A DNA stretch of 64,000 nucleotides from Candidatus Leptofilum gracile (GTDB lineage Bacteria > Chloroflexota > Anaerolineae > Promineifilales > Promineifilaceae): the NCBI GenBank assembly GCA_016713825.1, contig JADJOJ010000003.1, positions 228,733-292,732 of the forward strand, given 5' to 3'. Every line of letters starts with the position of its first letter. Position 1 is the first letter of the stretch. The notes beneath the pieces were generated by a model. That model made no database searches and had not been told where the DNA came from. It saw only the letters and a list, made by a program, of their open reading frames with translations. The position numbers were made by a program, and so were the translations under genes. Below are positions 1 to 64,000 of the stretch, in pieces.

Positions 1-185
1 ACATTAGCCTGACCGACAACGGCCGTTCCCTCGTGGCCACCTACATGCATGATCATCTCGACACGGTGGGGCAATGCTTTAGCGCCCTCTCGCCAGAGGA
101 GCAGGAGACGTTGTTCAACCTGCTGCAAAAATTGGGGGCGCATGTAACGGCCGTTCGTCAGCAGTCGGTAATCGGTAATCAGTAA
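1..185 (+). CDS. MarR-family transcriptional regulator, C-terminal fragment (5' end outside window)
   Basis: Frame 3 reads ISLTDNGRSLVATYMHDHLDTVGQCFSALSPEEQETLFNLLQKLGAHVTAVRQQSVIGNQ*, with stop TAA at 183-185. The LT..GR.L wing followed by a C-terminal helix is a MarR-like pattern. It lies directly upstream of an ABC exporter pair. It is absent from the ORF track because it is partial. Confidence 0.4.
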   Translation, partial: ISLTDNGRSLVATYMHDHLDTVGQCFSALSPEEQETLFNLLQKLGAHVTAVRQQSVIGNQ

Positions 186-214
186 TCAGTGGTCAGTAAT
201 CAGTGGTCAGTCTG
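166..214. repeat. Seven tandem 7-nt units (CGGTAAT CGGTAAT CAGTAAT CAGTGGT CAGTAAT CAGTGGT CAGTCTG)
   Basis: Direct reading of the sequence. A partial complement, CACTGATTACTG, lies at 242-253. The repeat overlaps the stop codon of the upstream MarR-like fragment. Confidence 0.9.
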
Positions 215-273
215 ATTTTTACCGAATAGTGACTCGCTGGACACTGATTACTGAAATTTAGGAGACAACAATT

Positions 274-2520
274 ATGCTTCGAATAAGAAGGTACCTGAAC
301 CCGTACATGTTCATGTTTACGGTGGCTGTGATCTTGTTGTTCATCCAGGCCAATTTGGACCTGGCGTTGCCCGACTACTTGTCGCGGATTGTGAACACGG
401 GCATTCAGCAAAGCGGCGTCGAAAGCCCCGTGCCGGAGGCGATGCGCCAGGAGACGCTAAACCATCTGGCCCTCTTTTTGAGCGATGCAGATGAAACGGC
501 CGTACGCAGCGCCTACACCCTCATCGACCCCAATACCCTGGCGGCAGACCCGTACGAAGAAACGTACCCACTGCTGCAAGAGCAAGCGATTTACGTGCGC
601 CAGGACCTCACAGACGAGGAAATTGACGCACTCAAAGAGCCGATGTCCCAGGCGCTGCTGGTGGTTTCTGCTTTGCAGCGGGCGATGGATGACCCCGAGG
701 CGGCGGCCCAAATGGGCGGTGGCGGTGGGGCGTTCGATCTGTCGCGGCTGCCTGCCGGGGCCGACCTGTTTGCCCTGATTGGCAACCTGCCGGCAACGCA
801 GCGAGACCAGATTGCCAGCACCATTAATGAGCAATTTTCTGCTTTGGGCGCGTCGATGATTGAGCAAACGGCCGTTATTCAAGTAAAAGCGGAATACGAA
901 GCGCTGGGCGTGGACGTGGCTGCTTTGCAAAATAGCTACATTTTGCGCATTGGGGCGCTCATGCTGGGCATCACCCTGCTTTCCGCCGTCGCCACCATCA
1001 CCGTGGGCTACCTCTCGGCCAAAATTGCCGCTGGCATTGGCCGCGACCTGCGCAGCGACATTTTCCGCAAGGTAGAAAGCTTCTCCAGTGCCGAATTTGA
1101 AAAATTCCCCACGGCGTCGCTCATCACCCGCTCTACCAACGACATTACCCAGCTGCAAATGGTGACCATGTTCATGGTGCGCCTCGTTTTCTACGCGCCG
1201 ATTATGGGCATTGGCGGAACAATCCGGGCCATCGGCAAAGGCTCCTCCATGTGGTGGACCATCGCCGTGGCGGTGATTGTGCTGGTCGGCGTAATTGCCG
1301 TGGTCATCTCCATCGCCATGCCCCGCTTCCAGGTGGTGCAAAAGCTCATCGACCGCATCAACCTGGTCGCCCGCGAGCATCTCTCTGGCATGATGGTGAT
1401 TCGCGCCTTCAATATGCAAGGCTTCGAGGAAAAACGGTTCGACAAGGCCAACATGGACCTGACAGACAACACCCTCTTCATCGCCCGTATCACGGCGATT
1501 ATGATGCCGGTTATGATGTTGATTCTCAACGTCTTGTCTGTGGTGATCATTTGGGTGGGGGCGCAGCAAGTGGCGGATGCCAACATGCAGGTGGGCGATG
1601 TGATGGCCTTCTTGCAGTATGCCATGCAGATCGTTTTCTCGTTCCTGATGCTTTCTATGCTGTTCATCATCCTGCCCCGCGCCCAGGTTTCGGCGGAGCG
1701 TATTGCCGATGTGCTGGAGACGGAACCGATTATTCTCGATCCGGCCAATCCGCAGCGGCTGAACGGGTCGTTTACCGGCACGGTGGAGTTCCGCAACGTT
1801 TCCTTCCGTTACCCTGGGGCGGATGCCGATGTTCTGCACAACCTTAACTTTGTGGCCAGGCCAGGCGAAACGACGGCGTTTATTGGGTCTACCGGGTCGG
1901 GTAAATCGACGGTGGTGAACCTGATTCCGCGCTTTTTTGATGTGTCGGAAGGGCAGGTATTGCTAGACGACGTAGATATTCGCGACGTGACGCAGCATGA
2001 TTTGCGCGAGAAGATTGGCTATGTGCCGCAGAAGGGGGTGCTGTTCTCGGGCACTATCGAGAGCAACCTGCGCTATGCGGATGAATTTGCCAGCGTGGCG
2101 GAGTTGGAAACGGCCGTTACCATCGCCCAGGCCGCCAACTTTATAAAAAGCAAACCAGAAGGGTTGCTCACCGAAATTGCCCAGGGCGGTACCAATGTCT
2201 CTGGCGGGCAGCGGCAGCGGCTTTCCATTGCCCGCGCCCTGGTGCGCAAGCCACCCATCTACATCTTCGACGATTCGTTTTCGGCGCTAGACTTTAAAAC
2301 AGATGCCGCCTTACGCCGTGCCCTGTATGCCAACACAGAAGATAGCACCATCCTCATCGTCACCCAGCGCGTTTCCACAGTGAAAAATGCCGAGCAAATC
2401 ATCGTGCTGGATCAAGGTCGCATTGTGGGCAAAGGCACCCACGAAGAGCTAATGGAAAGCTGTGAAACATACCAGGAAATTGCCCTGTCGCAGCTCAGTA
2501 TGGAGGAACTCTCATCATGA
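274..2520 (+). CDS. ABC exporter, fused permease/ATPase subunit (heterodimer partner 1) with a large extracytoplasmic insert
   Basis: 748 aa. ATG 274 is preceded by AGGAGA (260-265). Walker A GSTGSGKST, signature VSGGQRQR, Walker B IYIFDDSFSALD. A ~190-aa hydrophilic insert lies between TM1 and TM2. Confidence 0.9.
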   Translation: MLRIRRYLNPYMFMFTVAVILLFIQANLDLALPDYLSRIVNTGIQQSGVESPVPEAMRQETLNHLALFLSDADETAVRSAYTLIDPNTLAADPYEETYPLLQEQAIYVRQDLTDEEIDALKEPMSQALLVVSALQRAMDDPEAAAQMGGGGGAFDLSRLPAGADLFALIGNLPATQRDQIASTINEQFSALGASMIEQTAVIQVKAEYEALGVDVAALQNSYILRIGALMLGITLLSAVATITVGYLSAKIAAGIGRDLRSDIFRKVESFSSAEFEKFPTASLITRSTNDITQLQMVTMFMVRLVFYAPIMGIGGTIRAIGKGSSMWWTIAVAVIVLVGVIAVVISIAMPRFQVVQKLIDRINLVAREHLSGMMVIRAFNMQGFEEKRFDKANMDLTDNTLFIARITAIMMPVMMLILNVLSVVIIWVGAQQVADANMQVGDVMAFLQYAMQIVFSFLMLSMLFIILPRAQVSAERIADVLETEPIILDPANPQRLNGSFTGTVEFRNVSFRYPGADADVLHNLNFVARPGETTAFIGSTGSGKSTVVNLIPRFFDVSEGQVLLDDVDIRDVTQHDLREKIGYVPQKGVLFSGTIESNLRYADEFASVAELETAVTIAQAANFIKSKPEGLLTEIAQGGTNVSGGQRQRLSIARALVRKPPIYIFDDSFSALDFKTDAALRRALYANTEDSTILIVTQRVSTVKNAEQIIVLDQGRIVGKGTHEELMESCETYQEIALSQLSMEELSS

Positions 2521-4397
2521 TGATGCACGGAGGACGCGGTGGTGGGCCTGCCCAGGCCCTGCACAAAGGTGACACCGCCCAAAACTTTAAAAAGACCATG
2601 CGTAAGCTGGCTGCCTACCTGGCCGCTTACAAGGTCAAGCTCATTATCGTAGCAATTTTTGCCATTGCTTCGACCGTTTTTAACATTGTTGGCCCCAAAG
2701 TGCTGGGCAATGCCACCACTCGGTTGTTTGAAGGGGTGATGGCCGAGATTGCCGGAACTGGTTCGATCGATTTTGACACTATCGGCCGTATCCTGTTTAT
2801 CATGCTCATTTTGTACATCTTGTCGGCTTTGTTTGCTTACTTCATGGGCTGGATTATGGCGGGTGTCTCTACAGATATTTCTTACCGCTTCCGGCAAGAG
2901 ATTGCCGCCAAAATCAACAGAATGCCGCTGAGCTACTTCGATCGCAATACGCAGGGTGAGGTGCTGTCGCGCATCACCAACGATGTAGACACGGTGAACC
3001 AGACGCTCAGCCAAAGCCTGACGCAAATCATCACTTCTACCATCACCGTGGTTGGGGTGCTGGTGATGATGCTTTCTATCAGCTGGCTTATGACGTTGGT
3101 CTCGCTCATTGTCATTCCCATGACGCTGGGCGTGGTTGCGGTGATTGTGAAGCGCTCGCAGGTGTACTTTAAGGAGCAGCAAGATTATTTGGGGCACGTG
3201 AATGGCCATGTGGAAGAGATGTTTGGTGGCCACCGGGTGATGAAAGCGTTTAATGGCGAGGAACGGAGTATTGAAAAGTTTGAGGGATTCAACCGCACGC
3301 TGTACGATGTGGCCTGGAAATCCCAGTTCCTCTCTGGCATGATGATGCCGATTATGAGCTTTATTGGCAATTTGGGTTACGTGGCGGTTGTGGTGGTTGG
3401 CGGTTACCTGACAGTGCGCAATACGATTACGGTAGGCGATATTCAGGCGTTTATCCAGTACGTACGTAACTTTAACATGCCGCTGACGCAAATGGCCAAC
3501 ATCTCCAACGTGTTGCAGCAAACGGCCGCTGCCGCCGAACGCGTGTTTGAGTTCCTGGAAGAGTCGGAAGAAGTGCAAGAAACGGTGGATCCGGTGGAGC
3601 TGGATACGATCGAAGGGCATGTGGAATTCCGCAATGTGCGCTTTGGTTATAACCCGGAAGAGCCGGTTATTATCAATCTGTCTGGGGTGGCCCAGCCGGG
3701 CCAGAAGGTGGCCATCGTGGGGCCAACTGGGGCGGGCAAGACCACCATCGTGAAGCTGCTGATGCGGTTTTATGATGTGGATGGTGGCGCGATTCTGGTG
3801 GATGGGCACGACATTCGCAGCTTCCGGCGGCAGGATTTGCGGCGCTGGTTTGGCATGGTGCTGCAAGATACCTGGCTGTACAACGATACGATCATGGAGA
3901 ATATCCGGTACGGCCGTCCCGATGCTACCGACGCAGAAGTGGAAGCTGCGGCTCAGGCCGCCCACGTGGACCATTTTGTCCACACCCTGCCAGAGGGTTA
4001 CCAGTTGGTGATCAACGAAGAGACAACCAACATCTCGCAGGGGCAGATGCAGCTGCTAACCATCGCCCGGGCCGTGCTGGCCGATCCCAAGATTCTAATT
4101 TTGGACGAGGCAACCAGCTCGGTGGATACGCGCACAGAGGTGCTGATCCAAAAGGCGATGGACCAGCTAATGGTGGGGCGCACCAGCTTTATCATTGCTC
4201 ATCGGCTTTCTACCATTCGCAATGCGGACCTGATTTTGGTAATGCGCGATGGCGACATTGTGGAGCAGGGTACGCATGAGGAGCTGCTGAAGCGCGGCGA
4301 CTTTTACGCGGAGCTGTACAACAGCCAGTTTGAACGGCCAGAAGAGTTGGAAACGGCCGTTCCCTTCACCGACCCCGTGCCCATGCCCGCAGATTAA
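2517..4397 (+). CDS. ABC exporter, fused permease/ATPase subunit (heterodimer partner 2)
   Basis: 626 aa. The start overlaps the upstream stop (ATGA 2517-2520). Walker A GPTGAGKTT, degenerate signature ISQGQMQL, Walker B ILILDEATS, H-loop IAHRLS. Confidence 0.9.
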   Translation: MMMHGGRGGGPAQALHKGDTAQNFKKTMRKLAAYLAAYKVKLIIVAIFAIASTVFNIVGPKVLGNATTRLFEGVMAEIAGTGSIDFDTIGRILFIMLILYILSALFAYFMGWIMAGVSTDISYRFRQEIAAKINRMPLSYFDRNTQGEVLSRITNDVDTVNQTLSQSLTQIITSTITVVGVLVMMLSISWLMTLVSLIVIPMTLGVVAVIVKRSQVYFKEQQDYLGHVNGHVEEMFGGHRVMKAFNGEERSIEKFEGFNRTLYDVAWKSQFLSGMMMPIMSFIGNLGYVAVVVVGGYLTVRNTITVGDIQAFIQYVRNFNMPLTQMANISNVLQQTAAAAERVFEFLEESEEVQETVDPVELDTIEGHVEFRNVRFGYNPEEPVIINLSGVAQPGQKVAIVGPTGAGKTTIVKLLMRFYDVDGGAILVDGHDIRSFRRQDLRRWFGMVLQDTWLYNDTIMENIRYGRPDATDAEVEAAAQAAHVDHFVHTLPEGYQLVINEETTNISQGQMQLLTIARAVLADPKILILDEATSSVDTRTEVLIQKAMDQLMVGRTSFIIAHRLSTIRNADLILVMRDGDIVEQGTHEELLKRGDFYAELYNSQFERPEELETAVPFTDPVPMPAD

Positions 4398-4581
4398 TTT
4401 GCGGCGCTGGCCTAACAGGCAAACGTGAAAAAAGCCTGCCGGAAATCATCCGGCAGGCTTTTTGTTTTTACGGATGCATAAAAATTGGGGCTCTTTGGGA
4501 ATTTATGGGGTTGACAGCCCGTGAAACGTAAAACGTGATGCGTGACCAGGGGGGCGGGCCCCAAAAAAAATCGCCGAAAAA

Positions 4582-5805
<1,224 letters not shown>

Positions 5806-5875
5806 AGAGGTGAATCACGTTTTACGTTTCACGTTTCAGGCAAAACCCCACGAGCTCCGAAAGACCCAAAATTGG

Positions 5876-6373
5876 TTAGTCCAGGTGCGCCCGCAGCATC
5901 CAGGCCATTTCGTCATGGCTGCCCATGGTGCTGGTGAGTAAATCGGCCGTACCTTCGTCGCCAAATTCTTCTGTACAGGCGTCAATATCTTTGCGCAGGG
6001 TGCTGATGATCTGCTCGTGGTCGTCCAGCAAGTTGGCGATCATATCTTTGGCTGCGGGAACGGTGCCTGGGTTTTCTGAAAGGCGGCTTTCCTGGCTGAA
6101 TTCAGCCATCGTGCCGATAGGGGTGCCGCCCAATTGACGGGTCCGCTCGGCAATGGCGTCGGCCATGACCTGAAGGCGGTTGTAATGTTCCTCAAAAAAC
6201 GCATGGAGCGAGGCAAAATGAATGCCCGTAACGTTCCAATGGTAGTTGCGCGTTTTGGTGTAGAGCAGATGCTCGTCTGCCAACAGCGTGTTCAATCTTT
6301 CAATTATCCCGGCGCGGGCTTCGATGGTTAAACCCGTGTGTGCTTTTTCTAAAGTTTTGGTAATGGTATGCAT
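5876..6373 (-). CDS. dps: Dps-family DNA-protecting ferritin-like protein
   Basis: 165 aa, starting at ATG. The segment LLADEHLLYTKTRNYHWNVTGIHFASLHAFFEEHYNRL...DAIAERTRQLGG is typical of the Dps ferroxidase-helix region. Confidence 0.9.
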   Translation of the reverse strand: MHTITKTLEKAHTGLTIEARAGIIERLNTLLADEHLLYTKTRNYHWNVTGIHFASLHAFFEEHYNRLQVMADAIAERTRQLGGTPIGTMAEFSQESRLSENPGTVPAAKDMIANLLDDHEQIISTLRKDIDACTEEFGDEGTADLLTSTMGSHDEMAWMLRAHLD

Positions 6374-6391
6374 GTTTATTCCTTCGTAAAT

Positions 6392-6549
6392 GTGGGTCGG
6401 ATTGGTTGTAGTTTAAGTAAATAATCGCGTAACGCTGTGGCCGGTCTCCTGACCGCGCCACAGCACATTACCTGATTTATTTTTTTATTCACAAAGCAAT
6501 CCGACCCACGGTTTTCATTTGTGGTGGTGTGTCAATTCATGAAATCTCT
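6392..6549. repeat. Dispersed intergenic element, copy A (promoter/leader module plus hairpin module)
   Basis: 6405-6496 matches the reverse complement of 41168-41273 with few mismatches. 6497-6549 matches 23935-23992. Internal inverted repeat GTGGGTCGGATTG (6392-6404) / CAATCCGACCCAC (6497-6509). Confidence 0.85.
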
Positions 6550-6586
6550 TTGTTCGTTTGAATGAAATGAATGATGGGGTGTAAAT

Positions 6587-6904
6587 TTAGGAATTGGCGC
6601 TGCCTTGGCGAGCGTAGAAGTAGGTGAGGATGACGAGGCAGGCGGCAACGGCCGTTCCCCCCATCAGCCAACCCCTGTTACGCACCAGCCAGCTGTTGCC
6701 ATAGGTAGCCTGAAGATGCCCAATAACCTGGTCTTTTTTGCCAGCAACCTGCGCCGCCCTGTCGTGGGTTAGATTGCCCCATTTTTCCTGCGCGACACCT
6801 TTGGCCTGTGTGAACAAACCATCGGCAACGACCTGCTTTTCAGCCAATCTGTCTTGCAGTTTTTCTTTGTTTTTTTCTACAGTTGTTTCCAAATTTGTTG
6901 TCAT
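6587..6904 (-). CDS. CsbD-like general stress protein with C-terminal membrane anchor
   Basis: 105 aa. GVAQEKWGNLTHDRAAQVAGKKDQVIGHLQATYG is a CsbD-like motif. The C-terminus has a hydrophobic segment, LMGGTAVAACLVILTYFY. Confidence 0.7.
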   Translation of the reverse strand: MTTNLETTVEKNKEKLQDRLAEKQVVADGLFTQAKGVAQEKWGNLTHDRAAQVAGKKDQVIGHLQATYGNSWLVRNRGWLMGGTAVAACLVILTYFYARQGSANS

Positions 6905-6949
6905 TTTTATCTCCTGATGCTGGGTAGGTGGGGTGGGGCGGCTTGTCCG

Positions 6950-7405
6950 CTAGGCATGGGCCAATTCGGCAAAGATAGCCTGCCGCATTTGCCAACTTGG
7001 CTGCACTGTTTTCGGTTCGGGCTGGCGGTTGTGCAGGTTGGGTAGGCCCTTTTGGGCCGACAAATCAATAAAAATGTCCAGTTGGCCCAAGGTGGAAACA
7101 ACGGCATCCACCAACGAATTCACGGGATTGGCATACGCATCTGGCGCGGGAAGAAGCGCTTTTTCTGTGAGAAGCAGAAAGCGCTGACCCAGCGACTCCA
7201 CCTGAGCCTGAATGCGGCGCACGGCTTCTGCCGATAGCTGACGGCAAAAGAGGGCAATGTCGGCCCCTTTTTGGGCCAGTTGGATGATGAGGGTTTGAAG
7301 AACGGCCGTATCATTTCCAATTACCAGCACGACTTTGCCAATCAGCTGGTTGCGGTATGGAGCCTGTCTGGGTAGATGGATGCTTTGTGCGTTGGTTTGG
7401 TTCAT
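6950..7405 (-). CDS. Hypothetical protein, truncated SDR/Rossmann-like
   Basis: 151 aa from ATG 7405 (GAGG lies upstream). GKVVLVIGNDTAVLQTLIIQLAQKGADIAL resembles an SDR beta1-alphaA region, but the glycine motif is degenerate and no YxxxK catalytic motif is present. Confidence 0.45.
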   Translation of the reverse strand: MNQTNAQSIHLPRQAPYRNQLIGKVVLVIGNDTAVLQTLIIQLAQKGADIALFCRQLSAEAVRRIQAQVESLGQRFLLLTEKALLPAPDAYANPVNSLVDAVVSTLGQLDIFIDLSAQKGLPNLHNRQPEPKTVQPSWQMRQAIFAELAHA

Positions 7406-7677
7406 CTGCTTAACCTCGTAAACTATCTTGGCCTTTCGCCTTATCAAATAACGTAACGCTTCATATTTTATGGGCTGGCAGGGAACCTGCTAATGTATCC
7501 CGGCAGGCATGAGGGATATGGATAAAGATATATTCTTGTCAGTAAATAAAAAATGGAACATAGCGTCCCCAACTGGCCCAGGGGCAACGCTTGCCAACCA
7601 GCTGGTTGCCCCTGCATTCTTTTTCTTGCGGTATACTGGGCCCGACTTACGAGCCTGACAGCAAGAAAAAGAGAACA

Positions 7678-10338
7678 ATGGCTAAACAAAAACCTTCCAA
7701 ACCCGCAGCGATTTCCGCACAGCAGCAGCTGGCTCTGGGGCAAACCCTGTTCCTGGCGTTGGAAACGGCCGTATCCGCCGAATCTGCCTTTACCCATACC
7801 CTGGAACAAATTGGCCGCCAGCTGGCCTGGCCCCTGGCACACGCCTACCGCTGGTCTGAAGCCCAGCAGCAGTTTGTTTCCAGCAAAATCTGGTACCAGG
7901 CCAACGAGGGCCACTGGGCAGCCTTCCGGGCGCAAACCGAGGCGCGGCCGCTTACCCGACACACCATTCCTGGCCCGCTGCGCACCACCGGGGAGCCGCT
8001 GCTGCTGGCCAACATGGCCCAGGCAGCCCACTTTGCCCCCCGCCAGCCCGCCCTGGCTGAAGGGCTCACTGGCTACCTCGCCTTGCCCGTGAAGGTAGAT
8101 GGGGCGGTAACGGCCGTACTCGAATTTTTCTTGCCCACCCCCGCCGACCTGCCCCCCAAAACCTTGGTCACCCTCACCCACCTGTGCCAGCTGTTGGCCG
8201 CCACCCTGCAGCGGCAGCAAACCCAGCACCGCCTGCAAAAAAGCCAGGCCCAGCTGGCCGAAGCCCAACGCCTGGCCCAGGTTGGCCATTGGGAATGGTC
8301 CCTCGCCAGCGGCGAGATCATCTGGTCGGCCGAGATGTACCGCATTTTTGGCCTGAACCCTGCCACATTCACCGCCCAATACCAAACCCTACTCGAATTT
8401 GTGCATCCCGACGACCAGGCGTACGTGCGCAGCAAAGTTGCGCTGGCCCAACAAACCGGCCAGCCGTTCGATTACTTCCACCGCATCATCCGCCCCGACG
8501 GGGCCGAGCGAGTGCTGCATGCACGCGGGCAGGCCCAACATGACCCATCTGGCCGCCTGACCCGGCTGTATGGCACCGTGCAAGATATGACCCACCAAAA
8601 AGAGGCCGAACTAAAGCTGGCCCAAACAGTGCGCCAGCTTACAGCGATGATGGAAATTGGCCAGGCGGTCACCAGCACATTGGATTTAAACCAACTGTAC
8701 GATAAGGTGTTGGCTTTGGTACGGCCGTTAATCAACGCCAAAGCCCTGCTCCTCTTTTTGCACAACGAAGGCACGCTTAACGAGGTGGCACGCCAGCAAG
8801 AAGGCCACGCCCCCCAGCCAGCCATCAGCCTGCCTTTGCCAGCCGGCCAGGCTGGCATTGAAGGCGAGGTATGGCACAGCCGCCAGTCGCTTTTGCTGCA
8901 AGAAAAAGCGTGCCAGCAGCGCCTGCTGCCCCACCACCAGCAGCGCCTCGGCTTTCAGCCCAAATCAATGGCCCTGGTGCCCATCCTCCTCTCCCAAGAA
9001 ACCCTCGGCGTGCTAGAAGCCGCCCATCCCCACCCAGATGCCTTTGATGCGCAAGATTTGCGCCTGCTAGAGATTGCCACCGCCTGGACCGCCATCGCCA
9101 TTGGCAACGCCCGGCAGTATGCCCAGCTCCAGCGCCGCCTCAGCGAAAGCAGCGCCATCGCCGATGTAAGCAACGCCATGACGGAAACGCTGGAGCTAGA
9201 ATCTCTGCTTCAGCTCATTGTGGAACGCACGTACCACATCGTGCCCCATGCCGAATGGTCTACCATTCATCTCTACCAGGCGCAGGGCAATTTGCTAGAA
9301 CTGGCCGCCAGCGCTGGCCGCGACGTGGATCCAGCGGCGTATACCATCAAGCTGGGCGAAGGCATTACCGGGCATGTGATGGCCGAAGGCGGCCTGGTCA
9401 ACGTGCCCGATGTGCAGGTAGATCCGCGCCGATTGGCCATTAACCGCACCATGAACGTGCGCGCCATGCTGGTGGTGCCGGTAGAAAGTCGGCGGCGGCG
9501 CATTGGCACCATCAGCGTGCAAAGTACCACCCCCGCCATCTTCACCGCCGACGACGAGCGCCTGCTGACCGTGCTGGGGGTGCAGGCGGGCATCGCCCTG
9601 GAAAATGCCCGCCTCTACCGCTCGCAGCAGCGGGCGCGCCGCCTGGCGGAACAGCAGCGGCACCGCATGCAGCAGCTGGCCCGGCGCGTGGTAGAAGCGC
9701 AAGAGTCAGAACGTCAGCGCATTGCTCGTGAGCTTCATGATGAATCGGGGCAGGCGCTCACCTCGCTCAAAATTAGCCTGGACATGATCCGCGCCACCGT
9801 GCCCGCAGAGCTAGAGAGCGTGCGTCAGGGGTTGCAGGATGTGCTGGATTTGACGGATCGCACCATGAGCAATTTGCGATTGCTGTCGCACAATCTGCGC
9901 CCGCCGGGCCTGGATAGCTACGGGCTGAATGCGGCGCTGGAGGGGCTGTGCCACGATTTTAGCCTGCATGCGCCGCTAAAAGTGACCTATGCTGGCCAGG
10001 ATTTGCCGGGGCTAAAGGAGCTGCCGGCGCTGTCGCTGTACCGGTTTGCTCAGGAAGCGCTGACCAATGCGGCCAAGCATGCCGAGGCGTCGGCTATTGA
10101 GGTGACGCTGGCGTGTGATTCAGATATGATTTCGCTGACGGTGCAGGACAATGGCCAAGGGTTCCTTCCGCCAGATTTAGACAACACCGTCCCGGCGGAT
10201 GGTGCGGGCCTGGTTGGGATTGTGGAGCGGCTGGAAATGGTAGACGGCCGTTTAACCATCCACACCGCGCCAGGCCAGGGGGCCACACTGGTGGCCACCA
10301 TTCCCGCCCACACCAATACAAACAAGGAAGTGGCATGA
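7678..10338 (+). CDS. Sensor histidine kinase, GAF-PAS-GAF-GAF-HisKA_3-HATPase
   Basis: 886 aa from ATG 7678; the ORF-track start at 7591 is TTG. PAS segment HWEWSLASGEIIWSAEMYRIFG...HPDD. HisKA_3 H-box RIARELHDESGQALTSL. ATPase boxes EALTNAAKHA, DNGQGF and GAGLVGI. Confidence 0.85.
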   Translation: MAKQKPSKPAAISAQQQLALGQTLFLALETAVSAESAFTHTLEQIGRQLAWPLAHAYRWSEAQQQFVSSKIWYQANEGHWAAFRAQTEARPLTRHTIPGPLRTTGEPLLLANMAQAAHFAPRQPALAEGLTGYLALPVKVDGAVTAVLEFFLPTPADLPPKTLVTLTHLCQLLAATLQRQQTQHRLQKSQAQLAEAQRLAQVGHWEWSLASGEIIWSAEMYRIFGLNPATFTAQYQTLLEFVHPDDQAYVRSKVALAQQTGQPFDYFHRIIRPDGAERVLHARGQAQHDPSGRLTRLYGTVQDMTHQKEAELKLAQTVRQLTAMMEIGQAVTSTLDLNQLYDKVLALVRPLINAKALLLFLHNEGTLNEVARQQEGHAPQPAISLPLPAGQAGIEGEVWHSRQSLLLQEKACQQRLLPHHQQRLGFQPKSMALVPILLSQETLGVLEAAHPHPDAFDAQDLRLLEIATAWTAIAIGNARQYAQLQRRLSESSAIADVSNAMTETLELESLLQLIVERTYHIVPHAEWSTIHLYQAQGNLLELAASAGRDVDPAAYTIKLGEGITGHVMAEGGLVNVPDVQVDPRRLAINRTMNVRAMLVVPVESRRRRIGTISVQSTTPAIFTADDERLLTVLGVQAGIALENARLYRSQQRARRLAEQQRHRMQQLARRVVEAQESERQRIARELHDESGQALTSLKISLDMIRATVPAELESVRQGLQDVLDLTDRTMSNLRLLSHNLRPPGLDSYGLNAALEGLCHDFSLHAPLKVTYAGQDLPGLKELPALSLYRFAQEALTNAAKHAEASAIEVTLACDSDMISLTVQDNGQGFLPPDLDNTVPADGAGLVGIVERLEMVDGRLTIHTAPGQGATLVATIPAHTNTNKEVA

Positions 10339-10985
10339 TTCGGGTAATTATTGCGGAAGATCACCATCTGGTGCGCCAGGGCATTTGTGCCCTGCTAGAA
10401 CAAAGTGGCACGGTTCAGGTGGTGGCTGAAGCCGCCACCGGCGAAGAAGCGGTGCAGCTAACAGAAACCCACAAGCCCGATGTGGTGGTGATGGATCTTT
10501 CCATGCCCCGCCTGGATGGGGTACAGGCGTCTGAACGCATTTTAGAGATGGATTTGCCCACGCAAATCATCATCCTTTCGATGCATGCCGACACCACCAT
10601 GGTGCAGCAGCTGCTGCGGCGCGGCGTAAAGGGATACCTGCTGAAGGATGCCGTCACCGAGGAGCTGCTGCTGGCGATCCAGTCGGTGAGCCAGGGCAAG
10701 CTGTTTCTTAGCCCCACCCTCTCTGATTCGGTGATGAGCTTGCTGCTTGCCCCACCAGATGCCCAGGCCGAGAGCATGGCCGATTTGCTGACCCCCCGTG
10801 AACGCGAAGTGTTGCAGCTGGTAGCCGAGGGGCACACCAACGGCGGTATTGCCGAAATTTTGGGCATCAGCGTGAAAACGGTAGAAAAACATCGCGCCAA
10901 CGTGATGAGCAAGCTGGAAGTGAAGGATTTGGCGTCGTTGGTGCGGGAAGGCATCAAGCAGGGGCTCATCTTTCTGGATGAATGA
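10335..10985 (+). CDS. NarL/LuxR-family response regulator
   Basis: 216 aa. ATGA overlap with the kinase stop. The receiver is canonical (AEDH, DVVVMDLSMP, KGYLLK). GerE-type HTH: LTPREREVLQLVAEGHTNGGIAEILGISVKTVEKHRANVMSKL. Confidence 0.9.
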   Translation: MIRVIIAEDHHLVRQGICALLEQSGTVQVVAEAATGEEAVQLTETHKPDVVVMDLSMPRLDGVQASERILEMDLPTQIIILSMHADTTMVQQLLRRGVKGYLLKDAVTEELLLAIQSVSQGKLFLSPTLSDSVMSLLLAPPDAQAESMADLLTPREREVLQLVAEGHTNGGIAEILGISVKTVEKHRANVMSKLEVKDLASLVREGIKQGLIFLDE

Positions 10986-11170
10986 CGCTGCTGCAGAAAG
11001 CAGGAAGAACGAAAGAAAAACCACCCGTTTACGCCTGCAAGGTAGGGTTTTCCCCCATTTGGGAATGGGCTGCTATGTGTCAAACTCGTAGGTGCAGGCG
11101 AGGGAGCCATTCGCCTGTTTTAATTGCACATCGTTATCGCTTCATCAGGCAAGCAAGTAAGATTTTATTC

Positions 11171-11560
11171 ATGATAGACAAGGTAATCCGCATTCTGGTT
11201 GCAGATGATCATCCCATTGTGCGGCAAAGCATTGTGGCGCTGCTGAATCGGGAGCCGGATATGGAAGTGGTTGGTACGGCCGTAAACGGCCGTGATGCCA
11301 TTGAAACTGCCCAAACCACCCACCCAGATGTCATTGTGATGGATATTTCCATGCCGGAACTGGATGGCATTCGTGCCGCCGGGGAAATTCTGCAACTGGG
11401 GTTGGCCGTCCCTATCATTATGCTTTCTATGCATCACAATTCGGCGCTGGTGAAGCAGGCCCGCAAGAATGGGGCCGTGGGCTACGTTGTTAAGCAGCGG
11501 GCCAACGATGCGCTCATCCCCGCCATTCGGGCCGCTTCAGCCGGGTCCGCCACCCTTTAG
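11171..11560 (+). CDS. Single-domain (CheY-like) response regulator
   Basis: 129 aa from ATG 11171. All receiver residues are present (ADDH, DVIVMDISMPELDG, LSMH, GYVVK). There is no output domain. The longer ORF from 10982 has a non-protein-like N-terminus. Confidence 0.8.
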   Translation: MIDKVIRILVADDHPIVRQSIVALLNREPDMEVVGTAVNGRDAIETAQTTHPDVIVMDISMPELDGIRAAGEILQLGLAVPIIMLSMHHNSALVKQARKNGAVGYVVKQRANDALIPAIRAASAGSATL

Positions 11561-11707
11561 CCAAATTTTTGTTCAGGGTAGGGTATTTCCCCATCAGAAG
11601 GTAGGAAACCTCCCCATGTACGGAACGGCCGTTCCCCCCCATACTAAAGCTATATGCTGAAAACAACCCCACAAAACTCAAAAACAAAATCAAAGGAGAC
11701 TTGGAAA

Positions 11708-12409
11708 ATGATTCGAATTTTGCTCGCTCATCCCTCTCGTTTGGTATCGGATTCGCTGCGCACGGCCCTGGACGGTCAAGATGATGTGTATGTCGTCGGT
11801 TGTGCCACAACTGCAGAGGAGCTTCATTTCTTGCTGCCGCACGGCAATATTGTGTTATTGGGCGCAGAATTAGACGGCACAACTGCCTTCGACATGCTCG
11901 ACGAAATTCGTACCACCCACCCAGAAACCAAAGTGCTGGTTATGGGTGTAGAAGAACAGCCTGCGCTCATTATGCGTTACGTAGAAGCTGGGGCAGCGGG
12001 CTACATTTTGCAAGATGAATCGGTAAACGACATGGTAGAGAAGTTGCAGGCCGCGCATGAGGAAAAAGCGATCGTTTCGCCGTCGATGGCTGCGGCGATG
12101 ATGGATCGCCTGACCCACCTGGCCAACCTGGAAACGCCGCTGGCCTACATCCAAGCGCGAGGTACGCAGCTAGATGAGCTGACCAATCGTGAAGAAGAGG
12201 TGCTGACGCTTATCAATGAAGGCTGCACCAACCAGGAGATTGCCGACCAGCTTATCATTGAGTGCGGCACCGTGAAGAACCATGTGCACAATATTCTCAA
12301 AAAGCTAGATGTCAGCAATCGGCACGAAGCCGCTTCGATTTACCAGGTTCATACCCACGCGGCGGCCGATTCGGGAGCCCATTTGGGCGTGGCAATGGCG
12401 ACCTTGTAG
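11708..12409 (+). CDS. LuxR-family regulator with degenerate (pseudo-)receiver domain
   Basis: 233 aa from ATG 11708, with AAAGGAG at 11692-11698. C-terminal GerE HTH: LTNREEEVLTLINEGCTNQEIADQLIIECGTVKNHVHNILKKL. In the receiver fold, the acidic pair is replaced by AH, the phospho-Asp position reads LLGAELDG, the T/S position is G, and the K position is Q. Confidence 0.8.
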   Translation: MIRILLAHPSRLVSDSLRTALDGQDDVYVVGCATTAEELHFLLPHGNIVLLGAELDGTTAFDMLDEIRTTHPETKVLVMGVEEQPALIMRYVEAGAAGYILQDESVNDMVEKLQAAHEEKAIVSPSMAAAMMDRLTHLANLETPLAYIQARGTQLDELTNREEEVLTLINEGCTNQEIADQLIIECGTVKNHVHNILKKLDVSNRHEAASIYQVHTHAAADSGAHLGVAMATL

Positions 12410-12538
12410 GGCAGAGCCTGCCCTAAAGCTGTAAATTGTGCTGCGGGTGATACGGCCAATTGGGGTTTCTTGAGCAAATGATGACAAAATCTGGCTGCCT
12501 ACTTGGAGAAAGATTTTCTAATTTGCTAAAATGCTGCC

Positions 12539-13312
12539 ATGAAAAAATCCCCCAAGCGTGTATTGTATTCTGTTGGCCTGCTGCTGCTGAGCAGTTGGGT
12601 TGGCCTGATGGTGGTAAGCTGGACGGTACGGGATACGGCCGTTTCCGCCAGCACCAATCAATTTACCTATCTTCCCCTCATCATCAAACAAACCAATGAT
12701 CCCGTTCCGTTTGGCCCCGTGCACACCGGCGATGGCACCTACTATTACGCCACCGGCGAGGGCAACTGCGCCTTCGACCCCTCGCCGCAAAATATGATGA
12801 TAGCTGCCCTTAACCATGTCGATTACGCCAACGCCGCCTACTGCGGCGCTTACATTCAGGTAACGGGGCCGCAGGGCAGCGTGATGGTGCGCATTGTGGA
12901 CCAATGCGCCAATTGCCCGGAAGGAGACGTGGATTTGAGCGTCGAAGCGTTTGCCAAGATCGCCCCCATCTCCGCCGGGCGGGTGCCCATTAGCTGGCAG
13001 TTTGTTAGCCCGCCGCTGGATGGCCCGGTGCAGTATTACTTCAAGTCAGACAGCCATAACTATTGGATGGCCCTGCAAATGCGCAACCACCGCAACCCGA
13101 TTGCCAAATTTGAATTTTGGAATGGCAGTAGCTTTGTAGAAATACCCCGCGCGTCTTACAACTATTATGAAATTCAAAGCTCTGGCGGCCCGTTTACCAG
13201 CCCTTTTAGGTTCCGCGTGACGGATTCGTTTGGCAATGTGTTGGTAGACAACAATATTCCGTTTAGCCCTGGCGTGGCGGTAAACGGCAGCGCCCAGTTC
13301 CCTGCGCCTTAG
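12539..13312 (+). CDS. Secreted bacterial expansin-like protein (DPBB domain plus CBM63-like domain)
   Basis: 257 aa with an N-terminal signal/anchor. GDGTYYYATGEGNCAF...AYCGAYIQVTGPQGSVMVRIVDQCANCPEGDVDLSVEAF is an expansin domain-1 pattern. The aromatic-rich second domain reads YWMALQMRNHRNPIAKFEFWNGSSF. Confidence 0.75.
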   Translation: MKKSPKRVLYSVGLLLLSSWVGLMVVSWTVRDTAVSASTNQFTYLPLIIKQTNDPVPFGPVHTGDGTYYYATGEGNCAFDPSPQNMMIAALNHVDYANAAYCGAYIQVTGPQGSVMVRIVDQCANCPEGDVDLSVEAFAKIAPISAGRVPISWQFVSPPLDGPVQYYFKSDSHNYWMALQMRNHRNPIAKFEFWNGSSFVEIPRASYNYYEIQSSGGPFTSPFRFRVTDSFGNVLVDNNIPFSPGVAVNGSAQFPAP

Positions 13313-13509
13313 TAAGCGGCCAACAAAAACTTCCCCTTTTAGGTAGCTGCTCACTGGTAAACCGTCCGTACAATTCCGTTAAAGTTTTTGCGGACGGTTA
13401 CTTAATGCTCTGTTAGCTAAATTCTTTTACAAGGCAAAACCAATCAGAGCAGTGGAAGCTTTGTGGGTTTTGCCAAAAACTTTACTAACAAAATTGCCTA
13501 ACAAAGCAC

Positions 13510-16485
13510 TTAGCTGTGTACGGCCGTTTGGTAAATCCGGTGCAGCGCTTCCTCTAGCAGCTCAATGCGAATCGGTTTGCTGATGTAATCATCCATCCCC
13601 AGTTCAAGGTAATTTTCCCGGTCGCCTTTGAGCGCATTGGCCGTCATGGCGATGATGCGTGGGCGTTGTGCGGCGGGCCAATCGGCCAAAATGCGTTGGG
13701 TGGCCACCACACCATCCATCTCTGGCATTTGCACATCCATGAGCACCACATCGTACCGCTGGCGGCGCAAGGCTACCAGCACCTCTTCACCATTGGCGGC
13801 CACGTCGGCCCGGTACCCCATGCGTTCTAGCATGCGCAGCGCCACTTTTTGGTTCACCATGTTGTCTTCGGCCAGCAAGATGCGCAGGGGTGATTCTTTA
13901 CCGGCGTTGGCATTGATGCCGCTGGTTAGTGGGGGCCGACTGTTGGCGGCGCTGCTGCCACCGTTTTGGGCAAGCACGTCGTGGAGAATCATTTTTAACT
14001 GGTACTGCTTGATCGGTTTGGTAATTTGCCAGGCGATGTTCAGTTCAGCGCCTTCGGCTTGTTTCATGCCCAGCGAGGAGAGCAAGATGAGGGGGAGCTT
14101 CGCATTTTGTTGCTGGCTGCGAATTTGGCGGGCCAGGCTAATGCCATCTTCGTGAGGCATTTGCATATCCAGGATGACCAGATCGAAGGGGGGGTGGCTG
14201 ACTATTTTTTGCATTGCGGCGGCGGCCGAAACGGCCGTTTCGGCCTGCATTCCCCATTTTTGCGTGTGCCGAGACACAATCAGGCAGTTGGTTTTGTTGT
14301 CGTCTACAATCAGCACTCGTTTGCCTGCCAGCGGGTTGGCTTGCTCGTGGGATTGTTCGCTGGCGGCCTCCGCAAAGGGTAGCTTGAGCAGTTCAACATC
14401 AAAATGAAACGTTGAGCCTTGCCCCGGCTGGCTCTCTGCCCAGATGCGGCCGCCCATGAGTTCTACCAAATTTTTGCAAATGACCAGCCCCAGGCCCGTG
14501 CCGCCAAATTGGCGCGTGGTCGAGGCATCTGCCTGGCTAAACGCCTGAAACAGCTTGTCTAGCCGGTCGGTGGGGATGCCAATGCCGGTGTCGTTGATGG
14601 CAAAATGGAGCCGGATGTTGTCGTTGTGGCTGGCCACGTGCCGCACAAACACAGACACTTCGCCCTGGTGGGTAAATTTGACGGCATTGCCCAGCAGGTT
14701 TACCAACACCTGGCGCAGCCGGGTTACATCGCCCATGACCATTGTGGGCACGTCATCGGCGATGTAGTAGAGCAGTTCCAACGTTTTTTCGGCGGCTTTG
14801 GCCGAAACCAGATCGAGCGCTTCTTCCAGGCAAATGTTCAGGTCGAACGGGCTTTCTTCCAGGGTTAGCTGCCCGGCTTCAATTTTGGAATAGTCGAGGA
14901 TGTCGTTGATGAGGATAAGCAGGTTGTTGCTGCTGCCGCGAATGGTGCGCACAAACTCTTCTTGTTCTTCGTCTAGTTGGGTGTCATCTAGCAGGGTGGT
15001 CATGCCGATGACGGCATTGAGGGGGGTGCGGATCTCATGGCTCATGTTGGCCAGGAAGGCGCTTTTGGCGCGAGCGGCCGTTTCGGCTTCGTCTTTGGCT
15101 TGTTGCAACGCTTCTTTGACCCGCTCGTTGCCAATGGCCATGCCCAGCAGTTCCCCTATTTGCCGCAGCGCTTCCAGGCGCACGGGCAGGCGAGATGGGT
15201 TGGGTGCTGTGTACAAAAACAGGGTGCCCAACACTTCGTCTAGATGCATGATGGGCACAATGTAATGGCCGTGGTTGGTCATGGTTTCTGGTTGGCGTTG
15301 GTGACGAATGTCTGAAAAACAGCCATCAGAAACGAGCAGCTGCCCGGTAACGGCCGTTTGCCCGCAAAGGCATTCACCCAGGGCGATGGTTTGTTCTGCC
15401 TGTAAAAATTGTGGAGACAGATCCCCCCGGGTGGTAAAAAGGTGCAGCAGGTTGCTGTCTGGCTGGCGCAAGAAAATGCCAGCTTTTTGCGCCAGCTGCA
15501 TGCCATCCATGTTCATTAGCTCATCGAGTACGGCGTTGAATCTGGCTTGTAACGGCCGTTGCTCTTGCAAAATATGCCCCACTTTGGCTTTAACCTCGGC
15601 CGCTTCTTTGGCCAGGGCTTGCTGCTCTTCGCGGGCGACCTCGGCCGAAATGTCGCGCTGAATAGAGATGTAGCCCAGCAGGTCGCCGTCATCGTGCCAA
15701 ATGGGGGCGTTGATGCTTTGTGCCCAGTACCCCCCGCCATTTTCTGAGGTGGCCTGCCCCATCAGCTTGAGCGGTATGCCTGCTTTGCGCTGATTGAGCA
15801 CCCGGCTTTCCCACGTTTTGCCCTGTTTTAAGGTTTGCCACATTTGCTGGTAATATGCCGCTGGCATTTGCCCACTGCTTAAAATGTGCGGGTTTTGGCC
15901 GATTGCTTCTTCGGCAGGCCAGCCGGTAATTCTGGTAAAAGCGGGGTTTACATATTCAATCTGGCCATCGGGATCGGTAATAAAGATCGCTTCGGAGATG
16001 GCTTCGATGGCCATGACCAGGGGTTTCATTTTCTGTTCGATTCGCTTGCGTTCCTGAATTTCTTGCTCTAGCTGGTTGGCGTACCGCTGCAGCGCAGCTT
16101 CGGTTCTTTTTTGGCGCAGGTGCAGGCGTACGCGGGCCAGCAGTTCCGCTTTTTCGATGGGCTTAACCATGTAGTCGTGGGCCCCACCCCGGAACGCCTG
16201 TACTTTGTCTTCTACCTGGGCCATGGCCGAGATCATGATAATCTTCATTTGGGACAGGGTGATGTTGCTCTGGACGAGTTCTAGCAGCTCGAAACCGTTT
16301 AGCACTGGCATCATAATGTCTAGCAGCAGCAGGTCTATATCGGGATGTTCTTCTAGGATGATGAGGGCATCTACGCCGGAAACGGCCGTAAATACCGCAT
16401 ACCCCTCCTGTTCGAGCAACCGCTTCATCACAAAGCGGGCCGCTTCTTCATCATCAACAACAAGAATTTTTGCTTGATCATGCAT
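13510..16485 (-). CDS. Hybrid sensor histidine kinase (REC-PAS-GAF-HisKA-HATPase-REC-REC)
   Basis: 991 aa. N-terminal receiver ([15 protein letters not shown]). PAS segment ([21 protein letters not shown]). H-box [18 protein letters not shown]. Two C-terminal receivers ([18 protein letters not shown]). Confidence 0.9.
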
Positions 16486-19162
16486 CTTTCTTGAATCCTT
16501 CTATCAGGTGCAATAAATCTGACTTTTGGAACGGTTTGGTTATAAACCCATCGGCCCCAGACGCCTGTGCCTGGGCTTCGTCTGCTTGCTGAGTGGCGGC
16601 GGTAAATATGATGATGGGAATGTGCTGTGTGGTTTTGTTGGCTTTCAACGTTTTGCACACGTCATAGCCAGAAATGCCCGGCAGCCAGGCATCTAGCAAG
16701 ATGAGGTTGGGGTGGTCTTGCATGGCGGCTTTTAGGCCGGTGGCGCTGGTGTGGGCGGTGATCACCTGGTAATGGTCAGCCAGCATGCGCTCGGTTATAT
16801 CAATGGCGGCCGTTTCATCATCAATGATGAGGATTTTGGTGTGGCCATTGCTGTAAATGGCGGCCTCGGCTTCTGGGGCGGCGTGGCTGAACTTGGTGGC
16901 TTTATAGATGGGGGTGGGGGAAACGGCCGTTTCTGCCGCTTCTGCCGCTGCCGCAAAAGGCAGCCGCACATGAAAAGTGCTCCCTTCGCCATACACACTC
17001 TCTACCCAGACCTCGCCCTGGTGCGCCTCCACAATACCTTTCACAATGGGTAGCCCCAGACCGCTGCCGCCTGCCATAAAAGAATCCTTCCCCGTTTTGT
17101 GTTTAGACAGGTCGCCAGCCGTGTAAAAACGGCTAAAGATCTTGTCCTGATGTTCCGGCTGAATGCCGACCCCGTTGTCTTGCACCGTCAGGTGCAGCTT
17201 GTTCGCTTCTGCGTGGGCGGTGATGGTGATTTGGCCCCCGTCTGGCGTGTATTTGATGGCGTTCCCCAGCAAATTGATAAGCACCTGGCTAATGCGGTCC
17301 TGGTCGCCAACCAGCGGTGGCAAATTAGCCGGGGCCTCAATCACCAGCGAATGGTGGCGACGATCGAGCGTTGGCTTCTGCTCCAGGGCAATTTCATGCA
17401 GCAGTTGGGCCACATCGAACGGCTCTGGGTGCAGGGCCAGCTTGTTTTCTTCAATGCGAGACAGGTCTAGCAGCTCGGTAACAATGCGGGCCAGCCGGAC
17501 GGTGTTGCGCGAAACGGTTTTGAGCATTTGCTGCTGCTCGTCGTTAACCGGGCCAGCATTGCCGTCTTGCAGCAGCTCCACGTACCCTTTAATGGCGATG
17601 AGCGGCGTGCGCAGCTCGTGCGAAGCCATGGAGATAAATTGGGATTTCAGCGCGTCTAGCTTTTTTAATTCAGCATTGGCGGTGGCAATTTCGCCAATGT
17701 TGTGCTGTAGATCATCGGCCATCTGGTTGAAGGTTTTGGCCAGGTCTTCAATTTCATCACCCGAGTGCACGACGATGCGGTGTTCCAGCTCGCCAGCGCC
17801 AAATTTGCGGGTGCCTTCTTCTAGCTGGTGAATGGGCGTAGAAATGGAGCGGGAGAACAGCAGGGCCAGGGGCACCACCAGCAGCACAATGCCACCCAGG
17901 GTTAGCAGAAATTTGGTAATAAAATCATGTGAGCGCTCTTGGATGACAACGGCCGTTTCCGCCGTATTCTGCTCGATTTTGACATTGGTTTGCAGCGCGG
18001 GGGCAATCACCTCGCTAACCGGCACCACAATGCCCACGCTCCAATGGGTCACCTCAACCGGGTGATACGCAAAAAAGTAGCTGGTGTCGGTTTCCTCAGC
18101 CCCGGCTGTATAGGTGGTTAAATTGGTTTCCCCGGCAATCATCGCCTGGATCAGCTGTAAAAAATTTTCGTCCTCGCTTTCATTCAGGAAAAAGGCGAAC
18201 TCTTCATCGTTGCCAAAATCGCCAGACAAGCTGCCCTGGAAGCCCAGAAACCGTGACGCACGTTCGGGGAAGGCAATTGCCTGGCCCTGGTCAGACATCA
18301 AAAAGGCGAAACCGGTTTGCTCAACCTGTACGTTGAGAATCTCATCAATCATTTTGCCCAGGGTGATGTCGATACCCACAACTCCTTTTAGCTGATCGCC
18401 CACGTATACCGGGGCCACGCAAGAAACCATCCAACCCAGCCCGGCCGGGTCCCAATAAAGCTCTGTCCACACAGGCTGGCGGGTGGGATTGTGGGTGGCG
18501 TCAGCCAAAAAGAAGAAATCGAATGAGCTCAAATCCATGTCAGACGGGAACTGCTCGGTTGCATCAATCCACAAATAGTCGTTGTCGATGAAGGGCATGC
18601 CGCGTGAGAGTTGGCTGCTGGTGTTGAGGTAAAGCTGCACGGCGTAGGGATTGCTGTGGGCAATGCTGCGGAATTTCACGTCCATAAATTCGGTGAGGTG
18701 AATTTCATCTAGCAATGCCTGGCTGGCCTGCCCCTGGGCGTCTAGCCCCAGGGTAGAGGCTACCAGCCAGGAGTTTTCGTTGGGTGCCTGGCTGCCGAAG
18801 GAGCCGTTGGCGGCGTAGGTGTAGGTGGTGGTGTGCGGGTAACGGCCGTAACTGTCTGGATGGTTGTACAAAAAGGTGGCATAGGCGGCCAATTCGGCCG
18901 TATCTGCCGCTACCCGGGCTAAAACCTCGTTGATGTCCCCTGCAATGGCCCCTGTGTGGTGGTTCAGGTCTAGCTGCTTTTCGCGGGTCAGCGCCGCCAT
19001 GCTGTCTGTCATGGCCAGCGAGGCAACGTTTTGGCTGCTCTCAGTTGCAATTTCTCGCAGCCGCAAGCTGTTGTTGTACCCAATAATCCCCGCTAAAAGT
19101 AGGGGGATTAGCGTTGTACACAGCAGTACAGCAATCAATTTTGTAGATATTTTGATGTGCAT
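16478..19162 (-). CDS. Sensor histidine kinase with periplasmic Cache-like domain, HAMP, HisKA, HATPase and C-terminal receiver
   Basis: 894 aa. An N-terminal TM is followed by a large extracytoplasmic region, a second TM, then HAMP. H-box [15 protein letters not shown]. Receiver residues ILIIDDE and LILLDAWLP. It has an 8-nt overlap with the downstream kinase start. Confidence 0.85.
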
Positions 19163-19344
19163 AAGCGTTGTTCCTTAAGCCAAAGTTGGGGTTCTGGTAT
19201 CGCTTCGAATTGCTATTGCAGGCAACAATTAAAGTATAAATTTTGGCAAACAGCTGCCTCAATGGGAAAAGAAGACCAAACGCCGTGAAGGAGCCGTAAA
19301 GAACTGCCTTTGCCATCCGGCCCAGGCCATCTTTTTTTAGCGGT

Positions 19345-20232
19345 GTGCCCATGCGAGATACAGTTTGCTACAATGGAGGCATGAATAGCTCTAAAAACGC
19401 TCCGCTTGTTGTGGCCTTTGTGGCCGATTTACTGTTTACGACGCGCATTCAAAACGTGGTGGATCATCTGGGTTGGCGCATTGAGTGGGTGGAAACGGCC
19501 GTATCCATCGGCACCCCCCACTCCCCCAACCAGCCTGAACGCCCCGGCGAATCCTTGCACGGCACCGAGGGCAAACTGTTTGAGCAAATCACCGCCTGGC
19601 AGCCCGCCCTGCTGCTGTTCGACCTCACCAACCCGCAAATCCCCTGGCGACGCTGGATGCCCATCCTCAAATCCTCCCCCGCCACGCGCCGCCTGCCCAT
19701 CCTCGCCTTTGGCCCGCATGAAGACAAAGAAACGATGCAAGACGCCAAAAAGCTGGGGGCCAACTGGGTGGTGGGGCGCTCTCGCTTCACCTCGGCCATG
19801 CCAGACCTGCTGCAAAAATACGCCCGCATCCCAGACCGCGACGCCCTGGCCGCCAGCTGCGCTGAGCCGCTGGCCGAGCTGGCCAAAGAAGGCATTGCCC
19901 TTTTTAACCAGGGCGAATATTACAAATGCCACGACGCCCTGGAAGAGGCGTGGATGGCGGACCAAAGCCCGGCGCGAGAGCTGTATCGGGGCATTTTGCA
20001 GGTGGGCATTGCCTACTACCAAATTCAGCGGGGCAACTACCGGGGGGCAATCAAGATGCTGCTGCGCCTGCGCCAATGGCTAGACCCGCTGCCGCCAGTT
20101 TGCCGGGGGGTCAATATCGCCAAGCTGCGCCAAAACGCCGCCGAGGTTCAGGAAATTCTTACCGAGCTGGGGCCAGAGCGGGTGGGGGCGTTTGATACGG
20201 CCGTCATCCAACCCATCGAATACGCCGACTGA
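19345..20232 (+). CDS. DUF309-domain protein with N-terminal receiver-like domain
   Basis: 295 aa from GTG 19345; alternative ATG starts at 19351 and 19381. The C-terminal YYKCHDALEEAWM...YRGILQVGIAYYQIQRGNYRGA is a DUF309 pattern. Confidence 0.6.
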   Translation: MPMRDTVCYNGGMNSSKNAPLVVAFVADLLFTTRIQNVVDHLGWRIEWVETAVSIGTPHSPNQPERPGESLHGTEGKLFEQITAWQPALLLFDLTNPQIPWRRWMPILKSSPATRRLPILAFGPHEDKETMQDAKKLGANWVVGRSRFTSAMPDLLQKYARIPDRDALAASCAEPLAELAKEGIALFNQGEYYKCHDALEEAWMADQSPARELYRGILQVGIAYYQIQRGNYRGAIKMLLRLRQWLDPLPPVCRGVNIAKLRQNAAEVQEILTELGPERVGAFDTAVIQPIEYAD

Positions 20233-20266
20233 TTCTTTGAAGCAAATCATTTAGCATGGTGTATCT

Positions 20267-20322
20267 ATGATGCGTGATGCGTGAGGCGTGAGGCATTCTG
20301 GTCACGCGTCACGCATCACGCC
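20267..20322. repeat. Hairpin whose arms are tandem heptamers (GTGATGC/GTGAGGC x4, loop, GTCACGC x3)
   Basis: Direct reading: ATGATGC GTGATGC GTGAGGC GTGAGGC attctg GTCACGC GTCACGC ATCACGC. It lies immediately after the DUF309 gene stop (20232). Confidence 0.85.
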
Positions 20323-20375
20323 AAGAAACCCCCAAGCCCCCCATCTGCGCAATTTGTGGTTTTTAATTTTCCCCC

Positions 20376-20404
20376 TTGACTTTGACACTGTGTCAAGCTG
20401 TAAG
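20376..20404 (+). promoter_or_regulatory. Putative promoter (TTGACT-N17-TGTAAG) with an embedded 15-nt perfect palindrome TTGACACTGTGTCAA
   Basis: -35 TTGACT at 20376-20381. The palindrome at 20382-20396 fills the spacer. A weak -10 lies at 20399-20404. This is ~40 nt upstream of the CAGGAG RBS/ATG of the 20445 gene. Confidence 0.4.
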
Positions 20405-20444
20405 CTCCTGGCAGTTAAACAAAAACAACTTCAGGAGTTGAATC

Positions 20445-21410
20445 ATGAACCAACAAATTGAGCATGTCATTTTAGGCACCGGCCAGCTGGGTCTGGCCAT
20501 TATGGATGAATTGGTGGCCGCCGGGCAGCCCGTGAAGCTGGTAAACCGCAGCGGGCGCGTCAACGAAACCTTGCCTGCTGGCGTCATTTTGGCAACGGCC
20601 GATGCCACCAATCCCGACGAAGTAGCCCGCGTCACAGCCGGAGCCAACGTCGTTTTCTTCTGCGTGCAGCCCGCCTACCACCAATGGCCAGAGAAGTTCC
20701 CGCCGCTGGCGGCCAGCGTCATCGAGGGCGTGGCCCGCAGCGGGGCCAAGCTGGTGTTTGGCGACAATCTGTACATGTACGGCCCAACCGCTGGCCAACC
20801 GCTCCACGAGAATTTGCCCTATGCCGCCGCCACGCGCAAGGGAAAAGCGCGGGCGCAGGTGGCCAACCTGCTGCTGGCGGCCCACAAAGCGGGCAAACTC
20901 CAGGTAACCATCGGCCGCGCCTCCGACTTTTACGGCCCGCGCGTTACCGATTCTATGGCGGGGGAGATGCTGTTTGAGGCGGCGCTGCACGGCAAAACGG
21001 TGAACCTGACCGGTAACCTGAATTTGCCCCACACGCTCACCTACATTCGGGATTTTGCCCGGGCACTGGTGATCCTGAGCCAAAACGAGGCGGCATACGG
21101 CCGTACCTGGCACGTCCCCAGCGCCGAAACCCTCACTCAAAACCAATTCATCAAGCTGGTGGAAGCGGAAATCGGCCAGCCGATCAAGGTGCGCACAGCC
21201 GGCAAAATGATCCTGCGGCTCATTGGCTTGTTTAATCCAGCGGCCGGTGAGGTGGTAGAAATGATGTACGAGTTTGACGAACCATTCATCGTTGATCACA
21301 GCCAGTTTGCCGCCACATTTGGCGTCCAGGTAACGCCCCATGCCCAGGCGATTGGCGAAACGGTGGCCTGGTACCAAAATCAGGGCGAATTGGTGGCGGC
21401 GGTGGGGTGA
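20445..21410 (+). CDS. NAD(P)-binding epimerase/dehydratase (atypical SDR) family protein
   Basis: 321 aa. CAGGAG RBS. N-terminal Rossmann motif ILGTGQLGLAIMDELVAAGQPVKLVNRSG. Confidence 0.75.
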   Translation: MNQQIEHVILGTGQLGLAIMDELVAAGQPVKLVNRSGRVNETLPAGVILATADATNPDEVARVTAGANVVFFCVQPAYHQWPEKFPPLAASVIEGVARSGAKLVFGDNLYMYGPTAGQPLHENLPYAAATRKGKARAQVANLLLAAHKAGKLQVTIGRASDFYGPRVTDSMAGEMLFEAALHGKTVNLTGNLNLPHTLTYIRDFARALVILSQNEAAYGRTWHVPSAETLTQNQFIKLVEAEIGQPIKVRTAGKMILRLIGLFNPAAGEVVEMMYEFDEPFIVDHSQFAATFGVQVTPHAQAIGETVAWYQNQGELVAAVG

Positions 21411-21499
21411 CGTTTACGGCCGTTTACTGGTAAACTCGTCGGCCAACGCACCATACGCACCGCTGCGATGGGCGACATTAATCAGTAACGAGGTGTAAC

Positions 21500-22849
21500 A
21501 TGACCAATACCGTCCAATTTCCCGACGGCTTTTTGTGGGGAGCCGCTACCTCCTCCTACCAAATTGAGGGTGCCTGGCAGGCCGATGGCAAGGGGGAATC
21601 CATTTGGGATCGCTTTAGCCACACGCCCGGCAAAATCAAAGACGCCAGCAGTGGCGACGTGGCCTGCGATCATTACAATCTGATGCCCGGCGATGTCGCT
21701 TTGATGGCCGATCTCGGCTTGCAGGCGTACCGGTTTTCCCTCAGTTGGCCGCGCATTTTGCCAAACGGCCGTACCCCCAGCAACAGCGCCGGCCTGGACT
21801 TTTACGACCGGCTGGTGGATGAACTGCTGGCCAAAAACATCGCCCCGTTCATCACCCTGTACCATTGGGATTTGCCGCAGGCGCTGCAAGAGGAAGGTGG
21901 CTGGGCCAGCCGCAGCACCGCCGAAGCGTTTACCACCTACGCCGACGTGGTGAGCCAAAAGCTGGGCGACCGGGTGAAAAACTGGATCACCCACAACGAG
22001 CCGTGGGTGGCGGCTTTTATGGGGTACGGCAATGGCGAACACGCCCCCGGCATCAAGGATATGGCGCAGGCGCTGCGCGCCAGCCACCACCTGCTGCTGT
22101 CGCACGGCTGGGCGGTGCCCGTCATCCGCCAAAATAGCCCCGGTGCCCAGGTGGGCATCACCCTGAACCTCAGCCAGGTGTATGCTGCGTCCAGCAGCTG
22201 GGCCGATTTGCAGGCGGCACGCTACACAGATGGCTTTTTGAACCGCTGGTTTTTGGATCCGCTGTACGGCCGTCATTACCCGGCCGACATGGTGCACACC
22301 TACCGCCAGCAGGGGCACCTGCCCGCTGAGAGCGCTCTTGTGCAGCCCGGCGACCTGGAAGCGATTGCCGTGCCTACCGACTTTTTAGGCGTCAACAACT
22401 ATTCACGGGCCATTGCGCGGGATGAAACGGCCGTAAACAATCCCCCCACGCTGCTGCCAAATGACAACTTCACGGAAATGGGCTGGGAAGTGGCCCCAGA
22501 GGGTTTGCGCGATCTGCTGCTGCGGCTGCACCTGGATTACCGCATCCCCAAGCTGTACATCACCGAAAATGGAGCCAGCTATGGGGAGGGGCCGGATGAG
22601 AACGGCCGTATCCAAGACCCCCGCCGCCAACTCTTTTTGCAGCAATATTTGGGTGCCATTCACCAGGCAGTGCAGGCCGGGGTGCCGCTGGTCGGTTACT
22701 TTGTCTGGTCCCTCATGGACAATTTTGAGTGGGCCTTTGGCTACAAACAGCGCTTCGGTATTGTTTATGTCAACTATGAAACGTTAGAGCGACTGCCCAA
22801 GGACAGCGCCCACTGGTACCGCTCCGTCATCCAGCAAAACGGCTGGTAA
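21500..22849 (+). CDS. GH1 beta-glucosidase
   Basis: 449 aa. TLYHWDLPQAL, acid/base motif THNEPW, nucleophile motif YITENGA. Confidence 0.92.
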   Translation: MTNTVQFPDGFLWGAATSSYQIEGAWQADGKGESIWDRFSHTPGKIKDASSGDVACDHYNLMPGDVALMADLGLQAYRFSLSWPRILPNGRTPSNSAGLDFYDRLVDELLAKNIAPFITLYHWDLPQALQEEGGWASRSTAEAFTTYADVVSQKLGDRVKNWITHNEPWVAAFMGYGNGEHAPGIKDMAQALRASHHLLLSHGWAVPVIRQNSPGAQVGITLNLSQVYAASSSWADLQAARYTDGFLNRWFLDPLYGRHYPADMVHTYRQQGHLPAESALVQPGDLEAIAVPTDFLGVNNYSRAIARDETAVNNPPTLLPNDNFTEMGWEVAPEGLRDLLLRLHLDYRIPKLYITENGASYGEGPDENGRIQDPRRQLFLQQYLGAIHQAVQAGVPLVGYFVWSLMDNFEWAFGYKQRFGIVYVNYETLERLPKDSAHWYRSVIQQNGW

Positions 22850-22887
22850 AAAGGATGAGCCACAGAGAGCACAGAGAAAAAAGGTAA

Positions 22888-22990
22888 TTATTCAGGTCTG
22901 TTTTTTCCCTCCCCCTAGCCCCCTCTCGAAGGGAGGGGGGACGCAGTTCCCACCCCCGCCGGGGGAGGGTTAGGGAGGGGGCCCTGAATA
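22888..22990. repeat. Imperfect palindromic G/C-rich intergenic element bounded by TTATTCAGG / CCTGAATA
   Basis: Outer inverted repeat at 22888-22896 and 22983-22990. The interior CCCTCCCCCTAGCCCCCTC ... GAGGGTTAGGGAGGGGG is roughly self-complementary. A relative with the same outer arms lies at 35449-35498. Confidence 0.7.
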
Positions 22991-23040
22991 GTGACTAAAA
23001 AAAGAGGGTTTATGTGCCCTCTGTGGCAAAAACGAAGATT

Positions 23041-24129
23041 ATGTTTCAGATTGGTGAATTTTCTAAATTGGGCCAGGTGTCTACGCGGATGCTGCGCCAT
23101 TACGACAAGTTGGGCCTGCTGGTGCCCAGCCACACCGACGAATGGACTAGCTACCGCTACTACACCCTGGATCAGCTGTCGCGCCTGCATCGCATTATTG
23201 CCCTGAAGGAGTTGGGCTTTAGCCTGCAAGAAATTGGCGATCTGCTGCAAAAAGAGGGGGGGCTCTCTGTTGCGGAACTGCGCGGGATGCTGCTGCTAAA
23301 GCAGGCCGAAGTGCGCCAATCGTTAGCGCAAAGCCGTTGGCAATTGCAACAAATAGAAGCCCGATTGCGTCGTTTGGAGGAAGAGGGGCAGCCGTTGCCG
23401 TACGAGATTGTGGTGAAGCCGGTGGCCGAAACGGCCGTTGCCACCGTGCGCACCACCGTACCCAATGTGCACGAGATGGGTCATTATTGTGAACGGCTCA
23501 CCGGGCAGGTGTACGAGGGGTTGAAGAAGGTGGGGATACGGCCGTTGCAGCCCGAACTCATCCTTTACCACGCCGAAGAGTACAAGGAAGAAGATTTGGA
23601 TGTGGAAGCGGCCGTTGCCGTCCATCCTAAATACCTCAGCAATTTACCCATCGACGAAAAAATTAGCTTTCGCCAACTGCCCGCCCACGCGCTGGCAGCT
23701 TCCCTCATCTATGAAGGCCCCTTCAGCGAAATGATTCCCGCCGTGCTGGCCCTGCTCAGCTGGGTGGGGCAGCATCAGCACGTGCCCATTGGCCCCCTGC
23801 GAGAAATTCACCTCTCCGGCCCCGTTCACGCCCCAGATATGGCGGATGCAGAACTCGTCACCGAACTGCAAATCCCGCCAAATAAAAAAGACACACCCCT
23901 AAAGCGTGTCTCCTCCTTCGTCAATGGGGGTCGGATTGCCAATCCGACCCACGGTTTTCATTCGTGGTGGTGTACCGCCGTTCATGAAATCTCCCTTGAA
24001 AATAAAAAACGGAACACAGAGCTGGAAGCAGAGTTCACGAGGAATCAGGAGAAAGCGACATTTGGTTCTACTGAAAAAGGGCGATTTACCGCAAGGCGAG
24101 CGCGGAGATTTTTCTCTAGTTATCTTTAA
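23041..24129 (+). CDS. MerR-family regulator with GyrI-like effector domain (3' end probably artefactually extended)
   Basis: Starts at ATG 23041. MerR HTH: FQIGEFSKLGQVSTRMLRHYDKLGLLVPSHTDEWTSYRYYTLDQL. The GyrI-like domain ends at ...VTELQIP. One extra C in the CCC run at 23874-23876 would give ...ELQIPAK* with a stop at 23883-23885. The current ~80-aa tail reads through three hairpin/repeat elements. Confidence 0.75.
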   Translation: MFQIGEFSKLGQVSTRMLRHYDKLGLLVPSHTDEWTSYRYYTLDQLSRLHRIIALKELGFSLQEIGDLLQKEGGLSVAELRGMLLLKQAEVRQSLAQSRWQLQQIEARLRRLEEEGQPLPYEIVVKPVAETAVATVRTTVPNVHEMGHYCERLTGQVYEGLKKVGIRPLQPELILYHAEEYKEEDLDVEAAVAVHPKYLSNLPIDEKISFRQLPAHALAASLIYEGPFSEMIPAVLALLSWVGQHQHVPIGPLREIHLSGPVHAPDMADAELVTELQIPPNKKDTPLKRVSSFVNGGRIANPTHGFHSWWCTAVHEISLENKKRNTELEAEFTRNQEKATFGSTEKGRFTARRARRFFSSYL

Positions 24130-24167
24130 AACTCTGCGTCCTTTGCGTCTTTGCGGTTTGTTTTTTC
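24088..24167 (+). terminator. Periodic-arm hairpin followed by a T-run (probable terminator of the MerR transcript)
   Basis: ACCGCAAGGCGAGCGCGGAG (24088-24107) pairs with CTCTGCGTCCTTTGCGTCTTTGCGGT (24132-24157), followed by TTGTTTTTTC. Confidence 0.45.
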
Positions 24168-24294
24168 AGTGGACTCACCTGTGTTCATCTGTGTCCCTTT
24201 TATTCGTGGGGAGCGCTTGCGCTCATGAGCGCGCTTGAGGAATTATGGTGTGGCTGTCACGCCTGCAAAGGCGAGCGTGACAGCCACACTCTGG

Positions 24295-27015
24295 CTACTC
24301 GCTAGATTTTCTAAGCTGCTTGGAGATTTCTACGGCCACAAACACAATCAGGCTGGTAGCCAGCGCAATCAGCAAATCTGTCAGCGGTAACGCTTCGGTT
24401 TCAAAGAAATTTTGTAAGAACGGCACATAAATCAGCGCCATTTGCAGCACAAAAGTTATCGACACGGCCAGCAGCATCAACCGGTTGGAGAGGAAGCCAA
24501 TCTTGAAAATGGAGTCAATGTTGGAGCGGGTGGCCAGCGCATTGCCCATCTGGGCCAGCGTCAGGGTGGTGAACACCATCGTTTGCCACGGCCCATTTGG
24601 GTCGCGCAGCCAATAAACGTAGCCAATGCCCAACGAAACCAGCCCCATCAAAAAGCCAATCCATAAAATTTGGGTGCCCAGACCCCGGCTAAAAATACTC
24701 TCTTTGGGATGGAACGGTGAGCGTTTCATGATGCCCCGTTCGCCATCTTCCACAGCCAGGGCCAGGCCGGGCAGGCCGTCGGTTACCAGGTTGATCCACA
24801 AAATTTGCAGCGGCAGCAGCGGCAGCGGCATCCCCAAAAACGGGCCGATGAGCATGACAAACAGCTCGCCGGTGTTGCTAGAGAGGGTGTACTTCACAAA
24901 TTTGCGGATGTTGTCGAAGATTTTGCGCCCTTCTTCCACGGCGGCCACGATGGTGGCGAAGTTGTCGTCTAGCAGCACCATATCGGCTGCTTCTTTGGAG
25001 ACGTCGGTGCCGGTGATGCCCATCGCCACACCGATGTCGGCTCGTTTGAGGGCGGGGGCGTCGTTGACGCCATCGCCGGTCATGGCCACAATGTGCCCTT
25101 TTTCTTGTAATGCTTCTACTATGTTGAGCTTATGTTCTGGGGAAACCCGTGCATACACAGAAACTTCTTCCACTTTGCTTTTTAAGGTGGCTTTGTCCAT
25201 GTGGGCCAGCTCATAGCCGGTAAGGTTTTTGTCGCTTTGGGTGATATTTAATTCTTTGGCGATGTTTTGGGCGGTGAGGGGGTGGTCGCCGGTGATCATG
25301 ATGGGGCGGATGCCGGCTTGTTTGGCGGTGGCAACGGCCGTTTTTACCTCCGGTCGCGGCGGATCAATCATCCCCACCAGACCAATCATAATCGCATTGT
25401 TTTCGCGTGGTTCTTCAACATCGTCCAAGGGGCGGAAGGCCAGGGCCAGCACGCGTTGCCCTTCGCTGGCCATCTGGGCATTGCCTTCCAAAATGCGTGC
25501 GCGCCAGGCGTCGTCCAGCGGTACAAACTCGTTATGCTTGCCGGTCCACACCCGGTCGGCAATCTCTAGCAGGCTGTCTACGGCACCTTTGGAAAAAGCG
25601 ACGTAATCTGAGGCGTTCCAGGGGGCGTCGCTGTCATCCTCCTCCACATTTACTTCGTGGATGGTGGTCATGCGCTTCCGTTCGGAAGTGAACGGGATTT
25701 CGGCCACGCGGGGCCACCGTTCATCCAGCTCTTCTTTGCGGTAGCCCATGGTGGCGGCTGCCACCACCAAAGCGCCTTCGGTGGGATCGCCAATGGCCCG
25801 TTCTACGCCATCTTCGGTTTGCAAAATGGCATCGTTGCACAAGGCTCCTGCTTTGAGCAGCAAACTTTGGGAGCGCAGGCGGGCATCTACATGGGGTTTG
25901 AACTCTGCGTTGATAATGGCCCCTTTTTCATCGCGCAAGGTTTCGATGGTTTCGGTGTGGTCGGTGACGTCTAGCACGGTGACGGTCATCTTGTTTTCGG
26001 TGAGGGTGCCGGTTTTATCGGAGCAGATGACGGTGACGGAGCCGAGCGTTTCTACAGCGGGCAGCTTGCGGATGAGGGCGTTGCGCTTGAGCATGCGCTG
26101 GGAGCCGAGCGCCAGGGTGATGGTGACGACGGCGGGCAGCCCTTCGGGCACGGCGGCCACGGCCATGCTGATGCCGGTGAGGAAGAGCAGTTCGAGCGTT
26201 TCGATGAGTGCCTGGTTGGGATCGCGGAAGAGGAAGCCGGTAATGACCACTACCCCGACGATGGCCAGGGCCACCCAGGCGAGCTTCTTGCCCAGGTCAT
26301 CCAGGCGGCGCTGGAGCGGGGTTTGCTCTTGCTCCACGCCCTGGATCAGCTCGGCGATGTTGCCCAGTTCGGTGTTCATGCCGGTTTCGGTGATAACGGC
26401 CGTTCCCCGACCATAGGTAATCACCGTGCCCATAAACACCATATTTTTACGGTCGCCGATGGGCAGCTCTTTTTTCTCGATAGGGTCAATAAACTTGGAG
26501 ACAGGTTCCGATTCACCGGTGAGGGCGGCTTCTTCAACTTTGAGGTTGATGCTTTCGACGAGACGGCCGTCTGCGGGAACCAGATTACCCGCTTCTAGCA
26601 GCACCACATCGCCAGGCACCAGCTCGCGGGCCGAAATTTCTACCAGCTGCCCGTCGCGGCGCACCTTCACGGTGGGTACGGCCAGCTTTTTTAGGGCGGC
26701 AATCGCTTGCTCGGCGCGGTACTCCTGGGAAAACCCGATGACGGCATTCAAAATGACAATCGCCAAAATGACGATGACGTCGTTCATTTCGCCCAGAAAG
26801 CCCGAAACAGCGGCGGCAATGATCAAAATGATCACCATCGCATCTTTCATCTGATCCAGCAGGATGAGCCAGGGGCTTTTGGTGTCTTTTTCTACGAGTT
26901 CGTTGAGTCCGTATTGGGTAAGTCTGTTTTGTGCTTCGGCGGCGCTGAGGCCAGATTTTGCGTCGCTGTTTAATGTTTGAAGGGTGGTATCTACATCCTG
27001 TTGAAACCAGGTCAT
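24295..27015 (-). CDS. Cation-transporting P-type ATPase, P2 (Ca2+-type)
   Basis: 906 aa. Actuator LTGESEPV, phosphorylation site CSDKTGTLT, hinge [12 protein letters not shown], and 10-TM topology. Confidence 0.9.
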
Positions 27016-27352
27016 AGGGAAATCCTCTCTTTTAGGCCGGGGGGCATCGCTTGGTGTGAAGTTGTACAGAAGCGATTTTTGGGAACGGCCGTATCTCTTT
27101 TGTTTTGCCCTTAAAGTTTATCGCTGATCTCGATCAGCCGGTCGCACCAGCTTTGTGCTGCGGGGTGACATAAGTATAGCACAACCAGAACGCTCTTATC
27201 ATGTGCAGTTTGTTGGTACTGTGGTAACGGCCGTTGTTTTAAGCCGCCCTGCGTTAACAAATTGCTAGACCTGTCCCTTTGATCATACGCAAGCGGAATG
27301 GCGTCCGGTATAATCCCCACCCAGAAACTACATTGGAGGCAACCAAGCAATC

Positions 27353-28090
27353 ATGAACAACAGCTATATTCCCGACCGGGCCATGTTTATCTTTGCCCAT
27401 CCGGATGATATTGAGTTTGGCGTGGCCGGAACGGCCGCAAAATGGGCCAGCCACGGCTGCCAAAACAGCTACGTCGTCATCACCGATGGCAATGCCGGCT
27501 CCCACGAACCCGGCATGACCCGGGGTCAAATTGGGCAAATCCGGCGCACAGAGCAAACGGCCGCTGCCAAAGTGGCCGGGGCCACCCACTGCATCTTCCT
27601 CGGCTACGACGATGGCTCGCTGGAGCCATCTTTAGAGCTGCGCAAAGATTTGGTGAAGCTTATCCGGCAGCACAAGCCCAACGCTGTCGTGTGTGGCGAC
27701 CCGAATATGTTTTTCCGGGGCGATCGGCTCAACCACCCAGACCACCGGGCAGCCGCCCGGGCCACGCTGGATGCCGTCTTCCCCACCTGCGAGATGCGCC
27801 TGCTCTACCCAGAATTTGAGGCCGAAGGCATTATGCCCCACAAGGTGAACTTTGTTTACGTCTCTACCGATCAAGAACTGAACCATTACGAAGACGTGTC
27901 TGAATCGCTAGAAACGAAGCTGCAGGCGCTGAAGGAACACAAAAGCCAGCTGGGCGACAACGATTATTCAGACCGGCTGCGGGAACGGGCCGCCGCCGTG
28001 GGCAAGCAGGTGGGCCTGGCCTATGCCGAGGCGTTCCGCCGCTTGACCATCACCCCCTTACCCCAACCTCAAGAGGCAGCAAGCGCATGA
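27353..28090 (+). CDS. PIG-L/LmbE-family deacetylase (paralogue 1)
   Basis: 245 aa. AHPDDIEFGVAGT and TDGNAGSH zinc-site motifs, and HPDH. Confidence 0.85.
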   Translation: MNNSYIPDRAMFIFAHPDDIEFGVAGTAAKWASHGCQNSYVVITDGNAGSHEPGMTRGQIGQIRRTEQTAAAKVAGATHCIFLGYDDGSLEPSLELRKDLVKLIRQHKPNAVVCGDPNMFFRGDRLNHPDHRAAARATLDAVFPTCEMRLLYPEFEAEGIMPHKVNFVYVSTDQELNHYEDVSESLETKLQALKEHKSQLGDNDYSDRLRERAAAVGKQVGLAYAEAFRRLTITPLPQPQEAASA

Positions 28091-28866
28091 TAAACGCCAA
28101 CGATTACATTCCAGACCGGGCAATGTTCATCTTTGCCCATCCCGATGATATTGAATTTGGTTCGGCGGGAACGGCCGCAAAATGGGCCAAACACGGCAGC
28201 GAGGTAACCTACGTGGTGCTGACCGATGGCAACATCGGCAGCCGCGAAGAAGGGATGACGGCCGAAAAATTAGCCGAAATTCGCCGCCGCGAACAGAGTG
28301 AGGCGGCGGAGGTAGCGGGCGTGGCGCGCTGTTTGTTTATGGGGGAACCAGACGGCCGTCTCCAACCCACCCTCGACCTGCGCAAAAAATTGGTCCGGCT
28401 CCTTCGCCAGTACAAACCCAACGTGGTGGTCTGCGGCGACCCCCAATTTTTTTACAGCGATGGCTACATCAACCACCCCGATCACCGCAATGCGGGGCAG
28501 GTGGCGCTGGAGGCGGTCTTCCCCTCTGGCGATTCGCCGCTGCTCTTCCCTGAACTGGTAGAAGAAGGGTACGAACCGCACAAAGTGAACTATGTGTACA
28601 TCTCTTTTGGGCGGCGCGAAGCCAATATGTATATTGACATAACGGAAACAATCGACACCAAAATTGCGGCGCTGCGCAAGCACGTGAGCCAGCTGGGGGA
28701 TTGGGACCCGAATGAGCGGATGCGCGAATGGGCGGCTGAATCTGGCCAGCGGGTGGGCTATGCCTACGCCGAAGGCTACTTCCGCATTACGCTGCAAGAG
28801 GTAGAGCTGGAAAAAGAGCCTGCGCCCGAAACGGAGATTGAGGCGCAGGCCGAAGCGGGGGATTGA
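28087..28866 (+). CDS. PIG-L/LmbE-family deacetylase (paralogue 2)
   Basis: 259 aa. ATGA overlap with paralogue 1. AHPDDIEFGSAGT, TDGNIGS, HPDH. Collinear similarity to paralogue 1 runs throughout, with an acidic C-terminal tail. Confidence 0.85.
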   Translation: MINANDYIPDRAMFIFAHPDDIEFGSAGTAAKWAKHGSEVTYVVLTDGNIGSREEGMTAEKLAEIRRREQSEAAEVAGVARCLFMGEPDGRLQPTLDLRKKLVRLLRQYKPNVVVCGDPQFFYSDGYINHPDHRNAGQVALEAVFPSGDSPLLFPELVEEGYEPHKVNYVYISFGRREANMYIDITETIDTKIAALRKHVSQLGDWDPNERMREWAAESGQRVGYAYAEGYFRITLQEVELEKEPAPETEIEAQAEAGD

Positions 28867-28868
28867 TT

Positions 28869-28936
28869 GGTAATCGGTGAACGGTAATCCGTAATCGGTT
28901 CGTTGCTTTTTTACCGATTACGGATCACCGATTACC
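28869..28936. terminator. Bidirectional hairpin with heptamer-periodic arms between convergent genes
   Basis: GGTAATCGGTGAACGGTAATCCGTAATCGGT, loop tcgttgctttttt, ACCGATTACGGATCACCGATTACC. It fills the whole 72-nt gap between the stops at 28866 and 28939. Confidence 0.6.
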
Positions 28937-28938
28937 GC

Positions 28939-30333
28939 TTACTGGTTGAGCTGGTACTTGCGCACTTCGTTGCTGTTGCGGTCCATCACCAGCAGGTCGT
29001 TTTCGTCGGTGATGACCATGTCGAAGCTGACGCCGGCAGATTCGAGTGTGGCGAGGTAACGGCCGTTTCCCTCAAACACCTTAATCCCCCAAAAATCATC
29101 CACAAAAATGCGCCCCTTGCCATCCACGGCAATGGCGCGGGGCGAGGTGTAAAACTGGTCTTCCGCTTCCCCTTTGCTGCCAATCTGGTCCACAAACTGC
29201 CCTTCGGCATTGAGCTTGTAAATCGTTTCGCTGCCTAGCAGGTAAATGTTGCCCTCGCCGTCGATGGCCGCATCCTCCTGCGTGGTGGCAAAGTTGCTAA
29301 TATTGGCAAACGGGTCGCTGACATCTAGCGTAATGTTGCCCTGGTTGTCTAGGCGCACCAGCCGGTTTTCGGCAAAAAAGTAAACGCTGCCATCCGGGGC
29401 GGTTGCGGCCGTTCTAAAATTCACGAACTGGCTGTTGGGAATGTCCACCGTGCCCAAAAACTCCCCGGTGAGGCCATTGAATTTTTCGATGCCGCTGTTT
29501 TTAATGACGTAGACAGTGCCCTGGCGATCGGCCGTCATGCCCACCATGTACAAATCTTGCCCGGCGTTCCAGGTAGCCAAAAACTCCCCGGTTTCAGAAA
29601 AAACCTGAATGCGCCCGCCGCTGTAATCACCGGTGTAAATGTTGCCCTGGCCGTCGATGGCCAGACGGCGCGTGTCGTTGAAGAAGCCGGGGCCGGTGCC
29701 TTCCTCGCCGCCGATGCGCAGCACCACCTCGGCAAAGCCGGGCTCGGGGGTGACGCCCACGGCTCCGGGTATCGCTGCCTCAACTGTGGAGATGATGACG
29801 GCTATCTCATCCTCTGGATTGCTGGTTTCTAGCTGCGTTTGGGTGATGCTGCTAATGTCTTCAACCAGGTCTGAAGTGGCCGAGGAGGAAATGAAAAAGA
29901 AAGCGCCTGCGCCAGCAAGAATCAGGATCAAAATGGCAACCAGCCCGATGCAGCCGCCGCGGCCGCTGCTGGTTTGTACCGCGGGTGTGCTGGTGTAGGT
30001 AACCATGACCGACTCGGTGTGAAAGTTGGTGCCGCCCAGGTGAATATCTTCGTGCCGTTCGATGGCATCGACGACATCTTTGGCCTCTTTTAGCCCCACG
30101 TTAAAGGTTTCGCGGAACAGTTTGATGGCTTCAATTTTACGGCCGTTCTGCACCAAATTCACCACTTCTGCCAGTCGTTCGGGGGATCGTTGGCCGGGGC
30201 TGGGTTGGCTGCGCAAACTGTCTGGCACAATGACGGTACTGCCGCAAAAATCACAGCGCACCGTCAGCGCCTGCGCCTGCGCGTTATAATCCAGCCGGGC
30301 CTGGCAGTTAGGACATTCAAAGCTTTGTAGCAT
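28939..30333 (-). CDS. Membrane-anchored NHL-repeat beta-propeller protein with N-terminal zinc ribbon and L7/L12-CTD-like domain
   Basis: 464 aa. CPNC...CDFC zinc ribbon. KIEAIKLFRETFNVGLKEAKDVVDAI resembles the ribosomal L7/L12 C-terminal domain. A TM segment (IGLVAILILILAGAGAFFFI) is followed by repeated G.IYV.D motifs (NHL). Confidence 0.75.
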   Translation of the reverse strand: MLQSFECPNCQARLDYNAQAQALTVRCDFCGSTVIVPDSLRSQPSPGQRSPERLAEVVNLVQNGRKIEAIKLFRETFNVGLKEAKDVVDAIERHEDIHLGGTNFHTESVMVTYTSTPAVQTSSGRGGCIGLVAILILILAGAGAFFFISSSATSDLVEDISSITQTQLETSNPEDEIAVIISTVEAAIPGAVGVTPEPGFAEVVLRIGGEEGTGPGFFNDTRRLAIDGQGNIYTGDYSGGRIQVFSETGEFLATWNAGQDLYMVGMTADRQGTVYVIKNSGIEKFNGLTGEFLGTVDIPNSQFVNFRTAATAPDGSVYFFAENRLVRLDNQGNITLDVSDPFANISNFATTQEDAAIDGEGNIYLLGSETIYKLNAEGQFVDQIGSKGEAEDQFYTSPRAIAVDGKGRIFVDDFWGIKVFEGNGRYLATLESAGVSFDMVITDENDLLVMDRNSNEVRKYQLNQ

Positions 30334-30403
30334 GTTGCGGTTGCCTCCAAATAGCGGAAAAGTTGTTGGCGGAATTTTAATTTATTTTCTCGGAGAAAAT
30401 CAA

Positions 30404-31855
30404 TCAACTGGTTGACACAATTTGCAAACCAGGTTGGGGAATTTGCAGGGAAAAAGTGCTGCCCTGGTTGAGGCCGGGGGAAACGGCCGTTACCGTCCCC
30501 CCCATCGCCTGCACCAATCGCTTGGCCAGGTAAAGCCCCAGCCCCATTCCCGGCTTTTCTGTGGCGTTGCGGCCCCGGTGAAATAGCTCCCAAATTTGCT
30601 GAAGATCATTGGGAGGAATGCCAATGCCATCATCGTGAACGGAGATGGTTAACTGGCTGTCAGCCAACAAGAGGCTAACGGTGATCGGGTTGGCTTCCGG
30701 GGAATATTTGAGGGCATTGTTGAGGAAAACAAGGGCAGCACGGTGAACAAAATCGTAATCGATGGAAACGGCCGTTTCCAACTGCCCATCGTAAGTGAAA
30801 GAAACATGAGCCGGATCGTTGCACTTTTGCAGCAGCTCCTTTTTTAGGCGCTGCGCTAGCCCGTTAAACGGCAGCATCGCCATGTTCGCCTGAAACCCCT
30901 GCGCGTACGCCTGGTTCACCGATGAGGCATCTTGCAACAGCTCGGTTAGATACGCAATTGAATCATCAATACGCTGGTGAATCGCTTCTTGCTTGGTCGG
31001 ATCGAACTTGTTGGCATAGCGCGTTAGCAGCTCTACCGAGTTGCTAATTACCGTGAGCGGCGTCCGAAATTCGTGCGAAACAGTGGTGATAATTTGTGAC
31101 TTCATCCGGCTCAGCTCAATTTCGCGCTGGTGCGCCTGGCTTAGCTCTTCCAACAGCGCCTGCTCCCGCGCCACCGCCTGTTTAAGCCGGTCCCGTTCTT
31201 GCATGAGCAGGGTTGTTGCCTCTAACTCCCGCTCCCAGGCAATGCCAAAACCATCAAAATAAGTCCAGATGGTGAAAAAAAAGATGCCCATAAAAAATGC
31301 CCAGTCGGTGTACAGAACCAAAATTTTGGGTAACGGTTCAGAGAGTTTAGGGAAGGCGGGGGCAAACTGAATGAGGCCAAGGGTCAGCGCCCAGCTGCTA
31401 AAAAGAAGCGTCACCACGCTAATCAGAAAAGCAAAAAGGCCTCCCTTTTGCCCCAGCAGCAAGGTGGTCATCACCACAAAGGCGAACAAAACGGCCAGCG
31501 TCAGTTCGGTAAACCCTTGCACCAGGCTAGAAAAGAAATAAAGGTAAGCAATGATGACCAGTGCCGTACTGCGGATGCGGTAATCAATGGGCCGCCGAAA
31601 AGCGAGATAGATCACCGCGCCCAACGCCAGATTGCCGGTGAGAATGCCTGCCCAATTTCTATCTTGCCATAACGCCCAGGTGCCCACCGAGACCGAAACC
31701 AATCCAAGGAGGGCGCAAAGGCGCAGCAGCACCGTCACAATGCGCTCCCGAATGGCGCTTAAAATGTGGGCTGTGTTGGTTTGCAGTGAAAATTCCAATT
31801 CAGAGATGAGCAGCAGCTTTTTGATAGCGTGTTGAATTTGGGTCATGAAAGGCAT
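30404..31855 (-). CDS. Polytopic membrane sensor histidine kinase
   Basis: 483 aa from ATG 31855; the ORF-track start at 31876 is TTG. About six TM helices. H-box VSHEFRTPLTVISN. G-boxes DDGIGIP and GMGLGLYL. The start is 1 nt after the upstream TAA. Confidence 0.85.
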   Translation of the reverse strand: MPFMTQIQHAIKKLLLISELEFSLQTNTAHILSAIRERIVTVLLRLCALLGLVSVSVGTWALWQDRNWAGILTGNLALGAVIYLAFRRPIDYRIRSTALVIIAYLYFFSSLVQGFTELTLAVLFAFVVMTTLLLGQKGGLFAFLISVVTLLFSSWALTLGLIQFAPAFPKLSEPLPKILVLYTDWAFFMGIFFFTIWTYFDGFGIAWERELEATTLLMQERDRLKQAVAREQALLEELSQAHQREIELSRMKSQIITTVSHEFRTPLTVISNSVELLTRYANKFDPTKQEAIHQRIDDSIAYLTELLQDASSVNQAYAQGFQANMAMLPFNGLAQRLKKELLQKCNDPAHVSFTYDGQLETAVSIDYDFVHRAALVFLNNALKYSPEANPITVSLLLADSQLTISVHDDGIGIPPNDLQQIWELFHRGRNATEKPGMGLGLYLAKRLVQAMGGTVTAVSPGLNQGSTFSLQIPQPGLQIVSTS

Positions 31856-31856
31856 T

Positions 31857-34118
31857 TTAGGCTCTTTGGTTGGCAAAAAGTCTGACGACGCGCAGCAGCC
31901 ACAACGGCCGTTTCACCCGCCGCCAGCTTTCCCATGCCTGAATTTGGCCCGATTGGGTATCCCCCGCATAGCGCCGCCGCACGTACAGCGCCGTCAGCCG
32001 GGCCAGGTGGGGGTGGATGGGTGCCAGCCAGCGAGCCAGCCGGGGGGAACGGCCGTATCCCGCCAAAAATTGCTCAAACGTCGCCAAAAACTCCTGAGGC
32101 GTCTGGCTGGGTTGGGGCGATTGGCCCAATTGGGTTGCCTGCTGCTGGAAACGGCCGTAACTCCACAAAACCGCATCTGCCCCGGCGGGCAGCTGGCCGC
32201 GCCGCCACAGCCAGTAGACAAAGCCAGCCATTGCTACGCTCAGCAGAATCAGCCAGGGGAACGGCCGTTCCGCTTCCACCTCCGGCACGGGCGGCAGCGT
32301 CAACGATTCTGCCTCGGTTTGGGCAAAATCGGGCGGGGCAAATTCCGGTGGCTGGTTGCTGAGCGGGGTGGGGGCGCTGTGTGGACTGCGAAAAGCGGCC
32401 GTTGGCTCAAACTCCACCCAGCCAAATTCGGCAAAATAAACCTCCGCCCAGGAGTGGCCGTTGATTTGGTACACCGTTTGTACGCCGCTGTCGTCTGGCG
32501 GCTGAGGCAGGTAGCCCACCGCCAGCCGGGCGGGCAGCCCCACCGCGCGGGCCAGCACCACCATCGCCGAGGCGTAAAAATCGCAGTAGCCCGCCTGCTG
32601 CTCAAACAAAAAATAATCCACCGGATCGGCGCTGCGCGGCGGGCTGTCTACCTCCAGCGAGTAGGGGTACTGCCGCAAAAATTGCTCGATGGCCCGCGCC
32701 TGGTCGTACGGATTGGCCTGGTCGCCCGCAATTTCCTGCGCCAAATCGCGCACCCGCTGCGGCACAGAACTGGGCAGGGCGGTGTAGCGGGCCAGAATGG
32801 CGGGCGGAATGTTGGTTACGGCCGTTCCCCGCAACATCTCTGGCGTCGCCTGCGAAACCTGGGTCAGCGCGGTGTAAAGCGGCTCCTCGCTGTTCACCCG
32901 CACCAAATCGGTTTGGCCGCGCCAGACGGCCCGGCTGGGCTGGCTGAACTGCACCGGCAAGCCCAGCGTGTAGCGCGTTAGCCGCTCATCCAGCCGCCAC
33001 TGCACCGTTTGCAAGACGCTGGCGGTGGCTTGCACAGTCGGCAGGGCAAGGGGCAGATTGGCCGCCAGCGGCTCGGTGCGCTCCTCAGACAGCGCCCAGC
33101 CGCGCCCGGTGTAGACGTCGTAGCTCATGCCTCGCCAATGCACCCCGGCCAGATTGGCGTCGGTTTGCACAACGGCCGTCATCACCACTGTTTCGTACAG
33201 CTCTGGGGCGTTTTCCAGCAAAAAGCTGCGGGGCAAAATGCCGCTGCCGCCCACGCCGTCGGCCCCGCGTGGCTGGCCGCCGCGCCCGTCCACGCCGCCA
33301 AAGGCGCGTTCCAGCGCGGCTTCTGCCTGCTGCACGGCGGGCTGCGCCTGAAAGCGCTGCACAATGGCCCGAATGCTGAAGCTGGGCAGCAGCAGGGCCA
33401 GCGCCAGCAGCACGGCGGCAATGCCCACAGCGTGCAAAACCAGGTCCAGCCGCACTTCATCGGAGTAATCGACCTGGTTGGCTTCCCACTCATCGGCCAG
33501 GGCGGTGAAATGCATGAGGGCGGTGAGAACGGCCGTTAACCCCACAAACAGCCCCAGCCACCAAATCTGCCCGCCGCCAAAGTAGCCGTTGAGCGCCAGC
33601 GCCAGACCCAGCGCCAGCAGCCCGGCAAACGGGCGATGATGGCGAAACAGCTGCCAGCTGGCATACGCGGTGAGGCAATAGCCCAGCAGCGCCAGCCCCA
33701 GGGCAAAAATAATCGTTTCCTGGCTGGTTTGGTTGCTGAAGACGGCCGTTCCCCAACTGGCAACCCGGTCTAAAAAGAGCGCCCCGTTTTGCAGCCAAAA
33801 CGGCCGCAGGGTGGCCCAACCGCCGCCCAGCGCTGCCCAGGTCGGCCACAAATTGGCCGTACCCACGATGGCAATCAACGCCCCGTAAGCAGTGATCAAA
33901 AGCCAGGCGGGCAGGGTGGGCAACGGCCGTTTGGCCAGCACGCTCCCCAGCAGCAGCCCGCCCAGCGCGGCGGGAATCACCACCCCATCCTCCGGCACCC
34001 AGGCGATTTCTAGAACGGCCGTAATCACGCAAGCCACAATCGCCAGCAGCAGCAGCAGCGGCAGCCATCCCTCACGCGGCTTTACCCGCCGGATTGCCCA
34101 ATTCAATGCGTATGTCAC
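31857..34118 (-). CDS. Transglutaminase-like membrane protein (TgpA-like)
   Basis: 753 aa, GTG start. N-terminal multi-TM region. Transglutaminase core GYCDFYASAMVVLARAVGLPARLAVGY ... HSWAEVY. A C-terminal TM and tail follow. Confidence 0.8.
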   Translation of the reverse strand: MTYALNWAIRRVKPREGWLPLLLLLAIVACVITAVLEIAWVPEDGVVIPAALGGLLLGSVLAKRPLPTLPAWLLITAYGALIAIVGTANLWPTWAALGGGWATLRPFWLQNGALFLDRVASWGTAVFSNQTSQETIIFALGLALLGYCLTAYASWQLFRHHRPFAGLLALGLALALNGYFGGGQIWWLGLFVGLTAVLTALMHFTALADEWEANQVDYSDEVRLDLVLHAVGIAAVLLALALLLPSFSIRAIVQRFQAQPAVQQAEAALERAFGGVDGRGGQPRGADGVGGSGILPRSFLLENAPELYETVVMTAVVQTDANLAGVHWRGMSYDVYTGRGWALSEERTEPLAANLPLALPTVQATASVLQTVQWRLDERLTRYTLGLPVQFSQPSRAVWRGQTDLVRVNSEEPLYTALTQVSQATPEMLRGTAVTNIPPAILARYTALPSSVPQRVRDLAQEIAGDQANPYDQARAIEQFLRQYPYSLEVDSPPRSADPVDYFLFEQQAGYCDFYASAMVVLARAVGLPARLAVGYLPQPPDDSGVQTVYQINGHSWAEVYFAEFGWVEFEPTAAFRSPHSAPTPLSNQPPEFAPPDFAQTEAESLTLPPVPEVEAERPFPWLILLSVAMAGFVYWLWRRGQLPAGADAVLWSYGRFQQQATQLGQSPQPSQTPQEFLATFEQFLAGYGRSPRLARWLAPIHPHLARLTALYVRRRYAGDTQSGQIQAWESWRRVKRPLWLLRVVRLFANQRA

Positions 34119-34169
34119 AATGCGTCCAAATAGCCAGGGGGGCTTTAGCCCCAGCTTTAGCCCCAGGGA

Positions 34170-35357
34170 TTAAATGATTTTTTGTTTGTTTTCAAACACG
34201 GGCGCGTTTTCCAAAATGCGGCGCGGCGAAAAGATGGAGAGGTCGAGCGTGGGCGGCAGGCCCAAAATGCACTCGGCCAGGTAGCGCCCCACGGCGTGGC
34301 ACTGCTGAAAGCCGTGCCCCGAGAAGCCATTCACCAGATAAAATCCGCGCAGCCCCGGCCATTCGCCCAAAATGGCGTTGCCGTCGAAACTGTTGACGGC
34401 GTAGATGCCCGCCCAGCCATCCACGAGGCGCAGCGAGTCGAAAGCGGGCAGGAACTCGGCCAGCTCTGGCCAGATGCGCTCCTCGAATTTGTAGCGCTGC
34501 CAGCTGAAATCGGTGGTGGTGATGGGGTCGTCGGGGTAGGAGTGGGCGGTCATGAAGGTGCCGTGCCCTTCGTGGATGAGGTAGGTGCCGGAGGGGAGCA
34601 GCAGCAGGGGGAGGATTGTGTGGGGTTGAACGGCCGTTTCCACAATGTACACCTGGCGCATCACTGGTTGCATCGGCAGCTCTACGCCGCAGGTGCGGGC
34701 GATTTTTGTGCCCCAGCCGCCCGCACTGTTCACCACCACGCCCGCGCTGAGCAGCTCCCCATTTTTGAGCTGGACGCCGGTAACCTGGTTGGATTGGTGA
34801 AGAACGGCCGTAACCTCCGCCTCGATCAGATCTGCCCCCAGCGACACCGCCTTCTTTTTGTACGCTTCTAGCACCGCCTGGGGCAGCATGGTGCCATCTG
34901 TGCGGCCAAACGTTGCCCCCACAAACAGCCCATCCTCGGTGTTGAGCAGTGGGTAGACTGCTTTTGCCTCTTCCGGCGTCAGCCAGGCCACCTCGCCGCC
35001 CAGGCTTTGCTGCAACGCCAGCCCCGCCTCCACCTCGGCGCGGCCCGCCTCGTCGGTGAGGAACAAATTGCCCTGCTGCCGGAACCCAATTTCCGGCTTC
35101 TGGCCGTCCACCGCCATCTCCTCGGCAAAGGTTTTGAGCACCTCCAGGGCGTACAGCGACATCTGGATGTTTTCCTTGACGTTGAACTGCACCCGGCTGT
35201 TGCCATCGGACAAAACGGTGGAGGAGAATTCGTAGCTCAAATCTTTCTCGATGAGGGCGATTTTGAGCTGGCTATCGCGGCGCAGCAGGTTGGTGGCAAT
35301 GGCGCAGCCCATCACCCCCGCGCCCACAAAGATGACATCATACGATTGGTTATTCAC
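34170..35357 (-). CDS. FAD-dependent oxidoreductase (DAO family)
   Basis: 395 aa, GTG start. Dinucleotide-binding motif YDVIFVGAGVMGCAIA. DAO-like C-terminal GFSGHGF. Confidence 0.8.
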   Translation of the reverse strand: MNNQSYDVIFVGAGVMGCAIATNLLRRDSQLKIALIEKDLSYEFSSTVLSDGNSRVQFNVKENIQMSLYALEVLKTFAEEMAVDGQKPEIGFRQQGNLFLTDEAGRAEVEAGLALQQSLGGEVAWLTPEEAKAVYPLLNTEDGLFVGATFGRTDGTMLPQAVLEAYKKKAVSLGADLIEAEVTAVLHQSNQVTGVQLKNGELLSAGVVVNSAGGWGTKIARTCGVELPMQPVMRQVYIVETAVQPHTILPLLLLPSGTYLIHEGHGTFMTAHSYPDDPITTTDFSWQRYKFEERIWPELAEFLPAFDSLRLVDGWAGIYAVNSFDGNAILGEWPGLRGFYLVNGFSGHGFQQCHAVGRYLAECILGLPPTLDLSIFSPRRILENAPVFENKQKII

Positions 35358-35576
35358 GGCAGAAATCCTTTTAAAAATCTGCTTCCAAATGGCCGCAGTT
35401 TGGGGCGTCGCCTCGGCGCTTCGCGCCTGGCGACGCTAGTGTGAGGTGGGTTTATTCAGTTTTTGGGTGGTGGAACCCACCTGAAAACTGAATAAACCTT
35501 AAAATCCCCCCGCACGAGGGCGCTTCGTGCCTCGTGCGGGCATAAGTGCGTTTTTATCTGAAGGCTTACGACTCCC

Positions 35577-37445
35577 CTAAATCTTGATGGCATAGGGTAG
35601 CAGAAAGAGTGGTTTGTTGTTGAACGCTTCCAGGTGGTCTGGGGCCAGCAGCTTGCCTACCGTTTCGGCAATCTCAAACGGCTGGGGGGTGAGGTAGCGC
35701 GTGTTTTTGGCGAACAGGTTCACCACGGGGATGTCGTGGCTGGCGGGGTCGGGCAGGTTGGCCAGCTCGGCCAGTTTGTGTATGGCGTCGATGAAGTCGC
35801 CGTGGCTGTCTACCAGCTTGTGGCCCAGGGCTTGACGTCCGGTCCAAACACGGCCGTTGCAAATCGCATCCAGCTCGTCGTAGGGCAAATCGCGCCCGGT
35901 GGCCACCACCTGCTTAAACTGCTCATAGCTCTCCACAATGGCGTTGTGAAACGCTTCCCGCTCCTCATCCGACAGGGGGGCCATGCCGCTGAACAGGTTG
36001 GCCCGGCTGCCGCGATCCAGCCCCACGCGGTTGATGCCGATCTTGTTGTACAGCGCTTGTGTTTGCAGCCGCAGGGCAAACACGCCAATTGAGCCAGTAA
36101 TGGTGAGCGCCTGGCTCATGATATGTTTGGCGTAGGCGCTGACGTAATAGCCGCCAGAAGCGGCCGTATTGCCCATGTACACCAGCACCGGTTTTTTCTG
36201 GCTCAGCCGCTGAATCTCCCGGCCAATCAGGTCAGAGGCCAGGGCGGAGCCGCCGGGGGAATCTACGTGGAAGATGAGCCCGGCCATGTTGTCTAGCTGT
36301 TCGGCGCGGCGCAGCAGGTAGACCAGCGTTTGCTCGCCTGCCGTGGCCCCGCCAATCAGCGGAATGGGCAGGTCGATGGGCGGGTTTTGGCTGCTGCCCA
36401 TCGAGATGGAGCCTTCCAAACTCACAACGCCGATAAATTTGCGGCTGCGCCGCCGCGATTTTTCGTTGAGCAACGGGAAGGCTTTATCCCAGTCCAGGAG
36501 TTTCGCTTTTGGTTTTTCCGGGTTATTGGCTGGCTGGGCGTCGTCTTGAGGGGATTCGGCCGTTTCGGCTGCTTCTTTTTCGCTTTTTTCTATTTCCTCG
36601 TCAGCCTCTTCGGCTTCTTCACGTACTGCCAGCAAGGTTTCTAGCTCGTCCTGGTAAGCCACGTCATCTACCAGCCCGGCGGCCAGCGCCGCTTCGGCCG
36701 ACAGGGGTACCTGGTTCATGAGGTCCTGGATTTGGCTTTGGGTCATGGAACGGCCGTCGGCAAAAGCGGCCGTAATCTGGTCGTACAAATCATCCAGCAG
36801 CCAGGTCATCTGCTCCTGCTGCTCTGGCGTGATGCCATCTTTAATGAAGGTATTGGGCGCAGATTTGTAGGGCGAAATTTGCACCGCCTCGACGTCGATG
36901 CCCACTTTTTCCAGGGCAGGCTTCAAAAAAGTGACTTCCGAATGCAGGCCAAACGCTTCAAACGAGGCGGAGGGGGGCACGATGATGCGGTCGGCGGCGG
37001 TGGCCAGGTAGTAGTGGCGCAAATCCAGGTACGGCGTGTACAACACCACCGTCTTGCCGGCCTCTTTTAGGCGCATCAGCGAGCGCCGTAAATTTTGAAT
37101 GGTGGCAGAACCGCTGCCAATGCCATTACAGATGATGAGCACGCCGCGCACATTATCGGCGTCGGCGATGTAGGCCAGCCATTCGTTGATCTGCTCGATG
37201 CTGAGGTTGGGGGCGGGCAGGGGGAGCTGCCGCTCGATGAAGCTGCGCGGCGGTTCGGCCCGTTCAGGCAAAGTGCCGCCCAACTCCAGGACGACGTAAT
37301 CGATTTGGGCGTGCCGGATTTTCCGCCAACCGTTGCGCAGGGAAACGGCCGTTTGCCGCCACGCATTGCCCAAATCTTGCCAAACCTGCTTCAGTTCATT
37401 GCCCAGCTCAGTTAAAAAATCGTTGTTTTGCTCAGAATCAGTCAT
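35577..37445 (-). CDS. sppA: Signal peptide peptidase SppA, 67K type (two S49 domains)
   Basis: 622 aa from ATG 37445. Duplicated ClpP/crotonase-like S49 folds. Serine motif MGNTAASGGYY. Confidence 0.85.
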   Translation of the reverse strand: MTDSEQNNDFLTELGNELKQVWQDLGNAWRQTAVSLRNGWRKIRHAQIDYVVLELGGTLPERAEPPRSFIERQLPLPAPNLSIEQINEWLAYIADADNVRGVLIICNGIGSGSATIQNLRRSLMRLKEAGKTVVLYTPYLDLRHYYLATAADRIIVPPSASFEAFGLHSEVTFLKPALEKVGIDVEAVQISPYKSAPNTFIKDGITPEQQEQMTWLLDDLYDQITAAFADGRSMTQSQIQDLMNQVPLSAEAALAAGLVDDVAYQDELETLLAVREEAEEADEEIEKSEKEAAETAESPQDDAQPANNPEKPKAKLLDWDKAFPLLNEKSRRRSRKFIGVVSLEGSISMGSSQNPPIDLPIPLIGGATAGEQTLVYLLRRAEQLDNMAGLIFHVDSPGGSALASDLIGREIQRLSQKKPVLVYMGNTAASGGYYVSAYAKHIMSQALTITGSIGVFALRLQTQALYNKIGINRVGLDRGSRANLFSGMAPLSDEEREAFHNAIVESYEQFKQVVATGRDLPYDELDAICNGRVWTGRQALGHKLVDSHGDFIDAIHKLAELANLPDPASHDIPVVNLFAKNTRYLTPQPFEIAETVGKLLAPDHLEAFNNKPLFLLPYAIKI

Positions 37446-37612
37446 GCACTGCCTCGAAATGTTTACCACAGAGGGTTGTTTGCTTAAACGGTGAGCAAAT
37501 GATAGCGGATAAATGAAGACGGTACAATTTGCCGTGAGCAGACTGGTTAAGGTTTTGTTAACGGGTGGGATTTTGTTGTCAGACGGCCGTTCCCCCTGTA
37601 ACATCCACCCCC

Positions 37613-38374
37613 ATGAATCAAATCAAAAATTACATCACCGATATGGATGGTGTGTTGGTGCGGGGCGATACCCTCATCCCCGGAGCGGCCGAATTTATAG
37701 AGCGGCTGCAAGCCAACCAGACACCCTATCTCGTTTTAACCAACAATCCCAAATACACACCCCGTGACCTTTCCCACCGCCTGGTCACGATGGGTTTAAA
37801 CATCTCCGCCAGCAGCATTTTTACCTCGGCAATGGCCACCGCCCGCTTTTTAGACAGCCAGCGCCCCAACGGCACCGCCTTCGTCATCGGCGAAAGCGGC
37901 CTTACCGAAGCCATCCACCAGGTAGGCTACATCATCACCGACATTAACCCCGATTACGTCGTCTTGGGCGAAACCACCGCCTACAGCTACGATATTTTGA
38001 CCAAAGCGATCCGCCTGATTGAAGCTGGAGCCCGCTTTGTGGCCACCAACCCAGACGCTTCTGGCGCGGAAGAAAACGGCATCGTGCCCGGCTGTGGCGC
38101 GGTGGCTGCCCTCATTGAGAAAGCGACAGGCAAGTCACCTTTCTACGTCGGCAAGCCCAACCCACTCATGATGCGCACCGCCCTCAACTACCTCGGCGTC
38201 CATTCCGAAGAAACCATCATGATTGGCGACCGCATGGACACCGACATCATTGCCGGTGTAGAAAGCGGCATGGACACCATTCTGGTGCTCAGCGGCGTCA
38301 CCAAAGCGGCCGATATCGACAGATTTCCTTACCGGCCCACCTACGTTTTCCCCTCAATTGCCGAAGTTGGCTAA
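37613..38374 (+). CDS. HAD-superfamily subfamily IIA hydrolase (NagD-like)
   Basis: 253 aa from ATG 37613. DMDGVL motif I, LTNN motif II, GKP and GDRMDTDI motifs III/IV. Confidence 0.85.
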
Positions 38375-38394
38375 ATTCACGGCACGATTCCTTA

Positions 38395-38423
38395 TTGACG
38401 GGCAAAAAGTGGCGTGTTATACT
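38395..38423 (+). promoter_or_regulatory. Sigma-70-type promoter of the tRNA cluster (TTGACG-N17-TATACT)
   Basis: -35 at 38395-38400 and -10 at 38418-38423, with a 17-nt spacer. This is ~35 nt upstream of the tRNA-Ser 5' end. Confidence 0.6.
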
Positions 38424-38457
38424 CCGCGACCGGGTTGAAAAACCCCCTCCACAGCCT

Positions 38458-38544
38458 GGAGGGATGGCAGAGTGGACGATTGCGACGGTCTTGAAAACCG
38501 TAGTAGGCAACAGCTTACCGAGGGTTCGAATCCCTCTCCCTCCG
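38458..38544 (+). tRNA. tRNA-Ser (anticodon UGA)
   Basis: Acceptor GGAGGGA/TCCCTCC, anticodon stem ACGGT/ACCGT, loop CT-TGA-AA, long variable arm, T-loop GAGGGTTCGAATCCCTC. CCA is not encoded. Confidence 0.9.
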
Positions 38545-38597
38545 CCTGAGATTTACCAATTGGTTGTAGGCCTTACCTGGCAGCAAGTTGGCTTTTA

Positions 38598-38686
38598 GGG
38601 GAGGTGCCAGAGTGGTCGATTGGGGCCGCCTGCTAAGCGGTTAACGGTGTAAAAATCGTTCAAGGGTTCGAATCCCTTCCTCCCCG
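38598..38686 (+). tRNA. tRNA-Ser (anticodon GCU)
   Basis: Acceptor GGGGAGG/CCTCCCC, anticodon loop CT-GCT-AA, long variable arm, T-loop AAGGGTTCGAATCCCTT. Confidence 0.9.
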
Positions 38687-38735
38687 CCTTTAAAGCCAAC
38701 GGCCGTTAATCTGACCATTACAATCAATAACCTTT

Positions 38736-38809
38736 GCGCCCTTAGCTCAGTGGATTAGAGCGTCTGGCTACGAACCAGAAGGTCGGGAGTTCGAGTCTCT
38801 CAGGGCGTA
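38736..38809 (+). tRNA. tRNA-Arg (anticodon ACG)
   Basis: GCGCCCT TA GCTCAGTGGATTAGAGC; anticodon stem TCTGG/CCAGA; loop CT-ACG-AA; T-arm GGGAGTTCGAGTCTCTC. The 1-72 pair would be G-U. Confidence 0.8.
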
Positions 38810-38812
38810 CAC

Positions 38813-38846
38813 AAAGACCTCCAGTTTTGGAGGTCTTTTCTTTTTT
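38813..38846 (+). terminator. Rho-independent terminator after the tRNA cluster
   Basis: AAAGACCTCC agtt(tt) GGAGGTCTTT, followed by TCTTTTTT. Confidence 0.75.
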
Positions 38847-38853
38847 AGTTGAA

Positions 38854-40223
38854 TTAGCCGATGAGCAGGGTTGCCTCTGGGTAATGCACCAGCTCTTTTC
38901 GGGACGGGGTTGGAACAGGGCAACCGCAATGGTGAGTGCGCCAAGCCGCCCCAGAACATCATCAGGATAATGATGAAACGGCCGAATAAATTCAGCTCCC
39001 CCGTAATGCCCAGCGAAAGCCCGCAGGTAGCCAAAGCAGACACCACCTCAAACAGCGCATCACTAAAATCTACCTGATGGGTCACCAGGATGAGCCACGT
39101 GGCCACAAACACCAACACCAGGCTAATGCTAAGAACGGCCGCTGCCCGACGAATCGTTTCGTCTGGCACGGTGCGCCGTTTGAAACGCACCACGCTGTGC
39201 CCCCGAACCGAACTCCACAGCGCCAGCCCCAGCACCCCAAAGGTGCCCGTTGTAATGCCACCCCCCAATGACGCCGGGGCACAGCCGATGAACATCAGCG
39301 CCATCACCAACAGGCGGCTTTCTGGTAACAGCTGGTCAAAATCCCGCAGGCCCGGAAATCCGGCCGTACGGGTAGAAACGGATTGAAACCAGGTGTGCAC
39401 CAGCCGTTCGCTCAGAGGCGACCGTTCCAAAACGCCCCCCACCTGAATTTCCGCCAGGAAAAGCCCCAGCCAGCCTACCAACGTTAGCAAAATAACCACC
39501 GATAAGGTGAGTTGGGTATGGGAAGTCAGCTTACGACGTCGGCGCAGCTGGGAGAAATCGACAAAAACAGGGATGCCCAATCCACCAAGGAAAATGAGTG
39601 CGCCCAGAATAAGCAAGGTGCCGTTGTCGCCGGGAATGCCTTGCGGAAATTGCGGCAGGCCAACAAACAGATCAAAGCCCGCATTGCAAAAGGCCGATAC
39701 AGCATGAAAGATGGCGTAAAAAGCTGCCTGATCTGGCGCAACGATGCCGCTGGTGCGCCAATGAAGGTACAGCAGCAAGGCCCCCATTCCTTCAATGACC
39801 AAGATGCCCACCACCACTTGCCGCAATAAGCGCAAGATGGCGGCTGGCTTGTCTAAACCCAATGAAGTTGAGATGGAGCCGATCCAGCAGGGAAATGCGC
39901 CGACCCAAAAGCTGCAATGTTACGGCAACCAGCACCATGTACCCCACCCCACCCAGTTGAATGAGACAGAGCAAGATGATTTGGCCCAAAAACGTAAAAT
40001 CTGTGCTGGTGGTGAGGACGGTGAGCCCAGTGACGGTTGCGCTGGATGTTGCGGTAAAGATAGCTTCGGACCAGGTGATGGGTCTGGTTGTAACGCCGGG
40101 CAGCAGCAGTAGCCCACTGCCCACGCCAATCAGCAGCAACAGCCCCAACACCAGGCGCAGGGTAACCGGTATCGGTTTGCGGCGCTGTGGCTTTTGCGGG
40201 TTGACTGAATTTTGGCCAGCCAT
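38854..40223 (-). pseudogene. ktrB: KtrB/TrkH-family K+ transporter membrane subunit, interrupted by three single-nt frame shifts
   Basis: The ORF 39792-40223 (...FTATSSATVTGL...LIQLGGVGYM...LGRRISLLDRL) continues in a different frame in ORF 38768-39862. Near the 3' end the KtrB-like text MMF|LGRLGALTIAVALFQPRP|RKELVHYPEATLLIG* needs two more shifts (~38953 and ~38900-38909), giving a stop at 38854-38856. The uncorrected ORF runs into tRNA-Arg. Confidence 0.8.
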
Positions 40224-40245
40224 TTTTGGGTAGATGGTTGGGGGC

Positions 40246-40911
40246 TCATGTCAGGTTGCTAAATTGGCTAATGTGCAGATCTTCACCAAACACAATCAGG
40301 ATGTCGTCTTTTTGCAAAATTGTGTCGGCGCGGGGCGAAATGAGCACTTCATCGCCGCGCTTGATGAGCAAAATGTTTACATGGTGCTTGTTGCGGATGT
40401 CGCACTGCCCCATGCTCTTCCAGGCAAGTGGATTGGGCAACATAATTTCGGCAACGCTATAGCCCTGGCCTAAATTGAAATGTTCAATAATGGCCGGGGT
40501 GCTGAGTTCTTCGGCCAGGCGGTGGGCGCTGTTTTGTTCTGGTTGAATGACCTGATCTGCCCCGAGGCGGCGCAAAATATCGCACTGCCGGTTGGTTTGC
40601 GATTTGCAAATGACGCGCCGCACGCCCAGCGCTTTGAGGTTGACTGTGGTGAGGAGGTTGGCTTCAAAATCATTGCCAATGGCGACGATGACCGTATCAA
40701 AAGCGCCAATATCTATGGCTTTGAGGGCGTCTTCCTGGGTACTGTCTAGCGAGGCGGCATGGGTAACCAGATCGACGATGGATTGCACTAATTTTGTATC
40801 TTTGTCGATGGCCATCACGGTGTGCCCGTGCTCTTCCAGGGCCACGGCGAGGCTATACCCAAACCGCCCCAGGCCGATGATGGCAAATTCTTGTTGGCTG
40901 TGCTGGCTCAT
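40246..40911 (-). CDS. ktrA: KtrA/TrkA-type K+ transport regulatory subunit (RCK N and C domains)
   Basis: 221 aa from ATG 40911, with AGGAG 5 nt upstream. Rossmann motif FAIIGLGRFGYSLAVALEEHGHTVMAIDKD. It is followed 22 nt later by the ktrB start. Confidence 0.88.
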   Translation of the reverse strand: MSQHSQQEFAIIGLGRFGYSLAVALEEHGHTVMAIDKDTKLVQSIVDLVTHAASLDSTQEDALKAIDIGAFDTVIVAIGNDFEANLLTTVNLKALGVRRVICKSQTNRQCDILRRLGADQVIQPEQNSAHRLAEELSTPAIIEHFNLGQGYSVAEIMLPNPLAWKSMGQCDIRNKHHVNILLIKRGDEVLISPRADTILQKDDILIVFGEDLHISQFSNLT

Positions 40912-41167
40912 TTTTCTCCTTGTGGCTAATGGCTCACGTGCCGTTTGTTGGGTAAGTATAGTTGGCTTTGGGGAGATGGGAAAAGGGAAACGGCCGTTTC
41001 CCCCTCGTCCTATCCTTACAAATTGTCTAAAATCTCCTGTTCTGTTGCCAACGTTCATTGCACCGCCTTTGGCCCATGTTCATGTTGCCTTAATCCTGTG
41101 CTAACAGAAAATAAACAGTTTTTTACTATTATCAACAACGTATTCGTAAAAAACTATCAGATGAACT

Positions 41168-41273
41168 CTTGTGACTTAAAAAATAAATCAGGTAATGTGC
41201 CAGTTGGTGGCGCGGTCAGGAGACCGGCCACAGCATTACGCGATTATTTTCTTAAACTACAACTGTGCATCTG
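41168..41273. repeat. Dispersed intergenic element, copy B (inverted relative to copy A), with putative promoter TTGTGA-N18-TAATGT
   Basis: It is the reverse complement of 6405-6496 with few mismatches. -35 at 41169-41174 and -10 at 41193-41198. In both copies the element points toward the downstream gene (M50 protease here, dps at copy A). Confidence 0.8.
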
Positions 41274-41333
41274 TACAACTGAAAAGAGCGGGTATTACCT
41301 GGCTCTTGCCAAAAATTTAAAAGGAAGTAAACA

Positions 41334-42446
41334 ATGAACAGCTCGTTGAAACTGTTTTCTGTACGCGGTATTGATATTCGTGTTCACCTGACATTCCCGC
41401 TGATCCTGTTGTGGGCGGCGTTTCAGTTTGGCGTGCTGGGCGGGGGTGGATTGGCTGGTGCCTTGTTTGGCGTAATCTCTATCTCGCTGCTGTTTGTCCT
41501 GGTGACGCTGCATGAGTTGGGGCACAGCTTTGCCGCCCTCAACTATGGCGTGCCGGTGGAGCGTATCACGCTGCTGCCGATTGGTGGTGTGGCTCAGCTG
41601 CGCCACATGCCAGACAACCCGAAACAGGAGTTGGTGATTGCCCTGGCTGGCCCGGCGGTAAATGTGGCGCTGGCGATTTTGATGGGTGGGGTGGCCATTT
41701 TGTTTGGCTTGCCGCTGTCTAACCCGCTAACCAGCGGCATTTCGCTGACGTTTGGGTCCATCTTCTCGTATATCTTTTTCTACAATATGATTTTGGCGTT
41801 GTTTAACATGATTCCGGCCTTCCCGATGGACGGCGGCCGTGTTTTGCGGGCGGCTTTGGCAATGAAGCTGGATTATGCGCGAGCCACCAACATCGCGGCC
41901 ACCATTGGCCGCGCTCTGGCCGTGCTTTTTGGCATTTACGGCCTGTTCAATGGCCAGTTCTTTAGCGTGCTAATTGCCATCTTCATCTACTCCGGGGCGA
42001 CTCAAGAGGCGCAGATGGTGCAGTTCCGCCAGCGGCTGCGTGGTTACACGGTGCAGCAGGCGTACAGCAACCAGGTGCCGGTTTTGGACCCGGCCGACAG
42101 TTTGCGCAATGTGGTCAACTGGACGGCGCGTGGCCTGACCGATTTCCCGGTGGCTCACTATGGCACCTACGTCGGCTTTTTGGGCAATGAGCGGCTGATG
42201 GCTGCTTTGCAGGAAGATGGCCCGGACCAGACCGTCGCCGCTGTGATGGCGCGAGACGTGCAGCCCGTCTCGTTGACGACCGATTTGTACGATGTGCAGC
42301 AGCGGCTGAACCATGAACAGTTGAACGCGCTGCCGGTGGTGGAATACGGCCGTATCATCGGCATCATCTCTGGCAGGCACATCCGGCACATGCTGCGCAT
42401 GGCGGCGATGCGGCCGGAGCTGTTCCCCAGAGTGCAGTCCGCCTGA
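41334..42446 (+). CDS. Site-2 (M50) metalloprotease with C-terminal CBS pair
   Basis: 370 aa. AAGGAAG RBS. HELGH zinc motif, FNMIPAFPMDGGRVL second motif, and CBS-like repeats in the C-terminal third. Confidence 0.88.
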   Translation: MNSSLKLFSVRGIDIRVHLTFPLILLWAAFQFGVLGGGGLAGALFGVISISLLFVLVTLHELGHSFAALNYGVPVERITLLPIGGVAQLRHMPDNPKQELVIALAGPAVNVALAILMGGVAILFGLPLSNPLTSGISLTFGSIFSYIFFYNMILALFNMIPAFPMDGGRVLRAALAMKLDYARATNIAATIGRALAVLFGIYGLFNGQFFSVLIAIFIYSGATQEAQMVQFRQRLRGYTVQQAYSNQVPVLDPADSLRNVVNWTARGLTDFPVAHYGTYVGFLGNERLMAALQEDGPDQTVAAVMARDVQPVSLTTDLYDVQQRLNHEQLNALPVVEYGRIIGIISGRHIRHMLRMAAMRPELFPRVQSA

Positions 42447-42541
42447 ACAAACCCGTAGGGGCGAGGCAGGTGAAGAGGGTTGATGCTTAACAAAGTGGCT
42501 AAACCCACACCTGCCTCGCCCAGTAAAAAGTGATAAGTGAA

Positions 42542-42576
42542 AAGTCCGCATTGGGATGCCAGTGCGGACTTTTTTG
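42542..42576 (+). terminator. Rho-independent terminator after the M50 protease gene
   Basis: AAGTCCGCA ttgggatgccag TGCGGACTT followed by TTTTT. It is preceded by a second 14-bp-stem hairpin (42459-42521). Confidence 0.7.
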
Positions 42577-42593
42577 TTGTTATAATCTGGCGC

Positions 42594-43622
42594 ATGAAGA
42601 TGCGCGATTGGTTCCGGTTTGGGCATGTGGCGATTTGGGGGTATACGGCCGTTCTCCCCCTCATCGGTGCGGGCACGGCAACTGGCTCGGTGACGGGTTG
42701 GCAGGTGGCGGGATTGTTGGGAACGGCCGTTGCCTACCACCTCTACGCCTACCTCCTCAACGACCTCATCGACTTACCCCTCGACAAAACCCAGCCCTCC
42801 CGCCAAAACTACCCGCTGGTAAGCGGCCTGGTGACCGTGCGGCAGGGGCGCGTGTGGGTGGCCGTGCAGCTGCCCATTTTGCTCATTTTGTGGCTGCTGC
42901 TCGGTGGCAACGGGTGGGCGCTGCTGTGCCTGGCTTGGGCTGTGGGCGGGATGACGCTGTACAACTTTGTCGGCAAGCGCAGCCCGCTGCCGCCGCTGAC
43001 GGATTTGGTGCAGGGCTCCAGTTGGGCGGCGTTTTTGCTCTTTGGCGCGTTGGTGGTGGGGCAGCCCACGCCGCAAACCTGGGTGGCGGCGGGATTTATC
43101 ATCGTGTACATTTTGCTGGTGAACGGCGTCAACAGCAGCTTGCGCGATCTGGCCAACGATTTTACCTTTGGCGCGCGCACGACGGCGATTTGGTTGGGGG
43201 CACGGCCGTTTCCGCCCGACCAGTTCACCATCCCCAACCGCCTGCGCATCTACGCCTATTTCTGGCAGTTCGTTCTAGGTATGCTGGCTCCGTTCCTGCC
43301 CGTTGTGGACAAGTTCCCTTTGTCCTCTGATGAAAATGTGTCGTTGTGGCTGCGCTTGCTTATGATCATGATAGCTACGCAATGTTATGTGTCGTTGTGG
43401 CAAAGTATGAGGCAAAGCTATACAAATAGTCAAAGAATGCCGTTGCACATGCTTAATAATATTTGGAATTTGGTTTTGCTGGTTACGGCCGTTCTCCCCC
43501 TCACCAATCCCCTCACCCGCTGGGCCATTATCCTGGCTTTCACCCTGCCGCTCCTCACCGCCGACTGGCTGGCCGACAAATGGTTTAGCCACGGATTGAC
43601 ACGAATTCCCACGGAACAATAA
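42594..43622 (+). CDS. UbiA-family prenyltransferase
   Basis: 342 aa from ATG 42594, which lies downstream of the terminator. Polytopic. First Asp-rich motif NDLIDLPLDK, second RDLANDF. Confidence 0.8.
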   Translation: MKMRDWFRFGHVAIWGYTAVLPLIGAGTATGSVTGWQVAGLLGTAVAYHLYAYLLNDLIDLPLDKTQPSRQNYPLVSGLVTVRQGRVWVAVQLPILLILWLLLGGNGWALLCLAWAVGGMTLYNFVGKRSPLPPLTDLVQGSSWAAFLLFGALVVGQPTPQTWVAAGFIIVYILLVNGVNSSLRDLANDFTFGARTTAIWLGARPFPPDQFTIPNRLRIYAYFWQFVLGMLAPFLPVVDKFPLSSDENVSLWLRLLMIMIATQCYVSLWQSMRQSYTNSQRMPLHMLNNIWNLVLLVTAVLPLTNPLTRWAIILAFTLPLLTADWLADKWFSHGLTRIPTEQ

Positions 43623-43650
43623 AAATCTGTGTAATCTGCGAAATCTGTGG

Positions 43651-44901
43651 TTAATTGTCTGGCGCGGTGACGATGCCGTGCGTGGCGGCCCATTGGCGGA
43701 GGTCACGGCCGTTTAGCACCGCGCCCATCAAATCGGGGAAAAGCTGTGGCGTGCAGGCAAAAGCAGGTACGCCATGATTCACCAGCTCCTGCGCCAGCTG
43801 CCGATCGAAGCGGGGGGCGCCCTGGTCGTTCAGCGCCAGCAGGGCCACGATTTCTACGCCATCATCCACCAGCGTGGCCACGCGGCGGATCATGTTTTCC
43901 TTGTCGCCCCCCTCGAATAAATCAGTCAGCAGCACCAGCACGGTGTCGCGGGGGCGGGTGACGAGCTGCTGGCAGTAGCCCAGCGCCCGGTCGATGTTGG
44001 TGCCGCCGCCCAGCTTCAGGCCAAACAGCAGCTCCACCGGATCGTCGAGCTGGTCGGTTAAATCGACCACGTTCGTATCGAACAGCACCAGTTTAGTGGC
44101 CAGCGCCGGAATCGAGGCCATCACAGAGGCGAAAATGGAGCCGTAAACCACGGAAGTGGCCATCGAGCCGCTGCTGTCCAGAGCAATGATGACATCGCGC
44201 AGGGCGGAGCGTTTACGGCCGTATCCCACCAACGTCTCTGGCACCACCGTCTTTTGCTCCACCTGATAATGCTTCAAATTAGCGTGCACCGTGCGCCCCC
44301 AGTTGATCTCCTTGTGGCGCGGGCGGCGGGTGCGCGTGGCCCGGTTCAGGCTGCCCGAAATCGCCTGCTCCAGCGGATAGCGCAATTGCTCCAGCAGCTG
44401 TTCCACCACTTTGCGCACCACTTCTTTGGCCGTCTCCTTCGTTTTGCTGGGCATCACCCGGCGCAGCGCCAGCAGATTGGCCACCAGCTGCACGTCTGGC
44501 TCAATCGCTGCCAAAAATTCTGGCTGGCTGAGCAGGCGGCGCAGGTTGAGCTTGCTCAGCGCGTCGTGTTGCATCACCTGCACCACCTCGGCGGGGAAGT
44601 AGGTGCGGATGTCGCCCAGCCAGCGGGCGATGTCCGGGTTGGAGTCGCTGAGATCGCCGCCGGTGCTGTCACCGTACAGCGCCTCCAGCGCCTCATCCAT
44701 CGCCTGGTCCTGCTCGGAGAGGCCGGTTTGCGATTGCTGCTCGTCGCCTTGCCCGTCGCCCTCGCCGGGCTGGGCTTCTTGCGCCGCTTCCTCCTGCTCC
44801 GTTTGGCCCAGAATGAGCCGCCAGCGACGGCCGTTTTCATCCAAACCGTCAGCGGCGGAGAAGAAGGGTTGGTAAGTAAATTTGCTTTCTGTTTCGTTCA
44901 T
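43651..44901 (-). CDS. VWA-domain protein (CoxE-like), last gene of the SWIM/AAA/VWA operon
   Basis: 416 aa. Acidic low-complexity N-terminal third. MIDAS motif VIIALDSSGSM, then the Rossmann-like VWA fold. Confidence 0.8.
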   Translation of the reverse strand: MNETESKFTYQPFFSAADGLDENGRRWRLILGQTEQEEAAQEAQPGEGDGQGDEQQSQTGLSEQDQAMDEALEALYGDSTGGDLSDSNPDIARWLGDIRTYFPAEVVQVMQHDALSKLNLRRLLSQPEFLAAIEPDVQLVANLLALRRVMPSKTKETAKEVVRKVVEQLLEQLRYPLEQAISGSLNRATRTRRPRHKEINWGRTVHANLKHYQVEQKTVVPETLVGYGRKRSALRDVIIALDSSGSMATSVVYGSIFASVMASIPALATKLVLFDTNVVDLTDQLDDPVELLFGLKLGGGTNIDRALGYCQQLVTRPRDTVLVLLTDLFEGGDKENMIRRVATLVDDGVEIVALLALNDQGAPRFDRQLAQELVNHGVPAFACTPQLFPDLMGAVLNGRDLRQWAATHGIVTAPDN

Positions 44902-44936
44902 AGTGCCACCAGTAGGGGCGACCCGCCGGGTCGCCC

Positions 44937-47204
44937 CTACGATTGAATACCTAACAATTTTGCCACCAGCGGCAGCACTTTGTCTGCCTGAACTTCGTCA
45001 AAGGTGGGGTGGGTGATGGGCTGATTGGCAGCGGTACGGCCGTATCGCACGCGCTCCATGAGCTGCTGGCGGGCGGCGTCGGAGAAGGTGCTGAAGGTGC
45101 GGCGCAGCAGGGGCAGGATGGTTTGGAATCGTTCCGCATCGAGCTGCATCACCCAGCCGTCGAGCAGCTGCCACAGGGCCTGATCGTGCAGTACCAGCAG
45201 GCCGCTGCCCTTGAGAAAGCCCTCGATCCAGAACGCCATCTGGGTGAGCTGATTGGCGCTGTTGGTTGCGCCAGACAGCACCCGTTCCAGTCGCGTTGTG
45301 GCTTCGGCTGGTTGGAAAACGGCCGTATCCAACAACACCCGCGTCGCTTTCCCCGCCAACAAACCATGAATCCCCGGCTGATCGGCCAACTGGCGCAGCG
45401 TGGCTTCCCAGGCGGCCAGATGGTCTTCGTTTTGCTGGGTGGCGATGGTGGTGTGAACGGCCGTTACCCGGTCCAGCATCTCAGCCGCGGCGTCATTGTC
45501 CAGGCTGGCGCAGGTGCTGGGCAGGCCAATGCAGATGCGCGTCACCAGCGTATCGACGACGTGGCGCACCAGTTCGGGATTGGTCTGGCGCACGTCGCCG
45601 TAGCGCAGGACGCGGGCCAGCGGCAGCAGCGCATCCATCATGTGCGGCACGTCGCTGCTGACGGCCGCCTGCGCTTCGATGCGGCCCAGCAAGCTCAGGA
45701 CCAGCTCCGGCAAATCGGCCAGCAGCGCCTGGTCCAGCAGATGGGTGAGCGTGGGCAAATCCTGGGCTTGTTCGGCTTGATGGGTGGCGAATTGGGTAAC
45801 GGCCGTTTCCACCGTATTGCCCCAGACGCCCGCCTCAATCAGCCGCACCACAAATTCCGGCTTCCAGGCCAGCTGCCACACCTCCTGGTAGGTGCCTGAC
45901 TGCCCCCGAATCGGGGTGATTTTGCCCCAGGGCACCTTGAGCAGATTGAGCCGGTGCAGCAGCTGGCTGCGCTCGCGGTGGCTGTCGGTGCGTAAATCCA
46001 GGTTGAGGGTGATTGTTTCCGGCTCCGGGCGCAGGCGCAGGCGGCGCTGCTGCTGGTGCAGGTCGCGCTGGAGCGGAATCATGGGCGAGTCGGGCGGCAC
46101 CGCGCCCATCCGCTCGCCGACGATGAGCCGCTTTTGGATGAGCTGCATCGGCGCGGCATCGCCAAAACAGAGCACCGTTTGGGTCGCTTCGTTCAGCTCT
46201 GGCAGGCCGGGGGCGGGCAAGCCGCGCATGGCAGCCAGCGCTTCGGCCAGCCGCACCGCCTCGATGATGTGGGCCGACGAGGCATCCAAATCCTGGTCGC
46301 GCAGCAGCTGGGCAACGTGGCTGAGCCAGTGAATGCTCATCTGCGTCGGCGTCGCTTGCTGCTGCCCCATCTGCCACAAATGATGATACCAGCCGGGCGA
46401 GCGAATGCCTGCGCCGTAGCCGGTGGTGGCCGAGATTCGGCCGTAGGTCCACGGCACCCAGGCTGTTTCCACGTCCACGCCGGGCAGATTGGCCAGCAAG
46501 GCGTCATCGGCGGCGGCATTGTCCAAATGGCACAGGGCAGGTGCGTGCCACGCCCCGCACACCACGGCGATGCGCTCACACCCTTCGGCGCGCGCCTGGC
46601 GGATAGCGTGGCGCATGTGGGCTTCGCGCTGCTGGGCGATTTGCCCAGATTGGGCATGGGCCGCTGCCATTTTCTCATCCATCGCTGGCGGCAGGGTTTC
46701 TTCCGCAGCGGAGCGCATGGCGGTCATTAGCTCCAGAATGCCGGTGAACAGGTCGTCCTGGTTTTGGCGCTGCTCGATGGCGGCGTTCCACCAGAGTTCG
46801 TAATCGTGGTGGTCGGCTGCTTGAGCGATTTGGTGGAAGACGGCCGTATCCGGCATCAGCGGTCGAGCAACCGCAGCCAGCATCACCGACTGCGGCAAAT
46901 CAAAAAAGCGGGTGACGATGCCCTGCTGCACCCCGTACCGCAGCGCCTGAAATTCCGGCGAAAACTCGGCAAACGGATACGAGCCTGCCGCATCCGGCTT
47001 GTCGGGCCGATACACCAACAGGGCAATCGGCGGCTCCATATCTTCATGTCCCAGCCAGGGAATGATCTCGTTGGCATCGGCTGGCCCTTCCACCAAAATG
47101 GCGTCCGGCTTCAGCCCGTGCAGCGCCGCCAGCAGCGCCCGCGCCGAACCCGGCCCGTGGTGGCGGATGGGGAAGAGGTGGAGGAAAGGGGGTGGTTCGA
47201 TCAT
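44937..47204 (-). CDS. Large conserved hypothetical protein (DUF5682-like)
   Basis: 755 aa from ATG 47204. The ORF-track N-terminal extension is encoded by the repeat hairpin. I recognised no catalytic motif. Size and operon position match the large protein that accompanies MoxR/VWA/SWIM genes (family assignment from memory, unverified). Confidence 0.6.
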   Translation of the reverse strand: MIEPPPFLHLFPIRHHGPGSARALLAALHGLKPDAILVEGPADANEIIPWLGHEDMEPPIALLVYRPDKPDAAGSYPFAEFSPEFQALRYGVQQGIVTRFFDLPQSVMLAAVARPLMPDTAVFHQIAQAADHHDYELWWNAAIEQRQNQDDLFTGILELMTAMRSAAEETLPPAMDEKMAAAHAQSGQIAQQREAHMRHAIRQARAEGCERIAVVCGAWHAPALCHLDNAAADDALLANLPGVDVETAWVPWTYGRISATTGYGAGIRSPGWYHHLWQMGQQQATPTQMSIHWLSHVAQLLRDQDLDASSAHIIEAVRLAEALAAMRGLPAPGLPELNEATQTVLCFGDAAPMQLIQKRLIVGERMGAVPPDSPMIPLQRDLHQQQRRLRLRPEPETITLNLDLRTDSHRERSQLLHRLNLLKVPWGKITPIRGQSGTYQEVWQLAWKPEFVVRLIEAGVWGNTVETAVTQFATHQAEQAQDLPTLTHLLDQALLADLPELVLSLLGRIEAQAAVSSDVPHMMDALLPLARVLRYGDVRQTNPELVRHVVDTLVTRICIGLPSTCASLDNDAAAEMLDRVTAVHTTIATQQNEDHLAAWEATLRQLADQPGIHGLLAGKATRVLLDTAVFQPAEATTRLERVLSGATNSANQLTQMAFWIEGFLKGSGLLVLHDQALWQLLDGWVMQLDAERFQTILPLLRRTFSTFSDAARQQLMERVRYGRTAANQPITHPTFDEVQADKVLPLVAKLLGIQS

Positions 47205-47214
47205 GGTTTTTTTA

Positions 47215-47310
47215 GTGACAAGGTGACCTGGTGACAAGGTGAAGGGGTGAAGGGGTGAAGGGGTGAATTTGCTTTTCACCCGTTCACCCTTTCACCCGCT
47301 CACCCGCTCA
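47215..47310. repeat. Hairpin with 8-nt periodic arms (GGTGAAGG x3-4, loop, TTCACCCN x4) inside the operon
   Basis: GTGACAAGGTGACCTGGTGACAAGGTGAAGGGGTGAAGGGGTGAAGGGGTGAA tttgctt TTCACCCGTTCACCCTTTCACCCGCTCACCCGCTCA. It fills the spacer between the AAA+ stop (47308) and the next gene's start (47204). Confidence 0.85.
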
Positions 47311-48387
47311 TACAAGCGCCCGACACGCCTGGTACAAATCCCCCCAGCCGTCCCGTTCGCGGACGATGGTTTCCAGGTATTCACGCCAGATGACGGTGTC
47401 GTGGATGGGGTCTTTGACGATGGCTCCGGTGAGGCTGGCGGCCATGTCGTTGGCGCGCAAAACGCCATCGCCAAAGTGGCCCGCCAGCGCCAGCCCGCTG
47501 TTGATAACGGAAATCGCTTCGGCGGTGCTGAGCGTGCTGCTGGGCGATTTGAGCTTCGCTTTGCCATTTTCCGTCACGCCCTGGCGCAGCTCGCGGAAGA
47601 TGGTGACGACGCGGCGAATTTCGGCCAGGGCGGGCGGTTCGGCGGGCAGTTCCAGCGCCTGGCCCAGACTGTGCACCCGCTGCTGCACGATGGTCACTTC
47701 TTCGGCGGCGGTGGCGGGCAGGGGCAGGACGACGGTGTTGAAGCGGCGCTTGAGGGCGCTGCTGAGGTCGTTGACGCCCCGGTCGCGGTCGTTGGCGGTG
47801 GCGATGACGTTGAATCCTTTAATCGCCTGCACCTCCTGGTTGAGCTCCGGGATGGGCAGCAGCTTTTCGGACAGGATGGTGATGAGGGCGTCCTGCACAT
47901 CGGCGGGGATGCGGGTGAGCTCTTCGACGCGGGCGATACGCCCGTTGCGCATAGCCAGCATGAGTGGGCTAGGTACCAGGGCTTCGGCCGTGGGGCCTTT
48001 GGCGATGAGGCTGGCATAGTTCCAGCCGTAGCGAATCGCTTCTTCGCTGGTTCCGGCGGTGCCTTGCACCAGCAGGGTGGAGTCGCCGGAAATGGCGGCG
48101 GCGAGGTGCTCGGAGACCCAGGTTTTGCCGGTGCCGGGGATGCCCATCAGCAGCAGGGCGCGGTCGGTGGTGAGGGTGGCGATGGCGATTTCGATGAGAC
48201 GGCCGTTGCCAATATATTTCGGCACAATCTCGAAGCCGTTGTCTAGCGTGCCGCCCAAAATGTAGGTGGCCACCGCCCAGGGGGAGAGCCGCCAGTTGGC
48301 GGGGCGGGGGCGGCGGTCGGCCTCTTCTAGTTCGTAAAGCTCGGCGGCAAACTGCTGCTCGGCGTGGGCGCGTAAAATTGTTTCCAT
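47308..48387 (-). CDS. MoxR-type AAA+ ATPase (AAA_5-like)
   Basis: 359 aa. GAGGA RBS. Walker A LLMGIPGTGKTW, Walker B-like RIARVEELTR, sensor region FNVIATANDRDRG. Confidence 0.85.
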   Translation of the reverse strand: METILRAHAEQQFAAELYELEEADRRPRPANWRLSPWAVATYILGGTLDNGFEIVPKYIGNGRLIEIAIATLTTDRALLLMGIPGTGKTWVSEHLAAAISGDSTLLVQGTAGTSEEAIRYGWNYASLIAKGPTAEALVPSPLMLAMRNGRIARVEELTRIPADVQDALITILSEKLLPIPELNQEVQAIKGFNVIATANDRDRGVNDLSSALKRRFNTVVLPLPATAAEEVTIVQQRVHSLGQALELPAEPPALAEIRRVVTIFRELRQGVTENGKAKLKSPSSTLSTAEAISVINSGLALAGHFGDGVLRANDMAASLTGAIVKDPIHDTVIWREYLETIVRERDGWGDLYQACRALV

Positions 48388-50009
48388 AGTTCTTCCTCAA
48401 TTTTCACCGCAGAGAGCGCGGAGGGCGAAAAAAAAAAAAAAAAAACCTCCGCGCCCCGCGCCGCCCCCCGGGGCAAAAAAAAATAATCAACATTCAGACG
48501 CTGGATGTCTGCCAAAAGGGTGCGGCGGAGGTGGAGGGTTTGGCAGAGGTGGGTGACGGTTTTTTGCCAGGCGCTGTTGAGGCCGGGGATGGTGGTGAGT
48601 TGGGAAACGGCCGTATCTGCCAACACCGGATCGCACTTTTGGCCAAAGCGGCGCAATAGATTGTTCAGCGTGGGGTCGGGCGCTTTGTCGGCGGCGGTTT
48701 GTAAATGCTGCGCGAACAAATCGAGCCAAAATTGGCCCAGTGCGGCGGGCCAGGGCTGCTGCCAATGCTGTAAAAAGATAAAGAGCGGGTCAGCGCGGTG
48801 CAAGCTGGTAGCTTGCTGCGCCGCTTGCTGCACCAGCGCTGCACAGCGGTCGGGCGGCAGCACGGGCACCAGCCGCCCGGCTGAACTGTTGAACGCGCTG
48901 GCGAGGATGATCGCTTCAGCCCAGGCGGCGTCGTTTTGGCGAATGGCGGCGGTGCTGAAGGCGCTGATGAGCGTACGCGGCCAGCCGCTGTTCAGCGCGG
49001 CGTTGACGATTTCTTGCGGCGTTTTTTGCCACGTTTCGGTCCAATGGTTGAGCGGCACCCGGTTGATGAGCTGGCTGAGCAGGCGGGATTGCACCTTCGC
49101 TTTTTCCTCTGGTTTGAAGGTGGGAATGCCGTCGCGCAGCATGGCGGGGCTGATCTCCTGGGGCAGGCGGATGGTGATGGCGCGTTCGTGGTGGGGCGTC
49201 CAGCTGAGCACGCCAGCGACGTGCTGCGTCAGGCGCTGGGCCAGGCGGGATTGCGGCAGTTTGGCCAGCAGATCGGCGGCGGCCTGGCGCACGAGATGGG
49301 TGCGATCGTCTAGAGCGGCTTCTAAAAATGGCTCATCGGCCTGGCTTAAATTGACGTCCAGCAGTTTGATTGCCTGGTGGCGGACGAGGCCGCTGTTGTT
49401 TTTCCAGGTGTGTTCCAGCAGTTGGCGGCCTAGCTGAGGTTGCGTGGCGCGGAGTTGGCGGAGCAGGGCGTGGCGCTGGACGGGTACGGCCGTTTCCCAT
49501 TCCGCCAACAAGCCTGCCCAGCTGTCGATGGCGGGGGAAGCGTAATGCCATTCTGGGTTTTGCCCGGCCAGCCAGCGGCCGCGTTGGCCGAGCACTGCCA
49601 AAATAGCGGGGCGAGATTGCGACAGCTTTTTCCCTTTTTCCAGCAGGCTGGGCAGCAAAATTTCGGGCACGCGGTGGCCAGTTTGGGCCAGCGCTGCCAG
49701 CATCTCTGGCAGCAGCACCGCCTGCGACCCTTCCATGAGCAAATCGAGCTGGTAGGCGATGTGCGCCGGGCAGACGGGCAAATCGGGCCGGGTTGCGGTG
49801 GGGGTGGTGGGTGCGTTTTGCCGGGGCTGCCAGCCAGTTTGCTGGTGCAGGGCCACGGTGCCGGCCACGGCCAGCAGGCTGGCGGCGTCTTCCTGCGGCG
49901 GCAGCTGGGTGAGCAGTTGGCCAAGGGCGTTGCGACCCGGCAAGTTGGGTAATTCGGCCCGGTTGGTGCCCAGTAGGGCGGTTTTGATGGTGTCGTTCCA
50001 GGCGGTCAT
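48327..50009 (-). CDS. Conserved hypothetical protein (DUF5691-like); 3' end uncertain
   Basis: ATG 50009 overlaps the SWIM gene stop (ATGA). It is leucine-rich and helical-repeat-like throughout. The last ~55 codons read through the A18/GC low-complexity segment and into the AAA+ gene, so the true stop is probably near 48490 and has been lost or shifted. Confidence 0.55.
   Translation of the reverse strand: MTAWNDTIKTALLGTNRAELPNLPGRNALGQLLTQLPPQEDAASLLAVAGTVALHQQTGWQPRQNAPTTPTATRPDLPVCPAHIAYQLDLLMEGSQAVLLPEMLAALAQTGHRVPEILLPSLLEKGKKLSQSRPAILAVLGQRGRWLAGQNPEWHYASPAIDSWAGLLAEWETAVPVQRHALLRQLRATQPQLGRQLLEHTWKNNSGLVRHQAIKLLDVNLSQADEPFLEAALDDRTHLVRQAAADLLAKLPQSRLAQRLTQHVAGVLSWTPHHERAITIRLPQEISPAMLRDGIPTFKPEEKAKVQSRLLSQLINRVPLNHWTETWQKTPQEIVNAALNSGWPRTLISAFSTAAIRQNDAAWAEAIILASAFNSSAGRLVPVLPPDRCAALVQQAAQQATSLHRADPLFIFLQHWQQPWPAALGQFWLDLFAQHLQTAADKAPDPTLNNLLRRFGQKCDPVLADTAVSQLTTIPGLNSAWQKTVTHLCQTLHLRRTLLADIQRLNVDYFFLPRGAARGAEVFFFFFSPSALSAVKIEEELWKQFYAPTPSSSLPPSFTN
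48405..48485. repeat. Low-complexity segment: GCGCGGAGG-CG-A18-CCTCCGCGC hairpin, then a GC run, then A9
   Basis: A18 at 48428-48445. GCGCGGAGG/CCTCCGCGC arms flank it. A9 at 48475-48483. It lies between the DUF5691-like body and the AAA+ start and is translated as FFFFF in the ORF track. Confidence 0.9.
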
Positions 50010-51292
50010 TTGGCACCTCGCCAGATGAGGATGTCTTGCCAGGTTTGCTGGGCGTGGACGGTGAATGGGGTGAGGCAACGGCCGTTCCACACGCCAAAAA
50101 TTGTCAGGTCAAAACGGCCGCCTGCCAGCGCCAGCAGGTGCCAGCCGTGGCTAAACTTGTCGGGCAGGGGCAGCCAGGTGCCGCTGGGGTCTTCTAGCTG
50201 CCAGCCGGATTCGGTTGGTTTGGGCTGGACGTTTGGCAGCAGCATGGGGAAATGTGCCAACCACGGATTTGCGGCCAGGGAACGGCCGTACGCCTGGGTC
50301 GCGGTGCGAATCGAAGCAAAACCAACCGGGGCAATCGCTGGGGCGGCAATCGCTTGCAGCTGGCCGTGGCGGACGGCAATTTGGGGCCAGCCGCTGGGGG
50401 CAAACTGGAGTGCGCCGCGCCAGGCGCTGCCGCTGGGCAGCCAACTGCCTTCGGGCACGGCGCTGCGGCTCAGATCGATCAGTTGGGCGGTGATCTGGGT
50501 TTCTTGCCCCCAGAGCCAGGTGGTGTGGCGGGTCTGGCTGCCAGCTGGCTCTTGCTGCCGCCCCAGCACCAGCCAGTTGTCGCTGATGGGTGGGTTTTCT
50601 GTGGAAGTGGGCAGCCAGCCAACGGCCGTTTGCAAATCGGCCTGGGTGGTGGCGGGCAGCTGCTCAAACTGGCGGAACCCTTGAATGATGAGGTAAAGAC
50701 GGCCGATTTCTTGCAGCGTCTGTTCCGGCCAGTCGGGCTGGGTTTTGGGCAGCTGGGCCAGGTGGCGCACCGTTTGGGCCAGGGGCAGCGCCTGGGTATC
50801 GACGAGGCGGTGGGCCATGGTGTCCCAATACGCTTGAGGGCGTTCGGGCAGGCGGGCCAGGCCGTGGCGCACCATGTCTAGCAGCCACAGTTCCAGGGCA
50901 TCGAGCCCGGTTTTTAGCTGGGGCAGGTTGTGGGGTTGGGAACGGCCGTTGGGCCGCTGCTGCTTGATCTGCTCTCGTTTGGCCCAGGTGGCGAGGCGGC
51001 GATTGGGTGGCTGGGGAGTGAATTTGTGGGCGTGCTGCTGCCACAGTTGCAGCAGGGCCAGGCTGTGGCGGCAGGGGGCTTTGCGGCTGTTGCAGGTGCA
51101 GAGGTAGCTGAAGGTGGGCAGGTAGACGGCCGTTTCTGTGGTTTGGTTACGGCCGTTGGGGTGAATGCCCCAAACGGTGTCGTCTGCGTGATGCAGGGCG
51201 ATCCATTTTTGCGGCTCCGCCAGGCCACGCCCGGCGCGGAGGGTAAATTGATCAGGTGCCAGACCCAATATTTGTTCAGTGGTCCAATTCAT
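50006..51292 (-). CDS. SWIM zinc-finger protein, first gene of the operon
   Basis: 428 aa. CxCx(6)CxH signature in YLCTCNSRKAPCRHSLALL. Confidence 0.75.
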   Translation of the reverse strand: MNWTTEQILGLAPDQFTLRAGRGLAEPQKWIALHHADDTVWGIHPNGRNQTTETAVYLPTFSYLCTCNSRKAPCRHSLALLQLWQQHAHKFTPQPPNRRLATWAKREQIKQQRPNGRSQPHNLPQLKTGLDALELWLLDMVRHGLARLPERPQAYWDTMAHRLVDTQALPLAQTVRHLAQLPKTQPDWPEQTLQEIGRLYLIIQGFRQFEQLPATTQADLQTAVGWLPTSTENPPISDNWLVLGRQQEPAGSQTRHTTWLWGQETQITAQLIDLSRSAVPEGSWLPSGSAWRGALQFAPSGWPQIAVRHGQLQAIAAPAIAPVGFASIRTATQAYGRSLAANPWLAHFPMLLPNVQPKPTESGWQLEDPSGTWLPLPDKFSHGWHLLALAGGRFDLTIFGVWNGRCLTPFTVHAQQTWQDILIWRGAK

Positions 51293-51499
51293 TCGCTACA
51301 AAATCCAGGTGGTGAAGCCGCGCTTCACCCGAAGGCCAGTTCGTTCTGTTTACGCGGGCAGCGTGGGAACGTTGCAGTGGCCATGTGGTTTGTTGGACAC
51401 GGGTTTGGCGGTTGGGTCACATTTTGGCTGAGCACAACGAATTGGCGTAATTAACGAATTTACCGTTCGTCTGGGGTCGGTTTTGGGTAAAATGGGGGC

Positions 51500-52078
51500 A
51501 TGCGTGAAAAGATTCGTTTGTTTATTGCGATTGAGTTGCCGGAGGGGGTGAAGGATGCGCTGGCGGAAACGGCCGTTTCCCTGACTAAAAACGTCCCCGC
51601 TGGGGCGATTCGCTGGGTGGGCCGTGAGCAGATGCACCTGACGCTGCGTTTTTTGGGGGATACGGCCGTTGCCCAACTGCCCGCCCTGCACGATGAACTG
51701 ACCCAGCTGGCTGCGCGCCACCAACCGTTTCAGCTGCGGCTGCGCGGCGTGGGGGCGTTCCCCAACGCCAAACGGCCGCGCGTGGTGTGGGCGGGGCTGG
51801 CGGGGGAGTTGGCCCGGCTGCAAACGATGCAGGCGGCGTTGGAAGATCGGGTGGTGGCGTTGGGCTGGGCGCGGGAGAAACGGCCGTTCAACCCGCATCT
51901 AACGTTGGGGCGGGTGAAGGATGTCGGGCCGGCGCGGGGCTTAAATTGGGGGGTAGATTTGGCGGAAGTTGGGTTTGGGGTAACGGCCGTTCAGCTGGTG
52001 CAGAGTGAATTACGGCCGTCTGGTCCACTGTACACCGTGCGCCATCAGGTGGTGCTTAATCAATATGCAGGTGCATGA
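51500..52078 (+). CDS. thpR: RNA 2',3'-cyclic phosphodiesterase (2H family, LigT/ThpR)
   Basis: 192 aa. Two HxT motifs: MHLTLRFLG and NPHLTLGR. Confidence 0.88.
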   Translation: MREKIRLFIAIELPEGVKDALAETAVSLTKNVPAGAIRWVGREQMHLTLRFLGDTAVAQLPALHDELTQLAARHQPFQLRLRGVGAFPNAKRPRVVWAGLAGELARLQTMQAALEDRVVALGWAREKRPFNPHLTLGRVKDVGPARGLNWGVDLAEVGFGVTAVQLVQSELRPSGPLYTVRHQVVLNQYAGA

Positions 52079-52655
52079 GTGGGGCTGGCGGCTGTTGGGC
52101 ATAATTGCTGTGGCGGATGAGTTGCAGCGATGGATAATCCAGCGGCGCACTTAAAAAACTGTTCACATCCTGCGTGGTTTTTAGAAAAATAATATGCTTT
52201 TCGTGGGCAATGGGGCTGAGCTGCTGCATCACATACGGTTTGGCTCGGTCTGGGTAGCTGAGGACGTGGCGCACAAATTGGAACAGTTGAGGGTCCAGCA
52301 GCGGCTCTATGCAGCCATCGGCAATGTCGGGGCGGGGGCGTTTGCGATATTTAATGCGTCGTTTGATGGCTCGTAGGGCACAAATCCAGGGGGACAAGTC
52401 TAGAAACACCACCGAATCGGCCGCTTCCAGGCGAATATCCATCGTATCGCGATAATTGCCATCCATGATCCAACTGTCTCGCTTTACCAGGTCATAGACA
52501 GTGTTGCGCCATTCTGGTGCGGGTGTGCCCACCCAGCCTGGGTGCCAAAAATGCCGGTCCAGGTGAATGACGGGTAGTTCTAATTTTGCCCCAAGCTGAC
52601 GAGCTAATGTGGATTTACCAGAGCCGCTTGAACCAATAATGAGGATGCGTTTCAT
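52056..52655 (-). CDS. P-loop NTPase, adenylate-kinase-like / topology-modulation-like (paralogue 1)
   Basis: 199 aa from ATG 52655. MKRILIIGSSGSGKSTLARQLG...IHLDRHFWHPGW. Confidence 0.75.
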   Translation of the reverse strand: MKRILIIGSSGSGKSTLARQLGAKLELPVIHLDRHFWHPGWVGTPAPEWRNTVYDLVKRDSWIMDGNYRDTMDIRLEAADSVVFLDLSPWICALRAIKRRIKYRKRPRPDIADGCIEPLLDPQLFQFVRHVLSYPDRAKPYVMQQLSPIAHEKHIIFLKTTQDVNSFLSAPLDYPSLQLIRHSNYAQQPPAPLMHLHID

Positions 52656-52913
52656 ACTTGTGCTGCCCTCCAACGGGCGATTAAATTGGGCGGGGTGCTT
52701 AAACGTTGGCTGTGTGGGATAATGGTTTTTGCCCGATTCGGGAGCCAACGGCTGCGCCCAACGGAATTCATTGCTTAAACAGTTTTGAATGCTCATAGAA
52801 CTACCAGTGAATGAACAGAGTTGGTGTTGTCTTGGCTGGAATGCAAGGCTGTGTGGCTGTGACAACGGTGTGCTAAACGATATGGAGTCATCCTAAAACA
52901 AAGAGAAAAAATT

Positions 52914-54678
52914 GTGAGTGAATTTGACGTTAATAGATCACAGCAGACTGACAAAAGTACCACTGGTCGCTGGGTCTTATCCCATCTTTCACAGCACAAG
53001 CTGCTTATTGCGGGCATGTTCATTGGCGCGTTTGGCAATGCGGCGCTGGCGGCGGTAGTGCCGGTGTTGATTGGGCTTGCTTTTGATGCGGCGCTGGCTT
53101 CTCCGGCGGATATGCGCACCATTGGTTTGATGGCGCTGGGGGTGATTGGCAGCCAGGCGGTGCGGGCGGTGTTGCAGTTGGGGCGCAACTTTTCTAGCGC
53201 GGTGATGGGGGAGCGGCTGGAGCGGGATATGCGCGAGGAGCTGTACGCGAGCCTGCTAGGCAAGAGCACCGCTTTTCATGATTTGCAGCCGGTGGGCGAC
53301 ACAATGGCCCGGGCGACCAACGACGTGCATGAAGTAAATTTGCTGATGAATCCGGGGGTGAACCTGGTGGCGGGTTCGGCTAATTTTATGATTATGCCGC
53401 TGCTGGTCGCGCCGAGTTATCACCCGCAGTTGGCGGCGGCTCCGCTGTTTTTCATCATCACCTACATTTTGGCGGTGATACGTTATTTGCGGGTGCTGCA
53501 AGGGATTGCGGATCGGGTGCGGCGGGCGTTTGGGGCTTTGAACGGCCGTCTCGCCGAAGCGATCGACGGCATTGAGCTGGTAAAAAGCACGGCGCAGGAA
53601 ACCCAGGAAATTGGCTTGTTCAACGAAAATGCCACCGGCTACCGGGATGCGGCGGTGGAGCAGGGCAAAATCGAAGCCCGCTTTTTGCCGCTGCTGCTGC
53701 TGGGCATTACCCAGGGGCTGGGCTTTATGCATGCGCTCTACCTGTTTAACCTGGGGCAGATTGCGGTGGGTGACGTGGTGGGCTACATGGGGCTGCTGGC
53801 GCTGTTTGGCTTTCCTACGTTTATCTCGCTGCTGGCGTATTCGCGGGTGTCGTTGGGGTTGGCGGGGGCGCGGCGCATTTTGGAGTTGATGAACGCGGAG
53901 ACTTTGCTGGATGAAAATGCGGCGGGATATCAGGGGGAAATTACCGGGGCGGTGCAGTTTGACCAGGTGACGTTTGGTTATGTGACGGATTCCCCACGTG
54001 CTGCAAGCTGTTGATTTTGCCATCGAGCCGGGGCAGACGGTGGCCATTGTGGGGCAGACGGGGGCGGGCAAGAGCACGTTGGCCAAGTTGGTTAACCGGA
54101 CGTATGATGTGGGAAACGGCCGTCTCCTCATAGACGGCATCGACGTGCGCAACTGGAACCTGGCGGCGCTGCGCCAACAAATTTCTATCATCGAGCAAGA
54201 TATCTTTTTATTCTCGCGCACGGTGGGGGAGAACATCGCTTTTGGCTGCCCCGACGCTACGCAGGCGATGATTGAGGAGGCGGCCAAAGCGGCCCAGGCG
54301 CACGACTTCATCCGCAATTTTAAGGATGGGTACCAGACGGTGATTGGCGAGCGGGGCGTGACGCTTTCTGGCGGGCAGCGGCAGCGGCTGGCGCTGGCGC
54401 GGGCGTTCCTCACGCGGCCGCGCATCCTCATTTTGGATGATTCCACCAGTGCGGTAGACAGCGCCACGGAGGACCAAATTCAGCAGGCGATTGTGCGGGC
54501 GGCGGCCCACCAAACCACGATTTTAATCACCCACCGGCTGTCGCAGATTCGCTGGGCAGACAAGGTGGTGGTGTTGCGCAAGGGACGCATGGAGGCCGTG
54601 GGCAGTCACGATGAGCTGATGGTGCGCTCGGTGGCGTATCGGCGCATTTTTGAGCAGTACGAGGCGATTGAGGAATAG
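52914..54678 (+). pseudogene. ABC exporter, fused permease/ATPase, split by one frame shift at a C4 run
   Basis: The TMD ORF 52914-54014 ends ...[20 protein letters not shown]. The NBD ORF 53998-54678 starts within ...[27 protein letters not shown]. Removing one C from CCCC (53992-53995) joins them as [14 protein letters not shown]. Signature LSGGQRQR, Walker [10 protein letters not shown]. Confidence 0.8.
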
Positions 54679-54758
54679 GGCAGTCGATTTGTACGCCAGA
54701 GTGGATTCCCGCTTGGGCGGGAATGACAGGTTGAAAATTTAGCGATGTAGGAAAGTAG

Positions 54759-54986
54759 ATGAAAGCACTTGTGTATTATTGCCGCTGGCACAGTGCCAGC
54801 TTGAGATTGCGGGGGCGGGATGAAACGGCCGTTTGGGGCCATCTCGTCTACCAAGCAGAAACCCCAGACGAATGGCTGCAAGAATTTCGCTTTGAGCTTA
54901 AAACGTGGCGGCTGACGCTGCAAACGGAAGCTGGTGAAGAAACGGTGCAGCTAGACGACATGGGGGTGGTGCAAACCGAAAGTTAA
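54759..54986 (+). CDS. Small hypothetical protein
   Basis: 75 aa. AGGAAAG lies 5 nt upstream of the ATG. No recognisable motif. Confidence 0.35.
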   Translation: MKALVYYCRWHSASLRLRGRDETAVWGHLVYQAETPDEWLQEFRFELKTWRLTLQTEAGEETVQLDDMGVVQTES

Positions 54987-55504
54987 CGTGGCAGCTGGGA
55001 AAACCATCGCCTGGTGTGGCGTGGGGCGGAGTGACGAATCCAGGTGAGATGCGGATACGCGCCCTCTTGCATTTCTTTTTGAAATTTCTGCCGCCGCGAG
55101 CCGTGCGTTTGGTAAATCCAGACGAAGAGTGACTCTTTAGAGAAAAACTGTTTGCGAAACGTTTCTCGATTGCCGCCCCACAATTCCTCGCGCAGCAACA
55201 CCCGCTGGAGCACCCGCCGCAGCATGCGCCAATAGCAAACCCAAATGGAATAATCCAGCCAGACGATGGTGTCGGCCTGGGACCAGATGATGTGGTGGGC
55301 GCTGCTGTAGTTGCCGTCGATGATCCAGAACGGCCGTTCCACCGCTTGCGCCACATCGGCCAAAAAGTGCGGGGATTTGGTCCAGTTTTCGCCCCAGTAC
55401 AGCCCATCCAGCTCAATGTGCGGATAGTTAAGCCGGGCCGCCAACTGCTTCGCCAACGTCGATTTGCCCGCCCCACTTGTGCCTATGATGATAATTCGTT
55501 TCAA
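54983..55504 (-). CDS. P-loop NTPase, adenylate-kinase-like / topology-modulation-like (paralogue 2)
   Basis: 173 aa, TTG start. [41 protein letters not shown] is collinear with the 52056-52655 product. Confidence 0.75.
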   Translation of the reverse strand: MKRIIIIGTSGAGKSTLAKQLAARLNYPHIELDGLYWGENWTKSPHFLADVAQAVERPFWIIDGNYSSAHHIIWSQADTIVWLDYSIWVCYWRMLRRVLQRVLLREELWGGNRETFRKQFFSKESLFVWIYQTHGSRRQKFQKEMQEGAYPHLTWIRHSAPRHTRRWFSQLPR

Positions 55505-55516
55505 TTCGTTTCCTGG

Positions 55517-55577
55517 ACCAGGGGATGAATCCCCAGGCTATTGCGACTACCAACCAGGGGATGAATCCCCAGGCTAT
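55517..55577. repeat. Two 25-nt direct repeats (ACCAGGGGATGAATCCCCAGGCTAT), period 36
   Basis: Identical copies at 55517-55541 and 55553-55577. Each contains the small hairpin GGGGA-tgaa-TCCCC. Confidence 0.9.
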
Positions 55578-55613
55578 GGGGGGTTACCGATTACCGGATT
55601 ACTGACGACCGTT

Positions 55614-57842
55614 TTACCAGCGCTGCCGATGGGCCTCAATGACGTTGGGCAGCGATTCTAGCTTTTGCAGCAGCCAGTTGAGCTGCTCCAAACTATTCAC
55701 CTCTACCATGAGCGAAATGGTCATGATGTTGCCCACAGAGGTGGTTTTGGTTTTGGGTGTGTTGATGCGCTGCCCGCGCAGGATGGCCACAATTTCTTCG
55801 ATGATGTTGGGCCGCCGGTACGCTTTGAGCACAATGGGGATGGGGTAAACGGCCGAATCATCCCCCCACTCCACGGCAATCAACCGCTCTGGTTCTGACG
55901 TGTTTTCGATCTGCTTGCAGTCGGCGCGGTGAATGGTGACGCCCTGGCCCCGGGTGATGAAGCCGGTGATGGGCTCGGGGGGGATGGGCTGGCAGCATTT
56001 AGCCATGCGGGTATGCAGGCCGCTAACGCCATTGATGGTGAGCCCTTGCTTTTTGGGGGGAGCTTGCAGGAGTAACGGCCGTAATTCATCGTCCGGATGC
56101 AGCGTTTTTTCCATCAGGGCAATTGCCCCGCTAAGCTGACGGCTTTGAATGTCGCCAAAACCCACTTTAGCCAGAAACTGCTCTTCGTCGTCAAACTTTA
56201 GCGACAGGGCGATGTCGGAGACGGTGTACGTGTCGGCCAGCCCCAGGCGGCGCAGTTCCCGCTCTACCACTTCGCGCCCTTGCAAAATGTTTTGCTCCCG
56301 CTCCTGGTTGCGGAACCATTGCCGAATTTTGCTGCGGGTGCGGGCGCTGCCGGTGTAGCCCAGGCTGCCGTTCATCCAATCACGGCTGGGGCCGCCCCGG
56401 TTGGTGGTGAGAATGGAAACGCGCTCGCCCGATTTGAGCAGGTAATCCAGGCTGACCATTTTGCCATTTACTCGTGCGCCTCGGCAGCGGTGGCCCACTT
56501 CGGTGTGGATGGCGTAGGCAAAGTCGATGGGGGTAGAGCCAGCTGGCAGGTCGATCACATCTCCTTTGGGGGTGAAGAGGTAGATGCGGTCTGCCAAAAT
56601 TTCATTTTCCAGCAAATCATCGTCGTCATCCTCGCGGGAGTCGTCTTGCAGGCTGGCCAGCAGTTCGCGCAGGTTGTCGATCCGTTTTTTAACAGAACTG
56701 GCAACGCGGCCACCTTCTTCTTTGTAGGCCCAATGGGCGGCGACGCCCCTTTCTGCTTCATCGTGCATGCGGCGGGTGCGAATTTGCACTTCCAGATTTT
56801 CACCGGTGTTGGTGTCGATAACGGCCGTATGCAGCGATTGGTACCCGTTGGCCTTCGGTGCCGCAATGTAATCGTCGAATTCGCGGGGGATGGGTTGCCA
56901 CAGGCTGTGCACCAACCCAAGCGCCTGGTAGCACAAATGGCGATCTTCTTCTTCTTTTTCTTTGCTGCTTTTTTGCTCGTACGCCTCTTTGTTATTTGGC
57001 TCCAAAATGACACGCAGCGCCTGGATGTCAAAAATATTGTCAAAATCGAGCTGTTTGCGCACCATTTTGCGGTAAATGGAGTAGATATGCTTGGAGCGGC
57101 CAGAGACAGAGCCTCTTAAGCCGCTGTCGCGAATGGCGCGTTCTAGCTTTTTTACGGCCTCTTCGATATTTTCCATCCGTTCTGCCCGGCGGGCGGCCAG
57201 CTGGCTGGCAATCTCTTTATACTTTTCAGGTTGCAGGTAGCGAAAGGCCAAATCTTCCAGCTCCCATTTGAGCTGCCAGATGCCCAGCCGGTTGGCCAGC
57301 GGTGCGTAAATGTTCATTGCCTCGTTGGCGATGATGCGGCGCTGCTCTAGCGGCAGGTTGCTGGCTTTGCGCAAATCTTGCAAACAGTCGGCCATGCGGA
57401 TGAGGATAACGCGGATATCGCCTTCGATGATGGCCAGGACGGCGCGGCGCACGCCTTCCAGCGTTTTGCGGTCGGCTTCAGGGTCGCGGTGGCGCTGGTA
57501 TTGGGCTTCGCTGGCGTAGGCGTACAGGTGCTCCAAGCCTTCGATGAGGGCGGCGGGTTCTTCGCCAAAATATTTACGGATGCTCGCTACGGTTTGGCCA
57601 GTGTGGGGCAGCAGGCTGTCGTGCAGCATGCTGGCAACGAGGGTGGGCGGATCAACTCCGAGCTGGCTCATGGTTTGGGTGACGCCCAAATCATGTTCGA
57701 TATACAGTTCGCCGGACTCTCGCTGACGGCCGTTGTGGCTGCTTTTGGCGAATTCATAGGCGCGGCGTACCTGCTCGGCCGTTTGCCCATTGGGCAAACT
57801 GTTGAGAAGTTCCGTGATGGAGACGAGAGATATTTGGGTCAT
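55614..57842 (-). CDS. relA: Bifunctional (p)ppGpp synthetase/hydrolase (RelA/SpoT homologue)
   Basis: 742 aa. N-terminal HD hydrolase, RelA_SpoT synthetase region (HSLWQPIPREFDDYIAAPKANGYQSLHT), TGS (IYLFTPKGDVIDLPAGSTPIDFAYAIH), and C-terminal ACT-like domain. Confidence 0.92.
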   Translation of the reverse strand: MTQISLVSITELLNSLPNGQTAEQVRRAYEFAKSSHNGRQRESGELYIEHDLGVTQTMSQLGVDPPTLVASMLHDSLLPHTGQTVASIRKYFGEEPAALIEGLEHLYAYASEAQYQRHRDPEADRKTLEGVRRAVLAIIEGDIRVILIRMADCLQDLRKASNLPLEQRRIIANEAMNIYAPLANRLGIWQLKWELEDLAFRYLQPEKYKEIASQLAARRAERMENIEEAVKKLERAIRDSGLRGSVSGRSKHIYSIYRKMVRKQLDFDNIFDIQALRVILEPNNKEAYEQKSSKEKEEEDRHLCYQALGLVHSLWQPIPREFDDYIAAPKANGYQSLHTAVIDTNTGENLEVQIRTRRMHDEAERGVAAHWAYKEEGGRVASSVKKRIDNLRELLASLQDDSREDDDDDLLENEILADRIYLFTPKGDVIDLPAGSTPIDFAYAIHTEVGHRCRGARVNGKMVSLDYLLKSGERVSILTTNRGGPSRDWMNGSLGYTGSARTRSKIRQWFRNQEREQNILQGREVVERELRRLGLADTYTVSDIALSLKFDDEEQFLAKVGFGDIQSRQLSGAIALMEKTLHPDDELRPLLLQAPPKKQGLTINGVSGLHTRMAKCCQPIPPEPITGFITRGQGVTIHRADCKQIENTSEPERLIAVEWGDDSAVYPIPIVLKAYRRPNIIEEIVAILRGQRINTPKTKTTSVGNIMTISLMVEVNSLEQLNWLLQKLESLPNVIEAHRQRW

Positions 57843-58016
57843 GGTGGGCTTTTACACGCAAAAAGGCGACTCCGGTGGGGAGACGCCTGTCTGCAAATGG
57901 TTAGCAGTAAAACATTGCCAGAGCCAAAACGTTATGCGATTACAGACTCAGTGGTTTTGTGAATGTAAAGGAAAAGGGAGGCTGCGTTGCTGGCTATTAT
58001 GGATGGGAAACGGCCG

Positions 58017-58391
58017 TTACGCGTCGCTCCCGTTGGTTTCAGATTTTTCGCTGCGGTTGGATAGCTGCGACGCCTGCTCTTTGCCTTTGTCCAATACGAT
58101 CCGTGCCTGTTCCTGCACCCGTCCCCCAACATCTTTAACTTGTTGGCGGGTGCTGGTCAGCGCGGAGCCAGCTTTATCCAGGTATTCCTGGCTGTAGGTT
58201 CCTGCCGTATCACGCACCTGCTGGACGCGGGTGCTGCCAGATTGGAGTAGTTCGTTGCTTTTGTTAGCCAGTTGGCTGCGGGTTTCCTGGCCCGATTGGG
58301 GGGCCAAAATGATGGCGGTGGCGGCTCCGACGAGCCCGCCAATCACAAATCCTGCTAAAAATGCACCAAGATCGTTTGAATTATCGCTCAT
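58017..58391 (-). CDS. YtxH-domain protein
   Basis: 124 aa. GAFLAGFVIGGLVGAATAIILAPQSGQETR is the N-terminal YtxH signature. Confidence 0.75.
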   Translation of the reverse strand: MSDNSNDLGAFLAGFVIGGLVGAATAIILAPQSGQETRSQLANKSNELLQSGSTRVQQVRDTAGTYSQEYLDKAGSALTSTRQQVKDVGGRVQEQARIVLDKGKEQASQLSNRSEKSETNGSDA

Positions 58392-58412
58392 ATCATTCTC
58401 CCAAAAATCTAA

Positions 58413-58871
58413 TTAACGTGGAATGTTGTTACGCGGATTGCCAAACAAGGATTTGAGGGCCTGGCGAATCCCGGCAACGTGCACTCGGGCTTCGGTTACC
58501 GGTTTCACCACATTCTTGCTGACAAAGGTTGTGGTGCCGCGAATGGTTCCCACGGTTTCGTTTGTTTTTTCCAAAATTGGTTTAATTTCAAATTCCAACA
58601 TATTGACGAGGCGGATAATCATGAGCAGCATGAAGAGCAGCACCACGCCAAAGAGGCAAGATTCCAGCGCCAGCGCAATGAGCAATACATCGCGCACGGC
58701 TTCAATGGTGGCGGCCTGCGTGCTGGCCAACCAGACGATCCCCCAGACCGAACCGACCAGCAGGGCGACGACCAGAATGACGGCCAAAACGATGTAGACG
58801 GGTTTAACGGAAATCAGTTTTTTCTGTTCTGGCGCTGTGCCAGGGGTATTTACAACGTTGCTGCTATCCAC
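58413..58871 (-). CDS. Membrane protein, possibly DUF948-like
   Basis: 152 aa, GTG start. Two TM helices then a helical tail. It is adjacent to the YtxH gene, as in other bacteria. Confidence 0.5.
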   Translation of the reverse strand: MDSSNVVNTPGTAPEQKKLISVKPVYIVLAVILVVALLVGSVWGIVWLASTQAATIEAVRDVLLIALALESCLFGVVLLFMLLMIIRLVNMLEFEIKPILEKTNETVGTIRGTTTFVSKNVVKPVTEARVHVAGIRQALKSLFGNPRNNIPR

Positions 58872-59019
58872 TGGTGGATGTTTTGCTCCTGATTACGGGT
58901 TTGTTGGAAGTACGAAGGCAAGTATAGCATTAAAGCGCAGCGGCTTCAAAGCAAACTAATAAGGATATCATTCCCGCTTTTACGGGAATCCATTGGGATG
59001 CGAACGTGAGGCTGATGGG

Positions 59020-59295
59020 TTATTGGCTTACGGCCGTATCCCCAGCCAGCCACCAGCTTAAAATTAAAGCCACCCAGGCCCCCACACTGGCGCTAAAAAG
59101 CTGCAACGCACCCAGCCGCAGCCAGTTGAGGTTGATTAAATCGCCCACCACATGCCCAATGGCAAAGCCGATCCAGGCGACCACCAGGTAAAGGATGATG
59201 CGCCGCGCCGGGCCGCCGAGCAGCAGGTGAAAGCCCGCACCGTAGGCGGTAGCCAGCAAAAAACCAAGAATGAGTCCAGAGGCAGCAACGGTCAT
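59020..59295 (-). CDS. Small integral membrane protein
   Basis: 91 aa with three predicted TM segments. The start overlaps the mnmA stop (ATGA). Confidence 0.55.
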   Translation of the reverse strand: MTVAASGLILGFLLATAYGAGFHLLLGGPARRIILYLVVAWIGFAIGHVVGDLINLNWLRLGALQLFSASVGAWVALILSWWLAGDTAVSQ

Positions 59296-60491
59296 GAAAG
59301 CACCTGAATGTGAGCCAGTGAGAGGGAAGCAGCTTCGATAGGCGGAACGGCCGTTTTATCCCCCAAATCATTCACCCCATCGGCAATAATGCCGCCGCCC
59401 AGGCAAACATCGCCGTCGTAGAAGACGGCCCCTTGCCCGGCCGTAACGCCAAAAACGGGTTCGTGGAAGGTAACTTGGGAACGGCCGTTGCCCAAATCCA
59501 CCACCTCGCCCGCAATGCCCTGCGCCTTGTAGCGAATCTTGATCTGGGCGGGAACGGGCTGCTGGGGTGGCTGGCCGCTGAGCCAGTTCACGTCGCGAGC
59601 GATGAGCGTTTGCTGCCCCAGTTCCGACTTTGGCCCCACGATGAGGGCGTTGCGGGCCACATCTTTGCGCAGCACAAACAGCGGTTCGCTGGCCGAAATG
59701 CCCAGCCCTTTGCGCTGGCCAATGGTGTAAAACGGCAGCCCCTCATGCGCGCCCAACTCCTCGCCGCTGCTGGTGAGGATGGGGCCGGGCTGGCTGCTCT
59801 TTTGGCTGTACTCGTTTAGAAAGCGACGGTAATCGCCGTCGCCGAGGAAGCATAAATCCTGGCTTTCGCTTTTGCTGGCCACGGGCAGGCCAAACTTTTG
59901 CGCCAGCTCGCGCACCTCTGGCTTGGTGTAGCCGCCGATGGGGAACAGCACCTGGCCCAGCTTTTCCTGATCCAGCACGTGCAAGACGTAGGATTGGTCT
60001 TTGTTGGGGTCTGCCCCTTTGCGCAGTTGGTAGCCTGTTGGTGTGTGCTGCACCTGGGCGTAATGGCCGGTGGCCAGGTAGTGGGCGTCGAGGGCTAAAG
60101 CGCGTTCCAGCAGGTGGGTGAAGCGAATTTGGCGGTTGCATTCGATGCAGGGGTTGGGGGTACGGCCGTTTGCGTGCTCATCAATAAAAAATTGCACAAT
60201 CGTCTGCCGGAAATGATCCTGCACATCGACCACGTAAAAGGGAATGCCCAGCAGGCCAGCTACGCGCCGGGCATCGGCCATCTGGTCTGGGGTGCAGCAG
60301 CGATTGGCGGGCGCGGCCTGGCCAATGCCCGGTTCGCTCCACAGGCGCATCATCATGCCGATGACCTCGTAACCCTGCTCCACCAGCAGCGCCGCAGCCA
60401 CGGAGCTGTCTACGCCGCCGCTCATGGCCACCACCACGCGCTTGTTCTTGGTTGCTTGCTGAATTTCACTCATGATGCGCCTACTGTACAT
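59292..60491 (-). CDS. mnmA: tRNA-specific 2-thiouridylase MnmA
   Basis: PP-loop VVVAMSGGVDSSVAA; catalytic Cys regions CCTPDQ and CFL. An alternative ATG lies at 60473. Confidence 0.92.
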   Translation of the reverse strand: MYSRRIMSEIQQATKNKRVVVAMSGGVDSSVAAALLVEQGYEVIGMMMRLWSEPGIGQAAPANRCCTPDQMADARRVAGLLGIPFYVVDVQDHFRQTIVQFFIDEHANGRTPNPCIECNRQIRFTHLLERALALDAHYLATGHYAQVQHTPTGYQLRKGADPNKDQSYVLHVLDQEKLGQVLFPIGGYTKPEVRELAQKFGLPVASKSESQDLCFLGDGDYRRFLNEYSQKSSQPGPILTSSGEELGAHEGLPFYTIGQRKGLGISASEPLFVLRKDVARNALIVGPKSELGQQTLIARDVNWLSGQPPQQPVPAQIKIRYKAQGIAGEVVDLGNGRSQVTFHEPVFGVTAGQGAVFYDGDVCLGGGIIADGVNDLGDKTAVPPIEAASLSLAHIQVLS

Positions 60492-60566
60492 CTTTCAAAA
60501 GTTCTTAACAACAGTTTCAGCCGGTTGTTTGGGGCAGGCGCTCATGTTGCGCTTAACCAGAATGGG

Positions 60567-62072
60567 CTACGGCACGCGCAGGTAGCGGCGGATGCGCTGG
60601 ATGAAGGCATCACGGCCGTTTTCCATCTCTTGCCGCCGTAGGGCCGAATCTTGCTGCAAACTTTGGCTGATACCTTCCTGACGCCGCTCCAGGGCGGTGA
60701 CAAACCGCTCCAAAATGGTGGGGTCTTGGGCCAGCACGGTGGCAAACGCTTCTTTGTCGATGATGATGACGTCGGTTTCTTCATTGGCGCGGATGGAGGC
60801 GGCGCGGGCTTCGCCGGTGAGCAGGCTCATCTCGCCAAAAAAGTCCCCGCTGCTCAGCTGGTTGGCGTAGATGGAACGGCCGTCTGCTGCCCGCACATAC
60901 ACCGAAACCGACCCTCGGGTAATGATAAACAAAGAATCACCCGCTTCCCCCTGCTTGACAAGCTGTTCGCCAGTGGTATAGGTGGCAACGGCCGTACGCT
61001 TGGCCAACTGTTGCAGCTGCGTTTCCGTCAATACGTCTAGCCAATGCAGCGACTGCATTTCATTAAACAGGTTTGTTTGCTGTGTTTCCCGTTTGCGCTG
61101 CGCCTCATCTTCTGGCACAACGGTGACCCGGTAGTTGCCCGTGGGGTCGGGAATGGCAATGCCCACCCGGTGCAGGCTGAACCAGGCACGCGTCAGCACC
61201 TTGTCGCGGGCAATCACCTTGTCGCTGTAATCCTCTAGCCAGTAGCTGAGGCCATAGGTGACACAGCCATCTTGCATAGAGACCACATGCGAGCGCAGCC
61301 GGGGATGCAGCCGCACGTCGTCTAGCCCCAGCACCGCCTCCATCAGCGTCTGTTTTACCAGATTGGGCGAATAACTTTCGCTGAGCGTAAGGTACACCGT
61401 TTGAATCTGGCTGTTGGTGGGGCGGGAATAGTTGATGATTTTGCTCTTGGCCACCGTGCTGTTGGTGAGCATCACGCGGTGATCTTCGCGGGTGAGCAGG
61501 GTAAGGGTGCGCCAATTTTGCCGCACAATGATCCCCTCGATGCCGTCAATCTCTACCCAATCATCTGCCGAAAAGGGGGCTTCTACTTGCAGCGAAATGC
61601 CGGAAATGAGGTTGCCCAGAGTGTCTTGCAGCGCCAAACCGATAATCGCCGAGGCGACGGTGGAGGTGATGAGCAGCCCGGTCAGCTCTACGCCAAACAC
61701 CAGCCGGATGGTCAGGAGCACCACCAGCAGCAGCACAAACCATTCCAGGATGTCTAGCAAAAAGGGGGGGATTTTGACGCTGCGCCGCATGACGAGAAGC
61801 TCCAGCAGCAGCCATTTGATGGCTCGCAGGGTGGTGCTAAGCGCCATAAAAAAGGCGAGCGCCAGCCAGATGTTGCGCTGGATGGTGCTGAGGATGGGCA
61901 CGTTGGGGTTGTAAAACCAGATGATCAGCCCCTGACCCAAGACAACGGTCAAAATGGCAGATCCGATGAGGCCAAGCGGCAGTTTGGTTTTGAGTAGTCT
62001 GGAGAAGAGAGTGACGATGATTACGGCCGTAATCGCCACCCACACCGCGTTTACCATCCACGCTAAGGGCAT
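60567..62072 (-). CDS. MscS-family mechanosensitive channel fused to a C-terminal cyclic-nucleotide-binding domain
   Basis: 501 aa. TM helices plus the MscS beta-domain (ISLQVEAPFSADDWVEIDGIEGIIV). cNMP-binding motif FFGEMSLLTGEARAASIRA. Confidence 0.85.
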   Translation of the reverse strand: MPLAWMVNAVWVAITAVIIVTLFSRLLKTKLPLGLIGSAILTVVLGQGLIIWFYNPNVPILSTIQRNIWLALAFFMALSTTLRAIKWLLLELLVMRRSVKIPPFLLDILEWFVLLLVVLLTIRLVFGVELTGLLITSTVASAIIGLALQDTLGNLISGISLQVEAPFSADDWVEIDGIEGIIVRQNWRTLTLLTREDHRVMLTNSTVAKSKIINYSRPTNSQIQTVYLTLSESYSPNLVKQTLMEAVLGLDDVRLHPRLRSHVVSMQDGCVTYGLSYWLEDYSDKVIARDKVLTRAWFSLHRVGIAIPDPTGNYRVTVVPEDEAQRKRETQQTNLFNEMQSLHWLDVLTETQLQQLAKRTAVATYTTGEQLVKQGEAGDSLFIITRGSVSVYVRAADGRSIYANQLSSGDFFGEMSLLTGEARAASIRANEETDVIIIDKEAFATVLAQDPTILERFVTALERRQEGISQSLQQDSALRRQEMENGRDAFIQRIRRYLRVP

Positions 62073-62256
62073 ACAATACGCTCCTGCAAATTTTCTTTAC
62101 CGATACGGCTGGCTTTTTTGCTTGGCGTAATTGTAGCAAAGTTGCCCGACGTTGTGTCTACTCTTTTTTACAGGGGCTTTTCATTTTTTTGTAATTTCAG
62201 GACGCGGACAAGCGGCTTCTAATCTGTGCTCGTCCGCGTCCTTTGGTGGCAAAGCC

Positions 62257-63573
62257 TTAATCAGTGGCAGAAGGGGCGACGGTGGGGAACGGCCGTTCCC
62301 GCCGCACAAACAACTGCCACTCCAGCGCCGTCGCCAGCACGTAAAACACCGCCACCATGCCAAAAATCGGCACAAAGCCAAACTCGCCAAAGCGCACCTG
62401 CAGCCAGCCGCTCACCTGCGGCATGATAAACCAGCCAAACTGAAACGACAGCGAATTCAGGCTCATGGCCAGCGCCTGCACATCAGTCGGCACGTGTTCC
62501 AGCACAAACGTTTGGTACACCGGATTGCTCAAATTCATTAGCGCCAGGCGGAAGATGTAGGCAATGCCCGCCACAAAAAACCAAAGGCTGGCCGCCGCCA
62601 GGCCGCCCGGCACCAGCCACGCCCCCACCCCCAGCAGCAGCAAAAACGGCACCGACAAAATCTGGGTCAGGATGACCGTGTGAATCTTGCCGTACTTGTC
62701 CGCCAGCGGCGGGCCTAAAAATTGGGCAATGGCCATTGCCAGCCCGCCAATGGCAAACACCATCGAGATGGGCGGGTCTGGCTTTTGGTAGACGTTGCGA
62801 AAGTAAATGTTCATAAACGGCTGCATCAGCCCCGCGCCCAGGCCGATGATGAGCTGCGGCAGCAAAAACTGGCTCAGGCTCCAGCCGTAGCGGCGCAGCT
62901 GCACCCAGGGCAGCTCCACCCGCCGCTCCCGGTCCACCGGCGGCATGATGATGCGGGTCAGCGGCCCGATGGACAAGATGGTGACGATCATCATGCTGCC
63001 CAGGGCCAGCTGGTAGGCCAGGGTGTCGGTGGGGGCGGCATCGAACCAGTGGCCCAGCCAGGTGGGTAGCCAGCCGCCCAGCAAATTGCCAAAAAAGCCA
63101 GAGACGGTCATCAGGCCAAAGTTGAAGCTGAACACCCACTGCCGCTCATTTTCCGACGTGTTGGCCATGAGAAAAGGGGCCATCGCCACCTGCCGCATGC
63201 TCATGCTGACGCCCGCCACCATGTTGAACAGAATCAGCAGCCCGCGGTAGGGGAACAGCACCAGGCCAATCATGGCCAGGCTGCTGATGAGCGCCGTGTG
63301 GATCATGATCTTCTTCTGTGAGAAGCGCTCCGCCAGGTAGGCGGCAGGCAGCGCCATGAGGATGGAGGCAAACGAGGAAGCAGTTTGCAGCGAGCCGACA
63401 AATGCCTCATTGTACGCATCCCCCAGGCTGAGGACGTAGAAGTTGAACAGAAAGCGGAAAACGCCAAAGGCGAGGCCAGTAAAGGCGCTGTAGAGCAGCA
63501 CCAGCCGGGCATTGGGGCTGAACTGTTTGGTTTTTTCGAGGTAGGTGGCCAGGCCACCGGTTGGTTGAGACAT
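62257..63573 (-). CDS. MFS transporter
   Basis: 438 aa with 12 predicted TM helices. Confidence 0.8.
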   Translation of the reverse strand: MSQPTGGLATYLEKTKQFSPNARLVLLYSAFTGLAFGVFRFLFNFYVLSLGDAYNEAFVGSLQTASSFASILMALPAAYLAERFSQKKIMIHTALISSLAMIGLVLFPYRGLLILFNMVAGVSMSMRQVAMAPFLMANTSENERQWVFSFNFGLMTVSGFFGNLLGGWLPTWLGHWFDAAPTDTLAYQLALGSMMIVTILSIGPLTRIIMPPVDRERRVELPWVQLRRYGWSLSQFLLPQLIIGLGAGLMQPFMNIYFRNVYQKPDPPISMVFAIGGLAMAIAQFLGPPLADKYGKIHTVILTQILSVPFLLLLGVGAWLVPGGLAAASLWFFVAGIAYIFRLALMNLSNPVYQTFVLEHVPTDVQALAMSLNSLSFQFGWFIMPQVSGWLQVRFGEFGFVPIFGMVAVFYVLATALEWQLFVRRERPFPTVAPSATD

Positions 63574-63848
63574 GTTGTACGCTCTGTTTCGTAACTGTTT
63601 GATGGGTTTATAAAAATCACAGATTTCGTAGGTTGTGTTAGATGATTATCTAATTGGAAGTGTAGCATGATTTTTACGGCCGTCACCTGATCTTTGGTAC
63701 GTGGCGGGGTGACTTTTGTCGGGGGGGAGGGCGCAAAATTGCGGCGCAAAAATTGCGGCGCTAAATTGTGGCACAAAAAAAGCCGGCACGATTGGGGAAA
63801 CCGTGTCGGCTCTTTGCGGTTCTCTAGACCGTTGTGGAGGGAGGAATC

Positions 63849-64000
63849 TTAACCGCCGTTGCCGTGGCCATTATCGCCGCCGGTGTCGGGGTTGGGTTGG
63901 GGGCCATCACCAACGGGGGTGCAATCATTGTCGCAGACGCCGTCGCCATCGAAATCGCCGTCGCCATTTTGGCCAGCGTTGGCGTCGTCCTGGCCGTACT
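63849..64000 (-). CDS. C-terminal fragment of an Asp/Gly-rich (thrombospondin-type-3-like Ca-binding repeat) protein
   Basis: The minus strand reads ...GQDDANAGQNGDGDFDGDGVCDNDCTPVGDGPQPNPDTGGDNGHGNGG*, with the stop at 63849-63851. It is partial and therefore absent from the ORF track. Confidence 0.35.
   Translation of the reverse strand, partial: YGQDDANAGQNGDGDFDGDGVCDNDCTPVGDGPQPNPDTGGDNGHGNGG

Follow-up and report, generated by a model that had tools for sequence, protein, structure and literature searches.

The closest described systems to the operon studied here are the MoxR-VWA pairs NorQ/NorD, CoxD/CoxE, CbbQ/CbbO and RavA/ViaA, in which a MoxR ATPase of the AAA_5 type is paired with a VWA protein bearing a MIDAS site. 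The same combination is found in our locus and its mechanics are likely to be similar; for NorQ/NorD the mechanism has been described (PMC13036017). These pairs adjoin the genes of their client enzymes, whereas the present operon stands without nor, cox, cbb or gvp genes and includes three further conserved subunits that the characterised pairs lack. In addition, its MoxR protein belongs to a separate subfamily, that of YehL, apart from NorQ, CoxD, CbbQ and RavA. Midasin/Rea1, a eukaryotic protein, strips assembly factors from pre-60S ribosomes. It is the best solved sequence relative of our MoxR protein, and the operon shares its principle of using AAA_5 and MIDAS elements to pull a bound protein away from a large complex, but all six of its AAA modules lie on one giant polypeptide chain, and the likeness is confined to the AAA_5 domain. 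The ternary conflict systems surveyed by Kaur et al. (2020; PMC7159879) likewise have extra dedicated components, some of them fast-evolving, around a MoxR-vWA core; their third component is of a type such as VMAP, iSTAND, FtsH or β-propeller. The hallmark of those systems is the variable effector domains and architecture of the vWA component (PMC7159879); in contrast, the type of system described here shows neither vWA-fused effectors nor architectural variability, and in E. coli it belongs to the core genome, not to the mobile part.

The window, by which we mean the whole stretch of 64,000 nucleotides that was analysed, comes from a metagenome assembly assigned to Candidatus Promineifilaceae (Chloroflexota). 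The five co-directional minus-strand genes which the initial annotation had delineated are all present at the coordinates it gave, and the family names that it had given them (SWIM, DUF5691, MoxR AAA+, DUF5682 and CoxE-like VWA) were every one found to be right by Pfam search (Table 1). The surrounding genes encode LigT, ABC transporter, RelA/SpoT, UbiA, M50 peptidase and Trk proteins. The operon promoter is presumably located in the divergent intergenic region upstream of the SWIM gene; within that region, we found no sigma-70-like match and no GAAC-N4-GTTC box, and a Cheo-type box was likewise unconfirmed at this operon.

Table 1. Features of the five-gene operon and the adjoining divergent gene, in window coordinates.
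Feature	Coordinates	Strand	Basis or remark
SWIM zinc-finger protein, 428 aa	50006..51292	-	Pfam SWIM E 2e-3, just under gathering score
DUF5691 helical protein with PBS-type HEAT repeats	48500..50009 (probable extent)	-	Pfam DUF5691 1e-116; sequenced ORF 48327-50009
DUF5691/MoxR spacer, GC-rich, T9 and T18 runs on coding strand	48388..48499	-	
MoxR AAA+ ATPase, YehL subfamily, 359 aa	47308..48387	-	Pfam AAA_5 9e-37
MoxR/DUF5682 spacer, long hairpin	47215..47307	-	
DUF5682 protein, 755 aa	44937..47204	-	PF18934 1e-249, profile positions 2-727 of 727
DUF5682/VWA spacer, GC-rich stem-loop	44905..44936	-	
CoxE-like VWA protein, 416 aa	43651..44901	-	PF05762 (VWA_CoxE) 9e-46
Divergent intergenic region, SWIM gene versus LigT-like phosphoesterase gene	51293..51499		ORF layout
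LigT-like phosphoesterase gene	51500-52078	+	

The five genes form a self-contained, co-inherited unit. Among the loci with enough flanking DNA, 44 of 56 carry them colinearly and in the same order, which bears out their earlier grouping into one operon. The loci that were fetched span at least eight phyla, with Chloroflexota, Cyanobacteria, Acidobacteriota, Planctomycetota, Verrucomicrobiota, Pseudomonadota and Actinomycetota represented along with others. By contrast with the block itself, the flanking genes change, and already do so in a relative that is 83% identical. The remark that no client enzyme is encoded nearby is true of the window and extends to 79 related loci, beside whose five genes neither a client enzyme nor any other sixth gene recurs. 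In a library of 1.84 billion cluster representatives, DUF5682 accounts for 4279 clusters at 50% identity, uniform in length and domain architecture. In profile searches, the two large proteins fall solely into DUF families, none of which has an established function, and the literature that we searched contains no published function for the system, as the initial annotation had believed. With so wide a spread, including nearly all E. coli, it ranks among the larger conserved bacterial multi-protein systems without an assigned role.

The components differ greatly in their rate of change, a conserved engine (MoxR, VWA and DUF5682) standing against a fast-evolving SWIM/HEAT pair. MoxR is the most conserved, with a median identity of 74% over 63 loci from many phyla. 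Its Walker A motif, read as GIPGTGKT in the initial annotation, is present and its key residues are conserved in 69 homologues: Lys88 is retained in at least 90% of these sequences, and little or no variation is seen at the Walker B pair E155-E156, at sensor 1 (TAN) or at the Arg residues. The best matches among PDB sequences were the AAA domains of midasin (E 3e-15) and NorQ. The protein did not reach the NCBIfam cut-offs for GvpN (38 bits against 267) or MadB (44 bits against 475), and it scored 18 bits with the bpMoxR Pfam model, for which the cut-off is 27. The VWA protein (median identity 56%, 64 loci) has an intact DSSGS MIDAS motif, again as first described, and the 69 sequences retain D242, S244, S246, the GGGT threonine and D327. 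No effector domain is fused to it, VWA_CoxE and VWA_2 being the only models matched; annotated homologues are 368-382 aa long. By analogy, the VWA protein would act as an adaptor for the MoxR motor.

The initial annotation had recognised no motif in the DUF5682 protein and had seen no protease signature in the operon. The latter statement has to be softened in view of a weak, convergent similarity of the DUF5682 N-domain to TIKI/TraB-type hydrolases. An AlphaFold2 model (pLDDT 86, pTM 0.73) predicts an N-terminal α/β domain (residues ~1-260), a mixed middle part and a C-terminal α-solenoid (~450-755). In the modelled N-domain, β and α elements alternate and two GxxH motifs follow β-strands. 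In an alignment of 83 sequences that included E. coli and Bacillus, nine positions do not vary (R14, H15, H16, E39, D102, E144, R193, E194, G217), and at least 90% of the sequences keep H220. Apart from DUF5682 itself, the leading Pfam family was TraB_PrgY_gumN (PF01963), which was matched by 9 of the 83 members with a best E of 1.8e-4, below the gathering score; one member matched the ChaN family (E 0.069), and comparison with a narrow YbaP-family profile by hhalign gave an E of 0.2. The top family-specific match in Foldseek was Bcr135 (3b55/2rad), with E 0.07-0.2, probability 0.28-0.6 and TM 0.27-0.29, and a profile search of PDB sequences found nothing. TIKI enzymes carry a signature of two His, two Glu and an Arg (PMC6254334). 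The candidates for such a 2His/2Glu and basic set in DUF5682 are H15/H16, H220, E39, E144 or E194, and R193, their equivalence to the TIKI residues being drawn from a non-significant alignment. Thus named, these residues offer a candidate catalytic site.

The features that the N-domain may have in common with the TIKI, TraB-PrgY-GumN, erythromycin-esterase and ChaN proteins are its α/β build, the two GxxH motifs, the conserved His and Glu residues and an Arg borne by a long helix, with no single comparison being significant. It is fused to a helical region of ~500 aa and encoded inside a MoxR-VWA operon, an arrangement of which we know no description for the TIKI superfamily. These weak but convergent similarities, from sequence and from the predicted structure, make it a candidate TIKI/TraB-like hydrolase, possibly a protease, through a statistically insecure link. 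Some members of the superfamily bind ligands, as does the haem-binding ChaN, or are inactive, as is PMT, and do not cleave. Should the hydrolase reading prove true, we would know of no earlier case of a TIKI-type enzyme working with a MoxR-VWA engine.

The SWIM and DUF5691 proteins, each with a median identity of 32% (51 loci for SWIM) against the 74% of MoxR, are fast-evolving components under purifying selection. The CxCx6CxH zinc finger had been seen correctly in the SWIM protein: C65, C67, C74 and H76 are invariant among family members, 41 of 42 of which match the Pfam SWIM model. The domain is N-terminal (residues ~1-85), and the other ~340 aa match no known domain. A protein of 100% identity is annotated in a MAG of Candidatus Promineifilaceae. 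HEAT-type models were matched by many DUF5691 members (HEAT_2 by 22, HEAT by 16 and HEAT_EZ by 13 of 47), and alphaRep HEAT proteins were the best PDB profile matches. The two genes are translationally coupled through the ATGA stop/start overlap reported earlier, which is present at 50009-50006.

The resemblance to the E. coli yehLMPQ cluster, to which the initial annotation had pointed, is real: MoxR is 41% identical to YehL (over 351 aa, E 1e-74) and the DUF5682 protein 28% to YehM, YehP is a VWA_CoxE protein and YehQ a SWIM protein. Like the window, the yehI-yehK-yehL-yehM-yehP-yehQ region encodes MoxR, DUF5682, CoxE-like VWA and SWIM-domain proteins next to a large helical protein. The order is different, however, being DUF4132, MoxR, DUF5682, VWA, SWIM in E. 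coli and SWIM-DUF5691-MoxR-DUF5682-VWA (type A) in the window. The large helical partner differs as well: it is DUF4132 (YehI, 1210 aa) in E. coli and DUF5691 here, two families between which hhalign detected no significant similarity (E 0.15). The common part of the two SWIM proteins is only the SWIM domain of ~80 aa (E 6e-4), and the window has no counterpart of yehF and yehH, the WGR-domain genes upstream of the E. coli cluster. Two operon types can thus be told apart, since in E. coli the part of the missing DUF5691 is played by DUF4132 (YehI); the rearranged type, with the same five roles, is found in E. coli, Bacillus and Agrobacterium. New here are the count of five components rather than four and the distinction of these two types.

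The yehLMPQ genes are present in 5353 of 5426 complete E. coli genomes (98.7%), with a median of one copy that is almost always chromosomal. The K-12 version is intact except for the upstream yehH pseudogene, and consequently the system is open to direct study by standard genetics and biochemistry. Within E. coli the same conservation gradient is seen, dN/dS is 0.02-0.19, and synonymous divergence of the block is 3-4 times that of its neighbours. Such raised divergence, like the fast evolution of SWIM and DUF5691, would also suit a conflict system. Some copies of the operon are on plasmids, one of them adjoining a type I restriction-modification system and IS elements. The single "phage" match is an unverified bacterial fragment and was not counted as a phage copy. 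The literature places a DUF4132 protein and a WGR protein of Deinococcus in the radiation/desiccation regulon and names LexA as a regulator of E. coli molR (yehH); a LexA box was looked for in the E. coli region and was unconfirmed. The hints of a link to nucleic-acid damage (the Deinococcus DUF4132/WGR regulon and molR) come solely from such literature.

Our preferred reading, which we hold tentatively, is that the five genes may encode one multi-subunit, ATP-driven machine for remodelling and processing a target. As no neighbouring gene is conserved, this target would be encoded elsewhere. From the solved NorQ/NorD complex and the other MoxR-VWA pairs, the MoxR hexamer would be expected to grip the VWA protein and pull or twist it, and the MIDAS site to hold an acidic residue of the target. 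The DUF5682 protein would provide the fixed working platform, its α-solenoid docking the partners and its TIKI/TraB-like N-domain, with the invariant His/Glu/Arg set, hydrolysing or binding the target. Evolutionary rate and gene coupling suggest that SWIM and the HEAT-repeat DUF5691 could together select the target, as a module for recognition or regulation. This target is most likely a protein or protein-nucleic-acid complex common in bacteria, and a role in stress response or quality control is more likely than one in phage defence.

The pairing of MoxR with a CoxE-like VWA protein, both with intact ATPase or MIDAS motifs, could instead point to a classical maturation chaperone for metal or cofactor insertion, or for the assembly of an enzyme complex encoded elsewhere. 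The DUF5682, DUF5691 and SWIM proteins would then be scaffolds or cofactor carriers, and the DUF5682 His/Glu site would serve to hold the metal or cofactor instead of catalysing hydrolysis. One DUF5682 member matched the family of ChaN, a haem-binding protein of the TIKI superfamily, and this and the core-genome status in E. coli would be in keeping with such a role. All characterised pairs known to us act in this way (PMC3893208; PMC13036017), but they adjoin their clients, and a client gene is linked to the operon in none of ~80 loci. Two fast-evolving subunits would be odd for a dedicated assembly factor, and MoxR falls below the GvpN and MadB cut-offs. Moreover, the hosts are of very different metabolism (phototrophs, Fusobacterium, E. 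coli and Bacillus), so that the client would need to be near-universal. We consider a maturation chaperone doubtful.

We also regard as unlikely an anti-phage or other conflict system in which an invader is sensed by the SWIM and HEAT proteins, the response is switched on by MoxR-VWA and DUF5682 supplies the effector through its TIKI-like domain. MoxR-vWA cores are indeed used in known conflict systems (PMC7159879), but the survey of Kaur et al. mentions neither SWIM nor YehL, and the VWA protein shows no variable effector domains in a uniform architecture. Whether the comparison is made across phyla or inside E. coli, the supposed sensor components have diverged far more than the engine, and the E. 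coli block has its raised synonymous divergence; against this, all genes are under purifying selection (dN/dS at most 0.19). Similarly, the plasmid copies, one with its restriction-modification neighbour, contrast with a single fixed chromosomal site in E. coli, where the operon is neither accessory nor patchy, and no genuine phage copy was found in the collection searched. PADLOC-DB v2 gave no match for SWIM, DUF5682 or VWA and only marginal ones otherwise, to HEAT-ARM for DUF5691 (2e-5) and to the P-loop IetA (3e-4). That the five genes are mere neighbours with unrelated functions is highly improbable given the colinearity across many phyla, the retention of the five roles after rearrangement in the second operon type, the SWIM/DUF5691 stop-start overlap and a block that stays intact while its flanks change.

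There is a slim chance that the operon does in bacteria what AAA+ motors coupled to protein extraction and proteolysis do in eukaryotes, either as p97 with SPRTN/Wss1 or by stripping in the manner of midasin. In this scenario, a protein trapped on nucleic acid (DNA or RNA) or within a large complex would be detected by SWIM, and in the E. coli type also by the WGR and DUF4132 proteins encoded next to it. The trapped protein would be held at the MIDAS site, with traction supplied by the MoxR ring and cleavage by the TIKI-like domain of DUF5682. If true, it would be a widespread, hitherto unrecognised repair or quality-control pathway.

The DUF5691 reading frame of 560 aa is present as first read, but its length is probably an over-extension, since the Pfam match covers residues 7-500 and the protein of the closest relative, 510 aa long, ends with an ordinary TGA stop at the equivalent point. 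The final ~57 aa cross the poly-T/GC spacer and 61 nt of the MoxR gene. From the sequence comparison, the native end is probably at ~48500, and the over-extension was possibly caused by sequence error. The DUF5691/MoxR spacer has out-of-frame TGA codons at the expected DUF5691 stop and the sole homopolymer runs of at least nine bases in the window besides one poly-G/C block elsewhere; its sequence is probably of low quality and damaged by sequence error.

Structured spacers had been noted on both sides of the ATPase gene, and this holds for one of them. The spacer at 47215-47310 folds into a highly stable hairpin (-55.8 kcal/mol, z -6.8) of tandem GCGGGTGA octamers and inverted copies, a repeat found nowhere else in the window; Rfam returned only generic, sub-threshold hairpin matches for it. 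The fold of 48405-48485 is not significant against shuffled sequence (z -1.2). A third hairpin, at 44905-44936 (-29.2 kcal/mol, z -4.3), begins inside the DUF5682 stop codon. The spacer hairpins are lineage-specific and no defining part of the five-gene system: when the DUF5691/MoxR and MoxR/DUF5682 spacers were aligned, neither sequence was kept in the nearest relative, which carries a different, strong hairpin at the DUF5691/MoxR position.

The five co-directional genes that the initial annotation had placed on the minus strand were recovered at the same boundaries in the ORF list, and the product of each could be assigned by Pfam (see table); no NCBIfam model was reached by any of the five proteins. 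The two large proteins, for which a resemblance to the DUF5682 and DUF5691 families had been suggested and profile searches proposed, indeed fell into these families, the DUF5682 match being full-length. The SWIM assignment is secure at the family level: the model recognises 41 of 42 homologues, and the residues C65, C67, C74 and H76 show no variation. As had been read from the sequence, the SWIM stop codon overlaps the DUF5691 start codon (ATGA). The SWIM protein is 100% identical to one from a Candidatus Promineifilaceae MAG, and the top DUF5682 relatives are from Anaerolineae/Chloroflexota.

Features of the window, of the locus of its closest relative (L082) and of an Iodobacter plasmid locus (L086); identity is the median to the window protein
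Feature	Coordinates	Strand	Identity	Observation
SWIM	50006-51292	-	32%	Pfam E 2e-3, slightly below gathering score
DUF5691	48327-50009	-	32%	Pfam 1e-116
AAA_5 (MoxR)	47308-48387	-	74%	Pfam 9e-37
DUF5682	44937-47204	-	48%	Pfam 1e-249, full-length
VWA_CoxE	43651-44901	-	56%	Pfam 9e-46
DUF5691-MoxR spacer	48405-48485			folding z -1.2
MoxR-DUF5682 spacer	47215-47310			folding z -6.8
DUF5682-VWA spacer	44905-44936			folding z -4.3
L082 stem-loop gap	10545-10680			compared with window gaps
L082 stem-loop gap	11750-11800			compared with window gaps
L082 stem-loop gap	14070-14140			compared with window gaps
LigT-like gene	51500-52078	+		2',5'-RNA ligase/phosphoesterase
Split ABC transporter	52914-54678	+		two overlapping ORFs
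RelA/SpoT gene	55614-57842	-		full-length (p)ppGpp synthetase/hydrolase
Poly-G/poly-C block	4560-5805			705 G, 523 C, 15 A, 3 T
L086 defence-island-like context	14083-17740			Iodobacter plasmid pl1

To compare neighbourhoods, relatives of DUF5682 were scanned with one genome per species, which gave at least 577 confirmed stretches, and 79 loci from many phyla were retained. With the window proteins as tblastn queries, all five genes were found in the same order and orientation in 44 of the 56 loci whose flanking DNA was long enough; the exceptions were mostly cyanobacterial loci or loci in which the two fastest-evolving genes went undetected. The five genes are thus co-conserved, a point for which the initial annotation had proposed just such a survey. 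Clustering of all flanking ORFs revealed no further family travelling with the block, in agreement with the earlier remark that no client enzyme is encoded nearby, and the flanks of the window operon and of the L082 operon differ. A LigT-like gene directly adjoins the window operon and a RelA/SpoT gene lies a few kb from it; both are also found near the operon in L082, not in other phyla. The DUF5682 family comprises 4279 clusters at 50% identity (E up to 1e-3), nearly all of 720-800 aa. The gene set is already catalogued, as Pfam DUF families and as the YehL subfamily, and the window operon is one more member of this recorded but uncharacterised set. Its existence would not surprise a specialist.

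The likeness to E. coli yehLMPQ suggested in the initial annotation held at the level of the individual proteins: in K-12, yehL (MoxR) and yehM (DUF5682) are 41% and 28% identical to the window proteins, yehP is a VWA_CoxE protein and yehQ a SWIM protein. Directly upstream lie yehI (DUF4132, 1210 aa), yehK, the yehH pseudogene and yehF (WGR). The same set, with DUF4132, MoxR, DUF5682, VWA and a longer SWIM protein (type B), occurs in Bacillus mycoides, Agrobacterium vitis and Iodobacter plasmids, and the window's gene order (type A) is kept in Rhizobium etli and Fusobacterium. Both operon types therefore comprise five roles, the variable one being that of the large helical protein, DUF5691 or DUF4132. 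Homology between these two families was not significant by hhalign (E 0.15), and when the SWIM and DUF5691 proteins of the window were compared with YehQ and YehI by pairwise BLAST, the SWIM motif was all that matched; the SWIM domain is the sole part common to the SWIM proteins of the two types.

The five proteins evolve at very different rates (see table), and this gradient recurs inside E. coli. Measured as the share of complete genomes with a copy 90-95% identical in DNA to that of K-12, it runs from 39% for yehI and 35% for yehQ to 2% for yehL and 0% for the neighbouring control btsS. Pairwise dN/dS among three strains was 0.02-0.05 for yehL, 0.04-0.09 for yehP, about 0.10 for yehQ, 0.10-0.16 for yehM and about 0.19 for yehI, so that all five genes are under purifying selection. 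In the three E. coli genomes compared (L001, L089 and L090), synonymous divergence was 0.14-0.25 in the yehI-yehQ block and 0.03-0.09 in the adjacent yehR, yehS and btsR, a 3-4-fold excess of the block over its flanks. YehQ has 667-668 aa in wild strains and 614 aa in K-12; yehH is intact in CB7286, carries a frameshift in A22 and is present as a pseudogene in K-12.

The motor and its partner carry the motifs expected of them. Among 69 MoxR sequences, the Walker A lysine is conserved in at least 90%, and little or no variation is seen in the Walker B pair E155-E156, sensor 1 and the arginines, which agrees with the original reading of a MoxR-type AAA+ ATPase; by sequence, its closest solved relatives are the midasin AAA domains (3e-15) and NorQ. 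In the VWA protein, described earlier as having an intact MIDAS motif, the residues of this motif are conserved and there is no further domain. Of 47 DUF5691 members, 22, 16 and 13 matched HEAT_2, HEAT and HEAT_EZ, respectively (best 1.4e-6), and the top PDB profile matches were artificial HEAT-like alphaRep proteins, centred on residues ~195-270.

The AlphaFold2 model of DUF5682 is confident (pLDDT 86) and consists of an N-terminal α/β domain (~1-260), a mixed middle part and a C-terminal α-solenoid. Since generic α-solenoid proteins were all that a Foldseek search of PDB with the whole model returned, the N-terminal domain was modelled separately (pLDDT 77). Its conserved motifs are reminiscent of TraB/Tiki-type enzymes: G-I-R-H-H-G follows β1 and V-E-G-P follows β2, a long helix bears an R-E pair, and a later strand is followed by G-A-W-H. 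Across 83 sequences, including those of E. coli, Bacillus, Agrobacterium and Iodobacter, R14, H15, H16, E39, D102, E144, R193, E194 and G217 are invariant and H220 is conserved in at least 90%. When each was scanned singly against Pfam at a lax threshold, the leading family besides DUF5682 was TraB_PrgY_gumN (9 of 83, best E 1.8e-4), and one sequence matched the ChaN 'Tiki superfamily' family. The best family-specific Foldseek match of the isolated domain was Bcr135, an erythromycin-esterase-like protein of the TIKI superfamily (E 0.07, probability 0.6, TM 0.29). PMC6254334 counts Bcr135 and ChaN in this superfamily and gives as its hallmarks a core of parallel β-sheet, a 2His/2Glu site and a basic residue that is conserved. 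The invariant His, Glu and Arg of the DUF5682 domain may correspond to this set. A local HMM of the E. coli YbaP (TraB) family gave no significant match to the domain, nor did hhalign with the YbaP-family profile, though there the motifs fell in the expected register; this profile was shallow because the homologue search gave only close Enterobacteriaceae relatives. PDB sequences searched with the full-length and two N-domain profiles yielded only spurious matches such as cytochrome b562 fusions. We consider it probable that the domain belongs to the TIKI superfamily, which would make its His/Glu site a new, candidate catalytic-site lead.

We tentatively propose, at somewhat less than an even chance, that the operon encodes one five-subunit machine of three modules. 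In the engine, a MoxR hexamer would drive the VWA adaptor in a NorQD-like manner, with the target held by the MIDAS site; DUF5682, with its solenoid and TIKI-like His/Glu site, would serve as the working platform, possibly with hydrolase activity; and the coupled SWIM and HEAT (DUF5691) proteins would form a recognition or regulation module. The data show the gene unit, its motifs, the domain-level folds and the gradient in rates, whereas the contacts between subunits, the hydrolase activity, the type of target and the biological role are predictions of this scheme; the target would be encoded elsewhere in the genome. A classical cofactor-insertion chaperone, which would share the MoxR-VWA engine, is one of the two main rivals and seems less likely. 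Compared with every characterised system, the engine here comes with three extra conserved subunits and without a linked client.

A role in biological conflict (defence), the other main rival, is rather improbable. The fast-evolving SWIM/HEAT pair keeps this reading alive, as does the raised synonymous divergence of the yehI-yehQ block, and the type B operon on the mobilizable plasmid pl1 of Iodobacter represents the only defence-island-like context seen. However, DUF5682, VWA and SWIM are not covered by any PADLOC model, and the only PADLOC matches were marginal ones to P-loop and HEAT models, consistent with the earlier view that sequence alone does not support defence; among complete E. coli genomes, 5353 of 5426 carry yehLMPQ, the median being a single copy, almost always on the chromosome; and most plasmid copies belong to megaplasmids, chromids or mislabelled chromosomes. 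Moreover, a survey of MoxR-vWA conflict systems, in which neither SWIM nor YehL is mentioned, emphasised that the vWA protein bears variable effector domains, whereas the architecture here is fixed. A phage origin was rejected, the sole 'phage' record being an unverified bacterial fragment with MgsA, a polysaccharide deacetylase and DUF5717. On these grounds we consider it likelier that the proposed machine has a housekeeping or stress role than that it serves in defence. The pl1 operon lies beside a type I restriction-modification system and a PDDEXK nuclease gene, with IS elements in its surroundings.

Our literature search found no paper mentioning DUF5682, DUF5691, their Pfam accessions or yehLMPQ. 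YehL is mentioned solely as one of seven MoxR subfamilies (PMC3893208), and yehQ and yehM are named merely as mutated genes in butanol-tolerance and copper-evolution papers. In a Deinococcus study, the radiation/desiccation regulon includes a DUF4132 protein and a WGR protein, and E. coli molR is cited there as being under LexA control; we treat this connection as a lead only. No LexA box was found in the E. coli yeh region and no Cheo-type box in the window operon, and a promoter and terminator scan gave nothing above chance. With the candidate catalytic site, the presence in K-12 and the breadth of the system, a long-standing question becomes directly amenable to experiment. A palindrome of 12 bases, GAACGGCCGTTC, starts at window positions 11623, 32259, 55328 and 62287 (4 observed, 0.66 expected by chance); it may represent a hairpin or regulatory motif that this genome repeats.

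With the SWIM and DUF5691 genes overlapping, the operon has three gaps. Structured spacers had been described on either side of the ATPase gene; that between MoxR and DUF5682 forms a very stable hairpin with tandem octamers, and that between DUF5691 and MoxR folds no better than shuffled sequence. A third stem-loop was found between DUF5682 and VWA. In L082, all three equivalent gaps contain stem-loops, two of which have no more than modest stability (z about -2.4), so that every operon gap of the two loci has one except the window's probably damaged DUF5691-MoxR spacer. When the two ATPase-flanking spacers were aligned between the loci, their sequences were unrelated; by this comparison, the stem-loops appear conserved in position and variable in sequence. 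These spacers were rejected as defining parts of the system because their sequences are not kept in the closest relative. The gaps are short in most other phyla, and Rfam returned no known family for the spacers, its matches being to miRNA-like hairpins and all below threshold. The spacers appear to be intra-operon stem-loops, or small palindromic insertions, that are specific to the lineage.

The helical protein of 560 aa stands as an ORF of the sequence as determined; its last 57 residues are probably not native. The DUF5691 family match ends at residue ~500, beyond which the ORF runs through the GC-rich, poly-T spacer and then 61 nt inside the MoxR gene. In L082, the nearest relative fetched (SWIM protein 83% identical), DUF5691 has 510 aa and ends with a TGA at the equivalent place; in the window, TGA is present in both other frames at the expected stop site, and the window's only long homopolymers outside the poly-G/poly-C block sit in this spacer. 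The L082 stop, the out-of-frame TGAs and the signs of local sequence error in the window, to which the poly-G/poly-C block and a split ABC transporter also belong, all argue against the extra residues. The poly-G/poly-C block itself, ~1.25 kb of almost nothing else, is bounded by the perfect inverted repeats GAAACGTAAAACGTGAT and ATCACGTTTTACGTTTC and the 468-aa ORFs to which it gives rise on the two strands are spurious; it has the look of an artefact of assembly or base calling within a hairpin. Finally, an ABC transporter with fused transmembrane and ATPase domains is divided between two ORFs in the window and its L082 counterpart is one 553-aa gene, the split being either a frameshift or a sequence error.
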